NCBI GenBank assembly: GCA_963727625.1
Contig: CAVSHR010000014.1
Span: forward strand, 32,889-96,888
Direction of reading: 5' to 3'
Length of the DNA: 64,000 nucleotides
Origin: an uncultured delta proteobacterium
GTDB lineage: Bacteria > Desulfobacterota > Binatia > UBA9968
Part shown: one piece after another, positions 1 to 64,000 of the stretch
How the letters are laid out: every line of letters starts with the position of its first letter
How positions within the stretch are numbered: position 1 is the stretch's first letter
Notes under the pieces: generated by a model
What the model was told of the DNA's origin: nothing
Seen by the model: only the letters and a program-made list of their open reading frames with translations
The model's database searches: none
Made by a program: the position numbers and the translations under genes

Positions 1-885
1 ATTCGCATCGACGTCTCGGCGACCAAGAGCCCGCTCGCCAGCCTCAATTTTGTTACGCTTAAAATCAAAGACGCGATATGCGACAAGATCCGCCGGCTTT
101 CGGGTCGCCGTCCCGGCGTCGATACCCGCGCGCCCGACATTCCGATTCAGGGCCACTTGACCGATCGCGAATTTACCCTCTATCTCGATACAACCGGCGA
201 GCCGCTCTTCAAGCGCGGCCAGCGCCTGGCCACCGGCGAGGCGCCGCTCAGGGAAAATCTCGCCGCGGGGATTCTACGTCTCGCCGCTTGGACGCCCGGC
301 ACGCCGCTCCTCGATCCCATGTGCGGGAGCGGTACGATCCTGCGCGAAGCGGCGCTTATGGCGCTGGATGTTGCGCCCGGTTTAGGGCGCCACTTTGCGT
401 TCGAAAAATATAAAAATTTTGACGGGTGGCGCTGGCGCGAGTTGTTGCAGCGAAGAGCCGCGCGGCAGAAGCCCGGAGCGCCGCTGCCGATTTATGGCAG
501 TGATCTATCCGGCGATGTGCTCAAAACGGCACATGCCAATTTCAGGGCGGCCGGTTTGGAGGACGTGGTCAAACTCAAACGGGCCGACGTCCTGGACCTC
601 ACTGCGCCGGCGAAGGAAGGCATCATCGTCACCAATCCGCCCTACGGCGTGCGCCTGGGTGAACAGCAGCAACTGGCCGAGTTTTATCCCAAGCTCGGCG
701 ACCTATTGAAGCAGCAATTCAGCGGCTGGCGCGCCTATCTGCTGAGCGCCGACATGCGCCTGCCGAAACTCATTCGCCTCGCCGCCTCCAAGCGCACGCC
801 GCTCTTCAACGGGGCGCTGGAATGCCGCCTGTTCGAGTACAAGCTGGTAGAGGGTGAAATGCGGAAGAACAAAGTTAAACAGTGA
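1..885 (+). CDS. THUMP-domain class I SAM-dependent rRNA methyltransferase (RlmL-like), 5'-truncated by window edge
   Basis: Frame is open from base 1 (IRIDVSATKSPLASLNFVTLKIKDAICD...). Motifs GEAPLRENLAA, DPMCGSGT and NPPYG are present. Confidence 0.9.
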   Translation: MRIDVSATKSPLASLNFVTLKIKDAICDKIRRLSGRRPGVDTRAPDIPIQGHLTDREFTLYLDTTGEPLFKRGQRLATGEAPLRENLAAGILRLAAWTPGTPLLDPMCGSGTILREAALMALDVAPGLGRHFAFEKYKNFDGWRWRELLQRRAARQKPGAPLPIYGSDLSGDVLKTAHANFRAAGLEDVVKLKRADVLDLTAPAKEGIIVTNPPYGVRLGEQQQLAEFYPKLGDLLKQQFSGWRAYLLSADMRLPKLIRLAASKRTPLFNGALECRLFEYKLVEGEMRKNKVKQ

Positions 886-969
886 GCTGTTCTCTGATGC
901 TTGTCGCGTTGTTGCTTGTTCCCATTGAAACGCGTTGAACGTATTGATCGATTCTCGCGTCTTGAATTC

Positions 970-2265
970 CTAGATGATCGTCCCATCCGGAATGGTTGCG
1001 TTCTTGATGATGACGACGATGCCGTTCTGGATGACAAAGCCGAGATCTTCCCGGCTGCCTTCCATGACTTCCTCTTTATTTACAATCTGAACGTTGCGGC
1101 CGATGCGCGCGTTTTTGTCGACGATCGCTTTGCGGATCGTCGTATTGGCGCCGACGCCTAAAGGGACGTTACCGCTTTCCAGGCATTGCAATCGTTCGGC
1201 TGGCGACTCGTAAAAGTCCGATCCCATTAAAAGCGTGTTATCGATGACACAGCCGGTTTCAATGCGCGAGCGAATGCCTATGACCGATCGCTTGACGGTG
1301 CACTCCTTCAGAATGCAGCCTTCACCAACCATCGATTCAATGACTTTACTGTCGAGCAACTTCGTCGGCGGCAGATAGCGTGAGCGCGTGTAGATGGGCG
1401 CCTTTTCGTCGTAAAAGCTGAAAGGCGGAACGGGCTGCTCGGTGAGGGCGAGATTGGCGTGGTAAAACGCTTCGACAGTCCCAATATCTTCCCAGTAGTC
1501 GTTGAAAAGATAGGCCTGCACATTGTGGCCGCTTAACGCCGCAGGCAGAATCTCCCTGCCAAAATCCGTTCGATTGGGATCGTGGCTCAATAAATCGTGC
1601 AACACCTGCTTTTCAAAAACGTAGATGCCCATGGAAGCGATATAAGGTGAATTCTTTGCATCTTCAGCAGGCAGGCCGAGAACGCTCGTGTCCACGCGCA
1701 TGGACCTGAGCGCTTGGCCTTTGGGCTTTTCGCTAAACTCCGTCACGCGCCCTGTATTGTCGATCTTCATCAATCCGAAGTCGGAAGCCCGACCCTCATC
1801 CACTGGGACTACCGATATCGTGATGTCGGCTTTCGTTTCTCGATGACGGTGGATAAAATCGGCGTAATTCATCCGGTACAAATGGTCGCCGGATAGAATC
1901 AAATACTGATCGACGTCCCACTCCGCGAATAGCCACAGATACTTGCGCACCGCGTCGGCGGTCCCTTCAAACCAACTCGGGCTTTCCTGTGTCTGCTGAG
2001 CTGCGAGCACCTCGACAAAACCCGGAGAGAAGCCTGTGCTGGCCATGGCGTAAGTGCGAGCGATATGCCGGTTGAGAGACGCCGAGTTAAATTGCGTTAG
2101 AACATAAATACGATGGATTTCAGAGTTGATGCAGTTACTGATGGGAATATCGATCAAGCGATACTTGCCGGCCAGGGGCACCGCCGGCTTGGCGCGTAAC
2201 TTTGTCAACGGATACAGACGAGTCCCGGCGCCACCGCCCAAAATGATCGCCAATACTTTTTTCAC
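970..2265 (-). CDS. glgC: Glucose-1-phosphate adenylyltransferase (ADP-glucose pyrophosphorylase)
   Basis: [42 protein letters not shown]. Probable GTG start at 2265; the ORF track extends to 2331. Confidence 0.97.
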
Positions 2266-2659
2266 GAAGCCGCCTTCATGATGCCCTTTTTTGTCTGAAA
2301 AAAGATCCCGCTCGATTGCGTTGTTTCTCACACAATATTCAACGAAGTACGGCTAAGTCAACCTCGCAGGGAAGGGACGCGGCGTTGTAAGGGTAGGTGT
2401 CGCGAATCACCGACTCCGAGCTCTGAGCGGTGGGTTCGTGAAGCATGTTTGACGGGGCTGACGGGCTATCATTACCAATCGCTTATGCTATACTTACAAA
2501 AGATGTAACTATTGGCGTCCCGAAGTCCAATCAGAGCATGCTCGGTCCAATCTTGACCGGGTTTCAACGAGGCGGTCCCTATGGGTACCGCCTTTTTGCG
2601 TTTAGAGCCCGGAAATCAGCGCGGGAGCTGGAACCCATGCGATCAACGAGAGGTTACTC

Positions 2660-4945
2660 ATGAACCGGTATGCGAAGCATTCAGATAACGATCGAATTGC
2701 CTTTATTGGTAACTACTTGCCGCGCCAATGCGGCATTGCCACGTTTACGACAGACCTATGTGAGGCGATCGCCGCCGAACAGCCAGCCGCAACCTGCATT
2801 GCCCTGCCGGTAAACGACATCGAAGGCGGCTATGCCTACCCGTCACGGGTTCGTTTCGAGCTGGTGGAAAGAGACATAGACTCTTATCTCCGCGCCGCCG
2901 ATTTTTTGAATATCAATAGCGTAGATGTCGTGTCCCTGCAGTTCGAATACGGCATATTCGGCGGCCGGGCGGGCAGTCATATTTTGGCATTGCTACGCGA
3001 GTTGCGCATGCCCATCGTCACGACGTTTCACACGATTCTGCGTGAACCGGATACGCAGCAGCGCCGGGTCCTGGAAGAGGTGGCGGCGCTGTCGGATCGC
3101 TTGGTCGTCATGAGCGAATGCGGCGCAACGTTCTTGCGCGAGATTTATCGCGTTTCACCAGAGAAGATCGATCTGATCCCGCATGGAATTCCCGATCTAC
3201 CCTTCGTTGATCCTGGCTTTCATAAAGACCTCTTCGGCGTCGAAGGCAAAGTCGTCTTGCTCAGTTTCGGCTTGCTGTCGGCCAACAAAGGCATCGAAAA
3301 TGTTATCGCGGCCCTGCCGGCGATTCTCGCCAAGCACCCCAACGTGGTGTATTTCATCGTCGGCGCTACCCACCCGCAGGTGAAGCAGCAGGACGGTGAA
3401 ACCTATCGTTTATCCTTGCAGTGGCTCGCCCAGGAAAAAGGCGTCGAGGGCCAAGTCATTTTTTACAATCAGTTTGTCACGTTGGAAGAACTGGTCGAGT
3501 TCATCGGCGCGGCCGATATTTATATCACGCCCTATCAGAACCCGGCACAAATCGTTTCGGGTACGCTGGCCTATACTCTCGGCGCGGGCAAGGCCGTCAT
3601 CTCGACGCCCTATTGGTACGCCGAAGAAATGCTGGCCGACGAACGGGGCGTGCTGGTGCCGTTCCGCGATCCCGCGGCGTTGGCGGCGCAAGTCATTGAC
3701 CTATTGGACAACGAGGCTAAGCGCCACGCCATGCGCAAGCGCGCTTATATGTTCGGACGGGCAATGATCTGGCCGCAGGTAGCGCGCCGCTATCTGGAGA
3801 GTTTTGCGCGAGCCCGCGCCGAAAAACGCCATTTCACTCCCAATAGTTTCGCCGTTAAGCCGCTCGACCAGCGGCCGGCGGAACTTCCTCCGCTTAAACT
3901 GGATCACTTGCGGCGCATGACCGATGATACCGGCATGTTGCAACACGCTCTCTTTACTGTGCCGAACTACCGTGAAGGGTACACCGTCGATGATAACGCG
4001 CGCGCTCTGCTGGTGAGCGCTCTGCTGGAAGATCTGGGGCACTCGGATTTTTACGAGCTGACGTCTCGCTATCTGGCTTTTATTGGCTACGCTTTCAACT
4101 CCGAAACCAAGCGGTTTCGTAATTTCATGGACTTCCAGCGCCACTGGCTGGAAGACCGCGGCTCAGACGATAGCCACGGCCGCACCTTATGGTCATTGGG
4201 CACACAATTGGGCCGTTCCAAAGTGCCGGCGCTCAATAGTATGGCTGGCGGGCTTTTTGAGCAGGCCTTGCCGGCGATTATCGACACGACGAGCCCGCGG
4301 GCTTGGGCTTTCGCCCTCATCGGTATTCACGAATATCTGCGTCGGTTTGGCGGCGACCGCAGGGCCGGCCACGTGCGCGAGGAATTGGCCGGGCGGCTGC
4401 TCACGTTGTATCAAGCGAATCGGTCGGACAAATGGTGCTGGTTTGAAGAAAGCCTGAGTTATTGCAACGCCGCGCTGCCCCATGCCTTGCTGATGTGCGG
4501 TCAATCGATACCGAACAGCACCATGAACGACGCCGCGCTCGAGTCCCTCAGCTGGCTCGCTGCTATTCAGCGAGACAAGACGAACGGCGGTCATTTTGTG
4601 CCGATCGGCTCCAACGGTTTTTATCAGCGCGGCGGTGACCGAGCCCGCTTCGATCAACAGCCGGTCGAGGCTCAAGGCATGGTATCCGCTTGTCTCGAAG
4701 CGCTTCGGATAACGGGTGACAAGAACTGGTATAAAGAGGCGCGCCGCGCTTTCGACTGGTTCCTCGGGCGCAACGATCTCAATCTTCCCATCTACGACCC
4801 AACGACGGGCGGTTGTCGCGATGGTTTGCATGCCGACCGCCCTAACGAAAATCAAGGCGCAGAGTCTTGCCTGGCCTTTCTCCAGGCCGCGCTGGAACTG
4901 CGACTGGCCGAGAATACGCTCTTGACCGTGGAGGCGGGATCTTAA
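2660..4945 (+). CDS. Glycosyltransferase family 4 protein with C-terminal six-hairpin-like domain
   Basis: NYLPRQCGIATFT, KGIE, SGTLAY GT-B motifs. C-terminal TDDTGMLQHA, DDNARAL, FDQQPVE and NQGAES motifs. Confidence 0.9.
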   Translation: MNRYAKHSDNDRIAFIGNYLPRQCGIATFTTDLCEAIAAEQPAATCIALPVNDIEGGYAYPSRVRFELVERDIDSYLRAADFLNINSVDVVSLQFEYGIFGGRAGSHILALLRELRMPIVTTFHTILREPDTQQRRVLEEVAALSDRLVVMSECGATFLREIYRVSPEKIDLIPHGIPDLPFVDPGFHKDLFGVEGKVVLLSFGLLSANKGIENVIAALPAILAKHPNVVYFIVGATHPQVKQQDGETYRLSLQWLAQEKGVEGQVIFYNQFVTLEELVEFIGAADIYITPYQNPAQIVSGTLAYTLGAGKAVISTPYWYAEEMLADERGVLVPFRDPAALAAQVIDLLDNEAKRHAMRKRAYMFGRAMIWPQVARRYLESFARARAEKRHFTPNSFAVKPLDQRPAELPPLKLDHLRRMTDDTGMLQHALFTVPNYREGYTVDDNARALLVSALLEDLGHSDFYELTSRYLAFIGYAFNSETKRFRNFMDFQRHWLEDRGSDDSHGRTLWSLGTQLGRSKVPALNSMAGGLFEQALPAIIDTTSPRAWAFALIGIHEYLRRFGGDRRAGHVREELAGRLLTLYQANRSDKWCWFEESLSYCNAALPHALLMCGQSIPNSTMNDAALESLSWLAAIQRDKTNGGHFVPIGSNGFYQRGGDRARFDQQPVEAQGMVSACLEALRITGDKNWYKEARRAFDWFLGRNDLNLPIYDPTTGGCRDGLHADRPNENQGAESCLAFLQAALELRLAENTLLTVEAGS

Positions 4946-5886
4946 TGACCGCTCAACATGGCGAACTCTTCGAGCGTTGCCAGCTCAATCCCATTTTAAC
5001 CGCGGCCGATTGGCCGTATCGGGTCAATAGCGTTTTCAACCCTGGCGCGACATTGCTGGCGGACGGAACAACCCTTCTGTTATGCCGTGTAGAAGATCAC
5101 CGCGGACATTCTCATTTTTCCGTCGCTCGCTCGGTCAACGGCGTGGATGATTGGCAAATTGATTCCCGGCCGACGCTGCCGGCCGATCCCGAACATTTCC
5201 CGGAAGAATTGTGGGGAATCGAAGATCCGCGCATCACGTATATCGACGAACTCAAGAAATATGCCGTCGTCTATACAGCGTACACGCGGGACGGCCCTGG
5301 CGTATCGCTGGCGCTCACGGAGGATTTTTGCAACTTCGAGCGCTATGGCGTGATTATGCCCCCGGAAGACAAAGACGCGGCCCTACTTCCTCATCGCATC
5401 GGCGGTCAGTGGGCTTTGATCCATCGTCCGGTCAGTGCGCCGCGCGCGCATATGTGGATCTCCTTTTCCGAGAACCTATGTCACTGGGGTCGCCATAAGC
5501 TGATGCTCGAGGCGCGCCGCGGCGCCTGGTGGGACGCGAACAAAATCGGCTTGTCGCCGCCGCCCATAGAAACAGCTCAAGGATGGTTGGTGATTTATCA
5601 CGGCGTGCGTCAGACGGCCGCCGGCGCGATTTACCGGTTGGGACTGGCGCTCTTTGATTTGCTTAAGCCGGAAGTTTGCCTCAAACGAAGCAACGAGTGG
5701 GTCTTCGCGCCGCAAACACCCTATGAGCAGCGCGGTGATGTCGACAACGTTGTCTTCCCCTGCGGCACGACCATCGCTCCCGACGGCGACACCCTTCGTC
5801 TCTATTACGGCGCGGCAGACACGAGCATCGCGATGGCGACGGGCAGCATCCGCGGAATGCTCGAGCGGTTGGAGAAAAGTAGCTGA
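4945..5886 (+). CDS. Glycoside hydrolase family 130 (mannoside phosphorylase/glycosidase-like)
   Basis: VFNPGA, GIEDPRI, DKDAAL, LIHRP, IYHGV, VVFPCG, YYGAAD. TAATG stop/start coupling with the GT4 gene. Confidence 0.9.
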   Translation: MTAQHGELFERCQLNPILTAADWPYRVNSVFNPGATLLADGTTLLLCRVEDHRGHSHFSVARSVNGVDDWQIDSRPTLPADPEHFPEELWGIEDPRITYIDELKKYAVVYTAYTRDGPGVSLALTEDFCNFERYGVIMPPEDKDAALLPHRIGGQWALIHRPVSAPRAHMWISFSENLCHWGRHKLMLEARRGAWWDANKIGLSPPPIETAQGWLVIYHGVRQTAAGAIYRLGLALFDLLKPEVCLKRSNEWVFAPQTPYEQRGDVDNVVFPCGTTIAPDGDTLRLYYGAADTSIAMATGSIRGMLERLEKSS

Positions 5887-5934
5887 AGAAAACGTCCGAA
5901 ATGTTTAGGCTGGGAAGGTTCAGAGGAGGCTCGA

Positions 5935-6471
5935 ATGACGTTCGGTATCGGAGAAAAAGTTGTTTATCCGTCTCAAGGGCCCTGCTTGATCGGCGGGGTG
6001 GAAAATAAAGTCGTGAGCGGTCGGCCGACGAGCTTTTACCGATTGACGTTGTTGGACGATAGCGGCGACGCAGTTTTTGTCCCGGTAGACAAGGTCAGGG
6101 CCCTGCGTATCCGGCAGTTACTGACCAAAGCGGAAGTTCCGAAGCTGCTGAGCCAATTAGAAAATTCGATGACAACGGCTAAGAACTGGAAGCAGCGGGC
6201 CATCGACAATGCCAAACTGCTCAGCTCAGGGTCGGCGTTCGACCTGGCCGAAATCGTTGAGTCCCTCACTGAGTTGAACAAGACCAAAGCGCTGACGCCG
6301 CGCGACCGACAAACACTGGATAAGGCGAGAAAGTTCCTGATTTGCGAGATCGCCGAAGCGATGGGAGAGGCCAGAAGTACGGCGGAAGAATACGTAGACA
6401 AGGCTCTCGGACTGCAAAGGCAGGGCTTGGGCGACCCGAAGGAAGACAGGGTTACAGCGAATCATTCTTAA
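5935..6471 (+). CDS. CarD/TRCF-like family transcriptional regulator
   Basis: FGIGEKVVYPSQG...VFVPV...NWKQR...LICEIA pattern; GAGGAGG RBS. Confidence 0.85.
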   Translation: MTFGIGEKVVYPSQGPCLIGGVENKVVSGRPTSFYRLTLLDDSGDAVFVPVDKVRALRIRQLLTKAEVPKLLSQLENSMTTAKNWKQRAIDNAKLLSSGSAFDLAEIVESLTELNKTKALTPRDRQTLDKARKFLICEIAEAMGEARSTAEEYVDKALGLQRQGLGDPKEDRVTANHS

Positions 6472-6604
6472 GTCGATGGAAGCCGTAAGCGTCGTCAATT
6501 CACGATTGCCGGAGGGTGATCGCCATTAGCTTCTGGGTTAGCCAAGAGCCCCGGACATTACACGAGATCGCTTCGTATGCGGCTTAGCCAACGCCGCATT
6601 AATT

Positions 6605-7663
6605 TTGAGAGAACTAAGGTATTGGATGATCAACGATATAGTTTCTGACACGAATTCGGCGGAACCGGAGATGGTTAAATCCGCTTGGTATCGGACCACC
6701 GCCAAGTATGGTCGTTCGAATCTGCGCAAATCGCGCTGGCAACTCTTCGACACGTTTGTTCCTTATTTCGCGCTATGGGCGTTAATGGTCTATACGATTC
6801 GAGAGGGATTTTCCTATTGGATCACTCTGAGCCTTGCCTTAGTGGCAGGCGGCATCCTGGTACGGATTTTCATTCTGTTCCACGATTGCTGTCATGGTTC
6901 TTTCTTTGCGTCGCGCCGTGCAAACGCAATCCTGGGCTATGTCACCGGTATTCTAACGTTCACGCCGTTTGACGACTGGCGGCATGCGCATAACCGCCAT
7001 CATGCTACGGCGGGAAATTTGGACCGGCGGGGAATTGGCGATATCTGGACGATGACAACGAAGGAATATGCGGCGTCGTCGACGGGAAAAAAAGTCGCCT
7101 ACCGGTTTTATCGGAATCCGTTTGTATTGTTCGGTCCAGGGTCGCTGGTTCTGTTTCTGGTCCTGCAGCGATTTTCCAAGCGAGGCGCGGCTAGGAGAGA
7201 GCGGATGAGCGTCGTTGCTACCAACGCGGCGCTATCGCTCGTTGTCGCCGCGGCAATCTGGACGATCGGATTTTGGACCTATCTATTAATTCAGCTGCCC
7301 GTCCTGCTGATTGGCGGCGGAGTCGGACTCTGGTTGTTCTACGTCCAGCATCAATTTGAGAATGCCTATTGGGTGCGCCAAGAATCCTGGGATCCGATGA
7401 GAGTGGCGCTGGAGGGCAGCTCGTATTTCAAACTGCCGAAAATTCTCCAGTGGTTTACCGGCAATATCGGTCTGCATCACGTACACCATGTTCGACCGAG
7501 CATTCCCAATTACAACCTGCAACGATGCCACGATGAAGTGCCGGCTCTAGCGGCGGTCCACGCGATTACCTTCGAGACCAGTATCCGATCGCTGAGGCTC
7601 GGTCTGTATGACGAGACGCAAAAAAAACTTGTGACCTTTCGTTCCTTGGCGACGGCCGCTTAG
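6605..7663 (+). CDS. Membrane fatty acid desaturase (Des-like); start may be 6626 or 6671
   Basis: Three His boxes HDCCH, HNRHH and HHVHH, plus YVQHQF. Confidence 0.92.
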   Translation: MRELRYWMINDIVSDTNSAEPEMVKSAWYRTTAKYGRSNLRKSRWQLFDTFVPYFALWALMVYTIREGFSYWITLSLALVAGGILVRIFILFHDCCHGSFFASRRANAILGYVTGILTFTPFDDWRHAHNRHHATAGNLDRRGIGDIWTMTTKEYAASSTGKKVAYRFYRNPFVLFGPGSLVLFLVLQRFSKRGAARRERMSVVATNAALSLVVAAAIWTIGFWTYLLIQLPVLLIGGGVGLWLFYVQHQFENAYWVRQESWDPMRVALEGSSYFKLPKILQWFTGNIGLHHVHHVRPSIPNYNLQRCHDEVPALAAVHAITFETSIRSLRLGLYDETQKKLVTFRSLATAA

Positions 7664-7855
7664 GCGGTTGGGCGGGACTTGATCTACTGTGCCGACCCAT
7701 ATTTCGGCGCCTGTGTTCCCGAGTCGCTGGAGTGCGGATGGGGTGGACCGAGGAACTACTTTGAGATGATTGGGTAGCGTCACCGCCTGGCTTGCTATCA
7801 CCACTGAATTCACCTACGCTTAAGAGGTAACTACGGCCGTAGGGTTCCCCTCCGT

Positions 7856-7881
7856 GGTTGCTTGAAATCCTTCAAGTAAGC
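7856..7881. repeat. 26-bp imperfect palindrome, copy 1 of 3
   Basis: GGTTGCTTGAA-ATCC-TTCAAGTAAGC; related copies at 39805 and 59200. Confidence 0.6.
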
Positions 7882-8520
7882 CTTCTTTCCTCAGCCCTCC
7901 AATAGTACGGTCGGTAATATCGACCGGAAGGAGCAAGAGAGTGAGTCCGCTACTGGCTATTGCTAATCCCATCGCGTTAACGATCATCGGCATCATGTTG
8001 AACAGTTTTCATGTTGTCCATGACCAGCCGCAATTTTCGCTGGAAACGAATCCGGTCGACAAACTCGCGTCCGAACGGCAAGCGGACTCTCGGTACTTCT
8101 TCTTGCAGAGAGTGCGAATTTTGCAACGCCAAGAAAGAATCGGTCAGTATGGCTGGTTAAATCCTAGCGCGATTCGTCGCATCTTCATGGTTTCTTTACT
8201 CCGACGCTGTCAAGGCTCCTACGGCGTCAAAGCAAGTCCGCTCGATCCAAACCTCCGCGCAAGCCGACAGCGAAGAAGCGGTACTGTCGCTCACGCTTAG
8301 CGATGGCAGTAACGTGAAATATGTCGTCAAAGCATCGGAACCCTATTCTGCGTATGTACCCAAGCGAGATGTGCGCCCTGCAGAAATCGTACATAACTGG
8401 CAACTGGCGAGGGCGGGAACGGCAATCAATGTCGGCGATGCTACGGAGCCTCTGGGCATCGCTCTGAGAATTGCGAACTAAGCGACCGGTTGCCGTGCTT
8501 ATGACGCATGGGAGTGACCG

Positions 8521-8763
8521 ATGAAGAACAGTATTTCCTACAAGAACTGTCTGATTCGCGGCGATTCGTTTCAGCTCGCGCAAAGCTGCGGCTGGATTCC
8601 TCGATATACTTTGACCCGCTCGGACTTCAGGAATCAGTGGAACACCAATCCCTCGCATCACGATCGACTCGACCTGGTTTTCAGGAGCGAAAACGAAGCC
8701 GACAACTTTGCCCTGCAGGACGCCATGCGTTGGATCGATGAGAACTCTCAGCTACAGAGTTAG
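8521..8763 (+). CDS. Hypothetical protein (80 aa)
   Basis: GGGAG RBS, ATG start, plausible globular composition. Confidence 0.6.
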   Translation: MKNSISYKNCLIRGDSFQLAQSCGWIPRYTLTRSDFRNQWNTNPSHHDRLDLVFRSENEADNFALQDAMRWIDENSQLQS

Positions 8764-8790
8764 TACGGGAATCAGGAGGTTTTTACGTCC

Positions 8791-9153
8791 TTGTTGAATC
8801 AATTACTGGAAACGGCACGTCTTTCAGCAACTGAGCAAAAATCGAGAGCGCCGCGGGTTACGATCGTGGACGAAAATTACGATAGGAGCTCCGTGCGACT
8901 GCGTGAAGATACAAGGGGGCTGAAGAATCTTCAGCTAGAGCTGTTCGGTACTGCATTCTCGCATCCGGCCGATGAGAATCTCCGTCGCGGGGATGCTCGC
9001 AAGATCGACGAACGCCGTAACGGAGTGGAAGTCGCGGGATATCTCCGCCAAGACCGAGCAATCGATTCGAGCAGCGACCTCTACGTGACCAACGACGCGG
9101 CAACGCGCCGGCTCGAAGAGCGGCAAATGGAACTCCATGCAAGGAGCGAATGA
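8791..9153 (+). CDS. Hypothetical protein (120 aa)
   Basis: AGGAGG upstream; no recognised family. Confidence 0.4.
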   Translation: MLNQLLETARLSATEQKSRAPRVTIVDENYDRSSVRLREDTRGLKNLQLELFGTAFSHPADENLRRGDARKIDERRNGVEVAGYLRQDRAIDSSSDLYVTNDAATRRLEERQMELHARSE

Positions 9154-9212
9154 CTACCGATCGCGAAAGCGGTCTTACCATGCCCGGTTGCGCGTTTTCT
9201 TGAAAGGCAGGG

Positions 9213-9430
9213 ATGAAACGCATTGAACACATGTCGCTCTGGGAACGGTTCTATTTCCTCGAGATTGCCCGCGGCCTTGCCGTAGCCGGGCACCGCTTTT
9301 CGCGGAATTTTAGCATCTATATTCTGCATGCTTTCGGTTTGGTGAAAACTTGTCAAGCCGAAGGCAGGCCCAATATTCGGAGGAAAGGGCTCCCTACCCG
9401 GATCCCTTGAGTTCTCCGACTCGAAAGTAG
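9213..9430 (+). pseudogene. Remnant of NADH-quinone oxidoreductase subunit I (NuoI) N-terminus
   Basis: MSLWERFYFLEIARGLAVAGHRFSRN, then [11 protein letters not shown] in another frame. The Fe-S cysteine motifs are absent. Confidence 0.5.
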
Positions 9431-9438
9431 GGTTAAAT

Positions 9439-11505
9439 ATGAGCTTGCCACTTATTTCCGACCGGCAGTTCGCCAAACCGCCGCGCGAGCCCGAGGCGCG
9501 AAACCCTCTGGCGAATTTCATTGCCGGAGTCCGCGCGCGTTACGATGAGAAAAAGAAAAATGCCTCGCCTGAGAAAAATTACCGACCGTCACCGATGTGG
9601 TATTTCTTCGTCACAATTTTTCTTGTGCTAATGATGCAAAATTTCCTTGGCCGCTCACCTGTCGAGATTATCAGCTATAGCCAATTCAAGTCTCTGCTCA
9701 AAAAAGATTTGATCAGCGATTTGATTATTCGCGAGACGACCATCGACGGCAACTTGAAAGGCGGCGCCGCTAAGGAGATTTTCAAGCCGGAGAAACTAAA
9801 AGAAATATCTCCGGAGGTTCTGGCGAGCAAGAAAGTTTTCCGATTCGAAACGGTAAGAGTCGAAGATTCGGGCCTCACGACCGAACTTGAGGCGGCCAAA
9901 ATACCGTTTCGGGGAGAGCTCACCAGCAATTGGCTGCCGACCATCTTATCCTGGTTGGTCCCCGTGGGTTTGTTTTTTCTGCTGTGGAGCTATCTTGGCA
10001 AGAAGATGGGGTCGGCAAGCGGCGGTCTAATGCAAATCGGCAAGAGCAAAGCGAAAGTCTACATCGAGAAAAAAACCGGCGTCACCTTTGCCGACGTAGC
10101 GGGCATCGATGAAGCCGAAGAAGAAGTGGCCGAAGTCGTAGGGTTTCTGAAGGATCCGGATAAATATCAAAGATTGGGCGGGCGTATTCCAAAGGGTGTT
10201 TTGATCGTGGGGCCTCCGGGGACCGGGAAAACCCTGCTCGCCCGCGCTGTCGCGGGCGAGGCCGGTGTTCCATTTTTCAGCCTCTCCGGTTCTGACTTTG
10301 TCGAAATGTTTGTCGGGGTCGGCGCGGCGCGGGTCAGGGATCTTTTTATGCAAGCGGTAAAGAATGCCCCAAGCATCGTCTTCATCGACGAGCTCGATGC
10401 CATAGGAAAAGCACGGGGAGTGAATATGCTCACGGGTAACGACGAGCGCGAACAAACTCTCAATCAGCTCTTGACGGAGATGGACGGGTTCGATCCGAAT
10501 CAAGGGGTCATCATCATGGCCGCTACCAACCGGCCGGAGATCCTCGACGCGGCGCTGCTCCGTCCCGGCCGCTTCGACCGGCAGATCCTGGTGGATCGTC
10601 CCGACATCAAAGGGCGCACGAAAATCCTTCAATTGCACGCGAAGAAGGTGAAGCTCTCGGCTGATCTTGATCTCGCCGTCGTGGCAGCCAAGACTCCAGG
10701 CTTTGTCGGCGCGGATCTCGCCAACATCGTCAACGAAGCGGCCTTGCTGGCGGCGCGCCAGGACAAAGAGTCGATCGATATGACGGAATTTGACGAGGCG
10801 ATCGAACGGGTGGTCGCGGGACTCCAGAAGAAGAGCCATGTCATCAATCCCAAGGAGAAGAAAACTGTCGCCTATCACGAGTCGGGTCACGCACTCTTGG
10901 CCGAGCTCGTGCCGGGCGCTGATCCGGTTTCCAAGATTTCTATTATCCCCCGAGGAATCGCCGCCCTAGGTTATACAACGCAGCTGCCGACGGAAGACCG
11001 CTATCTCATGACACGTTCTGAACTGCTTGCACGCATCGATGTTCTTTTGGGCGGGAGAGTTGCGGAGGAGATCGTCTTCGGCGATGTCTCGACCGGCGCG
11101 CAGAACGACCTGCAGCGAGCCACCGAAATTGCCCGGACCATGATCACCCAATTCGGCATGAGTGAGAAGCTCGGCCTGGCTTCTCTCGAAGGACCGCGCC
11201 ATGCCACGTTCCTGATGATGCCCACTCAAAGTCCCAAAGAGTACAGCGAGGAAACCGCTCGGCTTATCGATGCAGAAGTTAATCAAATACTGTCCGAAGC
11301 GCATATCAAGGCGCGGGAGCTGCTGCTTGCGCACCGCCCCGCGCTGGAGGAATTGGCCAAGCTGCTGCTGGAAAAAGAAGTTGTCGACAGGCCGGCTTTG
11401 CAAGCGATTCTCAAAGTGCGGAGCATCGATAGCCTGAAAGAAAAAAAGCGGTCTGGGGAGCCATCCGGTAAGGAACGCAATCAGACCAACGCTGATCAGG
11501 AATAG
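9439..11505 (+). CDS. ftsH: ATP-dependent zinc metalloprotease FtsH
   Basis: Two TM segments, [19 protein letters not shown] motif [20 protein letters not shown]. Confidence 0.97.
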
Positions 11506-11573
11506 CCATGGGGTCGGGAGATGAATCGGGGGCGTTGCGCAGTAGGGATCCGATCAAATCAGGTGGAAGCAAT

Positions 11574-11924
11574 ATGACGCGCGAAACGAACCGGCCTGGC
11601 GAAAAACCGCAGTTCGACGAACGCGCCAGTGAGGATAACTATTTCGCCGCGAAAGAACATGAGCTGGTCGATGATATGAAAGCCGAGTATCGAAGAGACG
11701 AAGCGGCCCGGCGAGAGGCGCAGATGGCCACTTGCCCCAAGTGTTCTGGAAAATTCGCAAAATACAAGTTTCTGGGGTTCGATTTGGATCGCTGCGAAAA
11801 CTGTGAAGGGATCTGGCTTAACAAAGGCGAGCTCGCCTTGATTTTGCGACAGCAGGCGCGCGGTCCACTGGGAGTCTTCCTCGATCGATGTTTCTCCAAG
11901 AGTGAAAAACGAAAGACAAGTTAA
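11574..11924 (+). CDS. zf-TFIIB-type zinc-ribbon protein
   Basis: CPKC...DRCENCEGIWLNKGEL with N-terminal EDNYFA helix. Confidence 0.8.
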   Translation: MTRETNRPGEKPQFDERASEDNYFAAKEHELVDDMKAEYRRDEAARREAQMATCPKCSGKFAKYKFLGFDLDRCENCEGIWLNKGELALILRQQARGPLGVFLDRCFSKSEKRKTS

Positions 11925-12046
11925 ATAGAGCTTCGCCGGCCTTACCATCGCGTTGTCATGCCCGCGTGCGCGAACATGACGACGAAGCAATGACTTGTTT
12001 AACGATTCTACCCTGACCCTGATCCACGGGCAGTCACACCCGCGTT

Positions 12047-12397
12047 TTATGGGGTTTTGTCGGTTAGATGCTTGGCGCAAGCCGCGGCAACTTGACTCTC
12101 GGGTTTATCTTCACCCGGCATGATCGCCCAGCTCTGGGTCTCTATATAGCGGCCCTTGTCCCAAGAATCTTTTCCCTTCATTTCCTGGAGCTTCTGGACC
12201 TTCTCCGCGTCTCGGTTGAGCTGCGCGACACAAATTGCTCCGAGGCGGTCGGCGACCGCATCGGCAGCGGTCTCTTTGGCCATTGCCGCGGCAGTGCCGC
12301 TCGTAACCCATCCGCCATACTTGAATCCGACAAGAGCTAATACGGCCGCGCCACCGATGGCACTCCACGAACCCAGCTTAATTTTTTCCCAATCCAT
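12047..12397 (-). CDS. Conserved hypothetical membrane-anchored protein
   Basis: GGAGGTG RBS; TM segment ending GFKYGGWVT; two conserved-looking Cys (ICV, AAAC). Confidence 0.75.
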   Translation of the reverse strand: MDWEKIKLGSWSAIGGAAVLALVGFKYGGWVTSGTAAAMAKETAADAVADRLGAICVAQLNRDAEKVQKLQEMKGKDSWDKGRYIETQSWAIMPGEDKPESQVAAACAKHLTDKTP

Positions 12398-12545
12398 GAG
12401 ACACCTCCCTAAAACCCGGGTTTTGAACACGCAGGTTTAATTCTCCGCAGCAGTGACAGATCCAATAGTCGGAAGACTGTTTTGCGGCGGAACATTCATC
12501 GCAATCGCCGCAATGCTGATGGCGGCAATAATCGCAAAAAGGCAT
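12378..12545 (-). CDS. Small Cys-rich putative metal-binding protein (55 aa)
   Basis: MPFCDYCRHQHCGDCDEC...WICHCCG; AGAAGG RBS; lies just downstream of a predicted promoter. Confidence 0.5.
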   Translation of the reverse strand: MPFCDYCRHQHCGDCDECSAAKQSSDYWICHCCGELNLRVQNPGFREVSHGLGKN

Positions 12546-12597
12546 GGCACCTTCTTTCATCCACGCGATCGTTGGTCTGGAGTCTATTCAAAAATCT

Positions 12598-12639
12598 ATG
12601 ATGCGCCGACTCAGCGGCGGTTGCTGTCTAATATTGGAC
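12598..12639 (-). promoter_or_regulatory. Crp-type box (12626-12639) plus -10 CATCAT
   Basis: Minus strand GTCCAATATTAGAC-N22-CATCAT. Confidence 0.75.
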
Positions 12640-12689
12640 ATTCTTGAAAAAGAATTTTCACGCCAATCTCACTTATTATTTACAAAAGC

Positions 12690-12731
12690 GTTCAAAATTA
12701 GACCGTAATCACCACCGCGGCAGGCTAGGGT
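12690..12731 (+). promoter_or_regulatory. Crp-type box plus -10 TAGGGT, upstream of nfeD-floA
   Basis: GTTCAAAATTAGAC-N22-TAGGGT. Confidence 0.75.
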
Positions 12732-12896
12732 CGCTCTGAAGGGAAATAACGGATCATGCGGGCGTGGTTTGCTCGGACCAATCGGCCTCCGGCTGAGCTT
12801 TCCCTATCTATATTTTGATTTATGGGTAGTGAAATTATAAGAAGGGGCGGCAGGATGTGCTATTTAAGAGCGGGACGGTAAAGAGCCGGTGGTATC

Positions 12897-14333
12897 TTGA
12901 TCCGAGCCGACGCTTGCGCCGCGGCAGAAGCGTGCTTCATGCGTGTGATTCAAAATCAAAGCAGATGGGCCGGATTACTGTCGATCGTCGGACTCGGCTT
13001 GATGGCCATGCTGGGATCGAGCGGGTTGGTCTTTGCGCAGAAGCCCACCGTGGTGGTTTACGTCGCGCCGATTGAGGGGATGATCGATCTCGGGCTCGCG
13101 CCTTTCGTTCAGCGGGTTTTAAACGAAGCAACACGAGCAGGCGCCGCGGCGGTCATTCTCGAGATCAATACCTTCGGCGGCCGCGTCGATGCGGCTGTGC
13201 TTATTCGTGACGCTTTGCTGAACGCCCGGGTGCTGACCGTGGTCTTCGTCAACAAAAGAGCCATTTCTGCCGGGGCGCTGATCAGTTTGGCCGCCGAGAA
13301 AATCGCGATCGCCAACGGCGGAACCATCGGCGCCGCAACGCCGGTGCAAATGGGGCAGCCGGGCGCACCCGCGCAGCCAGTGGCAGAGAAGACGGTTTCC
13401 TATGTACGAAAGGAGTTTCGCGCCACCGCCGAGGCGCGAAAGCGTCCTCCGCTTATCGCCGAGGCGATGGTGGATGCGGATGTGGAAATTCCCGGCCTCA
13501 TTCAAAAAGGCAAGCTGCTGACGCTCACCACCGAGGAAGCTTTGAAGCATAAGGTTGCGGATTTTCGCGCCGAGACTATCGATAGTGTATTGGAACAGCT
13601 AGGTCTTGCGGGAGCACAGGCCAGGCGGGTGGCGCCCAACTGGGCGGAGGGCCTTGTCCGCTTCCTAACCGATCCCATTGTCAGTTCGCTACTCATGACC
13701 GTCGGAATGATCGGCATCTTTCTGGAAATCCGCACGCCCGGCTTTGGCTTGCCGGGTGCGCTCGGTATCGCAAGCCTCGGGCTTTTCTTTTGGGGCCATT
13801 GGCTGGTTCAGCTTGCGGGCTGGGAAGAGCTGTTGCTGGTGGCGTCTGGGTTTATGCTTCTGGTCCTAGAAATTTTTGTTATTCCAGGCTTTGGTCTCGC
13901 CGGAATCTTTGGGATCGGCGCGCTCCTCGCCGGCCTTGGCCTGAGCCTGATCGGCGGCGGCGCCACCTGGGAGTTCGTCGCCCTGGCGATGGGGCAAGTG
14001 TTAATTTCAGTCTTTTTGGCCCTCGCGGCGAGCCTCTTGGTGCTGCGTTTCTTACCGCGCCTGCCATTTGGGAGGCAGCTGATCCTGCAAACCGGCCTTG
14101 CCGCGGGCAAGGGGTATGCTTCGGCGCCAGAGAGCGATAACAAATGGCTTGGCAAAAACGGCACGGCGTTCTCGCCGCTGCGACCGGCGGGGATCGCGGA
14201 GATTGACGGTGAGCGTGTGGATGTCGTCTCCGACGGCGAATTCATCGATGCCGGAATGGCGATTGTGGTGACCCGCGTCGATGGCAATCGGATCGTCGTG
14301 CGGCGACACCGCAGCTTAACAGAAGGGAGTTGA
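12897..14333 (+). CDS. nfeD: Long NfeD family membrane-bound serine protease-like protein (YqeZ/NfeD1b type); start probably 12939
   Basis: [21 protein letters not shown] ClpP-like domain, TM region, C-terminal LRPAG...[12 protein letters not shown] fold. Confidence 0.92.
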
Positions 14334-14334
14334 A

Positions 14335-15315
14335 ATGGGTGGTCTCGAAACCGGATTAACCGGCGGTTTCGCGCTGCTATTGATGCTGATCGTGGGGTTG
14401 GTTTTTGTCTTGTACCTGGTCCCCATCCCGCTCTGGATTGCCGCTTGGGCATCGGGGGCATACGTCGGGCTCTTCACGCTCATCGGCATGCGCCTGCGCC
14501 GAGTGCCGCCCGGCACCGTGATCACGGCGCGGATAAGCTCGGTGAAAGCCGGTTTGGACATTCCCCTCAACGATCTCGAAGCCCATTATTTGGCCGGCGG
14601 CAACGTTGTCAGGGTCGTGAACGCCATGATCTCCGCGGACAAGGCGAATATTCCCTTGGTGTTTAAGCGGGCCGCCGCCATCGACCTGGCAGGGCGCGAT
14701 GTCTTGGAAGCGGTGAAGATGTCGGTCATTCCCAAAGTTATCGAAACCCCGAAGATCGCCGCCATCGCCAAAAACGGCATCCAGCTCATCGCAGTTTCTC
14801 GTGTCACGGTCCGCACGAACATTGACCGGCTGGTGGGCGGCGCCGGCGAGGAGACCATCATTGCCCGGGTTGGAGAAGGCATGGTGAGCACCATCGGCTC
14901 CGCCGAATCGCACAAGGACGTTCTCGAAAACCCCGATCATATTTCTAAGCATGTGCTTGGCAAAGGATTGGACGCCGGGACCGCCTATGAGATTCTTTCG
15001 ATCGATATCGCGGACGTCGACGTGGGCGACAACATCGGCGCCAAGCTGCAAATCGATCAGGCCAACGCCGATAAGCAAATCGCTCAAGCCAAGGCCGAAG
15101 AGCGGCGCGCCATGGCCGTGGCTTTGGAACAAGAGATGCGGGCGCGCGTGGTCGAGGCGGAAGCCGAAGTCCCGCGCGCCATGGCCGAAGCTTTTCGCCA
15201 AGGCAATCTCGGCATCATGGATTATTACCGCATGAAAAACGTTCAAGCCGACACGTCGATGCGCGATGCCATCGCGGAGAGCGACGACGATCCGTCGACG
15301 GGCCAGAAACGCTAG
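14335..15315 (+). CDS. floA: Flotillin-like protein FloA (YqfA family)
   Basis: [46 protein letters not shown]. Confidence 0.95.
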
Positions 15316-15340
15316 GCTCAAGTCGCTTTAGGGGATTGTA

Positions 15341-15685
15341 ATGAACAATTTTAGTGTCGGACTGATCATCCTCCTGATGCTGTTCATTTTGATACCGCTG
15401 GCTAATTATGTCCTGAAGCGAATGCAACGGCGATTCGAACAGCCCGGTCCGGCGCGGCAACCGATGCCGGATATGGGCGTCCGCAGGCAGGCGGCGCGGG
15501 TGGCCACGCCCGCATCCGCCGCCCCTCGCGAACGAACACAGGCGGCGCCACCCGACCCCATAGTCGCGTCACCGCGAAGCCGCTGGTCGAGGAAGACGCT
15601 ATTCAGAACCCGGCGCGATGTGCGGCGGGTCATTGTCGCGATGACGGTCCTGGGACCCTGCCGTGCTTACGACCCACCCGGCTAG
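15341..15685 (+). CDS. Hypothetical membrane protein in the YqfB position of the nfeD-floA operon
   Basis: N-terminal TM segment; C-terminal VRRVIVAMTVLGPCRA resembles YqfB-type tails. Confidence 0.6.
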   Translation: MNNFSVGLIILLMLFILIPLANYVLKRMQRRFEQPGPARQPMPDMGVRRQAARVATPASAAPRERTQAAPPDPIVASPRSRWSRKTLFRTRRDVRRVIVAMTVLGPCRAYDPPG

Positions 15686-15729
15686 ATCCACCTAGACTTA
15701 TTTTATGTCCTTTAAAGTTGCCCGCGCAC

Positions 15730-16203
15730 TTACGCAAGGCGTAACTGCGCGAGCGATGCGCGGGCCGGTCCGCCGCCGATATTTGGAACGATGTTTAGTT
15801 CGAGTGTGGTCACCCCGTCAAGATCCACAGGATAATCCTCGCGCTCGCGGGTCGTGCCGGCAGGGCTGAAATTATATTGCTGACGCACGATTTCCCGATA
15901 GGACTGCCCGCCGTTTGACGACCAGCGCAGGACAAACTGTTGAGTGCGCTCCAACTCATCTTCGTGAAACTCCAAATGCAGACGCTTGATTCTCTGTGGC
16001 TGGTTAAATACCAGACGCACGGTTTGCGGTCCCGGTTGCGCTGCTCGCCAACCCGATTCGCTTCCGGGCAGCAATCCCGATTCGATGGGATGCGCTGCGT
16101 CCTCCGAGGTCACTTCCACCTGAGCTAAAGCTTCCATGTTCAACCACTGCTGATTCGAGGGTGATGCATCTTGAGTGTCCTGACCGATGATCCTTTTGAG
16201 CAT
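15730..16203 (-). CDS. Galactose-binding/F5-8-like carbohydrate-binding domain protein
   Basis: VEVTSED..HPIE...GWRAA.PG.QT.RL.F, RTQQFVLRWS, QQYNFSP; GAGGAGG RBS. Confidence 0.75.
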   Translation of the reverse strand: MLKRIIGQDTQDASPSNQQWLNMEALAQVEVTSEDAAHPIESGLLPGSESGWRAAQPGPQTVRLVFNQPQRIKRLHLEFHEDELERTQQFVLRWSSNGGQSYREIVRQQYNFSPAGTTREREDYPVDLDGVTTLELNIVPNIGGGPARASLAQLRLA

Positions 16204-16402
16204 AGCTTACCTCCTCACGATCGATTGTCATTAGATTCATCGAGTGTGCGCTTTTATTCGCGTGCATGAAAGAGCGTCCCTCCGCTCAAGAGAGCCAAAT
16301 TTTGGACCTCAAGCGGTTACTCTGAGTTATCGCGCGGTTAAGAGGCCACGGCTCTGACGGCAGATTGGCCCAACATTGTCTGTGATAATTCTTTTTCAAT
16401 CG

Positions 16403-16444
16403 ATTCAATATGAGACGGCAACTCGGCGATCGGTCGACTAAGCT
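16403..16444 (+). promoter_or_regulatory. Degenerate Crp-type box plus -10 TAAGCT
   Basis: ATTCAATATGAGAC-N22-TAAGCT with T-rich upstream flank. Confidence 0.5.
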
Positions 16445-16603
16445 CAGCTGGAAACAAGGACAACTTAACGACCCTTGCACTAGCAATACTCCCGCAGCCA
16501 CTAGAGCATAAGCGATGGGGCGTCGTTGTTTTATAGTTCCCGATTCTATCTGGCTAAAACGCCTCCAGGATAAAATTATTAGGCAGTCATTGTTTGTAAA
16601 GCC

Positions 16604-16645
16604 GTCCACTATTGGACAGCAATCATCGCCAAGTCCGCATAGGGT
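16604..16645 (+). promoter_or_regulatory. Crp-type box plus -10 TAGGGT
   Basis: GTCCACTATTGGAC-N22-TAGGGT. Confidence 0.7.
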
Positions 16646-17166
16646 GGCGTGGGCTCGATCTGGTTGATTTCGAGCTTTGCGTATTGGTGTGGAATTTAGC
16701 TTTATATTTTAGGATGAACAACGACTACTGAAACACAGCCCGGAACGAGTATTGGGTTCAAGCCGGCGCAAACAGTACGCCCGGCCTTCTGGCTGGTGCT
16801 TAGCGGCGTGACGCTGTTTCAAGTATTCGGCCAGGGCGACACCATGCAGAAAGCGCGCGACAGTATCTTCGATCAGATTCAGAGCGAGTGTAGGTCGCGG
16901 GTTATTGAGCTCATCCACAGGCAGGAGAATCAGAGTCTACTATTTGGCGTACAAGTATCGACCACAAGTCTTCTCCCCGATCGCGATTGCTTGATCTCTG
17001 AATTTTGTCAACCTTGCGATTTCTCGCCCTCCCATATTGTCAACAGTGAGAAGTCTGAGAACGTAAACGTCGGAAGAATCACGCAATTCCAAACAGCAGG
17101 AACCTTGCATCGAAATTGCTCTACGTAGGTAGACAAAGGGGTAGCCATACCAAGGAGGAGGTCAAA

Positions 17167-17394
17167 ATGAAAAAATTAATGTTGGGGTTGGTGATGCTAG
17201 TTGGTCTTGGTCAAAGCGGTTGCATGTTCTTGGGGGGAGCGGCATTAGGCGCCGCCGGCACAGGAGGCGCTTACGAATATAACGCCCATCAGCAGATGGA
17301 GAAGCTGGACGCGGATTATAAAGCCGAGAGAATTTCTCGCGCAGAATACGACGCGCGGAAAAAACAGATTGAGGCAGGATCGATCATTTATTAA
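17167..17394 (+). CDS. Small glycine-zipper lipoprotein (paralog of 39871)
   Basis: AGGAGG RBS, lipobox-like QSGC, ends GSIIY. Confidence 0.85.
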   Translation: MKKLMLGLVMLVGLGQSGCMFLGGAALGAAGTGGAYEYNAHQQMEKLDADYKAERISRAEYDARKKQIEAGSIIY

Positions 17395-17500
17395 CCGCTC
17401 GCGGGGCTTCGTTGCTCGCATATTCGTTACTTGTTGACTGGTTTATTCGAAGCAACAGGTAACCAAGAACGAGCGACGCTAAAACAAAAGGAGGTAATTT

Positions 17501-17812
17501 ATGGTGCGGGCACTCAAGAGGTTGGCAGTTGCGTTGGCCGTTCTGTTCTTTATGACCGGCTGCCAAGCCATGACCGGTCAGACCGTGGGCGAGAGCATGG
17601 ACGATTCGGTTATTACGAGCTCGGTGAAGACCCAACTCGCAACAGACAAAATTGCCACCCTGACGCGCGTGGAAGTTGAAACCAATAATGGGACTGTCTA
17701 TCTGACCGGCCAAGTCCGGACCGCCGAAGAGAGGTCCCACATTGGGTCGCTTGCGCGCCAGGTAAAGGGCGTCAAACGGGTCGTCAATAACCTGCAAGTC
17801 ATCAACCGTTAG
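17501..17812 (+). CDS. BON-domain lipoprotein
   Basis: MTGC lipobox; DDSVITSSVKTQL, VETNNGTVYLTG, VKGVKRVVNNL. Confidence 0.92.
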   Translation: MVRALKRLAVALAVLFFMTGCQAMTGQTVGESMDDSVITSSVKTQLATDKIATLTRVEVETNNGTVYLTGQVRTAEERSHIGSLARQVKGVKRVVNNLQVINR

Positions 17813-17857
17813 AGCAGACTGGATCAGCGTGAGCGTAACAAGAGAGAGGGTGAAGGC

Positions 17858-18157
17858 ATGAGAACCAACGGTGAATCGAAATTCTCCTACTTGCTTATCG
17901 GTCTGGGACTAGGGGCCATCGGCGGGCTGATGGCTGCGCTGCTCGCGCGCCAAGAAACGCGGGATCTGCTGCACGAACGCAGCAGTAAGACTCTCGATTA
18001 TCTGAATCAGCAGGGGAAGAAGCTGCGCGAGACCGCCGAAGGAATCGTCGAAAAAGGCAAGGAACTCGTGACTCATCGCTGCTGCTCGGATGACGTGGAT
18101 ATGGATGCCGAAACACAGGCCCACCAGGAAGACAAGCGAGAAACATCGGGAGGGTAG
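17858..18157 (+). CDS. YtxH-domain protein
   Basis: LLIGLGLGAIGG..ALLA..ETR followed by a coiled tail. Confidence 0.75.
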   Translation: MRTNGESKFSYLLIGLGLGAIGGLMAALLARQETRDLLHERSSKTLDYLNQQGKKLRETAEGIVEKGKELVTHRCCSDDVDMDAETQAHQEDKRETSGG

Positions 18158-18186
18158 GCCGGCCGGATTTTTTACGGGGAGGCTTT

Positions 18187-18414
18187 ATGAACAAATTCAG
18201 AAGGGTCGTCTGTGGGGCGGCAATCCTGGGTTTCATGTTGGTATCCAGCGGCTGTCCGTGGGGGTATCGCGACGGTGACCGTTGGTATGACAGGGGTGAC
18301 ACTCGCTCCGACAGATATGATCGGGATCGAGATCGGGACCAAGACCGAGATCGGGATTGGACCAGGGATAGGGATGGCGACCGAGACAGTGGATACCCAC
18401 GGCGGGACCGATAG
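18187..18414 (+). CDS. Small lipoprotein with Asp-Arg dipeptide repeats
   Basis: GGAGG RBS, VSSGC lipobox, (DR)n tail. Confidence 0.75.
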   Translation: MNKFRRVVCGAAILGFMLVSSGCPWGYRDGDRWYDRGDTRSDRYDRDRDRDQDRDRDWTRDRDGDRDSGYPRRDR

Positions 18415-18528
18415 GATCTGGCATGAAATCGCCCGCGAGCCGGAGAGGAGACTGCTGAAGAGGCGTGGGGGGAAGAGAAGGGTTGGAGGAGACCGTAGAG
18501 GGTGGATTTGTCGGAAAGGAGTTGGAAC

Positions 18529-18678
18529 ATGGTGTGGACGATTTTTGTGATTTTATTGATCATGTGGGCGCTGGGACTGGTCACTTCGTACACGATGGGA
18601 GGATTCATTCATATTTTATTGGTCCTCGCCGTGTTGATGCTGGTGATCAATCTGGTTCAGGGGCGAAGGGTCTGGTAG
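18529..18678 (+). CDS. lmo0937/DUF5670 family small membrane protein (49 aa, not in ORF track)
   Basis: MVWTIFVILLIMWALGLVTSYTMGGFIHILLVLAV...QGRRVW; AAGGAG RBS. Confidence 0.9.
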   Translation: MVWTIFVILLIMWALGLVTSYTMGGFIHILLVLAVLMLVINLVQGRRVW

Positions 18679-18711
18679 CCGTTTTGGCTTCGTGACCAAG
18701 GAAGGGAATGT

Positions 18712-18939
18712 ATGAGTCTCAAACCGATAACGCTTGTGGGGATCGTTCTGATCGTACTGGGGATCGTAGCTTTCGCGTACCAGGGCATCACCTACACCAG
18801 CCGCGAGAAGGTTATCGACATTGGTCCGTTTCACGCCACCGCCGAGACCCAGAAGACCATCCCGCTTTCACCTCTGTTGGGCGGGTTGGCGCTGGTCGGT
18901 GGAATCGTGTTGGTCGTGGTCGGAGCCAAGAAGGCGTAG
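18712..18939 (+). CDS. DUF3185-like small membrane protein
   Basis: GIVLIVLGIVAFAYQGITYTSREKVIDIGP...TIPLSPLLGG. Confidence 0.85.
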   Translation: MSLKPITLVGIVLIVLGIVAFAYQGITYTSREKVIDIGPFHATAETQKTIPLSPLLGGLALVGGIVLVVVGAKKA

Positions 18940-18981
18940 TTGAACTTGGGGGATTGTCCACCCAATTGGCGACAAGGATAC

Positions 18982-19758
18982 ATGCTGATGATTCAACGGA
19001 CTCCTGGAGCCGACCCGTTCAAAGAGCAACTGCGTGAGTCCTTGCAGCGCGAGGCGGTAAATTCCCGCGCCGTCACGATTGCCCGGCACGCCAACGTCTA
19101 CAGCTGCGGCGACCAAGACCAGACGGTCTACTTCATTGAGAGCGGCCAGATCAAACTGCTCATGCTCTCGCCCGAGGGTAAAGAATGCCTGCTCGCCATC
19201 CACAGCGCGGGAGATATTTTCGGCGAGTTATGTCTATCCGGCTCGGGCTCGCGACCGGAAACCGCCACCGCGATGGAAGAAACGGTTTTAAAGAAAATGC
19301 CATACGGCCAGTTTTTCGAACGCTTGAGCCGGGACGGGCTGCTTGAGGGGTTTGTCAGATACCTGGCCCTGCGCATCGCCGAGCAACAGCAGGTGATCGC
19401 CAATCTGGTGACGGTGGACAGCGAGCAGCGCTTGGGTAAGACGCTGTTGCAGTTGGCGCGCACGCTGGGCAAGAGAGACCAACGGAGCACGCGCATCGAG
19501 CTGAAGATATCCCATGAAGAGTTGTCCGAGATGGTCGGCACGACGCGGCCGCGGATCAGTTTGTTTATGCAACGCTTTCGCAACCTCGGGTTGATGGCGA
19601 GCAACCTGGATCGCTTTCTGGTTGTTGATGAAAAGAAGCTCACCGATTATCTGGCTCGGATTGCCATCGCCCCCGGGCGGGTCTGCGCCCGTCGCAATAC
19701 TTCTATTCAGAATCGTTCAGAATTGGACAGAGATCTCTTGGGAGTCAGGGTAAGTTAA
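18982..19758 (+). CDS. Crp/Fnr family transcriptional regulator (copy 1, C-terminally extended)
   Basis: YFIESGQIKL, GDIFGELCL, R.ETATA, HTH HEELSEMVGTTRPRISLFM. Confidence 0.95.
   Translation: MLMIQRTPGADPFKEQLRESLQREAVNSRAVTIARHANVYSCGDQDQTVYFIESGQIKLLMLSPEGKECLLAIHSAGDIFGELCLSGSGSRPETATAMEETVLKKMPYGQFFERLSRDGLLEGFVRYLALRIAEQQQVIANLVTVDSEQRLGKTLLQLARTLGKRDQRSTRIELKISHEELSEMVGTTRPRISLFMQRFRNLGLMASNLDRFLVVDEKKLTDYLARIAIAPGRVCARRNTSIQNRSELDRDLLGVRVS
19715..19756 (+). promoter_or_regulatory. Crp-type box plus -10 TAAGTT, upstream of DUF3309
   Basis: GTTCAGAATTGGAC-N22-TAAGTT. Confidence 0.72.
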
Positions 19759-19781
19759 ATTGAATAAGGCGGTAACTTCCT

Positions 19782-19931
19782 ATGGGACTGATATTGTTGA
19801 TCGTCTTACTTCTCCTGGTGTTTGGCGGTCTGCCCAACTGGGGATATCACTCCTATGGTTACGCTCCCTCGGGCATCCTGGGGACGATACTGATTATCGT
19901 CCTGATTCTGTTCTTGTTGGGCCGAATTTAA
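19782..19931 (+). CDS. DUF3309 family small membrane protein (49 aa, not in ORF track)
   Basis: MGLILLIVLLLLVFGGLPNWGYHSYGYAPSGILG...LLGRI. Confidence 0.9.
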   Translation: MGLILLIVLLLLVFGGLPNWGYHSYGYAPSGILGTILIIVLILFLLGRI

Positions 19932-20122
19932 GGGTGCTCGGGGTCTCGTAGGGTCTAGTGGCGATACCCACAAAACATCGCCGCAAACCTCTACGAAGGG
20001 TGAACCGAAGGCTTGTTCAAACAAATCGAAATCCATGGACAGCGAGGTATAGCTTTCAACGGCAAGAGGAAAAATCGGTTCAGGTAGTAGCGGAGGTGTG
20101 GCATTTCAACTGGGAGACTCAG

Positions 20123-22144
20123 ATGAAGACATTAAAGCTCATTTTAGTGGCGCTGGCGGTATTTCTACTGCCCAGATACGCCCATGCATTGGATCTCGGT
20201 TCCGTGCGCATCAGCTATTTGGACGGCGAAGTCCAGATGAGGACAGCCGAGACGGGGGATGACTGGGTTCCTGCTGCTGTAAACACGCCTCTGATAGAAG
20301 GGGACGAGTTATGGGTGCCGGAGGGAGGAAGGCTTGAATTCCAGCTCGAGACCGGGACCGCCGTAAGGCTGGACCAGAATTCTGCATTGCAGATCCTGAC
20401 ACTGGACAGGGCTTCTTCGCAGTTTTATCTGACCGAAGGACATGCCTACGTGGACCACAACTCGCCGCGCGGCAACCTGATCCAGATCGACACGCCGGTG
20501 GCGTCCCTGCGCGCCTATGACAGATCAATTTTTAGAGTAGATGTCCCTGACCAATATACCGATGTCTCGGTGTTCTCCGGTTCGGTGGACGCCGAAGGAA
20601 GGTATGGCAGGACGCGGGTGAGCGCGGGACGGACCCTGACGCTCGGAGACGACAGAGACGCGGAACTCGCGCTGAACGGCCGAGCCGATGAGTGGGAAAA
20701 CTGGAACAGGCAACGGGATACGCGATTTGCCTCACGAGGAGACAGTTACCGCTACCTCCCCGATGAACTGCGGGTCTACGCCAGCGATTTGGATGATAAT
20801 GGAAGGTGGGTGCAAGTACCGGAATACGGTTACGTATGGATTCTCAGAGCGGTTGCAGCGGACTGGGCGCCCTATCGGACGGGGAGATGGATGTGGCGAG
20901 GCGGAGATTATGTCTGGATATCCTATGAGTCCTGGGGCTGGACACCCTATCATTACGGCAGGTGGTCCCATGATCCCCGTATCGGATGGTTTTGGGTGCC
21001 GCCGCGGCGGGGCCAGGTCTACTGGGGGCCGGGATATGTCGGGTGGGTCAGGACGGCTAACTACGTCGCGTGGGTGCCGCTTGCACCGCGGGAGATCTAC
21101 TATGGCTATGGCAATTACGGCCCAAACAGCGTGGACCTAAGAAAGCGCAATGTCAGGGAGATCAACATAACAAAAATCACTTATCGAAATGTCCGGGTGA
21201 CCAATAGCGTGACGGTCATCAACCATAATACCTTCGTGACCGGACGGCGCGAAGCGGTCAATGTGAGAGAGAACCCCTTCGTGACCGAGAAAGTAAACAT
21301 CGGCCGGCCCGATATAAAACCAGAAAGAGCGAGCTATGCCCCGGTGGTAAGGACGATCGAGCCTGCCAAGCGGCCGCCGCAGGAAGTCAACAGGATAGCG
21401 GTGAAAGAACTAAAGCAAGAACGGCAGTTGGTGAAAGAGCAGAATCGGTCCGTGATCCATAAGGGTCAGCCGGTAAAAGCCTTGGCCGTAAAGACCGTGG
21501 AGCAACCGAAGAGCCCAACGGAAAAAGTGCAGGAGCGCAAACAGAGGGGCACGAGTGCCGCACCAGGGGAACGCCCCCGCGTGAAGGGCGATGAAAAGTC
21601 TGCAAGCCCCAGCGCAGCCACTGAGACAAAGGAGACTACAGGCCGCGGACAGTCAAGCCGAGAGCCGGCGGTAAAGCAACCGGCCGGCGCTCGTGCAAAA
21701 CCGCCAGAGCGCCAGCCTCAGCCGGAGAAGGGTAAGACCCAAAAAGCCGTGGAAAGCCCCAGAGCAAAGCCCGAGACAAGGGTCGAAAAGCCGGTGAAAG
21801 CCGAGGACAAGCAAAAACCAAAAGCACCTCAAGCAAAGCCCGAGTCCAGAGTGGAACCAAGGGCCAGGAAAGCCGCAGAGGCAAAACAAAAGCCTGGAGG
21901 AGCGCCAAGCAAAGCGCCCGCGATGATCGATAGGAAAGCCGAAAGGCCATCAGGCCCTGTAGAAAAGGCAAAGGCAGCGGCGGCTCCGGCCAAGGCCGCT
22001 GAGGCCAAGGGTGAAGTAAAGGGCGGCAAGCAGACTGTCGCAGAAAAGAATCAATCAAGGGAAGAAAAGAAGGCCACCAAAGATGGGCTGGAAGGCAAGG
22101 GAAAATCCGACGAGACAAAAGAAGAGAAGATCGAGAGAAGATAG
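20123..22144 (+). CDS. Secreted FecR-like plus DUF6600 domain protein with K/E/P/A-rich disordered tail
   Basis: Signal peptide ending YAHA; N.PL.EGD.LW; W/Y-rich WAPYRTGRW..WGWTPYHYGRW repeats. Confidence 0.85.
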   Translation: MKTLKLILVALAVFLLPRYAHALDLGSVRISYLDGEVQMRTAETGDDWVPAAVNTPLIEGDELWVPEGGRLEFQLETGTAVRLDQNSALQILTLDRASSQFYLTEGHAYVDHNSPRGNLIQIDTPVASLRAYDRSIFRVDVPDQYTDVSVFSGSVDAEGRYGRTRVSAGRTLTLGDDRDAELALNGRADEWENWNRQRDTRFASRGDSYRYLPDELRVYASDLDDNGRWVQVPEYGYVWILRAVAADWAPYRTGRWMWRGGDYVWISYESWGWTPYHYGRWSHDPRIGWFWVPPRRGQVYWGPGYVGWVRTANYVAWVPLAPREIYYGYGNYGPNSVDLRKRNVREINITKITYRNVRVTNSVTVINHNTFVTGRREAVNVRENPFVTEKVNIGRPDIKPERASYAPVVRTIEPAKRPPQEVNRIAVKELKQERQLVKEQNRSVIHKGQPVKALAVKTVEQPKSPTEKVQERKQRGTSAAPGERPRVKGDEKSASPSAATETKETTGRGQSSREPAVKQPAGARAKPPERQPQPEKGKTQKAVESPRAKPETRVEKPVKAEDKQKPKAPQAKPESRVEPRARKAAEAKQKPGGAPSKAPAMIDRKAERPSGPVEKAKAAAAPAKAAEAKGEVKGGKQTVAEKNQSREEKKATKDGLEGKGKSDETKEEKIERR

Positions 22145-22311
22145 AAAGCCGTGGAGGTTCCCGTGTGCGGAACTGGCAGGGCGCGCCGCTCGGCCCTCTG
22201 GAATATCATCGTGACTCCGATAATCCTTCGATGCGGAAACGGCCGGGGTGTCATTAAGCATAGCGCGGCGAATCGCGATCCGGAAGATCCCTCCCCTGTT
22301 TGGAACCAAAT

Positions 22312-24099
22312 ATGAGCGGCGACACCAAGCTCAAGAGCATGGGAGCCATTCCTCACTCAAAGGGAGTCGCCTTTCGGGTATGGGCACCCAATGCTCAGCG
22401 GGTTTCCGTCATCGGTTCGTTCAACGACTGGGACGGCACCAAGCATCCCATGCAGGCTGAGGAGAACGGCCACTGGTACGTCGATGTAGCCGAGGCTAAT
22501 GTCGACGATCCGTACCGTTATCTGCTGACCACGGCAACGGGCCCGTTCAAGCGCATCGACCCCTATGCCCGCGAGGTAACGAGTTCGGTCGGCAACGCCA
22601 TCGTGCACGACCCGAGCTTCGACTGGGAGGACGACGACTTCCATATCGCGGCGCGCAGCGAGCTGGTTATCTACGAACTGCATGTCGGCACCTTCAACGA
22701 CGAGGAGGACGACAAGTTACCCGGCAAGTTCGCCTCGGTGTCGGCCCGTCTGCGACATCTGAAAAAGCTCGGCGTCAATGCCATCGAGATCATGCCGATA
22801 GCCCAGTTCGCCGGACTTCGCTCATGGGGTTACAACCCCGCGCATATCTTTTCGGTTGAGCTTGCTTACGGCGGCCCTTTGGCGTTCAAGAAGTTCGTCA
22901 AGCGCGCGCACCGGAATGGTATCGCGGTGATCCTCGACGTCGTCTACAACCACTTTGGCCCGGGGGATCTCGATCTTTGGCAGTTCGACGGCTGGTGCGA
23001 GAACGATCGCGGCGGGATTTACTTTTATAACGACGACCGGGCGAAGACACCGTGGGGAGAGACCCGTCCCGATTACGGACGCAGCGAGGTTCGACAATAT
23101 ATCTTCGACAACATTTTTATGTGGCTCGATGAATACCATGTCGACGGTCTGCGCTTCGACGGCGTCGGCTACATTCATTCTTTCCCCGGACCAGGCGGTC
23201 GAGATCTGCCCGAGGGGTGGGGCCTACTCCAATGGATCAACAGCAGGGTCGCCGAGAAATTTCCCGGTCGGATCACAATCGCCGAGGACCTGTTGAACAA
23301 CAACTGGATTACCAAGGACGTGGGGGCCGGCGGAGCTGGGTTCGACGCGCAGTGGGATGCCAACTTCGTCCACCCCATCCGCCAAGCGGTGATCACCTCC
23401 GAGGATGGACAACGCTCCTTGAGCGCCATTCGCGATGCGCTCTGCTATCGCTATAACGACGATGTCTTTGAAAGGGTCATCTACAGCGAATCGCACGACG
23501 AGGTGGCAAACGGCAGGGCGCGCGTGCCTCAGGAGGTGAGCCCCGAGCATGCCAAAGGATGGTATTCTCAGAAGCGCTCGACGCTGGCTGCGGCCATGGT
23601 GTTCACCGCGCCGGGCATCCCCATGCTCTTCCAGGGCCAGGAATTCCTCGAAGGAAATTATTTCCGCGACACGGTCCCGGTCGATTGGGACCAACGCGAC
23701 GAGTTCCACGGCATCGTAAGGCTGTACCGCGACCTCATCCGGCTGCGGCTCAACCGCGACGGCTTTACCCGTGGTCTCTGCGGGCAGTTCACCCAGGTCT
23801 ATCATTTGAATGACGAACGCAAGCTTCTCGCCTACCACCGTTGGGACAAGGGCGGCCCGACGGACGACGTCGTGGTCGTCGCTAACTTTCTTAATGAGCC
23901 GCAGGATCAGTACGTCATCGGCTTTCCGGCTGCAGGGAGCTGGAAGCTACGCTTCAACAGCGATTGGCAGGGTTACAGCGACAACTTCGAAGGCCATTGG
24001 AGCGGCAACGTGATCGCCGAACCGGGCGAGTATGACGGCTTACCCTGCCACGCCGAGCTTTCCGTTGGTCCGTACAGCGTGCTGATTTTTTCGCAATGA
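22312..24099 (+). CDS. GH13 alpha-amylase family enzyme with CBM48 (branching enzyme/TreZ-like)
   Basis: FRVWAPNA, IYELHVGTF, WGYNP, DVVYNH, DGLRFD, IAED, ESHDE. Confidence 0.92.
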   Translation: MSGDTKLKSMGAIPHSKGVAFRVWAPNAQRVSVIGSFNDWDGTKHPMQAEENGHWYVDVAEANVDDPYRYLLTTATGPFKRIDPYAREVTSSVGNAIVHDPSFDWEDDDFHIAARSELVIYELHVGTFNDEEDDKLPGKFASVSARLRHLKKLGVNAIEIMPIAQFAGLRSWGYNPAHIFSVELAYGGPLAFKKFVKRAHRNGIAVILDVVYNHFGPGDLDLWQFDGWCENDRGGIYFYNDDRAKTPWGETRPDYGRSEVRQYIFDNIFMWLDEYHVDGLRFDGVGYIHSFPGPGGRDLPEGWGLLQWINSRVAEKFPGRITIAEDLLNNNWITKDVGAGGAGFDAQWDANFVHPIRQAVITSEDGQRSLSAIRDALCYRYNDDVFERVIYSESHDEVANGRARVPQEVSPEHAKGWYSQKRSTLAAAMVFTAPGIPMLFQGQEFLEGNYFRDTVPVDWDQRDEFHGIVRLYRDLIRLRLNRDGFTRGLCGQFTQVYHLNDERKLLAYHRWDKGGPTDDVVVVANFLNEPQDQYVIGFPAAGSWKLRFNSDWQGYSDNFEGHWSGNVIAEPGEYDGLPCHAELSVGPYSVLIFSQ

Positions 24100-24257
24100 T
24101 CGAAGCAGCAGAGAGGTCCGATTATCTCAAACGACAAGATTGAATACGGTGTCAATGAATTGCTGCCGCCCTTCTGAAGCAGCTCTGCGAACGGGATGCT
24201 GCGGGAAGCGCCTTGAGACAGCCAAGGAAGGCGATCCGAGGTATTATTTGAAGAGCT

Positions 24258-24476
24258 ATGGTCAAGCAGAAAATCTTCCCAAAGACTCTCATCCTTTTGG
24301 TCGCTCTGTTCAGCCTTCCGGTGTTGCAAAGTTTTTCTCTGGCAGCAAGCGGCTTAATAGGTTCCGCCGCTCCCTTTTTTAGAGTTCAATCGGGCGATGG
24401 CAAGGAGCTGAGCTTAGCCATGATCAAGGCCAAGGTCGCCGCCATATTCTACCAGAACAAAGACATTGCGCTCTAG
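24258..24476 (+). pseudogene. Truncated secreted redoxin/YtfJ-like protein fragment
   Basis: Signal peptide, then IGSAAPFFRVQSGDGKELSL..IK.KV..IFY, stopping early. Confidence 0.45.
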
Positions 24477-24665
24477 CGGCGGTCGAGTTCTTGCCTAGCC
24501 GGCCAAGGCATCATGGCGCAAAAACAGATGCAATGGCTTATTTGCCATCTCTTCGGTTTCTTGCCACCAAAATTGGTCAGATTTTGACCCAGTTCGATCT
24601 CCACGGCAGTCCACGCACTCAAAACCGGTGCCGGCGTGCGTGAAGCCCAGAATTTTTCAAAAACC

Positions 24666-24707
24666 GTTCAATATTAGACTGAAACTATCTCAGCGCCCGC
24701 GTATTTT
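24666..24707 (+). promoter_or_regulatory. Crp-type box plus -10 TATTTT, upstream of the response regulator
   Basis: GTTCAATATTAGAC-N22-TATTTT. Confidence 0.78.
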
Positions 24708-24742
24708 GGAATGAAAAGACCGGCTCCGACCTCATCATCACG

Positions 24743-25204
24743 ATGGGTAATGCCTGGTTCAGAGGAGAGCCGTTGAGATCAGAAAAAATACTGGTTGTCG
24801 AAGATTCTTTTGATCTTCGCGAGATTCTCGGAAAACTTTTTGCATCCTTGGGATGGGATCCCATCCTTGCCGAGAGCGGCCGGAAAGCGTTGGAGAAACT
24901 CGAGCACGAAACGCCGAAAATTATTCTCCTGGACATGCGGATGCCGGAAATGAACGGCTTCGAGCTCGCGAGAATCCTAAAAACACATCGTGTTTACAGG
25001 AACATACCGATACTTGCTGCCACCGCGTTTCCCGACCACATCGCCAGGCGGCAGTGTCTTGCGGCCGGCTGCAATGATTTCATTTCTAAGCCTTTCTCGT
25101 TTGCCGCGCTCCAAGCGAGTCTTGCAAATCTAGTGTCCGGAGAAAGACCAAATATCGTTCCTGTTCCTTTAAGTGAAAGGCAGCAGCATGAAATTCAGTC
25201 ATAA
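24743..25204 (+). CDS. Single-domain response regulator (receiver)
   Basis: ILVVED, LLDMRMPEMNG, ATA, FISKPF. Confidence 0.92.
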   Translation: MGNAWFRGEPLRSEKILVVEDSFDLREILGKLFASLGWDPILAESGRKALEKLEHETPKIILLDMRMPEMNGFELARILKTHRVYRNIPILAATAFPDHIARRQCLAAGCNDFISKPFSFAALQASLANLVSGERPNIVPVPLSERQQHEIQS

Positions 25205-25394
25205 CAGAAACAGAATCGATACCACCTTGGGAGAGCTCATAGCAACGATCAGCGATGTTGCCTTTGAATACTCCGATGACTCAGACGAGGCTTACCATCT
25301 TGCCTGTATGGTTTTGGCAGAGATTCTAAAAGACGCAGCGCTCAGGCGTCAGAACGCTGGCAGGCACTTTCCCAAGGTCGACTATCTGCATTAA
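25188..25394 (+). CDS. Small hypothetical protein
   Basis: MKFSHNRNRIDTTLGELIATISDVAFE...; overlaps the regulator stop codon. Confidence 0.6.
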   Translation: MKFSHNRNRIDTTLGELIATISDVAFEYSDDSDEAYHLACMVLAEILKDAALRRQNAGRHFPKVDYLH

Positions 25395-25421
25395 TTGCTT
25401 ACAGAACGGGCTTCACCTAGT

Positions 25422-25546
25422 CGACCGTTTGGTCGAAAGTTCCGTCACTTTCGACGAGGTTTCTCCCGCTGCTTAGCCCGACGGGAAGAAAAGTATCCGA
25501 ACAATTAGCTGTCTTCCTCACGAACAGTTGTGGCACAAGGCTTGCG
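25422..25546 (+). promoter_or_regulatory. Enhancer-like element (25422-25457) plus sigma54 promoter TGGCACAAGGCTTGC (25531)
   Basis: CGACCGTTTGGTCGA element; GG-N10-GC promoter 109 bp downstream. Confidence 0.8.
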
Positions 25547-25766
25547 CCTACTGGGCTTAGATAGTTGTTTCAGTGAAGCGATATGCGCCCAACTATTTTG
25601 ATCGGCGTCATGATTCTACTGACGATGGGCGGATTGTCATCCGGCCTCGCGGTCGGTCGTTGGATTACTCCCGCCGCGGGGAGATGGAATCGCAAACCGG
25701 CTTACTAACAAATCAAATCTGGGAACGGCCCCAAAGGCGCCGAACTCCGAAATTGGGAGGTGCTTT

Positions 25767-25985
25767 ATGCCTTTAGTTCAACTCGTGGTGGTCTTGATCG
25801 TAGTCGGGGTTCTCCTCGGCATGGTTAATCGCTACATACCGATGGCAGGATCCATTAAGTCGATTTTGAACGGCGTTGTGGTGATCGGCGTAGTTCTGTG
25901 GCTACTGAATGTTTTTGGACTTTTCAGCTCCCTCTCCGCAATCCATGTGGGCAAATTGTCTTGGCTCGGTGGGATCGGCGCTTAG
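25767..25985 (+). CDS. Thivi_2564-like small membrane protein
   Basis: MPLVQLVVVLIVVGVLL..VNRYIPMAGSIKSILN; GGAGG RBS. Confidence 0.85.
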   Translation: MPLVQLVVVLIVVGVLLGMVNRYIPMAGSIKSILNGVVVIGVVLWLLNVFGLFSSLSAIHVGKLSWLGGIGA

Positions 25986-26050
25986 TTGCAGTAATAAGGA
26001 GTCGCAATGGGTTTCCAACTGACCCGATGAGTATCCCATAATTTGAGATC

Positions 26051-28483
26051 ATGAGTGCAGGGATGTTGTATTGGTCGTTGATGTTTCTTCTGGTTGCTCT
26101 AAGCGCCGGGCTGCTGGTCGTTGCGCTCACCGCAACCGGCGCGCGAAAAATTTTGCCATGGCTCGCTCCGCACGCCCGCTGGGACTGGGCGACTTCTATT
26201 CCAATATGGTTCAGATCGATGCGCGAGAAAGCCCTGGCAGTCGCTCAAAGCTTCCACAGTGACCGATTAGGGAGGCTGCGTTGGCGAAGAGGCATCTTTA
26301 ACCTGGTGATTGTCGCGCCGCCGATGATCGCTGCATTTCTGTCGATCGGATTTTATCACGTCTATTTTGACCGAAGCGATTTGCCCGACATAGAAGCGTT
26401 GGTTCGCTTTGAGTTGCCTACCATTGGCACGGTCTACGATGCCAAGGACGAGCCGCTCATCGAACTGGCGAAAGAGTACCGGAAGATTGTCAAGTATGAG
26501 GACATCCCGCCGATTGTTCGCGATGCAATCATCGCGGCTGAAGACAAGGATTTCTTCGTCCATGGCGGCGTCAATTATGCGGTCATTCCTCGGGTGCTGG
26601 GGAAAGTCAGAATTCGAGCTCTGGCGTCGCGTCTGATCGGATTGGGGGATCAAGACCCGGTGCTGTTTCCGCAAGGCGGATCGACGATCACCCAACAGCT
26701 CGTGCGAGGGTATTTTCTCAAGAACTTGACGGCTCGAGAAAACAGCAGCCGGCTCCAGCATGGCGGAATTTTATCTAGCGCGCTGTCTTACCTAATCGGA
26801 GCGCGCAGCGTCAACATGCTGGTGCGCAAGCTCGAGGAGATTCGCCTCTCGTTGTGGCTCGAAAGCGAGATGCGAAAGCGCTTCGGCTCGAAACGCAAAG
26901 CCAAGGAAAAAATTCTCGCCCTTTACGCCAGCTTCATTTACATGGGAAACAGCCGGTACGGGTTTGCAACGGCAGCGGAATATTATTTTGGCCGGCCGCT
27001 CGCCAGCTTCACCGTCGATGATGCGGACAAGGCGGCGCTCCTCGCAGGCATTGCCAAGGCACCGCGCACCTACGCGCCCAACGCGACGGCAACGGCGAGA
27101 GTTCTGCGTCGGAGAAATCAAACTCTGGCGCTTATGGCGGCGAACGGGTTCATTTCCCGGGACAATGTGAATTCAGCCGAGCAGCGTCCGATTCAAGTGA
27201 TCGCGGGCGGCAAAGACAAAATGATTCAGGCGCCCGCGGTCCTTGGAACCATTGTTCAGGAGCTGAAGCGACGCGGCAACCTAAGCCTTGACGACTTTCG
27301 GCAGGGACGAGTCCAGGTTTACTCCACGGTGGAAGCCAGAGTGCAGCAACTTGCCAACTCGGCGCTGGAACATGGACTTGAACTTTACGAGCAGCGACAC
27401 CCGAGCGCCAAAGGAATTGTCCAGGGTTCTGTCGTCGTGCTGCGGAACCGTGACGCCGGTATCCTCGCCGAGACGGGCGGTCGCCAGTTCTACCAGGACC
27501 GCTCAGCGGCATATAGCGACTTTAACCGTGTCACCAAGTCGGTGCGACAACCTGGGTCAACGATGAAACCGATGGTCTATCTCGCTGCCTTTCGGCAGGG
27601 AAATTTTGACCTTGAAACGGTCGTTCCCGACGAACCGATCGGCGTTCCGGACGGAGCGCAGCAGAGCACGAAATGGATCTCGAACTACGATGATCAATTC
27701 AAAGGCATGATTCCGCTGCGCGAGGCGCTCGCAGAATCGAGAAACGCCGTCGCGGTCTGGCTCACCGGGCAGATTGGGATTGGCAGCGTTCTACGGACTT
27801 CGCATGCTTTAGGGATCCAGTCGCGGTTGCAACCCTACGCGACGACGGCATTGGGCGCCTCTGAAGTGAATTTGCTGGAGCTGGCCAATGCGTACCGTAC
27901 CATGGCCTCGGGGATTTTGGTCGAGCCGACCGTGATTCGAAAAATCGTCCGAGATTCGGCCGAGGTGAAGGCCGAGAACGAGATGGGGCGACCTGCGGTG
28001 GATGTCAATGACTCCGCGCTCGCGCTTATTCAGGAAGGCCTGCGCAGTGTCGTGCGCATTCCCAGCGGCACGGCTCATGCGCTTGACTCCAGCGTTTTCC
28101 CGATCGCGGTCATGGGCAAGACAGGGACGACAAACGAGTTCAGAGACGCGCTGTTTGTGGGGTCGACCTACGGCCCCGAAGGAATAACCATCGCCGTTCG
28201 TATAGGCTTCGACGACAACCGTTCGCTCGGGCCCCAGGAAACCGGTGGTCGGGTTGCGCTGCCGGTGTTCAAGGACCTCATGCTCAGAGTTTACCGCGAA
28301 AAGCTGGTCGGCGCTGCGCCGAAGTTTCCGGCGCAAATGGAGGAGAATATCGATGAGTACCTCGCGGGCGGCTCGGTGGCGAACGGAGAATCCGTGAGCG
28401 CAACCGAAAACCCATCAAATGCATTGCTACCGCTTTCGGTGGGCTTCACGGATCGTAGCGAGCCGTCTCAAGAACGGCCGTAG
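26051..28483 (+). CDS. Class A penicillin-binding protein (transglycosylase/transpeptidase)
   Basis: AEDKDF..HGG, GGSTITQQL, RKLEE, QPGSTMKP (SxxK), SRN, KTGT. Confidence 0.93.
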   Translation: MSAGMLYWSLMFLLVALSAGLLVVALTATGARKILPWLAPHARWDWATSIPIWFRSMREKALAVAQSFHSDRLGRLRWRRGIFNLVIVAPPMIAAFLSIGFYHVYFDRSDLPDIEALVRFELPTIGTVYDAKDEPLIELAKEYRKIVKYEDIPPIVRDAIIAAEDKDFFVHGGVNYAVIPRVLGKVRIRALASRLIGLGDQDPVLFPQGGSTITQQLVRGYFLKNLTARENSSRLQHGGILSSALSYLIGARSVNMLVRKLEEIRLSLWLESEMRKRFGSKRKAKEKILALYASFIYMGNSRYGFATAAEYYFGRPLASFTVDDADKAALLAGIAKAPRTYAPNATATARVLRRRNQTLALMAANGFISRDNVNSAEQRPIQVIAGGKDKMIQAPAVLGTIVQELKRRGNLSLDDFRQGRVQVYSTVEARVQQLANSALEHGLELYEQRHPSAKGIVQGSVVVLRNRDAGILAETGGRQFYQDRSAAYSDFNRVTKSVRQPGSTMKPMVYLAAFRQGNFDLETVVPDEPIGVPDGAQQSTKWISNYDDQFKGMIPLREALAESRNAVAVWLTGQIGIGSVLRTSHALGIQSRLQPYATTALGASEVNLLELANAYRTMASGILVEPTVIRKIVRDSAEVKAENEMGRPAVDVNDSALALIQEGLRSVVRIPSGTAHALDSSVFPIAVMGKTGTTNEFRDALFVGSTYGPEGITIAVRIGFDDNRSLGPQETGGRVALPVFKDLMLRVYREKLVGAAPKFPAQMEENIDEYLAGGSVANGESVSATENPSNALLPLSVGFTDRSEPSQERP

Positions 28484-28614
28484 CATCGGCCGGTCGTTGG
28501 GTCGCCATCCAGACCGGTCATGTTGACCGGATCTCAACTTCTCCGATTCGCAGCGCGTAGATCGAATCGCGATTATCTGAGGCAGCGGCATTTCGGCAAT
28601 AGTAAGAAAGTTCC

Positions 28615-30528
28615 ATGAAAAATCCATCCGAGCGACTTAGTCTCCAGGGCCATGGCGGTCCCGGCACCGGAACACTGCCATATGTGATCGCCGTCGCGAC
28701 TTTCGTTCTGATCATTGCGTCGCTCTATTGGGCGCAAGCTGTCCTGATCCCCGTCGCTTTGGCGATCTTGTTGACCTTTTTGTTGACTCCGGTTGCGGGC
28801 GCCCTGGAACGGATCACTCGTAGACGACTTCCTTCAGTGATCCTGGTCGTAGTTCTGACATTTTCTCTCCTGGGAGGAATCGGCTGGATCGTCACGCTTC
28901 AACTCGGCAGCCTGGCGAACGAGCTGCCTAAATACACACGCAACATCCGGCAAAAAATTGCCGACGTCCGCGGGGCGGGCAAGGGCGGTGCCTTTGAGAA
29001 AGTGCAAAAAACCGTCGAGGATGTAAAAAGCGAAATTCAGAAAGGCGACGAGTCCGCAGGGGTGAGTGGTCAAGGCCTACCAGTCATCGTGCAGCCTGAG
29101 TCTTTCACGTTTTGGCCTGTTCCACAGGCCGTTGGGCCGATGTTGGAACGCCTTGCCAGCGCCGGCCTCGTGATTGTGTTGGTCATCTTTATGCTGATTC
29201 AGCGCGAAGATCTGCGCAATCGCTTCATCCGGCTCGCGGGTTATGGCCGTTTGACGATTACGACTCTGGCGCTGGAAGAAGCGGGTCAGCGCATTAGCCG
29301 TTACCTGTTGATGCAGACGATCATCAATTGCTCCTTCGGGCTAGCGGTGGGTTGCGCGCTTTATCTGATCGGTGTTCCCTATGCCATCCTCTGGGGTTTT
29401 CTTGCCGCCGTGTTGCGATTCATTCCGTATATTGGATTCTTCGTAGCGGCGATCTTGCCCAGTGCGCTCAGCCTGGCGGTTTTCGACGGCTGGCTGTGGC
29501 CGATCGTCGTTGCCGGACTCTTTTTGGCGCTGGAACTCCTCAATAATATGGTTCTGGAGCCGCTGCTCTATGGCGAGAGCGCGGGCGTCTCGGGAGTCGG
29601 GCTCCTCGTTGCACTGGCGTTCTGGACATGGCTTTGGGGGCCGGTCGGACTGGTCCTCGCCACCCCGCTCACGGTCTGTGTTGTCGTGCTGAGCAAGTAC
29701 GTGCCCGGGATGGATTTTATCGGAGTGCTGATCAGCGATCAGCCGGCGCTGGAATCAAACATAAGCTACTACCAGAGACTGTTGGCCATGGACCAAGCCG
29801 AAGCGGCCGAAATCGTCGAAGAACATCTCAAGACCCATCCGCAGGAACAGCTCTTCGATGCGGTGCTGGTGCCGGCGCTGAACTACGCCCGGAGGGACCG
29901 AGAGCTCGGAAGGCTGACGGACGATGGCGAACAATTTGTTTTCCGCGCGACACGGGAGATTTTGGAGGACCTTGACCGTTTGACGCCCAAGAGTTTGCCG
30001 GAGGCTCCCGACTCTGCCAAAGCAGAGTCGATTGTCGAAGGCTCCCAGGTCACCCTTTCCCCGAAAGTTCGCGTCTTAGGGTGTCCCGCCCGCGACGAAG
30101 CAGACGAGCTGGCGCTCCTCATGTTCAGTCAGCTACTGGATTCCAGCAAATTTGAATTCGAGGTCGTATCCGATGCGGTGCTGGCTTCCGAAGTTGTTGC
30201 CCGGATCGAAGAAAAAACCCCAGCGATGATTTTTATCGCCACCGTATCACCCGGAGGACTGGCGCAGACACGTTATCTCTGCAAGCGGTTACGGGCGCGA
30301 TGTCCCAATCTCAAGATCGCGGTCGGACGATGGGGTATGGGAAGCGAGGATAAAAATGGCATTCTGCTCGCGGGTGCCGACAGGGTTGGGACGACCATGA
30401 TCGAAACGCGCGAGCAGTTGATTCAATTGTGCCAATTCGGCGCCCAGTCAGAAGAGCCGTCGGTTGCAACGGTTCCTGCTTGTCCTACCAGCAGAGAGAC
30501 GCGCCCCCTGACTTTATCTGCTGATTAA
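28615..30528 (+). CDS. AI-2E (UPF0118) family transporter with C-terminal B12-binding-like domain
   Basis: RFIPYIG, NN..EP.LYG.S.G.S, FWTWLWGPVGL.LATPLTVC, YYQRLLA.D. Confidence 0.92.
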   Translation: MKNPSERLSLQGHGGPGTGTLPYVIAVATFVLIIASLYWAQAVLIPVALAILLTFLLTPVAGALERITRRRLPSVILVVVLTFSLLGGIGWIVTLQLGSLANELPKYTRNIRQKIADVRGAGKGGAFEKVQKTVEDVKSEIQKGDESAGVSGQGLPVIVQPESFTFWPVPQAVGPMLERLASAGLVIVLVIFMLIQREDLRNRFIRLAGYGRLTITTLALEEAGQRISRYLLMQTIINCSFGLAVGCALYLIGVPYAILWGFLAAVLRFIPYIGFFVAAILPSALSLAVFDGWLWPIVVAGLFLALELLNNMVLEPLLYGESAGVSGVGLLVALAFWTWLWGPVGLVLATPLTVCVVVLSKYVPGMDFIGVLISDQPALESNISYYQRLLAMDQAEAAEIVEEHLKTHPQEQLFDAVLVPALNYARRDRELGRLTDDGEQFVFRATREILEDLDRLTPKSLPEAPDSAKAESIVEGSQVTLSPKVRVLGCPARDEADELALLMFSQLLDSSKFEFEVVSDAVLASEVVARIEEKTPAMIFIATVSPGGLAQTRYLCKRLRARCPNLKIAVGRWGMGSEDKNGILLAGADRVGTTMIETREQLIQLCQFGAQSEEPSVATVPACPTSRETRPLTLSAD

Positions 30529-30720
30529 GATGGCTTCGCCATAATCAAAATCAATTAGACTGGCGTCGTCGGCGGCAGAGGACAGGATTGGGAATCAACA
30601 GCAAGTTAAGTAGGTCGCCGCGAATCGAGAACTGAACGGACCACTCACGCGAAACGATTCCAAACGGTTCGCCCCATCGCACGTGAAAGTAGGGGAAAGC
30701 AAAGATTCTTCCTAGATATC

Positions 30721-30762
30721 GTCCAGTATTGGACAGCAAACCAACTTAACTTGAGCGAGTAT
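30721..30762 (+). promoter_or_regulatory. Crp-type box plus -10-like GAGTAT, upstream of csbD
   Basis: GTCCAGTATTGGAC-N22-GAGTAT. Confidence 0.68.
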
Positions 30763-30828
30763 GTGGGTTGATGATCGACATAAATAACCCGATCCTCATA
30801 AAAGAGCCGAACTCTAGAGGAGGTAGAA

Positions 30829-31041
30829 ATGTGGAACAAAGATGAAATCAAAGGCAAGGGCAAGCAAATTTCCGGCGCGGCAAAGAATAAAGTCGGGGAA
30901 TTGATCAAGGATCCCAAATTCGAAGCCAAGGGGGAAGCTGAACGTGTCGCAGGTAAGATTCAGGAGAAAACCGGCGAAGCGCGCCGAAAAACCGGTGAAG
31001 CGATTAAAAAGGCCGGCAAGGCGATCGCCGGAAAACTATAG
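30829..31041 (+). CDS. CsbD family general stress protein
   Basis: MWNKDEIKGKGKQISG..K.KVG.L..D...EAKGE; GAGGAGG RBS. Confidence 0.92.
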   Translation: MWNKDEIKGKGKQISGAAKNKVGELIKDPKFEAKGEAERVAGKIQEKTGEARRKTGEAIKKAGKAIAGKL

Positions 31042-31130
31042 TTAGGGAGTCTCACGTCATCGGTCAATGACAATTCCTGGCGGCAACAGAGAGGAGGCGA
31101 TTTTCATGGAACTCTCTGCCGCCGGGAAAT

Positions 31131-31591
31131 GTGGTGAGGATCTCATGCTGCAAAGCAGGTAAGGCCATAATCTATTCTTCATCGCCGTTTTCCCGCTTCG
31201 CGAAATGGACCGCACGAGCGACGGGCCATCCGGCGGCATTCATCAGCGCCGCTTTGATCATCGTGGTCTGGGGCGTCACAGGACCGATCTTCAAGTTTAG
31301 CGACACGTGGCAATTGGTCATCAACACCGGCACGACGATCGTGACATTCTTAATGGTATTCTTGATTCAAAATACCCAGAATCGCGACAGCCACGCGGTC
31401 CAACTGAAACTCGACGAACTGATTCGCGCGGTGAGCGGCGCGCACAATGCCTTGCTCGATCTCGAAGGCCTTGAAGACACAGACCTCTGGAGCAGTTTCG
31501 CGCTCGCTATGAAGAGCTCGCACGCATGGCACGCGAAGTGTTGCGTCGTGGCGAATTGGATACCGGCACCCCGGAAGTCAAACCGGACTAG
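31131..31591 (+). pseudogene. Low-affinity iron permease (Fet4-like) family protein, frameshifted near 31486
   Basis: FSDTWQLVINTGTTIVTFLMVFLIQNTQNRD..A.QLKLDELI. The tail LEQFRARYEELAR...DTGTPEVKPD* is in another frame after CTCT. Confidence 0.8.
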
Positions 31592-31629
31592 GTCACAAGT
31601 TTCGGCTAACGGCCGTTAACCGAACCATT

Positions 31630-31753
31630 CGACCTTTTGGTCGAGCGATTCGACTCCCACGACGATTCCTTCATACTGGTTGATCCAAAAACTGAATGAA
31701 ATGGTAGGAAATCATAGCCTTTTTGAAACACAAGTTCTGGCACACAACCTGCA
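31630..31753 (+). promoter_or_regulatory. Enhancer-like element plus sigma54 promoter TGGCACACAACCTGC (31738)
   Basis: CGACCTTTTGGTCGA-N5-TCGAC; 108 bp spacing. Confidence 0.8.
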
Positions 31754-31795
31754 TCTATAGAGTTAAGAGTAGACAAGTCAATTAAAGGAGAGATT

Positions 31796-31876
31796 ATGGA
31801 CACTGTATTGATCGTTATTTTAGTGTTGTTTTTGGTCGGTGGTGGGGGCTGGGGATATTCTCGTTGGCGCCGGTAG
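31796..31876 (+). CDS. 26-aa membrane microprotein
   Basis: AAAGGAG RBS; MDTVLIVILVLFLVGGGGWGYSRWRR; directly after a sigma54 promoter. Confidence 0.8.
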   Translation: MDTVLIVILVLFLVGGGGWGYSRWRR

Positions 31877-32075
31877 CGGCCATGGGCCATGGGGAACTTG
31901 GCGGAATTTGGATCGCTTGGGATTCGTGACCAGTATTTCGCTGCGAAACCGCATGGTCAGAGTGTTCGATGACCGGCTACTTGCAGGATAGCTGATCGAC
32001 CCAACTTTCAGGGATAACCCACATTGTACAATAACCCGGTCGCCGACAAATCAAGATGAAAGTTTAGAGGGATTT

Positions 32076-32300
32076 ATGACGAAGCAAATCGAAATTCACG
32101 GTCAGCTCGTCAAACTCTATAGCTTGGACGCAGGCCGTACCTGGTCGAGCAGCCCGCAATCGATCGTTGCCTATGGACACCGGAAAACGGCGCTGCGCTT
32201 GGAAGTACAAAAAAGTTTTAAACGTATAGATGAGGCGGAGCAGCCCAATTCGGATCGTATTGGCGTTCTAAACATACCCTTGAACTTTGTCGGACGTTGA
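32076..32300 (+). CDS. Hypothetical protein of the KQIEIHG...GRTWSSSP family (paralog of 61454)
   Basis: Clear paralog in the window; GAGG RBS. Confidence 0.75.
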   Translation: MTKQIEIHGQLVKLYSLDAGRTWSSSPQSIVAYGHRKTALRLEVQKSFKRIDEAEQPNSDRIGVLNIPLNFVGR

Positions 32301-32396
32301 GGCGAAGACCCTTGGTCAGACTGCTCCTTTTCTCGTAATGTTGTGCGCGCCCGGATCGACGGTCGTCCGATTCCGCAAAAGAAAGGAGAAACTAAC

Positions 32397-32471
32397 ATGA
32401 ACAATATTTTTTACATCGTGGGTGTCGTTGTTGTGGTGCTCTTCGTTGCCGGTTATCTCGGACTGAGATAG
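32397..32471 (+). CDS. 24-aa membrane microprotein
   Basis: AAAGGAG RBS; MNNIFYIVGVVVVVLFVAGYLGLR. Confidence 0.75.
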   Translation: MNNIFYIVGVVVVVLFVAGYLGLR

Positions 32472-32715
32472 TCCGGGAGCGTGGCGAATGACAAAAAAGC
32501 CACTCCAATACGCTTGCTGGCAACGCTCGAATAGGGCGCTTGTCAATCCCGCCTTCGTCTCCCGGACACCGGAGATCTTACCGGGGCACGCGCCATCAAA
32601 TAATCCGGCAAGGCCGCGCCGCGGTGCCGAGCATTCCTACACACACGACCAAGTGTGACGGCGAGCCGTTCCCAACAGGAAATGAGGCAGTGGTTGCAAG
32701 GAGGAGAGGACGCCA

Positions 32716-33336
32716 ATGAACCCGTTTACAGAGCCGGCGGCGACTGTGGTCATCGAACAAAAGGGAGATACCACACCCCGTCAGGTTTTTCTTTTCAGCG
32801 GTCATATGGTCGACGGCCCCGACCGTTCCACAGCGCGCTTTCCGGCCGATAAGGAGCCGCTCGCGGCGGCGGCGATCGGCGCGCTGCTCGACGAATTAAG
32901 CGCCAACGCGGCTGATGTGGTGGGGATCTCAAGCGCTGCCTGCGGCGGAGATCTACTCTTTGCCGAAGCCTGTTTAAAACGCAAAATGCCAGTGGAAATC
33001 TACTTGCCATTCATGGAAGATGACTTCCTCAAAGAGTCCGTCGATTTCGCCGGCGAGCATTGGCGGCAGAAGTTTTTTGCGGTTAAGGAGCGCAGCCAGG
33101 GTTGGCACATAATGCCGCATGACCTGGGCCCTACGCCCGCTGGAGAAGACTCCTTTGCCTGCGTCAATCTATGGATGCTCGATCAAGCGCTCGCTTACGG
33201 AGCCGCCAAAGTCAGCTTCATTTGTCTGTGGGACCGCCGAGCCGGTGACGGGCCGGGTGGAACGAAGCATTTGCATGATGCCGTCGTTCAGGCCTCTGGC
33301 AAGGCCTATGTGATCGATACGACCAAGCTCTGGTAA
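32716..33336 (+). CDS. Stand-alone SLOG-superfamily-like domain protein
   Basis: LFSGHMVD..R...RFP, SAACGGDLLFAE, LP....F...SV, LWD...GDGPGGT.H. Confidence 0.65.
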   Translation: MNPFTEPAATVVIEQKGDTTPRQVFLFSGHMVDGPDRSTARFPADKEPLAAAAIGALLDELSANAADVVGISSAACGGDLLFAEACLKRKMPVEIYLPFMEDDFLKESVDFAGEHWRQKFFAVKERSQGWHIMPHDLGPTPAGEDSFACVNLWMLDQALAYGAAKVSFICLWDRRAGDGPGGTKHLHDAVVQASGKAYVIDTTKLW

Positions 33337-33380
33337 AGCTCTCACGTTCATCCTCCCGCGCGGCCTGTCGGAATCTAAGC

Positions 33381-33504
33381 CGACCGTTTGGTCGACAATT
33401 TCGACGCTTTTAACGAGCGGTTTTTTCGTTTTCCTCTGACAGCTTCAATAACCCTTCGGAAACGCAACGCTTTCCTCGACGCGGGTTTAGGCACGGTTAG
33501 TGCT
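33381..33504 (+). promoter_or_regulatory. Enhancer-like element plus sigma54 promoter AGGCACGGTTAGTGC (33489)
   Basis: CGACCGTTTGGTCGA-N5-TCGAC; 108 bp spacing. Confidence 0.78.
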
Positions 33505-33552
33505 CCGTATAATCGGCGTCAGAAAACTAAATCCAAAACTAGGAGTTATACA

Positions 33553-33702
33553 ATGCGACCAATAATCTTCGCGACACTCATGATGTTGGGTCTGCTGGCC
33601 ACCAACATCGCTTGCAACACGGTTCACGGTATCGGCCAAGACGTCGAACGGGCCGGCGAGAAGACTCAGGACGCGGCGGATGCCGTGAAAAAGAAATTGT
33701 AA
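33553..33702 (+). CDS. Entericidin A/B family lipoprotein
   Basis: ACNTVHGIGQDVERAGE; AGGAG RBS. Confidence 0.9.
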   Translation: MRPIIFATLMMLGLLATNIACNTVHGIGQDVERAGEKTQDAADAVKKKL

Positions 33703-33788
33703 TGCCGATGCTCAATAGGTCCAAAGATATTTAGGTAAAAGAGCCCCGTTAGGGGAGTCCAGGACCGGTGAAGTTTTTTTTTCGATTG

Positions 33789-33830
33789 GTCTCTTATTGG
33801 ACAGAACTATTTAACTCGACCGGGTATTTT
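33789..33830 (+). promoter_or_regulatory. Crp-type box plus -10 TATTTT
   Basis: GTCTCTTATTGGAC-N22-TATTTT. Confidence 0.72.
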
Positions 33831-33952
33831 TCAGGAAGTTTAAACATGGCGGTCCGCCCTGAGATTAGTGGAAATCCTTCCGCTAAGTCTGGCTATACTC
33901 GCGAATCAGTAAAGCCGAAGGGAAGGATAGATGTTTGGTTAGGAGTAAATTT

Positions 33953-34579
33953 ATGAATCCATTCAATCGCGCCGCCTCCTGTGCCGTTCTTGGTTTGGCG
34001 TTGACGGTCAGTGCCGGTTGCAGCGACAACATCGCCCTGATCGGCAGACCCGCGCTACAATTGGACCCAGAGGAGATCTTCGCAGAGATCGACCGGGTCG
34101 ATATTTCGTCCCGCCAGATTCATTTGCGACCGGAAAATAGCCGCGACCGGGTGGTCGGTTATAGCACCGATGCCCGTGTGCTTTATCAGGGTCGAGAATA
34201 CTCGATCGCCCAATTGGAAAAAGGAGATAAGGTCTCCATGCAACTGAAACAGGACTCTCGCGGCAACGCCTATACGAATTTGATCCGCGTCCAGGAAAGC
34301 ATCCAGGATCGGAATCAGAGCCGGCGCGGTGATGCCAGTTCAGATTCCAGGCTCCAGATGGTCGACGGGCGGGTGGAGCGGCTGGATTTCCAACGCAGAT
34401 CTTTCGAAATCAGCGATCCGTCCCGAGACCGGGTGATCGTTTCTCTTTCATCCAACGCCCAGAGATCGGATATGGATCGTTTCCGCGCGCTGCGAAATGG
34501 AGATTACGTCAGAGTCGAGGGAAGATTCCTCAATCGTGAACGTTTTGAGTTGGACAGTTTCCTACGGGAGAACCGTTAG
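33953..34579 (+). CDS. Lipoprotein with two small beta-rich (DUF5666/OB-like) domains
   Basis: SAGC lipobox; paralogs at 40107, 52844 and 59267. Confidence 0.8.
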   Translation: MNPFNRAASCAVLGLALTVSAGCSDNIALIGRPALQLDPEEIFAEIDRVDISSRQIHLRPENSRDRVVGYSTDARVLYQGREYSIAQLEKGDKVSMQLKQDSRGNAYTNLIRVQESIQDRNQSRRGDASSDSRLQMVDGRVERLDFQRRSFEISDPSRDRVIVSLSSNAQRSDMDRFRALRNGDYVRVEGRFLNRERFELDSFLRENR

Positions 34580-34735
34580 CCGATTGCTCGTCAGCCTTCT
34601 TGTGCGTCGAGGATGGAAACGCGACGCGGTTGCTTCGAAATATAGCGATTTCATTTCTCGTCGACGAGCACGCTGAATGGCAAAAGAAACAGGACGAAAA
34701 AACTGCATTTCAAAATTAAGGCATGGAGGTGATTT

Positions 34736-35047
34736 ATGATCCGCGCAGTCAAATCGTTGTCAGTGGCATTGGTGGTTTTATTTTTCATGACCGGCTGCCA
34801 AGCCATGACCGGCGAGACCATGGGGCAGAACATCGATGACGGAACTCTTACTTCCTACGTCAAGACCAAACTGGCGTCGGATAAAATCAACAGTCTGACC
34901 CGCGTGGGCGTCGAGACCAACAACGGCGTCGTTTATCTAACCGGCGAAGTCGAGACCTCGGAGCAGAAGTCCCGCAGCGGCGCTCTCGCGTTCGAAGTCA
35001 AGGGCGTCAGGCAAGTCGTCAACAATCTGCAAGTCATCAGGCGTTAG
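34736..35047 (+). CDS. BON-domain lipoprotein (paralog of 17501)
   Basis: Collinear with 17501, e.g. FFMTGCQAMTG and VETNNG. Confidence 0.92.
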   Translation: MIRAVKSLSVALVVLFFMTGCQAMTGETMGQNIDDGTLTSYVKTKLASDKINSLTRVGVETNNGVVYLTGEVETSEQKSRSGALAFEVKGVRQVVNNLQVIRR

Positions 35048-35091
35048 AGACGTACAGATCCAACAAGGACATTTAAAAACAGGAAAAAATT

Positions 35092-35394
35092 ATGACAACG
35101 AACGGCGAATCGAAATTCTCATACTTACTAATCGGTCTCGGTCTGGGAGCCATCGGCGGGCTGATGGCTGCGATCTTGGCCCACAAAGAGACGCGCGAGA
35201 CGCTCCGCGATCGCGGCGGTAGAAGCCTAGACTCCCTGAATCAGCAGGTGGGCAAGCTGCGCGAGACGGCCGACGTGATCGTGCAACAGGGAAAGAAGCT
35301 CATCGCTTGCAAGGACTCCGACTCGGTCCGCCAATCTACGGAGGCCGATCAGCAGGCCTATCATGAAGACCGGCGAGAAAACTTGGGGGGCTAA
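35092..35394 (+). CDS. YtxH-domain protein (paralog of 17858)
   Basis: Near-identical N-terminus TNGESKFSYLLIGLGLGAIGGLMAA. Confidence 0.8.
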   Translation: MTTNGESKFSYLLIGLGLGAIGGLMAAILAHKETRETLRDRGGRSLDSLNQQVGKLRETADVIVQQGKKLIACKDSDSVRQSTEADQQAYHEDRRENLGG

Positions 35395-35436
35395 GATTCT
35401 CGCTTACCGGTCTTCAAGAAGAATCGGGAGCTAATC

Positions 35437-35610
35437 ATGATCTGGCTTATCTTCGCGATGCTTTTAGTTTTGGGCGTAGTGGCATTATTCGTTCCCTACA
35501 CGGTGGTTGGAAGCGTCATCCAAATCGTTGCGGCTGGCATATTTGTCTGGATCGGGATCTATCGCATACTTGCGATATCGAAGCGCATGCGGCGGTATCA
35601 AGGCATTTAA
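35437..35610 (+). CDS. Small membrane protein, diverged lmo0937/DUF5670-like (57 aa)
   Basis: MIWLIFAMLLVLGVVALFVPYTVVGSVIQI...; same syntenic slot as 18529. Confidence 0.6.
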   Translation: MIWLIFAMLLVLGVVALFVPYTVVGSVIQIVAAGIFVWIGIYRILAISKRMRRYQGI

Positions 35611-35643
35611 TTATTTGCGCGCCGGTTAACAAGGGAAAACCAT

Positions 35644-35874
35644 ATGCGTACCAGCCCGCTGGCACTTATTGGAATCGCTCTTATCGTTCTTGGAATCGTC
35701 GCTTTCGCCTACCGCGGAATCCCGTATACAAGCCGCGAAAAGGTGATCGATATCAGCCCGGGCCAGGCCAGTGCTGACACCAGGAAGACCATCCCCATGT
35801 CACCGCTCTTGATAGCTTTGGCACTTGCAAGCGGGGCCGTGCTGGTAATGATCGGAGCCAAGAAGTCGTCTTAG
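35644..35874 (+). CDS. DUF3185-like membrane protein (paralog)
   Basis: GIVAFAYRGIPYTSREKVIDI...GAKKSS. Confidence 0.82.
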   Translation: MRTSPLALIGIALIVLGIVAFAYRGIPYTSREKVIDISPGQASADTRKTIPMSPLLIALALASGAVLVMIGAKKSS

Positions 35875-36057
35875 CGGCAATTGAGGTTCGCGCAGGCCGG
35901 CAATGTCGAAGTGAAAATGAAGGCGAATCAGTTTCTAAGAAGGTGTTTGAGTGGAAATTGAGATGGTCAGCGTGTTTGTCATGCTCGGGGTCATGCTCCT
36001 GGCGATTGGGCTGGGTATTCAGACGCTCAGGGGATGAATTGGGCGGAGGCATTTCCT

Positions 36058-37290
36058 ATGAAAGGACAGATGAACCCAAGAACCGGCGCTCGAACAATTC
36101 ATCGAATCGCGATCCTCGGTAACTACTTGCCGCGCCAGTGCGGCATCGCTACTTTCACCACCGATCTCAGCGGCGCCATCCACCAGGAGGTCTCGAGTGC
36201 CGATTGCTTTGTGGTCGCGATGAACGATGCCGGTAAAAGTTATGCGTATCCGCCGCAGGTTCGCTTCGAGGTGCCAGAGAGCGATATCGCTTCGTACCGG
36301 GTCGCCGCGGATTTTTTGAACGCCAGCAAGATCGATGTCGTGTCCGTGCAGCATGAGTACGGTATCTTCGGCGGCAAGGCCGGTCGCTACCTGCTCACGC
36401 TCCTGCGCAAGTTGCGCATGCCGATCGTGACCACCCTTCACACCATCCTCGGCAAGCCGGATTCCATGCAGCGTCGAGCGATGAACGAGATTGCCCGGCT
36501 GTCGGAGCGGCTGGTCGTCATGAGCGCACGCGGCGCCGCTCTCCTCCATAATGTTCACGGCGTACCCGAGGACAAGATCGACATCATCCCGCACGGTATA
36601 CCGAGCGTGCCGAACGCTTCAATCAACAAGAAAGAACTCGGGATCGAAGGCAACTCGGTGATTCTAACATTTGGCCTGTTAACGCCGGATAAAGGGATCG
36701 AGTATGTCATCGAGGCGCTGCCGGCGATTCTTGCGCGCTACCCCGACACGGTTTACATCGTGCTTGGAGCCACCCATCCCCATGTAAGAGAGCGCTACGG
36801 CGAGAGCTACCGCGAAAGCCTCCAGCGCCGCGCTCAAGATCTCGGCGTGGAATCCAGCATGATCTTTGACGATCGTTTCGTCAGCCACGGCGAACTCGTC
36901 AAGTTTCTCTCCGCCGCTGACATCTATGTAACACCCTATCTCAACCCGGAACAAAGCACGTCCGGGACGTTGGCCTATGCGGTGGGCGCGGGCAAAGCGG
37001 TCATCTCGACGCCTTATCTTTATGCGCGCGAACTCCTCGCTGACGGGCGCGGCATGATGGTGCCATGGCGAGACTCAGAGACCATCGGACGCGCGGTAGT
37101 GGATCTCCTGGGCGATGATGCCAAACGCCTGGCCCTCTGCGCCCGGGCCGCCGCTCACGGGCGCAACATGGTCTGGCCCGCGGTCGCGCGCCGCTACCTG
37201 CAAAGCTTCGACCGGGCATGCGGTCTGGAACAATCGACGCCTCGGGTTAGCCGGCGATTACCGGTTCGATCTTCCCGTGTCTCAACTTGA
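36058..37290 (+). CDS. Glycosyltransferase family 4 protein (paralog of the N-terminal half of 2660; lacks the C-terminal domain)
   Basis: NYLPRQCGIATFTTDL, HEYGIFGG, SGTLAYAVGAGKAVISTPY. Confidence 0.9.
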   Translation: MKGQMNPRTGARTIHRIAILGNYLPRQCGIATFTTDLSGAIHQEVSSADCFVVAMNDAGKSYAYPPQVRFEVPESDIASYRVAADFLNASKIDVVSVQHEYGIFGGKAGRYLLTLLRKLRMPIVTTLHTILGKPDSMQRRAMNEIARLSERLVVMSARGAALLHNVHGVPEDKIDIIPHGIPSVPNASINKKELGIEGNSVILTFGLLTPDKGIEYVIEALPAILARYPDTVYIVLGATHPHVRERYGESYRESLQRRAQDLGVESSMIFDDRFVSHGELVKFLSAADIYVTPYLNPEQSTSGTLAYAVGAGKAVISTPYLYARELLADGRGMMVPWRDSETIGRAVVDLLGDDAKRLALCARAAAHGRNMVWPAVARRYLQSFDRACGLEQSTPRVSRRLPVRSSRVST

Positions 37291-37447
37291 GAAACCTGGT
37301 GAGGCCAAAAAAAACTTAACGATACAAAGAGATTAGCGAGTCATTTATTCTAACAACGAGCGAAGATTCAGGTTTAGCGAGTCGTATAACTGATCATGAG
37401 TAGGCGTTATGGAAAATTTACGTGCCCAAGTAACCAGGAGAAGTACC

Positions 37448-38473
37448 ATGAAAATTAATATCTTAGATCGGATGGCGATGGCGATGGTCATCGGCACCCT
37501 GTCACTACCCGCGATCAGCATAGCCGCCGACAGCCAGCGAGAAGCGCAGGAAGCGCAAGAGCGCGATCAGCATGAAAAGCAGCAAGAACAAAAGCGGTTT
37601 CAACGAAAATCAGAGCAAGAAGAGAAACAACAGCAACATCGCGTTCAGCAGGAACAGAAGCAGCAAGAGCAAAAACAAAACAAGCAGCAGCGCGAGCGGG
37701 CACAGCGACAATCGGACCAGGACAGGAATGAACAGCGCGCCCAGCAACAGCAGCAACAAAATCAACGACAGCAGCAAGAACGGATTCAGCGTCAATCAGA
37801 CAAAAACCAGAAACAAGAGCGTGCGCAGGAACAGCGGAGGCAAGAGCAAAGCCGCCAACAGAGACAACAGCGTCTGTCACAGCAACAGCAACAAAAACTT
37901 ATTCATCAACAGCAACAACGCGTGGCGCAGTACCGTCAGCATCTGGAACAGGAGGAGCGTCTCGCACGAGAGCGTGCAACACAGCTACAGCAACAAAAGC
38001 GCAGGGCACAGTACCGTTATCAGGAAGAGTATTTAGAGCACCTGCGCCAGCAGCAGATACGTCTTCGAAACGAGCGGTTTGATTACGATCATGACCCGTA
38101 TTTCCATTCGGCTCCGATCTATCGTTACAATCGTGGCGGCAGGTATTACGAGACCAACGAATACGGCGCGAAAATGCTACGACAGGCAGTGAACTATGGT
38201 TATGAACAAGGCTTCCGCGCCGGAAAGGCAGACCGGGACGACCGATGGCGTGGCAACTACAAAGACTCTTATGCCTATAGGGACGCAAACTACGGCTACA
38301 GTGGCTATTACCTAGACCGGAGCGACTACAACCACTACTTCCGCGAGGGTTTCCGACGCGGTTATGAAGATGGTTACAATAGCCGGTATCGATATGGGCG
38401 CCACTCTAACGGCAACTATTCCATCTTGGATACCATTTTGTCACAAATCCTCAATTTCCGGGCTATTCGCTGA
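37448..38473 (+). CDS. Secreted Gln/Glu/Arg-rich coiled-coil protein with Tyr/Arg/Gly-rich C-terminal domain
   Basis: Signal peptide, long Q-rich tract, GYEQGFRAG...FREGFRRGYEDGY motifs; AGGAG RBS. Confidence 0.85.
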   Translation: MKINILDRMAMAMVIGTLSLPAISIAADSQREAQEAQERDQHEKQQEQKRFQRKSEQEEKQQQHRVQQEQKQQEQKQNKQQRERAQRQSDQDRNEQRAQQQQQQNQRQQQERIQRQSDKNQKQERAQEQRRQEQSRQQRQQRLSQQQQQKLIHQQQQRVAQYRQHLEQEERLARERATQLQQQKRRAQYRYQEEYLEHLRQQQIRLRNERFDYDHDPYFHSAPIYRYNRGGRYYETNEYGAKMLRQAVNYGYEQGFRAGKADRDDRWRGNYKDSYAYRDANYGYSGYYLDRSDYNHYFREGFRRGYEDGYNSRYRYGRHSNGNYSILDTILSQILNFRAIR

Positions 38474-38619
38474 CGCCCGAGAGGATCGCCCTGAACAAGC
38501 GGCGCCCGGCCACTTACGAGAAACGTGAGCGGAGCCGGGCGCTGCTCCATCGGACACTACAGTTTGGTCGGATTGACTGGCAACGCCCGAGGCGTGGGGT
38601 CGGGCAGACGGAATAAGTC

Positions 38620-38705
38620 GTTTTGCTTGATCGTTGCTGCGGCGCAGTCAACACTGGGACTGCTCACTTCGTACACGATGGGAGGGTTCATCCACACTCT
38701 ATGGC
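38620..38705 (+). pseudogene. Decayed lmo0937/DUF5670 copy
   Basis: TLGLLTSYTMGGFIHTL matches 18529 and 58302. Confidence 0.6.
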
Positions 38706-38942
38706 TACTGAGGCAACGGGGCATACCGAGGCACCCAAATCGGCTGGCACTCTGGGCAGCCGACGCGCGCCGGATGTCAAAAATTTCTCAGACATCCGGA
38801 TGCCTGCGTTCGCTGCCGCCGCCGAATTGCCGAAGGTATTATGGAACAACCCTTTGAGACAGCACCCTAACCATCGATGCATCGCTCATCGAGAGAGAGG
38901 ATCTGGGAATGTTTTGCTACGAGCTCTCTCGAGGTGATCGGA

Positions 38943-39065
38943 TCATTTCACGACGAGCGAAAAAGTTTTGTTCTCTTTTTTGGCCCGTTTCGCGGCTCTT
39001 TTTTCCATCAGGGTCTTCAGCGGTTTCTTCTTGTCTTGCCTTTTAGTGTCCTTGCCTTTGCTCAT
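38943..39065 (-). CDS. 40-aa Lys-rich basic microprotein
   Basis: AAAAGGAG RBS; MSKGKDTKRQDKKKPLKTLMEKRAAKRAKKENKTFSLVVK; downstream of a predicted Crp-type promoter. Confidence 0.75.
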   Translation of the reverse strand: MSKGKDTKRQDKKKPLKTLMEKRAAKRAKKENKTFSLVVK

Positions 39066-39139
39066 GATTGTTACTCCTTTTTACGCCGATTTGTTGGTAG
39101 TTCTAAAAAACACAAGATGACTTCCCTCCACTTTTCTTC

Positions 39140-39181
39140 ATGATGCGCTTTCTCGGCGACCGGTGCTGTCCAATATTGAAC
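39140..39181 (-). promoter_or_regulatory. Crp-type box (39168-39181) plus -10 CATCAT
   Basis: Minus strand GTTCAATATTGGAC-N22-CATCAT. Confidence 0.78.
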
Positions 39182-39427
39182 AATCCCTAAAATAATTTCT
39201 ACAGCGCCGCTTTACACGATCGGGCGACAATAAACAGAAGATCCCGTGCGGATTGTCAATGCGCGGCCGGCGGAAAATGCCGGAGCGACATCCCATCTCC
39301 TGTGCGGCAAACCGTCGCTCCGTTCCCGGTGCTTGATCGGTCCGCTAGCCTTTGAGAGATCGCGACACCGGACTTCTGCTGGCCGCCGATCGGGATTGCT
39401 TGATAGTACAAATCGTTCTTTTTCGGT

Positions 39428-39552
39428 CGACCCTTTGGTCGACGGCTTCGACTGTTCCGCCGAACCATTTCCCCATTTCCTTCCGGCGCGATCAACAATC
39501 TCTCGCAATATTCAGCCTGTCCCCGAGCGCGGGCACTGGCACGTTAGCTGCT
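39428..39552 (+). promoter_or_regulatory. Enhancer-like element plus sigma54 promoter TGGCACGTTAGCTGC (39537), heading the DUF3309-lipoprotein-lipoprotein-crp operon
   Basis: CGACCCTTTGGTCGA-N5-TCGAC; 109 bp spacing. Confidence 0.8.
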
Positions 39553-39596
39553 AATATACTCAGTGATGGACGCGAATTGAAAGAAGGTAACGCACT

Positions 39597-39746
39597 ATGG
39601 GCCTGATACTGTTGATCGTTTTGATTCTGTTTCTGGTTGGCGGTTTGCCCAACTGGGGTTTTCACAGCTTTGGGTTTGCTCCCTCGGGTGTTGCCGGTGT
39701 GGTGCTACTGTTTGTTGTGGTTCTGCTCTTGACCGGGCGGCTTTGA
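39597..39746 (+). CDS. DUF3309 family membrane protein (copy 2)
   Basis: MGLILLIVLILFLVGGLPNWGFHSFGFAPSG...TGRL. Confidence 0.88.
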   Translation: MGLILLIVLILFLVGGLPNWGFHSFGFAPSGVAGVVLLFVVVLLLTGRL

Positions 39747-39804
39747 TGGCTTTGCAAACAGGGGTGTAAACTTTTAGCAATTCTACGCATAGTGTTCCGT
39801 CTTA

Positions 39805-39830
39805 GGTTACTCGAAATTGTTCCAGCAAGC
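39805..39830. repeat. 26-bp imperfect palindrome, copy 2
   Basis: GGTTACTCGAA-ATTG-TTCCAGCAAGC. Confidence 0.5.
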
Positions 39831-39870
39831 CTGACGTGACCCTCTAACAAGTCAACCAAGGGAGGTTGAG

Positions 39871-40098
39871 ATGAAAAAATTAATGTTGGCGTTGGTGCTT
39901 CTGGTCGGTGTCAGTCAAAGCGGTTGCGCGTTCCTGGGCGGAGCGGTGGTGGGAGCCCTGGGCACAAGTGCGGGATATGAAATTAACGCCCATAGCAAAA
40001 TGGAAGACCTGGAGGCGGATTACAAAAGCGAGCGAATCTCGCGCGCAGAATACTTGAGCCGTAAGTCGCAGCTAGAAAAAGGCTCGATCATTTATTAG
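39871..40098 (+). CDS. Small glycine-zipper lipoprotein (paralog of 17167)
   Basis: QSGC lipobox; ERISRAEY...GSIIY. Confidence 0.85.
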   Translation: MKKLMLALVLLVGVSQSGCAFLGGAVVGALGTSAGYEINAHSKMEDLEADYKSERISRAEYLSRKSQLEKGSIIY

Positions 40099-40106
40099 GA
40101 GGCGTC

Positions 40107-40505
40107 ATGAAGTCACTCAATCATACAGTCCCGATCATCGCCCTGGCAGTGACAGTGGCCGCGACTGCACTCGCAGGCTGCAGCGGCAACACGGCGCTGA
40201 TCGGGCGAGAGACCCTGCCCGCCAGGGCCAGTCAACCGGCGCAGAACGAAATGGTCGGGACAGTGGAGCGAATCGATACGGGTACGAGCGAGATACACCT
40301 TCGAGCCAGTGCCGGTCATCCGGGAATGGTTACGTATAGCGCGGAGACCCGGGTGATGTATCTTGGGCGGGTCTATCCGGTCAGCCAATTGCGATTTGGC
40401 GATGTCGTGGCCATGCAAATGGAAAAGGACTCTCGCGGCAATCCCCATACGCACCTGATCGACCTGCAAAAGAGCACTGGAGATTGGGCTCAGCGCCAAA
40501 ATTAG
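40107..40505 (+). CDS. Lipoprotein with one beta-rich domain (paralog of the N-half of 33953)
   Basis: LAGC lipobox; GTVERID..EIHLR..TRVMYLGR.YPVSQL..GD. Confidence 0.8.
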   Translation: MKSLNHTVPIIALAVTVAATALAGCSGNTALIGRETLPARASQPAQNEMVGTVERIDTGTSEIHLRASAGHPGMVTYSAETRVMYLGRVYPVSQLRFGDVVAMQMEKDSRGNPHTHLIDLQKSTGDWAQRQN

Positions 40506-40520
40506 CCTGAACCGCGACCC

Positions 40521-41201
40521 ATGATTCAAGAGACTCCCGAAGCGGAACGCTTCAAGCTGCAAATGCGCGATTCCTTGCGGCGCGAGACGTTAAACTCTCG
40601 CGCCGTAACGATTCCGCGGCACGGGAATGTATACACCTGCGGCGACCAGGACGAGATGGTTTACTTCATCGAAAGCGGCCAGATCAAGCTGCTGCTGCTT
40701 TCTCCCGAAGGTAAGGAATGTTTGCTCGCCATTCATGGTGGCGGCGATGTTTTCGGCGAGTTGTGCTTGGCCGGGTTGGGCGCGCGGCACGAAACCGCGA
40801 CGGCGATGAAAGCAACCAAGTTAAAGCAAATACCTTGCGCACAGTTCTTTGCGCGCTTAAGCCATGACCGGTTGTCCGAGGGATTCGTGCGCTATCTGGC
40901 GGTGCGCATTGCGGACCAACAGCAGGTGATCGCGAATCTTGTCACGGTGGACAGCGAACAGCGGCTGGGCCAAACCTTGTTGCAGTTGGCCCGCACCATG
41001 GGCAAAAAGGACCCGCGCAGTATCCGCATCGAACTGAAGATCTCCCATGAGGAATTGTCGGAGATGGTCGGCACGACGCGGCCTCGGATCAGCGTCTTCA
41101 TGCAGCGATTTCGCAACCTCGGATTGATCGAAACCAACAGCGATCGTTTTCTCATCATCAAGGAAAGCAAGCTCACCGATTACCTTGCGCAGATCGCCTA
41201 G
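40521..41201 (+). CDS. Crp/Fnr family transcriptional regulator (copy 2)
   Basis: Closely similar to 18982; HTH HEELSEMVGTTRPRISVFM. Confidence 0.95.
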   Translation: MIQETPEAERFKLQMRDSLRRETLNSRAVTIPRHGNVYTCGDQDEMVYFIESGQIKLLLLSPEGKECLLAIHGGGDVFGELCLAGLGARHETATAMKATKLKQIPCAQFFARLSHDRLSEGFVRYLAVRIADQQQVIANLVTVDSEQRLGQTLLQLARTMGKKDPRSIRIELKISHEELSEMVGTTRPRISVFMQRFRNLGLIETNSDRFLIIKESKLTDYLAQIA

Positions 41202-41396
41202 AGCAGCTGCACAGAGCCAGCCGTCACCGCGGGTCCCCGGCTAAGTAGGGTTTCCCGATTGCAGACTGCCAAATCTTTCTAATTGTTTCTTCGCGTCTCC
41301 CTCAATAGTGACGTGACGTACGGCCCCATAGCCAGTGACAGTCAGCCGGAATCGAATTCCGGAAGATATGGCCCGCCCGCTCGCCTGAATCCAGTC

Positions 41397-41520
41397 TGTT
41401 GTTTTGGTCGAAAGTCTCGACGATTCCGCCGGACTTTCTCACGATGTTTATCGCGGCGCGCCAGTAATCTAACAAGAAAAGCAGCGTTCTCGCGTGACAA
41501 GGTGTGGCACAGATAGTGCT
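41397..41520 (+). promoter_or_regulatory. Enhancer-like element (left arm degenerate) plus sigma54 promoter TGGCACAGATAGTGC (41505)
   Basis: TTTTGGTCGA-N5-TCGAC; same 108 bp register. Confidence 0.75.
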
Positions 41521-41612
41521 CTACTTAACTAGTGAAAGAAAAATGGGGAGTCATAAATAAGGTGCAGAAAGCATTTGGATTGAAGGCAGAGGGTGCCTTT
41601 TGGGAAGGTTCT

Positions 41613-41795
41613 ATGAATAGCTTAAAAATAGCCGTGTACGGGATTTTCATGGTCGGATTTTTGTTGGCTTCGAGCGGGTGTCACGAGTGGAGCCACTGGG
41701 ATCGCCATGGGTATGACAGCGACCAGACTCGCTATGACCGAAATGATCGGGGTGGATTTAGAGAGAGCACTAGGGACGGCAATTTTTCACGGTAA
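41613..41795 (+). CDS. Small D/R-rich lipoprotein (distant paralog of 18187)
   Basis: ASSGC lipobox; D/R/Y-rich tail. Confidence 0.65.
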   Translation: MNSLKIAVYGIFMVGFLLASSGCHEWSHWDRHGYDSDQTRYDRNDRGGFRESTRDGNFSR

Positions 41796-41943
41796 GCGCC
41801 GGGCGGATCGAGCTCAGGCCGACACGACTTGCGGCAAGGTTGCCACAGAGTTAAACCAATGTAGCTTAGGAAAAATCAGGTCGAGTAGTTCGGAAAAGCA
41901 CGCAGGCATATGACCGCAGCTGCGCGACAGAACTTTCTAGACA

Positions 41944-43101
41944 TTGGCCGTGGACCAATTACAGACCCACAGCGGCGGCACGCCAAGAGTATCACTCGAA
42001 ACCGTAGGTGATACCACGCTCGTCGTGCAACTTTCCGGCGGCTGGCGACTGCAAAAAAACGCTGTTTCTGCCAGCGTGGTGCAGGAAGCAATCGAGGCTT
42101 CTCCTATTCGCCGCGTTCGCTTCGATGCCGAAGCGCTCTCATCTTGGGACAGCAGCATCCTGATTTTTTTAGCCAAAGTGACTGAGCTCTGCCGGCAGAA
42201 GAACATCGACACCGACCGCGAGGGGTTGCCGAACGGGATTCGGCAACTGCTTGAGCTCGCTGAAGAAGTGCCGGAGCAAGAAGGAGCCAGACAGGCGACC
42301 GATCGGCTGTCCTTTTTGGCGCGGGTCGGCAGCACCGCCTCCGATTCTTATCTCTCTTTATCGGAGATGCTGCACTTTCTCGGCGAAGTGGCGTTGGCGT
42401 TCGCGCAGATGGTCAAAATGCGCGCGCGCTACCGGTCAGCCGATCTGTTTCTGATTATCCAAGAAAGCGGCCCGCAAGCGCTGCCCATCGTCACGCTCAT
42501 CAGCTTTTTAGTGGGTGTGATCATGGCGTTTGTCGGCGCCGTTCAGCTGCAGCAATTCGGCGCCCAGATCTATGTGGCGGACCTGGTGGGGATCGCCGTC
42601 GTTCGCGACATGGGCGCGATGATGACCGGGATCATCATGGCGGGCCGGACCGGCGCCGCCTTCGCCGCAAAGCTCGGCACGATGAAGGTGACTCAGGAAA
42701 TCGACGCGTTGATCACGCTCGGATTCTCGCCGCTGGAATTTTTGGTGTTGCCGCGCATGATCGCGCTTTGCCTGATGATGCCATTATTGTGTCTGTACTC
42801 CGACCTCATGGGTGTTCTGGGCGGCGCAGCGGTGGGGTTGTGGATGCTCGACCTCTCCTGGACCACTTACTACCACCAGACCATCAATGCGATCACCTTG
42901 ACGGCACTGTTCGGCGGAATCTTTAAAAGCGTAACTTATGGCGTGCTGATCGCTCTTTCAGGATGCCTGCGCGGCATGCAGTGCGGCGGCAGCGCTTCGG
43001 CTGTTGGAGAGGCGGCGACCTCCGCCGTGGTCACGAGCATCGTTTTTATCGTCGCCGCATGCGGTGCCTTGTCCGTGATATTTTATATCATTGGGGTTTG
43101 A
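41944..43101 (+). CDS. MlaE-family ABC permease with N-terminal STAS domain
   Basis: AGRTGAAFAA.LGTMKVTQEIDAL, LPRMIAL, VGEAATSAVV. Confidence 0.93.
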   Translation: MAVDQLQTHSGGTPRVSLETVGDTTLVVQLSGGWRLQKNAVSASVVQEAIEASPIRRVRFDAEALSSWDSSILIFLAKVTELCRQKNIDTDREGLPNGIRQLLELAEEVPEQEGARQATDRLSFLARVGSTASDSYLSLSEMLHFLGEVALAFAQMVKMRARYRSADLFLIIQESGPQALPIVTLISFLVGVIMAFVGAVQLQQFGAQIYVADLVGIAVVRDMGAMMTGIIMAGRTGAAFAAKLGTMKVTQEIDALITLGFSPLEFLVLPRMIALCLMMPLLCLYSDLMGVLGGAAVGLWMLDLSWTTYYHQTINAITLTALFGGIFKSVTYGVLIALSGCLRGMQCGGSASAVGEAATSAVVTSIVFIVAACGALSVIFYIIGV

Positions 43102-43102
43102 C

Positions 43103-43891
43103 ATGAACAGTGAAAGTACAAACGGAATCGAACCGGAAGCGCAAATTACCGTGCGCAATCTGACCCTGGCCTACGGCTCCTTCGTCTTGATGCGCGATCT
43201 CAACTTTACGGTCAAGCGGGGCGATGTGTTTATCATCATGGGCGGCAGTGGCTGCGGCAAGAGCACGTTGCTGCGCAACATGATCGGTTTGATCGAACCG
43301 ACCGCGGGAGAGGTCTTTTACGAAAAGGCGAACTTTACCCACTCGGATGCGGAGGAGCGGCGCGGTTTTTTTCGCCGCTTCGGTGTCCTGTATCAGAGCG
43401 GTGGTCTGTGGAGCTCCATGACTCTCGCCGAAAACGTCGCGCTGCCGCTGGAAGAATACACCGATCTGAGCCCGGTCGAGATCCGCGAGATCGCTTCTTT
43501 GAAGCTCGCTTTGGTCGGCCTTAACGGCTTTGAAGACTATTACCCGTCGCAGATCAGCGGCGGCATGCAGAAGCGTTTGGGTTTGGCGCGCGCCATCGCG
43601 CTCGACCCCGAGGTGCTTTTCTTCGATGAACCCTCGGCAGGGCTCGATCCCATCAGTTCGCGCCGGCTCGACGACCTGATCTTGGCATTGCGCGATAGCT
43701 TGGGCGCGACGGTGGTTGCGGTAACGCACGAGTTGCCGAGTATTTTTGCCATCGGTAATAACAGTATTTTTCTTGATGCCGAAAGCAAAACCGCGATTGC
43801 GAGCGGTGACCCGAAAGAGCTGCTCGCACATTGTCAGAACCCCAAGGTGCAGGAATTTCTCACCCGCGGTGAAAGGCGGCCTAGTGAGTAA
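43103..43891 (+). CDS. MlaF-family ABC ATP-binding protein
   Basis: GGSGCGKST, ISGGMQKR, FDEPSAGLDP, VTH. Confidence 0.95.
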   Translation: MNSESTNGIEPEAQITVRNLTLAYGSFVLMRDLNFTVKRGDVFIIMGGSGCGKSTLLRNMIGLIEPTAGEVFYEKANFTHSDAEERRGFFRRFGVLYQSGGLWSSMTLAENVALPLEEYTDLSPVEIREIASLKLALVGLNGFEDYYPSQISGGMQKRLGLARAIALDPEVLFFDEPSAGLDPISSRRLDDLILALRDSLGATVVAVTHELPSIFAIGNNSIFLDAESKTAIASGDPKELLAHCQNPKVQEFLTRGERRPSE

Positions 43892-44888
43892 AAAGGCTAA
43901 TCCGACGCTCATCGGAGTCTTCGTGGTCGGCGCCATCGTTTTAGTGATTGGCGCGGTTACTATCATTGGCTCGGGGCGGCTGTTCCGAAAAACCTACGAG
44001 TTTGTGCTCTACTTCGAAGGTTCGGTAAGCGGCCTGAGAGAAGGCGCTCCGGTAAAGTACAAGGGCGTCGAAATCGGCTCCATTACCAAGATCCTACTGC
44101 AACTCGATGAGGGTGCAGATGTCAACCGAATTCCGGTAATTATCAAACTCGATGCCAATAAGATCAGCGGCAGAGGAGTCGGCGGCAGTCTGGCAGACCC
44201 GGCCGGGCTCAAAGCAGCAATTGATCGGGGTCTGCGCGGCCAATTGCAGACGGAAAGTATCGTTACCGGCGTGCTGTTCGTCGCGCTGGATCTCGTTCCC
44301 AATAGCCCGGTAAAGTTGTTTCAACCGCCGGGCTCGCGGTACCAGGAAATTCCTACCATCCCGACGACGCTGCAAAAAGCCCAGGATATCCTCGGACAGC
44401 TTCTCACCAAGCTCGATGACATTGATTTCAAAGCGCTGCTCAACTCCCTTGCTGAAGCCGTCAAGAATATAGAGGGATTGGCGAACAATAAGGACCTGCA
44501 GGGAGCCTTTGCCGGGGTCAATCGTTTAGTCAATAAGCCGGAGTTGCACGAGGCGATTCGCTCTCTCGATCAAACGGTGCTGAAAATTGCTCAAGCGGCG
44601 GACGGTGTTCAAAAAGTCTCCGGCAGTCTGGATCGCAATGTGGCGACGCTCTCGGCGGATTTACAAGTGACGCTGACCGGCGTGCGTGATGCGGTCAAGC
44701 AGATCCAAGTCACTGTGGCGAACCTGGACGGCTTCGTCGACCCTAACTCGCCAACCTCTTATGAATTGACAAAGGTTTTGAAAGAGCTTTCCGGGGCGGC
44801 ACGTTCGCTCAGATTGATGGCCGATTCTCTGGACCGGAATCCCAGGGCACTCTTGTTCGGTAGGCCGGAAAGCGAGAGCAAACCATGA
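43884..44888 (+). CDS. MlaD/MCE-family substrate-binding protein
   Basis: GTG start VSKKANPTLIG.FV; SVSGL..GAPVKYKGV.IG; L.RNP.ALLFG. Confidence 0.92.
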   Translation: MSKKANPTLIGVFVVGAIVLVIGAVTIIGSGRLFRKTYEFVLYFEGSVSGLREGAPVKYKGVEIGSITKILLQLDEGADVNRIPVIIKLDANKISGRGVGGSLADPAGLKAAIDRGLRGQLQTESIVTGVLFVALDLVPNSPVKLFQPPGSRYQEIPTIPTTLQKAQDILGQLLTKLDDIDFKALLNSLAEAVKNIEGLANNKDLQGAFAGVNRLVNKPELHEAIRSLDQTVLKIAQAADGVQKVSGSLDRNVATLSADLQVTLTGVRDAVKQIQVTVANLDGFVDPNSPTSYELTKVLKELSGAARSLRLMADSLDRNPRALLFGRPESESKP

Positions 44889-45517
44889 GCGATTGGATGA
44901 AAAATATTCTGGCGATCATCGCCATGTCGGTTTTGTTCGGCGGTTGTGCCGCCTTTGCAGCCAGAGCCGATCCGTCAAGTTTCTATATCCTTGGCACTCT
45001 CCCCGAGGTAGACTTGGCGGCAGACAAGACCACAGCCGGGATCAAAGCCGATTTTTCCGTCGGCCTTGGCCCCATTGAATTACCCGCTTACCTCGACCGC
45101 CAACAGATTGTCACACGCACCTCGACGAATCGATTGAGCTATTCCGAGAATGACCGCTGGGCAGCGCCGTTGGCCGAAAGTTTCAGTCGCGTTTTGGAAC
45201 AAAATATTTCCCATCTGCTCAATCCTGTGCGAATGAGCCGGTTTCCCTGGCAGAGTAACAGCGCACCGGATTACCAGGTGAAAATCGAAGTGCTCCAATT
45301 CGAGGGCAATAGCAATCAGGAGGCTCGGCTAACGGCGCATTGGACCGTGAGCGACCGCCACCAAAAAATTTTAGTCAGCCAAAGCTCACAGCTGAAGCGC
45401 CGCGCCGGATCCCTATCCACCGAAGATTCTGTCAAGGCATTGAGTGAAACGGTCGGCGATCTGAGTCGTGAGATCGCAAACGCATTGCGGTCTTTCGAGG
45501 AGCAGAGAAAACTTTAA
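44885..45517 (+). CDS. PqiC-family ABC auxiliary lipoprotein
   Basis: FGGC lipobox; LPAYLDRQQIV, RWAAPL. Confidence 0.9.
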   Translation: MSDWMKNILAIIAMSVLFGGCAAFAARADPSSFYILGTLPEVDLAADKTTAGIKADFSVGLGPIELPAYLDRQQIVTRTSTNRLSYSENDRWAAPLAESFSRVLEQNISHLLNPVRMSRFPWQSNSAPDYQVKIEVLQFEGNSNQEARLTAHWTVSDRHQKILVSQSSQLKRRAGSLSTEDSVKALSETVGDLSREIANALRSFEEQRKL

Positions 45518-45564
45518 CCTTGGGGAATTTACCAGCCGCACACAGAGCGAATTTGTTTTTGATG

Positions 45565-45606
45565 GTCTCTTATTGAACAGCAATTCCCATCGATGCGCTA
45601 TATATT
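45565..45606 (+). promoter_or_regulatory. Crp-type box plus -10 TATATT
   Basis: GTCTCTTATTGAAC-N22-TATATT. Confidence 0.72.
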
Positions 45607-45669
45607 TAAGGGGTGGGAAAGAGTCTTTCGGAAAAAATTCGATCGCCGTAGCGGTCAAGGAGAGTAACG

Positions 45670-45840
45670 ATGTCTTTTGGAATATACCTTGCAGGATACA
45701 TCATACTAATCGCCGGACTTTCGTTTGGCGCCAATTTGCTCCACGTGCCGATGCAGTGGATCGGCGTTGGGGTTGTCTGTTTGGTCGGCATCGGAATCGT
45801 CCATGGTGTGACGGCGACTCGACAAAAGGATCCACATTGA
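45670..45840 (+). CDS. 56-aa two-TM membrane protein (not in ORF track)
   Basis: AAGGAG RBS; MSFGIYLAGYIILIAGL...HVPMQWIGVG...TRQKDPH. Confidence 0.82.
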   Translation: MSFGIYLAGYIILIAGLSFGANLLHVPMQWIGVGVVCLVGIGIVHGVTATRQKDPH

Positions 45841-45968
45841 TAGGGCTCGCATTCCGAGTCGGGCTTGGACACGAATAGCGGAATGTCGGCCTCGCGGTTT
45901 CGACGAAGACGCCCCGGACATCGGACCGCTGATAACCGGTGGGGCAAAAGAGAGAGGGTCATAAATCT

Positions 45969-46319
45969 ATGTTCGCATTACTTTTTATGGTGATTTTTGG
46001 GGTCGCGATAGCTTACTTTGGCATGCAAAACGTCAGCCCAGTGACAATTCGTCTCAATGAATATGTCTGGAATGATGTGCCCCTGTATCTGGTTATAGGA
46101 GGGTCGTTGTTTGTCGGACTCTTCATGGCATGGATTCTCTATTTTGCCAGGTCGGTTTCGTCAACGCTGACCATCTATGGAAAAGATCGCGCAATGAAAA
46201 AATCCGAACACACAGTAGCCGAGCTGCAACAGCGGGTCAACGAACTAGAGGCCGAAACGGCGCGACTTAAAACCACAGACCTGTCTCCGTCTGCAATTCC
46301 GCGCCATACGCTGTCGTAA
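45969..46319 (+). CDS. LapA (DUF1049) domain membrane protein
   Basis: F..QN...VTI......VPLYLV..GSLFVG plus C-terminal coiled coil. Confidence 0.8.
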   Translation: MFALLFMVIFGVAIAYFGMQNVSPVTIRLNEYVWNDVPLYLVIGGSLFVGLFMAWILYFARSVSSTLTIYGKDRAMKKSEHTVAELQQRVNELEAETARLKTTDLSPSAIPRHTLS

Positions 46320-46330
46320 TAGCAAAGCGT

Positions 46331-46350
46331 CGTGCGCGGCACAGCGCACG
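46331..46350. terminator. Hairpin between convergent lapA-like and rlpA genes
   Basis: CGTGCGC-GGCACA-GCGCACG. Confidence 0.4.
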
Positions 46351-46395
46351 TTAAATGGCACGGTCAGGAAGTGCATGCGTCATCTTAGATTGTCC

Positions 46396-46947
46396 TTATG
46401 GCAGTTCGAGGCGAACCTTGGCGGTGCCCGACTCGATCATCCCCAAAGCTTTGGCCGCAGCCTGCGAAAGATCGATGATCCGATTTCCTGAAGCGGGTCC
46501 GCGATCGGTAATCTCGACTTCCACTGATTTTCCGTTGGCGAGATTAGTCACCTTGATCTTGCTTCCGAAGGGGAGGGTTGGATGTGCGGCGGTCAATCCC
46601 GATTGGTCAAAACTGGCTCCGCTCGCTGTCTGCTTTCCTTGGTGGTCGGATCCATACCATGATGCTTCACCGGTCTGTGGCAGCTTGACAGCTTCTGCGG
46701 CGTCTATCTCAGCCATCGGCTGAGCGGGTACATGCTGGCTGGACGCAGGTTGGCCAGCGGTTGACGTCTTCGGAATCGCAGTTGGCGCCAAAGTTTCCGA
46801 TGGCGCAGCAATATCTTCTGGACCTTGCAGCAAAGCGCAGCCTTGAAATAGCAGAAGGCTGAAACACATCACGACTAGGCACGACTGCTTGAGAAACACA
46901 CCGCGGACTACGAATCTTTGTAACGGGGAAAATATATTATTCGTCAT
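46396..46947 (-). CDS. rlpA: RlpA family septal lytic transglycosylase lipoprotein (start uncertain)
   Basis: FQGC lipobox; GEASWYG, TASG, TAAHPTLPFG, DRGP, IIDLS. Confidence 0.92.
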   Translation of the reverse strand: MTNNIFSPLQRFVVRGVFLKQSCLVVMCFSLLLFQGCALLQGPEDIAAPSETLAPTAIPKTSTAGQPASSQHVPAQPMAEIDAAEAVKLPQTGEASWYGSDHQGKQTASGASFDQSGLTAAHPTLPFGSKIKVTNLANGKSVEVEITDRGPASGNRIIDLSQAAAKALGMIESGTAKVRLELP

Positions 46948-47419
46948 CTGTATAGATCCTCTCCCGCTAGCGCGGTTCAGTCTTACACTTGATTCGAAAA
47001 TTACCAACCTGAAATATGGCTCTTTCACCGCACTTGACAAGGGGAAGGGACTCAAGACTCAACGTCAGCCCCTTGCCGAGCAAAAGAGTTCAGTTCACCG
47101 GCCCGGTGAGCAAAAATCTTCTTTCTCTCGATTTCGCTGTCTGTTCTTCTGCCTCTCCTGCCGTTTTGCCCAAGTTTTAACTTTCATCAGCAATCGTCAC
47201 GGCGGTCTCGTCCTTGTCCGTTCGCTCAACCCTGCGAAGCGGTTTGCGTGAGTTCGCTTAGCGCCCTTTCAAAGAACTTACCCGGCAACGCGGTCGCCCT
47301 GTCCCTCGGCTGACCGACTCGTCGGGCGAGGCAATGAGACTCCCCGAACTTTCATCGTGCGGTTCGCGGACAGTGCGCTCGTCGCGCACTTGCGAATGCT
47401 TTCCCGTCATCTATCTGCC

Positions 47420-47591
47420 GAGCAGGAGATATGTAAGAGGAGTTGCGCGAGAGCGTTGGCTCAACGAGGGCTAGGATGAACATTATGATGTAAAGATTCA
47501 GAAACCCCGGATTGATCGAGAGAAACCGAGATTTATTTCTTGTCATAACAGGAGAGCAGAGCACTGCTTGCCTAGTACAAATTGCGCCTAG
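47420..47591 (+). pseudogene. Decayed C-terminal HTH fragment of a third Crp/Fnr gene
   Basis: EELRESVGSTRARMNIMM*RFRNPGLIERNRDLFLVI...LVQIA aligns to the Crp copy 2 C-terminus. Confidence 0.7.
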
Positions 47592-47635
47592 CGGCTGCGC
47601 TGGCTTATGGACTGCGCGATATTTGTTTTAAAATC

Positions 47636-47677
47636 GTTCAATATTGGACAGCATTCCCGCCTGAAATAGAGCACTAT
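47636..47677 (+). promoter_or_regulatory. Crp-type box plus -10 CACTAT
   Basis: GTTCAATATTGGAC-N22-CACTAT. Confidence 0.78.
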
Positions 47678-47771
47678 TCGATCCAAACTCATCGAAATCG
47701 GAAATACGAATGGAACGATCGATACTCAAGCGCAGAGTTTGCTTGAGCTGTGGGAAAGGAGGTGAATTAGA

Positions 47772-48071
47772 ATGGAAAACAAACTCGTTATTTGGTCGAG
47801 TGTAGCCCTTTTTGTTGGAACTCTCGCTCTTGCGGCCTGCCAGCAGAATCCGGCTCCGCCAGCGGCACCACCGCCGCCACCGGCTGAAGCCGGGCCAGCG
47901 GGACCAGCAGGGCCAGCAGGACAAGAAGGAGTGGCCGGAGCGACTGGTGCGACCGGAGCGGAAGGAGAAAAAGCCAAGCCAGGGCAAGACGGAGCGACCG
48001 GAGCGACCGGAGCAACCGGAGCAACCGGAGCGGAGGGCGCGACTGGAGCTGAGGGACAAAGAGGCAGGTAA
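47772..48071 (+). CDS. Collagen-like (Gly-X-Y) lipoprotein, copy 1
   Basis: AAGGAGG RBS, LAAC lipobox, poly-Pro linker, GPA/GAT/GAE triplets. Confidence 0.88.
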
Positions 48072-48105
48072 GATTTTAATTGCGATATCTGGGTTAGGCG
48101 TCCAG

Positions 48106-48139
48106 AAAGGGGAAGGGAATGCAACCTTCCCCTTTTTTT
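48106..48139 (+). terminator. Rho-independent terminator
   Basis: AAAGGGGAAGG-gaatgcaa-CCTTCCCC-T7. Confidence 0.85.
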
Positions 48140-49689
48140 GTGACATGTCGGACCGATCCAAAACCGCAAATTCAGGAACTCACTAGTCCTGAAATAAGCG
48201 CCAAGCGTCTAAAAGTATGCATGGTCGGTTCATAGGGAGATCCTTGACGGTTCGTAAGCCCATCATGAGCATGCGTTTATATCACAAATCGGAGCCAGTC
48301 GGATGTTGTTGGACGATGAACCGAGGTCGAGAGTGATTTTGAGCGCAGCGCGGCGTGCGTCGGCCCGCGGGAGCAGCCGGATGAGGTCGCGTCGCAACCG
48401 TCTGTTAGGTCTGCAATCGAGCATGAGCGGCGAGGATGTCGGGCAAATACCGATGCGATCCGGCCAGCCGCACCACCAAGCTTCTGCCGAGCTTGAGAAC
48501 CTTGGCCGCAATGTAGACAAAGTGGCGGCGAAAGCGCTTCCACTCCCAGCGCACTACCTCCTCGGGCAAGACCAGTTGGGCGATCCACTTGCCCAGATTC
48601 CACGCCAGCCGAGCTATTTCCAGCCACGCCGAGTTGCCCATAAACTCCGCCACCGGCATGCGCCACCCCGCAATGCCGTGACCGAATTGCTCGATGAGGT
48701 TTTCCTGGTCGCAGCGCTGATAGGTCAGATCGACGACCCGCTGAGCCGTGTAAGAACGCGGCAGATCGCTCAGCACCAACCGGTAGCGGAAATGGCGAAA
48801 GAGCACTCCCTGACCATCGCACTCTTCAATCAAAATCCGCCGCACGATCAGGCGACACGGAAAGGGCACCCCGGCGGGCTGATAGTCGATCTCGCTGATC
48901 CACTGCTGAAGCGTGCTCAACGTGCGGTACCCTCGCTGTTGGGCTTTGGTTTTGCGGTAGTTGGGGGTGCGCCCCTCACGACTAGACCCGGCTGGCTTGT
49001 TGCGCTCGGCGCGCGGACAAAATCGCTGCCAACGCTTCTCCGCAATCGCCTCGGCCAGCGCGGCGCGATTGGGATGCAGCTTGGCCCCAATGGCAAAGTA
49101 CGCCCCCTGCTCGATCACCGCCTGGTACACGTCGGCCCGATCAAAGTCGGTATCGCCCCGCACAATGGCGCTTTTGAAATGGCGCTTCACCCGTGGCAAA
49201 ACTTCCTTGAGAGCCTCGGCGGCGCCGTCCGCAGCATGCCCGCTGCCTGGCTGATTGACCACCTTGAGGCACTCCCCACTGCCACCCAGCGTCACCACCA
49301 ACGGCTGATACGACCAACGCCCGTCGTAGCTAAAATCCGCCCCTCTTTCTGCACCCCGTACAGGGGCTTGATGTGACCATCGAGATCCACCAGCGCCATC
49401 TCGTGCTTCTTCCTGTGACGACGTACCGGGGCGGGCAACTTCGACCACACCGCCTCTTGCACCTCGTCGCCCACCCCACTCAACTGCTCCAAATCTTGTG
49501 CGCTCTTAAACCGACGCAGAAAATCTCCCGCCGTCGTCGGGTCCGGAATCCGACACGCTCCCACCAGTCTTCGAATCGCCTCGCTCCCTTGCAGCACCGC
49601 CTGGTCCTCCAGACATGTCCCATCGGCATAAAGCGTGTACATCAGCGCCAGCACATGGTCCGACTCAAAGTAGGGGGCATGACGCCTAA

Positions 49690-51174
49690 CAGCCCGTGGT
49701 AGAAGTCCGATTTTTACAAAACGCATGGGATCGCGGCGAAGCGGTGACTTGGGAGCGCAAATAGTCTCAGGTCGAGTCCTCGGCGCCGATGAGCGGTTAG
49801 TTGGTCGCGCAGTAGCACCCACAGAGTAAAACAGATAGCCAGTACGGCGGCAAAACGGCCCTGTAGACCGCGTGGCGTTCCAATTCCCGTCAACGTGCGC
49901 ATCCACAGGCCCAGATTGCAGGCCGCTACGTGCACGAGTAGCCGTTTGAGAATATTGCCGTGCCCGCGCAGATGAGTCCGGCGCATGCCGCCGGTCTCGT
50001 AGAGATGCGCATTGGGTCGCTCTAACAACTCACCTCGTTGCCGCATCAATAGCTGCCCACGCTCGCCTCGAATGCGCCGCCGATTGGCATACACCGCGTC
50101 ACGCTCAGCCTGCTGACCCTTCCAGTGCTGCCGGCCGCGATCCGGTTCACTGATGTAGGTGCGCAGTCCTAGGTTCTGCATATCGAGCACGGTTTGCTTA
50201 CTGTGATAGCCCTTGTCGGTGACCACTTCCTTGCCTATCTTCACCTTGTCGTCGATGATCGCAGCCACCGCTTCTAATTGCTCGATTGCCTCAGGCAGCG
50301 TCGTCTGGATCGTGGTCGTGTCGCCTTGATCGGCTTCCTGCAGCGTGACCGCCACGATGGCACCGGTCTCCAGGTCCACGGCATGCTCGGCTTTGTGCGC
50401 TAAATGGGTCCGTCCGTCCTTCATCTTGGCGATCCGTGCGTCGGGGTCATGCGGATGTTCCCAGTCCTGGTTAGATCCTTTCTTCTTACGTTTGCGATCC
50501 AACTTCGCCAGATCGGCTCGCGTTGGGGTCTCAATGCCGGATTCCTCAGCCAGCTTGGTCAAAAACTCGTTATAGCTCTCCCCGGTGTCGCGGCGCACGA
50601 TGCTGCGCAAGGCCGCGTTCGCTTCGAGCGTGGTAGCATCGATCGCCAGCGTTTTCCCTTTGATGAGTCCGGCGATGCCCAGACACTGAAGTACCCATGT
50701 GAACACCGTCCGATGGGTTTCCAAATCGATCAATCGCCGAGTCCGCGATATCGTCGAATGATCCGGTGCACACTCGGTCAGCCCCAGCTCAAGGAACGAT
50801 CGCACTCCCGAGGAGTCCGCCGCGCGCCACGCCATGGCGCGTTCAGAGTCCAGGCATTCGAAGTAGCCAAGTAATAGAAAACGGAAATATCGTCCAGGCG
50901 CCAGACTGGGCCGCCCCATCTTCTCGGCATAGAACGCCCGGCACTGCGCTTCGACAAACTCGTCGAACCCATGCTTGGCCAATAACCCGTTGAGCTTCTC
51001 GTAGAACGGGTGGCTCACAGACTTCGGCAGCTCGCTCACTCCCACCCACATCGCTCTCTGCTCTTCGTGTTTTCGTTGTCCCATCGCCATGCAAAAAATT
51101 CTACACGATCTATCGTTCCTGTCGACTACTCTCCATCACTCTCCCACTTCATTCTCGACTTTCACCACGGGCTG
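49690..51174 (-). mobile_element. IS1182/IS5-like insertion sequence (1485 bp)
   Basis: 18-bp IRs CAGCCCGTGGTAGAAGTC and GACTTTCACCACGGGCTG; 4-bp target duplication CTAA (49686-49689 and 51175-51178). Confidence 0.92.
49714..51090 (-). CDS. DDE transposase with DUF772-like N-terminal domain
   Basis: GRPSL.P, SER, PDHSTISRTR, IDATT, DKGYHS, ERPNAH. Confidence 0.92.
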   Translation of the reverse strand: MAMGQRKHEEQRAMWVGVSELPKSVSHPFYEKLNGLLAKHGFDEFVEAQCRAFYAEKMGRPSLAPGRYFRFLLLGYFECLDSERAMAWRAADSSGVRSFLELGLTECAPDHSTISRTRRLIDLETHRTVFTWVLQCLGIAGLIKGKTLAIDATTLEANAALRSIVRRDTGESYNEFLTKLAEESGIETPTRADLAKLDRKRKKKGSNQDWEHPHDPDARIAKMKDGRTHLAHKAEHAVDLETGAIVAVTLQEADQGDTTTIQTTLPEAIEQLEAVAAIIDDKVKIGKEVVTDKGYHSKQTVLDMQNLGLRTYISEPDRGRQHWKGQQAERDAVYANRRRIRGERGQLLMRQRGELLERPNAHLYETGGMRRTHLRGHGNILKRLLVHVAACNLGLWMRTLTGIGTPRGLQGRFAAVLAICFTLWVLLRDQLTAHRRRGLDLRLFALPSHRFAAIPCVL

Positions 51175-51550
51175 CTAAACAACACCAGGGCCTGGTCCAA
51201 CCGCTGCGCAACCCGAAACCGCCGGACAAACTGCTGCGCCAAGACCAAACCTCCATAATGCGTAATGTTACCTCGTGGATCGCTCTCAAGATGGAGCAGC
51301 GGATGGCGCATCACCCGCCCTTGAGTCTCGGGCCACGGAAGTTCGGCAGGATCGATGCTCGTACCGGAATTGACGTGACTTGCACGTCCAAATGCGATAG
51401 ATATTTTCACTTGGGAGCCCTCTGCTTTTTGGGGTTACGTTGCTGTGTGGCAACTCTTCGTATACCTCATTTCAGAGGGCTTTTCCCGTTTTTAAATCCA
51501 CCTCAACAAATTTTCCTGTCCACAGCGCTTATTTGAGGACTAGTCTAGTC

Positions 51551-51586
51551 CGACCTTTTGGTCGAAGCTCTCGACGCGTTTGACGA
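51551..51586 (+). promoter_or_regulatory. Enhancer-like element with a degenerate associated sigma54 box
   Basis: CGACCTTTTGGTCGA-N5-TCGAC...GACGA. At +109 only AGGAAC is present, without a -12 GC. Confidence 0.65.
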
Positions 51587-51848
51587 GCCTCTCATCGGTC
51601 CATTCTCGGAGCCATGTCATACAAACCGGGCGCAAGCGCGAAGCCGTTCAAGCAAACGAAGGAACAATCTAACTTGGTGTCGCAGTCCTTGGGTTTTTCA
51701 TTGTCGGCGACCACCGACGGAGGTCGCCGCAACGCTTCGCGACCGAGTTGCCTGATAAATCAATCGAAATCCCGCGATTATTGCCGCGCGCCTTTTGCCA
51801 AGCCAATTAATCGCGGTTGCGACCCTCGTACAGTTTCTTTTCAAAGTG

Positions 51849-51890
51849 GTCTAAAATTAGACAGTAATCCGATCAAGGACGGCGCAGGAT
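51849..51890 (+). promoter_or_regulatory. Crp-type box plus -10 CAGGAT
   Basis: GTCTAAAATTAGAC-N22-CAGGAT. Confidence 0.75.
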
Positions 51891-51922
51891 GTAAAGCAAA
51901 CTGATTGCATTCTGAGGTACAG

Positions 51923-52510
51923 ATGGAAACGATAGATAGCCAAACATGGATAATCCTTGCAGTGGTTGTGGCCGTTGCTTTGACGGCGGTGGGAGCCTTT
52001 TTCTACCGGCGTAAGCAGTCCCATACGCTGCAAAAACATTACGGCGCTGAATATGATCGAACCGTGGTTGAGTTGGGGAGTCGCACCAAGGCCGAATCGG
52101 AACTCAAGGCGCGCGAGAAGCGCGTCGAGCGGCTCGAACTTCTCCCGCTGCCGGCGCCGGAAGCGGCGAGATTCGCTCAGGCCTGGCAAGAGTTACAAGC
52201 CCGATTCGTCGACAACCCCAAGGGGGTGGTGGTCCAAGCCGAACAGCTGGTTCGTGAATTGATGGAAAAGCGGGGTTACCCGATGGGTGATTTCGAGCGG
52301 CGTGCGGGGGACATTTCGGTCGATCACCCGGAGGTTGTGGCAAATTACCGGGCGGCGCAGGCGATTGCGGAGCGCGATCAAGGTGGATCGGCGGACACCG
52401 AGGAGTTGCGCAAAGCGGTTGTGCATTACCGCGCCCTTTTCGATGAGCTGCTCGAGGTAAGAGAGCCGAAACAAGAGATCGTCGCAGAGAAGCGCATCGC
52501 GGCGCGATGA
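51923..52510 (+). CDS. Conserved hypothetical membrane-anchored helical protein
   Basis: N-terminal TM; YGAEYDR, W..LQARFVDNP, M..RGYP, TEELR.A.VHYRALF. Confidence 0.85.
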   Translation: METIDSQTWIILAVVVAVALTAVGAFFYRRKQSHTLQKHYGAEYDRTVVELGSRTKAESELKAREKRVERLELLPLPAPEAARFAQAWQELQARFVDNPKGVVVQAEQLVRELMEKRGYPMGDFERRAGDISVDHPEVVANYRAAQAIAERDQGGSADTEELRKAVVHYRALFDELLEVREPKQEIVAEKRIAAR

Positions 52511-52541
52511 TCAAGATAAGGATACCGAGGAGGAAAACAAG

Positions 52542-52746
52542 ATGGACCGAACTTACAAAAAAGTTGAAATCGTCGGCAGTTCAGAGACCAGCTTTGGCGA
52601 CGCCACTCAAAATGCCATAGCCAAGGCCTGCCAGTCGCTGCGCCATGTGGACTGGTTCGAGGTGACCGGAAATGCGCGGGTTGGTTGAAAAGGACAAAGT
52701 CAAGGAATTCCAGGTCACCGTGAAGATCGGCTCTCGGCTTGAAGGC
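52542..52746 (+). pseudogene. Dodecin (flavin-binding) gene, frameshifted near 52668
   Basis: MDRTYKKVEIVGSSETSF.DA..NAI..A..SLRHVDWFEV, then EMRG.VE...VKEFQVTVKIGSRLE in the next frame. Confidence 0.88.
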
Positions 52747-52843
52747 CGAGTTCGAACGCCTGGATTGATGGAGTGGTGGAGTGATGGGTCCGGACTTGGA
52801 CTTTCTATCGTCCGGAAAATTCTGCTGGTCCATGGAGGTTGCA

Positions 52844-53179
52844 ATGAAAATATTATTCTTGGTCTTGGCAATTTTTGCCGGTCTCGGTCAATGGGGATGT
52901 AGCGGTTCCTTTTCCTGGGGAGACGGCGCCACCAGTCGGTCGGGAGCCAGACTCCAGACCGTCGATGGCAGGGTGGAGCGGGTGGATGTCCAGCGCAGCA
53001 CCTTCGAAGTGCGCGATCAGTTTGGCAAGCGGGTCATCGTTTCTCTCCGCGCCGACGCACGGAGTTCGGACGTCGATCGTTTACGGGGCCTTCGGGAGGG
53101 CGATTACGTCAGAGTCGAGGGGCGATTCCTCGATCGGGAGCGTTTTGAGTTGGAGAATTTTCTTCGGGACAACCGTTAG
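52844..53179 (+). CDS. Lipoprotein with one beta-rich domain (paralog of the C-half of 33953)
   Basis: QWGC lipobox; LQTVDGRVERVD...GDYVRVEGRFLDRERFELENFLRDNR. Confidence 0.82.
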   Translation: MKILFLVLAIFAGLGQWGCSGSFSWGDGATSRSGARLQTVDGRVERVDVQRSTFEVRDQFGKRVIVSLRADARSSDVDRLRGLREGDYVRVEGRFLDRERFELENFLRDNR

Positions 53180-53369
53180 CCGGATTACCATGGGCGTTGC
53201 TTGAGCGGATGACCGAAAGGCGATGGGATTCCTTCGAAGGGGCGACTTTTGAGTTCTCAGTTGTCCTATCGTAAAAGCGAGTTCCTATCGTTTAGCCCAC
53301 GCTCATAAAGTGGACGGCCTAGGCACCTCGCGGGCCGACAATCCGCTTAACTCTCGATGCGAAGGCGAT

Positions 53370-54068
53370 ATGTTGCATTTTACCGCTAGATGCCATCGGA
53401 TAAAGGGAAATAAACGATTCTTACTCTCGGCAAGTACGATCGCTATCCTGTCAGCTAGGGTCTTCGCGTCAGAACCGCCGGCATGGATGAATATTCCTGC
53501 CGATGCGGCGAAAGAAATCGCGTCGGAGAATATCTCGGAAGAGATCTACAGCAAGCTCGTCAAACGTACGATCGTCGTCCAGGAACGCGTCACCCCGCCC
53601 GACAAGACGGGTGTCCACGTCGCAGGTTTCGGCATCGTCAACGCGAATGTCGATACGACGTGGGAGGGGATGACCGAATGCGAGAATCTCCCGAAGTTCA
53701 TGCCGAGCATGGTTGACTGCCACCCCATCAAAGCGGAAAGGCCTCTCGGCTCGAACGAACGATGGACATACAACGAACTCAAGTTCTCCTTCGGTCCAAT
53801 CTCTCAGACGATCAAGATCATCGAAGAGTGCAAGCAGTATCCTAAAAAAAAGTATACATGGGAGCGCGTAAGCGGAGACACGAAGCTCAATATCGGTTCG
53901 TGGAGGATGATCACTCTCAACCCCGATCATCAGCTTCTGGTCTACGATACAATCACCGACGTGGCAGGCGTTCCCGACTGGATTGCTCGCTTGCTCACGG
54001 GCGGGAATCTTCCGACGACAGTCAGGGCGATGCGGAAGTGGATCGAGGAAACCCTTTCGCAAAAATAG
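53370..54068 (+). CDS. SRPBCC/START-domain (lipid-binding/cyclase fold) protein, probably exported
   Basis: VNANVDTTW..MTECENLPKFMP.M..C, W..VSGD.K.N.GSW, VPDWI...L....LP....AMR. Confidence 0.75.
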   Translation: MLHFTARCHRIKGNKRFLLSASTIAILSARVFASEPPAWMNIPADAAKEIASENISEEIYSKLVKRTIVVQERVTPPDKTGVHVAGFGIVNANVDTTWEGMTECENLPKFMPSMVDCHPIKAERPLGSNERWTYNELKFSFGPISQTIKIIEECKQYPKKKYTWERVSGDTKLNIGSWRMITLNPDHQLLVYDTITDVAGVPDWIARLLTGGNLPTTVRAMRKWIEETLSQK

Positions 54069-54215
54069 CGCGAATACTGTCGAAAACCATAAACGCCGAT
54101 AAAAAACATTTTGTTAAAGTGCTCAATTCAAAGGGTTCTTTGGATACATCAAAATGAAAGTAGGCCAGACAAGCCGAAGAGTGATGCGGGCTGACCGTTA
54201 TGGAAGGGAGTCAAG

Positions 54216-55655
54216 ATGGACAAAGTTGCCAAAGTTACGCCGCCGATGGACTGCAACCACCCCAACGGCCGTAAGAATGGATATGGAAGCGGAAGCCAAA
54301 CACACTCCAAACGAACGGCCGACATCTTCGCCAAGTGCCACGAGCTGACTGAGCCAGATAATGTCAAGGCTCAAGGGTTGTATCCTTATTTTCGCACGAT
54401 CGAAGCAACCCTTGGGAATCAAGTCGTATGCGGTGGGCGTCCGAAGATCATGATCGGGTCCAATAACTATTTGGGACTTGCACAGGATGAACGGGTGATC
54501 GACGCAGCCCAACTGGCGGCACGAAAATATGGATCGGGTTGCACGGGTTCCCGCATCCTCAATGGCAACATTCGTCTTCATGAGCAGTTGGAAGAGGAAC
54601 TTGCGGTCTTCTTGCAGCGCGAAGCGGTGCTGCTTTTTTCCACTGGTTTTTTTGCGAACATTGGAACACTTCAAACATTGCTGGCTGAAGGGGATTTTAT
54701 TCTATGCGATCGCGAAAATCACGCCAGCATCATAGACGGATGCCGGATGTCAAAAGCGAAGACCGTCCCATTCGCCCATAATTCCGCTGAGGCACTCAGG
54801 CATCGTTTGAAACATCTCCCGCCTGATTCCGGAAAACTCGTGATTGTGGATGGCGTGTTTAGCATGTCGGGAGACATCGCCGACCTTCCCGAGCTTGCCA
54901 AAGTCGCACGGGAATATGGATCTCGTTTGTACGTAGATGAAGCTCACGCATTGGGAGTATTGGGGAAAAAAGGGGAGGGGACGGCTCATCATTTTGGGAT
55001 GAACAACGAGATTGATCTTGTCATGGGGACATTTTCCAAGTCCCTGGGTTCAATGGGAGGTTTTGTCGCTGGGCCGAAATATGTCATCGAGTATCTCAAA
55101 CATAAGGCGCGTTGTTTTCTTTTTACCGCTTCGCTTGCGCCCGCAGTTACGGGAGGAGTATTGAAGGCCTTGCAGATCCTCCGAGAGGAGCCTGAGCGAA
55201 TTGATCAGCTTTGGAAAAATGCCCGGAAAATGCACGAGGGATTCCGTACTATTGGTTTAAATGTTGGGACTTCGACGCCTATCATCCCCATCCTTATCGG
55301 AAGCGAAGCCAAGGCTTTCCTTTTCAGTCAAAAACTTTATGACGCCGGCATATTTACCACTCCGGCAATTTATCCCGCTGTTCGGTATGGACAGGCGATT
55401 GTGCGTACAAGTTACATGTCGACCCATACCGACGAGGAGCTTAACTATGTGCTTGAAACCTGCGAGCGAGTGGCGGAAGAACTCGGAATTTTTGATGACG
55501 CGGCATATACCGGGGAAACGAAGAGAGGAGTTGTAAGTGGATACGATTTTGGCGTGCCCGGACAGGAGGAGTCTCAAGCGATTCGAGGAACTTCCGGAGA
55601 AAATCCACAAGAACAACCCTCACTTCGTGCCACCGTTTCCGGGAAGCGTCTCTAG
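54216..55655 (+). CDS. spt: Alpha-oxoamine synthase, most likely serine palmitoyltransferase
   Basis: LYPYFR, GSNNYLGL, GCTGSR.LNG, NHASI, VDEAH, PLP lysine in GTFSKS; operon context. Confidence 0.8.
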   Translation: MDKVAKVTPPMDCNHPNGRKNGYGSGSQTHSKRTADIFAKCHELTEPDNVKAQGLYPYFRTIEATLGNQVVCGGRPKIMIGSNNYLGLAQDERVIDAAQLAARKYGSGCTGSRILNGNIRLHEQLEEELAVFLQREAVLLFSTGFFANIGTLQTLLAEGDFILCDRENHASIIDGCRMSKAKTVPFAHNSAEALRHRLKHLPPDSGKLVIVDGVFSMSGDIADLPELAKVAREYGSRLYVDEAHALGVLGKKGEGTAHHFGMNNEIDLVMGTFSKSLGSMGGFVAGPKYVIEYLKHKARCFLFTASLAPAVTGGVLKALQILREEPERIDQLWKNARKMHEGFRTIGLNVGTSTPIIPILIGSEAKAFLFSQKLYDAGIFTTPAIYPAVRYGQAIVRTSYMSTHTDEELNYVLETCERVAEELGIFDDAAYTGETKRGVVSGYDFGVPGQEESQAIRGTSGENPQEQPSLRATVSGKRL

Positions 55656-56658
55656 ATTTTTTGGGGCGAAGTCCTCCTTTAGGAAACATGGCGACCTATT
55701 TCCGTTTATTGCGTACCGGAATGCGCAGGCGGTGGGGAGAATTGCTGCCATTCATAATCGAGCGCACAACGACTACTACAAAGATAAGATCGGATTCTTC
55801 GGCTTTTTTGATTTCATTGACGATATAGAGGTAGCCAGGAAACTCTTTCAGGCTGCTTGCCAGAAAATGAGCCAACTCGGGATGACGAGTATTCGGGGGC
55901 CGTTTAACCCTAGCATTAATGAAGAATGCGGAGTCTTGATCGAGGGTTATGACTCGAGCCCCTTTATCATGATGCCTTACAATCCTCCTTACTATGCCAA
56001 AATCTACGAAGCGCTGGGATTGGGCAAGGCGCGTGACCTGCATGCATACTATCTTCCCTCGGCGGTAGAGGCGCCAGAGCGAATTACAAAGATGGTGGAG
56101 CGAGTCCGTCGTCAAAGCGGATTAAAATTGCGGACTGTGGACCTAAAACACCTGGACAAAGAATTACCGATTCTCCATCGTCTTTACAACGTCACTCTCG
56201 ATCGGAATTGGGGCTTTGTTCCGATCACTTTAGAAGATCTCGAAGCAACCGCTAAGGAGTTAAAAGCCATCGTCGATCCAGAACTGGTGTTGATAGCTGA
56301 GCGGAATGGAGAGGCTGCGGGTTTTTCGCTCGCCCTTCCGAATGTCAATGAACTGATGTGGCGTGTGAAGGGTTCCCGTTCCGCTCTCATGAGAGTTTTG
56401 CGGTTTCTTTGGTTTCTTAAGATGAAACCGCCAAAAGAAGGAAGATTGATGGCATTGGGGGTAGCGCCCGAATATCGGCAACAGGGCATTGCGGCGCTTT
56501 TTTATTATGAAACCCTGATGCGGGGTAAACGGTCGTATATTGGCGGGGAGCTTTCTTGGGTGGACGAGACGAACAAAGAGATCATCAAAGCAATGACGGT
56601 CATGGGTGCGCGCCGTTATAAGAATTATCGTGTTTACGAAAGAGTGCTCTCCCCATGA
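55537..56658 (+). CDS. GNAT-fold acyltransferase, bacterial ceramide synthase (bCerS)-like
   Basis: GRIAA, GFFGFF, RGPFNPSINEECG.L.EG, MPYNPPYY, NWGF.P, ELSWV.E.N; GAGGAG RBS before GTG. Confidence 0.8.
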   Translation: MDTILACPDRRSLKRFEELPEKIHKNNPHFVPPFPGSVSRFFGAKSSFRKHGDLFPFIAYRNAQAVGRIAAIHNRAHNDYYKDKIGFFGFFDFIDDIEVARKLFQAACQKMSQLGMTSIRGPFNPSINEECGVLIEGYDSSPFIMMPYNPPYYAKIYEALGLGKARDLHAYYLPSAVEAPERITKMVERVRRQSGLKLRTVDLKHLDKELPILHRLYNVTLDRNWGFVPITLEDLEATAKELKAIVDPELVLIAERNGEAAGFSLALPNVNELMWRVKGSRSALMRVLRFLWFLKMKPPKEGRLMALGVAPEYRQQGIAALFYYETLMRGKRSYIGGELSWVDETNKEIIKAMTVMGARRYKNYRVYERVLSP

Positions 56659-57698
56659 AATTACTTCTCACCGGCAGCACCGGATTCGTGGGTCGTAGCT
56701 TCCTAATCTCCGCGATTCGGAGCGGGCGCTACGACCAAATCTTTTTGCCGGTTCGAAGCAAGAAAAAACTGAATGCTCAACTCTTGGGAGATGGGTTTGA
56801 GGCAGTACCCAAAGGCGTAACACCCTTGGAGGGCTCTGCTGACGACTGGAATATACAGACGATTGGAAAGGTGGATCACGTAGTTCATACCGCGGGAGCT
56901 CTGTTTGCCAATTGTCGTCAGGAATACTTCGAGACGAACGTTGAGGGGACGGTGCGGATTCTGGAATCCACTCGGGGGGCAAGTCGATATGTGATTCTTT
57001 CTTCCCAGGCGGCGGGGGGACCGTGTGAGAAGGGAATGCACGCTCGCACCGAGTCCGACGGGGATAGACCCCTGACCTGGTACGGACAGTCAAAGCTCGA
57101 GATGGAACGACGAATCGTCCGCGAGTTTTCCGATCTCAACTATTTGATTCTTCGTCCTCCCATGATTTTAGGCCCCCGCGACAGTTCAACGCTGCCGCTG
57201 TTTAAGATGGTTCAAGGACCGTTGCATTTTAAGCCGGGGATTCGTGAGAAGTATTACAGCTATCTATCGGTCAACGATGTGGTTTCAGCCATCTCCAAAG
57301 TGCTCGAACATCGTGCCGACTACAAGAGCCTTGCTCGTCGCTGTTTCTATGCGGCTTCAAGATATCCAATTTCTGATAAGGAGCTTCTTTCCGGCACCGC
57401 CAAAGCGAGCCAAAGTTGGGGCGTGATTGTTCCCGTTCCGGAGCTACTATTGCGGCTCATGTCCCACGTCGTGGATCGTGTGCCCTGCTTTCGGATGACC
57501 ATTCCGTCGCTTTGCCGGGAGCGAGTTCACGAAATCTTGCCCGATCGCTGGGTGGTTTCGTCGGAGGAGTTTTGCCGTTCGTTCGGTTGGGAGCCTCAAG
57601 AGCCTCTTCCCGGGGTTCTGAAGGCGACTTACGACTGGTATTGTCGCAGCGGACAGCTTAGGCCCTTTCGTTGGTTAGGATTGAAGGCGCGGCATTAG
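56655..57698 (+). CDS. NAD(P)-dependent epimerase/dehydratase SDR, ceramide reductase (CerR)-like
   Basis: TGSTGFVG, SSQAAGGP, YGQSK, LRPP..GPRD; ATGA coupling. Confidence 0.78.
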   Translation: MKLLLTGSTGFVGRSFLISAIRSGRYDQIFLPVRSKKKLNAQLLGDGFEAVPKGVTPLEGSADDWNIQTIGKVDHVVHTAGALFANCRQEYFETNVEGTVRILESTRGASRYVILSSQAAGGPCEKGMHARTESDGDRPLTWYGQSKLEMERRIVREFSDLNYLILRPPMILGPRDSSTLPLFKMVQGPLHFKPGIREKYYSYLSVNDVVSAISKVLEHRADYKSLARRCFYAASRYPISDKELLSGTAKASQSWGVIVPVPELLLRLMSHVVDRVPCFRMTIPSLCRERVHEILPDRWVVSSEEFCRSFGWEPQEPLPGVLKATYDWYCRSGQLRPFRWLGLKARH

Positions 57699-57766
57699 CG
57701 AGTAGTGGGCTGTTCAATCCGCCGGCATCAAAGCCATTTTTTCCCGTAGATCTCGGCCCGATTGAA

Positions 57767-57928
57767 TTACCCGATTAGCTCCCGCATACGAGCGAGCTCC
57801 CCTGAAGATAAGAGCTGAAGATTGTTTCCTTCCACGCTCGCTTCCCCGGCGTCCGCACGGTCGAGTCCGCCACTGATATTGAGCAACGTGGTTTTCCCGG
57901 AATCTGAAAGGCCTGCAACCATAGCAGT
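57767..57928 (-). pseudogene. Remnant of LolD/MacB-type ABC ATPase
   Basis: AGLSDSGKTTLLNISGGLDRADAGEASVEG..L..LS..ELARMR, then stop. Confidence 0.7.
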
Positions 57929-58301
57929 TTTGATTCAAAGCGGATGGACGTTTGGCCGCACGGGGAAGAGTGCCACCTCGCGCCACCTCACAAGCCGCGG
58001 ATGGTAAAGAAAAGGGATAGTGATGGCGGTTCGGCTTTCATGGGTTTTGCATTCTTGCAAAACAGCTCTCGTTTAATTGTCAAAAATAACATTCCTAAAA
58101 AGCAAAGCGTAGCAAAGCTGAATAGTTGCCATCATGAAGTAGTTTGCACACAACTTGCGATTAGTCAGTAAACGAGAAACAAACCAAGAAGGTTGCAACG
58201 ACCATAAAATTGAACGGGGAGATTTACCAGTAAGAACGGCGAGAGCCTACGGGCGGCTAGGAAGCCCGAGAGGGCAGGTTTTTTAGGGAAAGGAGTTGCA
58301 C

Positions 58302-58448
58302 ATGCTTTGGACGATTTTTGTGATTCTTTTGATTCTGTGGGCGCTTGGATTGGTCACTTCGTACACGATGGGTGGATTCATTCATATTCTCTTGGTCATT
58401 GCCGTGGTGATGCTAGTGATCAATCTCGTTCAGGGGCGAAGAGTCTAA
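58302..58448 (+). CDS. lmo0937/DUF5670 family membrane protein (copy 2, 48 aa)
   Basis: MLWTIFVILLILWALGLVTSYTMGGFIHILLVIAVV...QGRRV. Confidence 0.9.
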   Translation: MLWTIFVILLILWALGLVTSYTMGGFIHILLVIAVVMLVINLVQGRRV

Positions 58449-58481
58449 CAGCCATTTCGGTTTTAAAAAGGACGGAATTTT

Positions 58482-58706
58482 ATGCGCAATCCATTAACGC
58501 TTGTTGGGATCGCTCTGGTCGTGCTGGGAATCGTGGCCTTTGCATACCAGGGCATCACCTATACAAGCCGCGAGAAGGTTATCGACATTGGCCCCTTCCA
58601 AGCTACTGCCGAGACCCAGAAGACCATCCCACTTTCACCACTATTGGGCGGGTTGGCGCTTGTGGGTGGGATTGTGTTGGTGGTGGTCGGAGCCAAGAAG
58701 GCGTAG
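58482..58706 (+). CDS. DUF3185-like membrane protein (near-identical to 18712)
   Basis: YQGITYTSREKVIDIGPF.ATAETQKTIPLSPLLGG. Confidence 0.88.
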   Translation: MRNPLTLVGIALVVLGIVAFAYQGITYTSREKVIDIGPFQATAETQKTIPLSPLLGGLALVGGIVLVVVGAKKA

Positions 58707-58756
58707 TTCGACTTGGGGCATTGCCCACTAAGTTGTGAGCACAAGGATAGATACTG

Positions 58757-58867
58757 ATGATTCCACCGGTTCTTCAATCTGACCCATTCAAGGAACAATT
58801 GCGCGAGTCATTGCAGCGCGAGACGTTAAATTCTCGTACCGTCAAGATCGCCAAACATGCCAACGTC
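58757..58867 (+). pseudogene. N-terminal fragment of a fourth Crp/Fnr gene (rest deleted)
   Basis: MIPPVLQSDPFKEQLRESLQRETLNSRTVKIAKHANV joined directly to the DUF3309 leader. Confidence 0.85.
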
Positions 58868-58896
58868 ATGTCAAATCAATCGGGAGGTAACTTATT

Positions 58897-59046
58897 GTGG
58901 GACTGATATTGCTGATTGTCTTGATTCTGCTGCTGTTTGGCGGTCTGCCCAACTGGGGTTATCACTCCTATGGTTACGGTCCCTCGGGCATCGTCGGGGT
59001 GATACTGGTTATCGTCCTGATTCTGTTCCTGATGGGGCGGATCTAG
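58897..59046 (+). CDS. DUF3309 family membrane protein (copy 3)
   Basis: GTG start, GGAGG RBS; GGLPNWGYHSYGYGPSG...MGRI. Confidence 0.88.
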   Translation: MGLILLIVLILLLFGGLPNWGYHSYGYGPSGIVGVILVIVLILFLMGRI

Positions 59047-59131
59047 GAGGCTCAGGGCCTTTGGGGTGCTTGTTTGCGACAGCTACATTCACGCTGCCGC
59101 AAAAATCGTTGGCAAAGGGCCGGTGCATGCC

Positions 59132-59185
59132 GTGATCAAACAAATAGAGATCCACGGACGGCGGTTAGAGCGATTTAAGGCATAG
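59132..59185 (+). pseudogene. 5' relic of a KQIEIHG-family gene
   Basis: MIKQIEIHGRRLERFKA*; a similar relic sits near 20015-20050. Confidence 0.6.
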
Positions 59186-59199
59186 AGTTTCATTCCTGA

Positions 59200-59225
59200 G
59201 CTTACTTGAAATTCTTCAAGTAAGC
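59200..59225. repeat. 26-bp perfect inverted repeat, copy 3
   Basis: GCTTACTTGAA-ATTC-TTCAAGTAAGC. Confidence 0.7.
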
Positions 59226-59266
59226 CTGACTTAACGTTTAACCGGTCCAACCAATGGAGATTGGAG

Positions 59267-60146
59267 ATGAGAAAATTAATATTGGCGTTAATGGTGATTG
59301 TGGCTCTGGGTCAATGGGGGTGTAACAGCGCACTCTGGGAAGACTTGGTCACAGGTCAACCTGACCAACGCGATCTCGTGGCAGAGGTGGAGCGGGTAGA
59401 TACTTCGCCTCAGGAGATCCATTTACGAGAGAATAGTGGTCGCACCAGTATGGTAGGTTATGATGCCAGCACCCGGGTAATTTATCGTGGGCGTGAATAT
59501 TCAGTCAACCAACTAGAGGCCGGGGATATCGTGACCGTGGAACTGAAACGGGGCCTTCTGGGGAAATCTTATGCGAATTTGATCCGCGTCCAAGAAAAAA
59601 TTCGGGATCGGGGCGGTATTACTACCAGGCCAGGAGCCGGAATCCAGACGGTCGATGGGACGGTGGAGCGGGTAGATACTTCGCCTTGGGAGATCCGTAT
59701 ACGAGAGAGCAGTGGTCGCACCAGAGTGGTCACTTATTATTCCGACACCCGGGTGGTTTATCGCGGGCGTGAATATCCGGTCACCCAATTAGAGGCCGGG
59801 GATATCGTAACCGTGGAAGTGAAAGAGGACTCTCGTGGCAACTCCTATACGAATTTGATCCGCGTCCAAGAAAGTGTCCGGGATCGGGGCGGTATTACCA
59901 CCAGGCCAGGAACCGGGATCCAGACGGTCGATGGGAGAGTAGAGCAGGTGGACTTCCAGCGCGGCTCCTTCGAAATGCGCGGCCAGTCGGGAGAAGAGGA
60001 TATTCGTTTCTCTCCCGTACAACGCGAGGAGATCGGATGTCGATCGTTTCCAGGGGCTTCGGGTTGGCGATTACGTCAGGGTCGAGGGGCGATTCATCGA
60101 TCGGGAACGCTTCGAGTTGGAGACTTTTCTCCGGGACAATCGGTAG
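59267..60146 (+). pseudogene. Three-domain lipoprotein (33953 family) with 276-bp internal tandem duplication and a frameshift near 59995
   Basis: Repeat units 59386-59661 and 59662-59937. The conserved tail ...EGRFIDRERFELETFLRDNR* is in another frame, ending 60146. Confidence 0.8.
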
Positions 60147-60184
60147 CTGCTTTACCCGTGGCATTGAGCTGATCATTGAGAAGG

Positions 60185-60240
60185 CAGGCGGGGTCGTCTT
60201 GGTCATTGTCGGAGCCAAGAAATCGTAGTTCGACTTGGGG
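60185..60240 (+). pseudogene. 3' relic of a DUF3185-like gene
   Basis: GGVVLVIVGAKKS* followed by TTCGACTTGGGG, as after 58706. Confidence 0.6.
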
Positions 60241-60499
60241 TTCAAGGTCGTGCCCGCAATGAGCCTTGGATGAACCTGCGATGAGTTGTACACGAGGTGA
60301 TCGACGTGGAAAATTTACTTTGGACACTAGCGATCGCAATCGTCGCGGCTTGGATGGCAGTGCAGGTTCTGAGGGGACGAATCTGAGCGCTGAATGCTCG
60401 TTTAAATAAACAGCCTGACGGCTTACCCGCACTTTGATTCACCAAGAGACAGCTACGGGCAACACGTCAGGCGTGATTGCCCCAAAGGAGGTGCCTTAA

Positions 60500-61399
60500 G
60501 TGTATTTCAGTCGTTTTCTTCTCGTCGCCATAGGTTTGACTCTACTCCCGTTTTTTTCTGCCGGGGCGCAGGTTGACCGTAAGCCGGTAGGGGAGACTCG
60601 AACGCTTGAGCTGGTCGATCAGCTCAAAGATGTGATTCAAAAAGCGGAGAAGACTCGCACCGACCCCTCGTTGATGCAGCAACTGCGCGACCTCGTGCGT
60701 CGCTACGATTGGCCCTGGAGAGTTGCACTTTTATACGACGATTTTCATGACGGTGATTACACGGCAAATCCGTCTTGGGTTGTTGACAAAGGTGACTTCC
60801 GGGTGAGCCAATTTGGGCTTGGTACCGTTTTTACCCAGCCGGCGAGCCCAACTCCCGTCTCATCGGAAAAGAGAGGCGAAAAGTCCACGCTAGAGCGTTT
60901 AGGTGGGTTGTTGGGAGAGATGACGCGACGGGAAGAAGCTGCTGCGCCCCCGCCACCCCTGCCATCTGCGGCCGAGATCTACACGGCGCTCCGTATCACC
61001 AACTCCTTCGCCGTGAAGCTTCAGATGACTTCCAGGGGGAGATCCGCGGACGGTGCCCGCCTTGAGTTTGGTCCCTATCAGGGAAGTGAGCGTAACCAAG
61101 GCTATCGGCTGGTCTATACTTCCGGGAACAAGCCAGCTTTTGCGTTGTTACGAGTCGCGGCGGGACGCTCATCGGTTATCGAGGTTTATGACCAATCAGT
61201 GAATTTGGAAGACGGGCGCCCTCATGGCCTCGAATGGCGCCGTGGCACAGACGGCGAGATGGTAGTGCTGCTGGATGACAAAGAGATCATCCGGGCCTCT
61301 GACCGCGCATCCGGGGAACCCTTCGATGGGTTCACCGTTATCAATGGCGGCGGGGACTACGCTTTTACCCAGATCGCGCTCTTTGGCACGCCCCGATAG
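60500..61399 (+). CDS. Secreted hypothetical protein (DDF.DGDYT.NP.W motif, beta-sandwich-like)
   Basis: AAGGAGG RBS, signal peptide ending AGA, coherent 299-aa ORF. Confidence 0.8.
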   Translation: MYFSRFLLVAIGLTLLPFFSAGAQVDRKPVGETRTLELVDQLKDVIQKAEKTRTDPSLMQQLRDLVRRYDWPWRVALLYDDFHDGDYTANPSWVVDKGDFRVSQFGLGTVFTQPASPTPVSSEKRGEKSTLERLGGLLGEMTRREEAAAPPPPLPSAAEIYTALRITNSFAVKLQMTSRGRSADGARLEFGPYQGSERNQGYRLVYTSGNKPAFALLRVAAGRSSVIEVYDQSVNLEDGRPHGLEWRRGTDGEMVVLLDDKEIIRASDRASGEPFDGFTVINGGGDYAFTQIALFGTPR

Positions 61400-61453
61400 A
61401 CCAGGTTATAAATGTCGTTTCCGTATCGGAGCGTCCGAAGGTAGGTAGAATAC

Positions 61454-61693
61454 ATGATCAAACAAATCGAGATCCACAGTCAGCGCTTCGAGCTTTACAG
61501 TCCAGACGAAGGGCGCACCTGGTCGAGCAGCCCGCGCTCGATCGTTGCTTATGGGCGAAGGAAAAAGAAGTTGCGCTCGGAGCTACAGAAGAGGTTTGAG
61601 CGAATAGACCCGAGGCAGAATCGCGAGCCGACTAATTTAAGTCGACTTAAAACTCCAAAGAGGCTCAGAGAGGTACAGGAGATGAAAACATGA
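61454..61693 (+). CDS. Hypothetical protein of the KQIEIH...GRTWSSSP family
   Basis: Paralog of 32076; ATGA-coupled to the BON gene. Confidence 0.78.
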   Translation: MIKQIEIHSQRFELYSPDEGRTWSSSPRSIVAYGRRKKKLRSELQKRFERIDPRQNREPTNLSRLKTPKRLREVQEMKT

Positions 61694-62742
61694 CCGGAAC
61701 ATATTGGGTAAAGCGCAGTGTGCTCGCTGTGGTCGTGGCTGTTGCATTGGCCGCGCCGGCCGGGGCGGCCACACCGGACGCTTGGATCACCACCAAGATC
61801 AAGCTGAGTCTGCTAACCACGGAGGGCGTCAGCGGGACGGCCATCCACGTGGACACGATACTCGGCAAGGTCACCCTGCACGGCAAGGTGCCCTCAGCCG
61901 ACGAAAAGGCGAAAGCAGAGAGCCTAGCCAAGAACATCGACGGCGTGCTGGAAGTGCGCAATCTGCTCCAGGTCGTTACCCCGGAGCGCAAGAAGGCTGT
62001 TCAGGTGTCCGATGACGCACTGAAGCAGCGGGTTGAGAAGGCATTGCAGGCCGATGCTTCACTTAAGAAGAGCAGCATCTCGGTAAAGTCCGTCAACAGG
62101 GGCGTAGTGCTGCTGTCCGGCACGGCGAAGACCTTGAGCGCTCACCTGCGCGCCGTCGAGACTGCGGCCTGGGTGCCAGGCGTGGCGCGGATCGCCAGCG
62201 AGATCAAGAGCCCCGATGCGCTGGCCGATGCGGAGATCTGGCATGACCCTACGCCGAAACGGTCCAGTCGGGGGGAATCCAACATTTGGGATGCTGCCAG
62301 CGATATATGGATTACCTCGGTAACCAAGATGACCTTGCTGACCGACAGCCGGACGCCGGCGCTCGACATCAATGTGGAGACGCGGGCGGGGGTCGTTACG
62401 CTCTTTGGGATTGTCCCCTCGCAGCAGGCGAAGGACGCTGCCGGGGCCGATACCCGCAGGGTGAGCGGCGTCAAGCGCGTCATCAACGACTTGCAGGTGA
62501 TGACAAGAGCGAAAGAGGCGACGGTGAAGGTGCGCGACGAGGATATCGAGCGCGATGTGAAGAAGGCCTTGGAGAAGGCTGACTTCAAGGACATCCGTGT
62601 CGAGGTGAAGAACGGCGTCGTGCGGCTAATGGGGACGGTCCCCACCGGGGCGCGGCGCCTCGATGCAGCGGTGCTGGCGCGCTCGATCCAGGGTGTGCGC
62701 GCGGTCAAGGACGATCTGCGCATCGAAACCGCCAAGCGCTAA
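61690..62742 (+). CDS. OsmY-like periplasmic protein with four BON domains
   Basis: Signal peptide; DAWITTKIK, DDALK..V, DIWITSVTK, DEDI...V, each followed by G.V.L.G. Confidence 0.92.
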   Translation: MTGTYWVKRSVLAVVVAVALAAPAGAATPDAWITTKIKLSLLTTEGVSGTAIHVDTILGKVTLHGKVPSADEKAKAESLAKNIDGVLEVRNLLQVVTPERKKAVQVSDDALKQRVEKALQADASLKKSSISVKSVNRGVVLLSGTAKTLSAHLRAVETAAWVPGVARIASEIKSPDALADAEIWHDPTPKRSSRGESNIWDAASDIWITSVTKMTLLTDSRTPALDINVETRAGVVTLFGIVPSQQAKDAAGADTRRVSGVKRVINDLQVMTRAKEATVKVRDEDIERDVKKALEKADFKDIRVEVKNGVVRLMGTVPTGARRLDAAVLARSIQGVRAVKDDLRIETAKR

Positions 62743-62774
62743 GGCAACGCGCGCCACGACGCTGCAAAATCACG

Positions 62775-62804
62775 CCGAGGCGACCGCATGGGCGGTCGCC
62801 TCGG
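62775..62804 (+). other. Perfect 13-bp stem hairpin upstream of the csbD RBS
   Basis: CCGAGGCGACCGC-ATGG-GCGGTCGCCTCGG with no U-tract. Confidence 0.6.
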
Positions 62805-62825
62805 TAGACAAAAGGAGGAACGGCA

Positions 62826-63017
62826 ATGAGTGGAAAAACCGACCAGATCAAAGGGCGGATCAAAGAGACGGCGGGTGTATTAACGGATAACGAGCGCCTG
62901 AAACGAAAGGGAAAGCTCGATCAGGTGGTGGGGAAAGTGAAGGAGACGGCGGAGAAGGCTGTGGATAAGATGAAAGACGCTTTGACAAGCAACAAATCCC
63001 GTGGCCGCGCCAAGTAG
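62826..63017 (+). CDS. CsbD family protein (copy 2)
   Basis: DQIKGRIKETAGVLTDNERL..KGK.DQVVG. Confidence 0.9.
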   Translation: MSGKTDQIKGRIKETAGVLTDNERLKRKGKLDQVVGKVKETAEKAVDKMKDALTSNKSRGRAK

Positions 63018-63178
63018 TAATTTCGCGCCCGGCTGCAATGCTTTGCTCGCGGTGTTGCGACTGCCCCGGATCGGCTGTCCGATCTGTACGCGTCCTACCG
63101 TGAGATTATGAACAGGCGATGTGACGGTTGGTGCGTGCGGTATTACCGACCACACTGCTCACATAAGGAGATGAACAA

Positions 63179-63334
63179 TTGAACCTGACAAAAAACTTGG
63201 GGATGCTCTTGTTGGGCATCTGGCTCATCCTGACAGGCTTACTGCAAGTCATTACCGTTCAAATTCCAGCCATTGGTACGATACTGGCTCTGCTTGCTAT
63301 CGTTGCCGGCGCATTGATTCTGGTAGGTCGGTAA
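63179..63334 (+). CDS. 51-aa two-TM membrane protein (not in ORF track)
   Basis: AAGGAG RBS with TTG start; KNLGMLLLGIWLILTGLL...LAIVAGALILVGR. Confidence 0.78.
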   Translation: MNLTKNLGMLLLGIWLILTGLLQVITVQIPAIGTILALLAIVAGALILVGR

Positions 63335-63430
63335 AACGTTCGATCTTCCGGAAGCACACTGCTTGCCTAGTACAAATTGCCCAGCGCGGCTGCGCCGGCT
63401 TATGGACTGCGCGATATTTGTTTTAAAATT

Positions 63431-63472
63431 GTCTAAAAGTAGACAGCAATCCCATCTGATACAGAGCACTAT
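63431..63472 (+). promoter_or_regulatory. Crp-type box plus -10 CACTAT
   Basis: GTCTAAAAGTAGAC-N22-CACTAT. Confidence 0.75.
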
Positions 63473-63566
63473 TCGATCCAAACTCATCGAAATCGGAAAT
63501 ACGAATGGAACGATCGATACTCAAGCGCAGAGTTTGCTTGAGCTGTGGGAAAGGAGGTGAATTAGA

Positions 63567-63884
63567 ATGGAAAACAAACTCGTTATTTGGTCGAGTGTAG
63601 CCCTTTTTGTTGGAACTCTCGCTCTTGCGGCCTGCCAGCAGAATCCGGCTCCGCCAGCGGCACCACCGCCGCCACCGGCTGAAGCCGGGCCAGCGGGACC
63701 AGCAGGGCCAGCAGGACAAGAAGGAGTGGCCGGAGCGACTGGTGCGACCGGAGCGGAAGGAGAAAAAGCCAAGCCAGGGCAAGACGGAGCGACCGGAGCA
63801 ACCGGAGCAACCGGAGCAACCGGAGCGGCTGGAGCAACCGGAGCGGAGGGCGCGACTGGAGCTGAGGGACAAAGAGGCAGGTAA
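63567..63884 (+). CDS. Collagen-like lipoprotein, copy 2 (two extra Gly-X-Y triplets)
   Basis: Same protein as 47772 except for a GAAGAT peptide insertion. Confidence 0.88.
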
Positions 63885-63918
63885 GATTTTAATTGCGATA
63901 TCTGGGTTAGGCGTCCAG

Positions 63919-63952
63919 AAAGGGGAAGGGAATGCAACCTTCCCCTTTTTTT
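63919..63952 (+). terminator. Rho-independent terminator
   Basis: Same hairpin and T7 tract as 48106. Confidence 0.85.
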
Positions 63953-64000
63953 GTGACATGTCGGACCGATCCAAAACCGCAAATTCAGGAACTCACTAGT

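Follow-up and report, generated by a model that had tools for sequence, protein, structure and literature searches.

A predicted operon for a ceramide-type lipid backbone and a neighbouring SRPBCC gene in an uncultured delta proteobacterium

The stretch of DNA analysed here (64,000 nucleotides, hereafter the window) contains at positions 54216-57698 a gene cluster that is predicted to be an operon for the synthesis of a ceramide-type lipid backbone, with a separate SRPBCC-family gene that would have ended up beside it by chance in this lineage; we give this joint reading a probability of about 0.7. An earlier note on this DNA had described four genes in this area, and all four open reading frames are present on the positive strand where it placed them. 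These encode a putatively exported SRPBCC/START protein (53370..54068; 232 amino acids counted from the ATG), an Spt-like alpha-oxoamine synthase (AOS), a PLP enzyme (54216..55655; 479 amino acids), a bCerS-like GNAT N-acyltransferase of the YghO family (55537..56658; 373 amino acids, GTG start), and a CerR-like extended SDR of the NAD-dependent epimerase/dehydratase family (56655..57698; 347 amino acids). The AOS and GNAT genes overlap by 119 nt, with a Shine-Dalgarno site (AGGAG) 6 nt 5′ of the GNAT start codon. This long overlap is considered real because the GNAT N-terminus is kept wherever a homologue in alignment A1 is full length; 7 of the 24 homologues are without part or all of it. 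The GNAT and SDR genes overlap by 4 nt, the SDR ATG being located on the GNAT stop codon (ATGA), and AOS, GNAT and SDR constitute a translationally coupled three-gene operon. The overlapping run described previously is limited to these genes, since 147 nt separate the START gene from the AOS gene. This AT-rich spacer (54069..54215, positive strand) carries GGGAG ahead of the AOS ATG; no terminator, promoter consensus or stable fold (z = 0.84) was found within it.

The AOS contains the motifs LYPYFR (54378-54395) and GTFSKS (55026-55043) and matches the Pfam Aminotran_1_2 family (E = 9e-58). Its top NCBIfam model is Spt (CFB) with 476.9 bits, ahead of TIGR01825 (398.8), BioF (380.4) and Kbl (373.9). 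The best match in the PDB is the SPT of Sphingobacterium multivorum (3a2b, 8guh; 404 bits, residues 47-421), with lower scores for Kbl (253 bits), cysteate acyltransferase (223) and BioF (209). The PLP-lysine, His and Asp blocks of SPT are kept, and the active-site stretches that line up with it comprise the PLP-lysine motif, NHASIIDG and DEAHALG; the window AOS is longer by approximately 45 N-terminal and 55 C-terminal residues. An end-to-end match was also obtained with the spt product of the Sphingomonas parapaucimobilis sphingolipid locus (E = 1e-89), and the window AOS resembles the Sphingobacterium-type SPT more closely than the alphaproteobacterial one.

A housekeeping BioF or Kbl with unrelated GNAT and SDR neighbours would account for BioF and Kbl scores that are high yet sub-threshold, however this explanation is hardly credible. 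In a phylogenetic tree whose outgroup comprises only two long-branched sequences, E. coli BioF and Kbl, the window AOS groups with 57 GNAT-linked AOS proteins and Sphingomonas Spt and is split from that outgroup with support of 100/94. Moreover, bio or tdh genes were not found nearby, and the AOS is translationally coupled to GNAT and SDR genes that recur with it across phyla, as described below.

The partners of the AOS likewise resemble proteins of sphingolipid loci. The GNAT, which belongs to a large family (>4432 homologues found), matches PF00583 (E = 7.7e-6), carries an RQQGIA motif (56476-56493) and aligns end to end by BLASTP with its counterpart in the Sphingomonas sphingolipid locus (28% identity, E = 2e-46). 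It also shares 31.9% identity over 97% of its length (E = 3e-46) with E. coli YghO, an uncharacterised GNAT for which no published function appeared among the papers listed. In an E. coli record, yghO lies beside genes for a fatty acyl-AMP ligase, an SDR, an ACP, an AOS and lptF/lptG paralogues, and this locus, unlike the one in the window, is of the ACP-dependent type. The SDR matches PF01370 (E = 2e-18), contains TGSTGFVG (56670-56693) and YGQSK (57081-57095), and aligns end to end by BLASTP with its NAD(P)H-binding counterpart at the Sphingomonas locus (E = 3e-18).

The ceramide genes spt, bcerS (cerS) and cerR were reportedly defined in Caulobacter crescentus, and the window shares with them the combination of an AOS, a GNAT of approximately 370-380 amino acids and an extended SDR. 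This likeness runs via the Sphingomonas parapaucimobilis locus, identified by synteny, to whose counterparts the three window proteins are homologous over their full length. The Sphingomonas locus is ordered as NAD(P)H-binding protein, ACP and aminotransferase, followed at a distance by lptF and lptG and then by the N-acetyltransferase, a layout mirroring Caulobacter CC_1164-CC_1162, CC_1156/55 and CC_1154 as given in PMC11324152. In contrast to the Caulobacter type, the window is without a dedicated ACP (acpR), an acyl-ACP synthetase (aasR) and LptF2/G2/C2 paralogues, and its genes follow the order AOS, GNAT, SDR with the long AOS/GNAT overlap.

Conservation of this trio was assessed in 80 GNAT-bearing genomes or loci from many phyla. 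An AOS gene lies beside the GNAT gene in 59 of these and an SDR gene in 43, with both present in 41; the exact gene order of the window is found in seven loci, and the order AOS, GNAT, SDR also occurs on Rubrobacter and Streptomyces plasmids. Four close relatives with checked ORF ends (L003, L004, L008 and L009) have long AOS/GNAT overlaps of approximately 77-104 nt, and lipid-related genes of the head-group type (PAP2_3/PAP2_C) are located inside eight of the 41 complete clusters. Co-localisation of Spt-like genes with bCerS and CerR in 38-40 phyla is described in PMC11334938, and the window trio belongs to this already published cluster type. The proposal of a ceramide-type cassette is thus upheld by the full-length Sphingomonas homologues, the best PDB match to SPT and the multi-phylum synteny. 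The GNAT family is wider than the ceramide synthases: 21 of the 80 loci have no AOS within the fetched flanks, some of which are short, and GNAT copies on Roseomonas plasmids adjoin nucleotidyltransferase genes.

In the predicted pathway, the Spt-like AOS would join an amino acid, most likely L-serine, and a long-chain acyl thioester into a 3-keto long-chain base, which the YghO/bCerS-type GNAT would N-acylate before the CerR-type SDR reduced the 3-keto group to yield dihydroceramide; the placing of acylation before reduction is inferred from the Caulobacter model. The window encodes neither a dedicated acyl carrier protein nor an acyl-ACP synthetase nor an LptF/G paralogue, suggesting that the enzyme probably uses acyl-CoA or a housekeeping ACP and that export of the product must depend on genes elsewhere. 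The amino-acid substrate of the AOS is only predicted, since none of the NCBIfam Spt equivalog cut-offs is reached (476.9 bits for a cut-off of 640, 385.5 for 500 and 315.3 for 670). Related lipids other than a serine-derived ceramide are also to be weighed as the operon product: cysteate would lead to a sulfonolipid of the capnine type and alanine or glycine to a 1-deoxy base, and other N-acyl amino-alcohol lipids are further candidates. The AOS extensions are absent from solved SPTs, the window AOS falls in a subclade of seven rows on a long internal branch (0.61), cysteate acyltransferase is a detectable relative, and PMC11334938 reports (1-deoxy)ceramides from this pathway. Taken together these alternatives are nonetheless unlikely, as the SPT score is far above those of cysteate acyltransferase, Kbl and BioF, and the window AOS is nested in the clade containing Sphingomonas Spt.

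Upstream of the ceramide-type operon, the SRPBCC gene can also be read as a longer ORF with a GTG start at 53310. At its N-terminus the product shows the marks of a signal peptide (basic residues, a hydrophobic segment, VFA followed by SE), and Cys104 and Cys117 are invariant in the family (alignment A2). The protein had been described as carrying a START domain; it has no match to Pfam START (PF01852) and is instead a member of the SRPBCC/Polyketide_cyc group, scoring 24.8-25.1 bits against PF03364 (cut-off 23.4). The AF2 model (pLDDT 89.9) predicts a helix-grip fold built around a central pocket, and the protein is extended at its N-terminus by a helical stretch of approximately 50 amino acids. 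Top Foldseek matches to this model are polyketide aromatase/cyclases (ZhuI 3tfz, WhiE-ORFVI 3tvr and TcmN 2rer) and START-like proteins, and the modelled fold and pocket are likewise shared with the START lipid-transfer domains of CERT (2e3r) and MLN64 (1em2). These SRPBCC structures match with E-values of 1e-8 to 1e-6 and target-normalised TM scores of up to 0.8, however sequence identity is only 9-18% and the signal peptide and helical extension set the window protein apart. The family is tiny: a search of 1.84 billion proteins gave 12 representatives at E ≤ 1e-10.

The earlier note had proposed that this protein carries sphingolipids, with nearby Mla/PqiC genes as a transport route. As a periplasmic carrier of (oxidised-)ceramide from the inner membrane toward the outer membrane, possibly handing its cargo to an Mla-like system, it would fit with a co-oriented gene that lies only 147 nt ahead of the AOS gene and has no predicted terminator between the two, with the confidently modelled lipid-pocket fold, for which the START domain of CERT is among the Foldseek matches (from rank 17 onward), and with the periplasmic location that the signal peptide and invariant cysteines suggest. 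Caulobacter CerR is reported to be periplasmic (PMC11087976), and the crossing of the periplasm by sphingolipids is only partly known (PMC11324152; bioRxiv 10.64898/2026.04.12.717747). Against such a role, START-family or broader SRPBCC genes were detected in none of the 80 GNAT loci by tblastn and by hmmsearch with both a family profile and a 60-sequence SRPBCC profile, and none of 230 ORFs neighbouring the 41 complete cassettes gave an SRPBCC Pfam match, in a search conducted partly at a strict E ≤ 1e-6. The 60-sequence profile does pick up an SRPBCC protein encoded approximately 3 kb downstream of the AOS-GNAT-SDR cassette on one Rubrobacter plasmid; this arrangement would favour a link, but the protein is not detectably orthologous to the window START protein (BLASTP, E = 0.014 over 12 residues). 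Among named homologues, the nearest (63% identity) is encoded on a Trichlorobacter plasmid, flanked by rhodanese and VIT-family genes, and none of the 45 plasmid matches to the GNAT lies on that plasmid. In addition, polyketide cyclases, and not CERT, head the list of fold matches, and the START gene has a host-like GC3 of 0.67 in comparison to 0.51-0.59 in the operon genes. 

The Mla-like set is present as reported, with genes for MlaE (41944-43101), MlaF (43091-43891), MlaD (43746-44888) and a PqiC-like lipoprotein (44885-45517), but it lies 8 kb upstream of the cassette beyond an IS element, and homologues of MlaE, MlaD and PqiC occur at one, none and none of the 80 GNAT loci, respectively, and the proposed lipid route finds no support. 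The carrier role is quite improbable: none of the other loci surveyed pairs a START gene with spt, the outcome that the earlier note had named as refuting its proposal. The SRPBCC gene is probably a neighbour of the operon and not part of it. Without a conserved tie between this protein and the trio in other genomes, the finding is mostly ordinary.

The cassette had been described as more AT-rich than its flanks, and the difference is real but modest: its span is 51.2% GC in comparison to 55.0% for the window, which ranks within the bottom 3.4% among 597 windows of the same size, and the window reaches its lowest GC there. GC and GC3 are low in the three operon genes but not in the START gene, and neither a tRNA nor an integrase nor clean repeats at its flanks mark the cassette as an island. 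The suggestion of a recent insertion draws weak support from the operon composition but not from the START gene or from island marks; the low operon GC is compatible with horizontal acquisition, without demonstrating a recent event. Together with the different neighbours in every relative, the low operon GC and GC3 suggest that the operon travels between genomes as a self-contained module. A 51-amino-acid ORF on the negative strand (57767..57922) abuts the 3′ end of the operon and contains a Walker-A-like stretch; it matches positions 17-51 of the 137-position profile PF00005 with E = 0.0023 and 19 bits, under the cut-off of 25, and may possibly be a remnant of an ABC-transporter ATPase gene.

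Four co-oriented genes on the positive strand encode an exported SRPBCC protein (START; 53370-54068, 232 aa), an alpha-oxoamine synthase (AOS; 54216-55655, 479 aa), a GNAT-family protein (55537-56658, 373 aa) and an extended SDR (56655-57698, 347 aa), so the gene run proposed in the earlier note is real and lies where it had been placed, with AOS, GNAT and SDR overlapping. The N-terminus of START reads as a signal peptide, its end falling between VFA and SE. An AT-rich spacer of 147 nt separates START from AOS; promoter and terminator scans of this spacer were empty, with yields elsewhere at or below shuffle expectation, and no significant or stable RNA fold was predicted for it. GNAT begins with a GTG codon preceded by AGGAG and overlaps the end of AOS by 119 nt. 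This overlap is taken as genuine because the GNAT N-terminus (residues 1-30) is conserved in the full-length members of a 24-row homologue alignment, 7 rows of which lack part or all of that region. Overlaps of approximately 77-104 nt are also found in the four close relatives for which ORF ends were checked (L003, L004, L008, and L009). The ATG of SDR in turn overlaps the GNAT stop codon. No Rfam match was obtained anywhere in the window.

AOS is a putative serine palmitoyltransferase-like (Spt-like) enzyme, predicted from sequence comparison to condense serine with a long-chain acyl thioester. Its top NCBIfam family is an Spt model at 476.9 bits, ahead of TIGR01825 (398.8), BioF (380.4) and Kbl (373.9), with scores that fall below the cut-offs of all three Spt equivalog models (NF047600, 476.9 against 640; NF047599, 385.5 against 500; NF047603, 315.3 against 670). 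Among solved structures, the closest is the SPT of Sphingobacterium multivorum (404 bits), followed by Kbl (253), cysteate acyltransferase (223) and BioF (209). The GTFSKS, NHASIIDG and DEAHALG blocks, which we take to be the PLP-binding lysine and His/Asp active-site blocks of AOS enzymes, align with those of the solved SPT and the Sphingomonas Spt, and BLASTP aligns AOS end to end with the aminotransferase of the Sphingomonas parapaucimobilis locus (37% identity, E = 1e-89). The maximum-likelihood tree comprises 62 sequences: 57 AOS proteins from loci carrying GNAT homologues, the window AOS, the Sphingomonas Spt, and three E. coli sequences (the yghO-locus AOS, BioF and Kbl). In this phylogeny, which the earlier note had proposed as a check, the window AOS sides with the Sphingomonas Spt in a 60-row clade that holds all GNAT-linked AOS sequences; support of 100/94 separates this clade from BioF and Kbl of E. 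coli, two long-branched sequences that are the only outgroups. Within the clade, the window AOS groups with Bdellovibrionota MAGs and shares 77% identity with one of the sampled relatives (L004).

The second gene product, GNAT, is a putative bacterial ceramide synthase (bCerS-type) protein, predicted to N-acylate a long-chain base. Its family is very large (more than 4432 matches), with closest homologues at 75-87% identity; no curated NCBIfam model and no solved-structure relative were found for it, and the ESM Atlas gives cluster names of "GNAT family" only. When annotated plasmid records were searched by tblastn, E. coli YghO emerged as a family member (31.9% identity, E = 3e-46), as did the N-acetyltransferase of the S. 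parapaucimobilis locus, which adjoins lptF/lptG. BLASTP aligns this N-acetyltransferase with GNAT end to end, over residues 3-371 (28% identity, E = 2e-46), and the bCerS family is equated here with the YghO family. SDR is likewise aligned end to end with the NAD(P)H-binding protein of the Sphingomonas locus (25% identity, E = 3e-18), including the YGxSK motif, and its solved relatives are generic epimerases only. It carries TGSTGFVG and YGQSK, the extended-SDR Rossmann motif and the catalytic YxxxK, respectively. The Rossmann motif begins at residue 6, as it does in the Sphingomonas homologue, and SDR therefore has no N-terminal signal peptide; Caulobacter CerR is reported as periplasmic (PMC11087976). 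The bCerS and CerR assignments are made through the Sphingomonas counterparts, and the tie to Caulobacter is one of locus layout rather than direct protein alignment.

The Sphingomonas locus is ordered as NAD(P)H-binding protein, ACP, class I/II aminotransferase, ATP-binding protein, lptF, lptG, desaturase and N-acetyltransferase, a layout equivalent to that described for the Caulobacter cerR-acpR-spt ... lptF2-lptG2-cerS region (PMC11324152). A dedicated ACP, an acyl-AMP ligase and LptF/G paralogues are all missing from the window. To place the three genes among their relatives, 185,579 species genomes were scanned with the GNAT alignment, yielding 597 relatives from which 80 loci were kept. 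By local tblastn, an AOS adjoins GNAT in 59 of the 80 loci, an SDR in 43, and both in 41; 21 loci showed no AOS, several of them having short flanks. The exact gene order and strand of the window recur in 7/80 loci, the commonest arrangement (22/80) instead having a divergent SDR upstream, and the order AOS, GNAT, SDR also occurs on Rubrobacter and Streptomyces plasmids. Spt-like genes are described as co-localised with bCerS and CerR across about 40 phyla (PMC11334938). The three window genes and their synteny agree with these published Spt-bCerS-CerR clusters, and the cassette is therefore counted as one of an already known kind. The identification of a ceramide-type cassette made in the earlier note is thus well supported by the three end-to-end Sphingomonas matches, the AOS tree and the 41 loci with the full trio. 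With this operon, a further uncultured lineage joins the many bacteria predicted to make sphingolipids, here through a compact, probably ACP-independent three-gene version. Genes of the PAP2_3/PAP2_C families, candidate head-group transferases, are located in or beside eight of the 41 complete clusters (L034, L035, L036, L038, L041, L051, L071, and L074), mostly from Acidobacteriota.

Several records with GNAT homologues carry larger gene sets. In an E. coli record (L083, NZ_MG591698.1), the yghO homologue is surrounded by genes for a fatty acyl-AMP ligase, SDR, ACP, AOS and LptF/LptG paralogues, and a Pseudomonas veronii plasmid (L087) has an annotated AOS next to unnamed ORFs that match in order and size. 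On the IncP plasmid pDCB2 of Diaphorobacter (L089), the yghO-family GNAT gene is accompanied by genes for LptF/LptG permeases, CDP-alcohol phosphatidyltransferases and a fatty acyl-AMP ligase, but AOS, ACP and SDR genes are absent from its 7-kb flanks. These three loci resemble the Caulobacter/Sphingomonas sphingolipid locus, and therefore some enterobacteria and one conjugative plasmid may carry sphingolipid-type gene sets. An actinobacterial cassette in the order AOS, GNAT, SDR is found at 4707-11632 of Rubrobacter radiotolerans plasmid 1 (L086), followed downstream by an LTA-synthase/sulfatase-family gene, a small multidrug-export gene and a gene for a 160-aa SRPBCC protein.

The part of the earlier proposal that would have mattered is a START-type bacterial ceramide carrier, which is unsupported by co-occurrence. 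START homologues were found in 0/80 GNAT loci by tblastn, by a family HMM, and by a broader 60-sequence SRPBCC HMM at E <= 1, the last being sensitive enough to score the unrelated Rubrobacter SRPBCC protein at 15.4 bits. Likewise, when the 230 ORFs lying within 3 kb of the 41 complete cassettes were scanned with Pfam, no SRPBCC family was detected, although the last batch of that scan, because it was run at E <= 1e-6, would miss matches as weak as that of START itself. The only named START homologue (63% identity) is encoded on the Trichlorobacter lovleyi plasmid pIAE1 in an unrelated context, between rhodanese-like and VIT-family genes, and pIAE1 does not figure among the 45 plasmid records that contain GNAT homologues. 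A counter-example is provided by the Rubrobacter plasmid, where the SRPBCC gene is located approximately 3 kb downstream of the cassette; this was the only such case among six annotated cassette-type loci inspected (L082, L083, and L086 to L089), and its product has no meaningful similarity to START (E = 0.014 over 12 residues). Among the papers searched, none joins SRPBCC, sphingolipid, serine palmitoyltransferase and bacteria. START genes are thus not linked to spt elsewhere in the loci sampled, an outcome that the earlier note had itself named as refuting its proposal. It is considered highly improbable that START, as a soluble shuttle, carries ceramide or the 3-keto form preceding it through the periplasm in a lineage without LptF2/G2/C2-type operon genes; if it did, it would be an independently arisen bacterial functional analogue of eukaryotic CERT.

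The Pfam match of the START protein itself is to PF03364 (Polyketide_cyc) at 24.8 bits, just over the cut-off of 23.4, with PF10604 below threshold and no match to the START domain PF01852; in 60 aligned relatives, PF03364 is matched in all 60 and PF01852 in two. The family is rare: of 1.84 billion representatives scanned in full with HMMER, 12 match at E <= 1e-10 and 114 at E <= 1e-3. A word-indexed search returned 15 matches, every one at 57% identity or more, the closest homologue sharing 93% and the next 65-71%. AlphaFold2 with the 60-sequence alignment produced a helix-grip model with a pLDDT of 89.9, used in place of an unusable model from 13 close homologues (pLDDT 48.9). The best Foldseek matches of this model in the PDB (E ~1e-8) are polyketide aromatase/cyclases, TTHA0849 and a Xanthomonas START-like protein, and the START domain of CERT follows from rank 17 onward, at a query-normalised TM of ~0.5. 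The modelled fold points to a hydrophobic-ligand pocket, and to nothing more specific.

The suggestion that a nearby Mla system provides the transport route also found no support. The Mla-like genes (41944-45517) are located 8 kb upstream of START, separated from it by an RlpA-like gene, unannotated ORFs and a complete IS, and homologues of the window MlaE, MlaD and PqiC occur in one, none and none of the 80 loci, respectively. At its N-terminus, the MlaE-like permease (41944-43101) is extended by a segment that weakly matches a STAS domain (E = 7.5e-4, below cut-off).

GC content is at its lowest in the window over the cassette (51.2%, compared to 55.0% for the window), which falls in the lowest 3.4% of equal-sized windows. 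The GC3 values of the operon genes are 0.51, 0.55 and 0.59, where other genes are mostly at 0.60-0.75; START, at 0.67, is like its upstream neighbours. Cassette flanks differ in every relative examined, and related loci occur on plasmids, one of them a conjugative IncP plasmid. Among the matches listed, the housekeeping PBP1A has at least 119 relatives at 69-81% identity, whereas only four GNAT relatives reach 75%, the rest being at or below 64%. A PBP1A sharing 75% identity, from a "Deltaproteobacteria bacterium" MAG, is the sole taxonomic pointer obtained. Horizontal acquisition of a three-gene module without START fits these observations of composition, varied flanks, plasmid-borne loci and the contrast between PBP1A and GNAT, and is plausible but unproven. 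The recent insertion envisaged in the earlier note is weakly supported: the low GC and GC3 of the operon are compatible with it, but START is host-like in GC3, and the region is bounded by no tRNA gene, none being found in the window, no integrase and no clean repeats.

The nearest mobile element is the complete IS at 49687-51177, 2.2 kb upstream of START, which has 21-nt inverted repeats (86% complementary) and encodes a 458-aa IS1182/IS5-like DDE transposase on the negative strand (49714-51090). The direct repeats of 173 nt at 53027-53199 and 59994-60166, which share 80% identity, correspond to the 3′ ends of a pair of paralogous DUF5666-like lipoprotein genes. Four such paralogues were identified by weak matches (52781-53179, 59261-60172, 33935-34579, and 40233-40484); two of them bracket the START-plus-operon region, and the 303-aa copy holds a 276-nt tandem duplication. 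Abutting the SDR stop codon is a 51-aa ORF on the negative strand (57767-57922) resembling the Walker-A end of an ABC ATPase (PF00005, E = 0.0023, below cut-off). A search for the other half gave chance-level matches only, and the ORF may, on weak evidence, be a gene remnant marking a rearrangement.

Downstream of the operon, small membrane and envelope genes follow one another (58296-62742), encoding a DUF5670 protein (58296-58448), a 74-aa two-helix protein (58482-58706), a DUF3309 protein (58897-59046), an exported protein of 299 aa that matches no family (60500-61399) and an OsmY-like protein with four BON domains (61690-62742). Upstream of the IS, a 9-nt periodic repeat array at 47890-48055 lies within ORFs on both strands (47628-48161 on the negative strand and 47812-48186 on the positive strand), suggesting that it encodes a low-complexity Gly/Ala/Pro-rich repeat protein.
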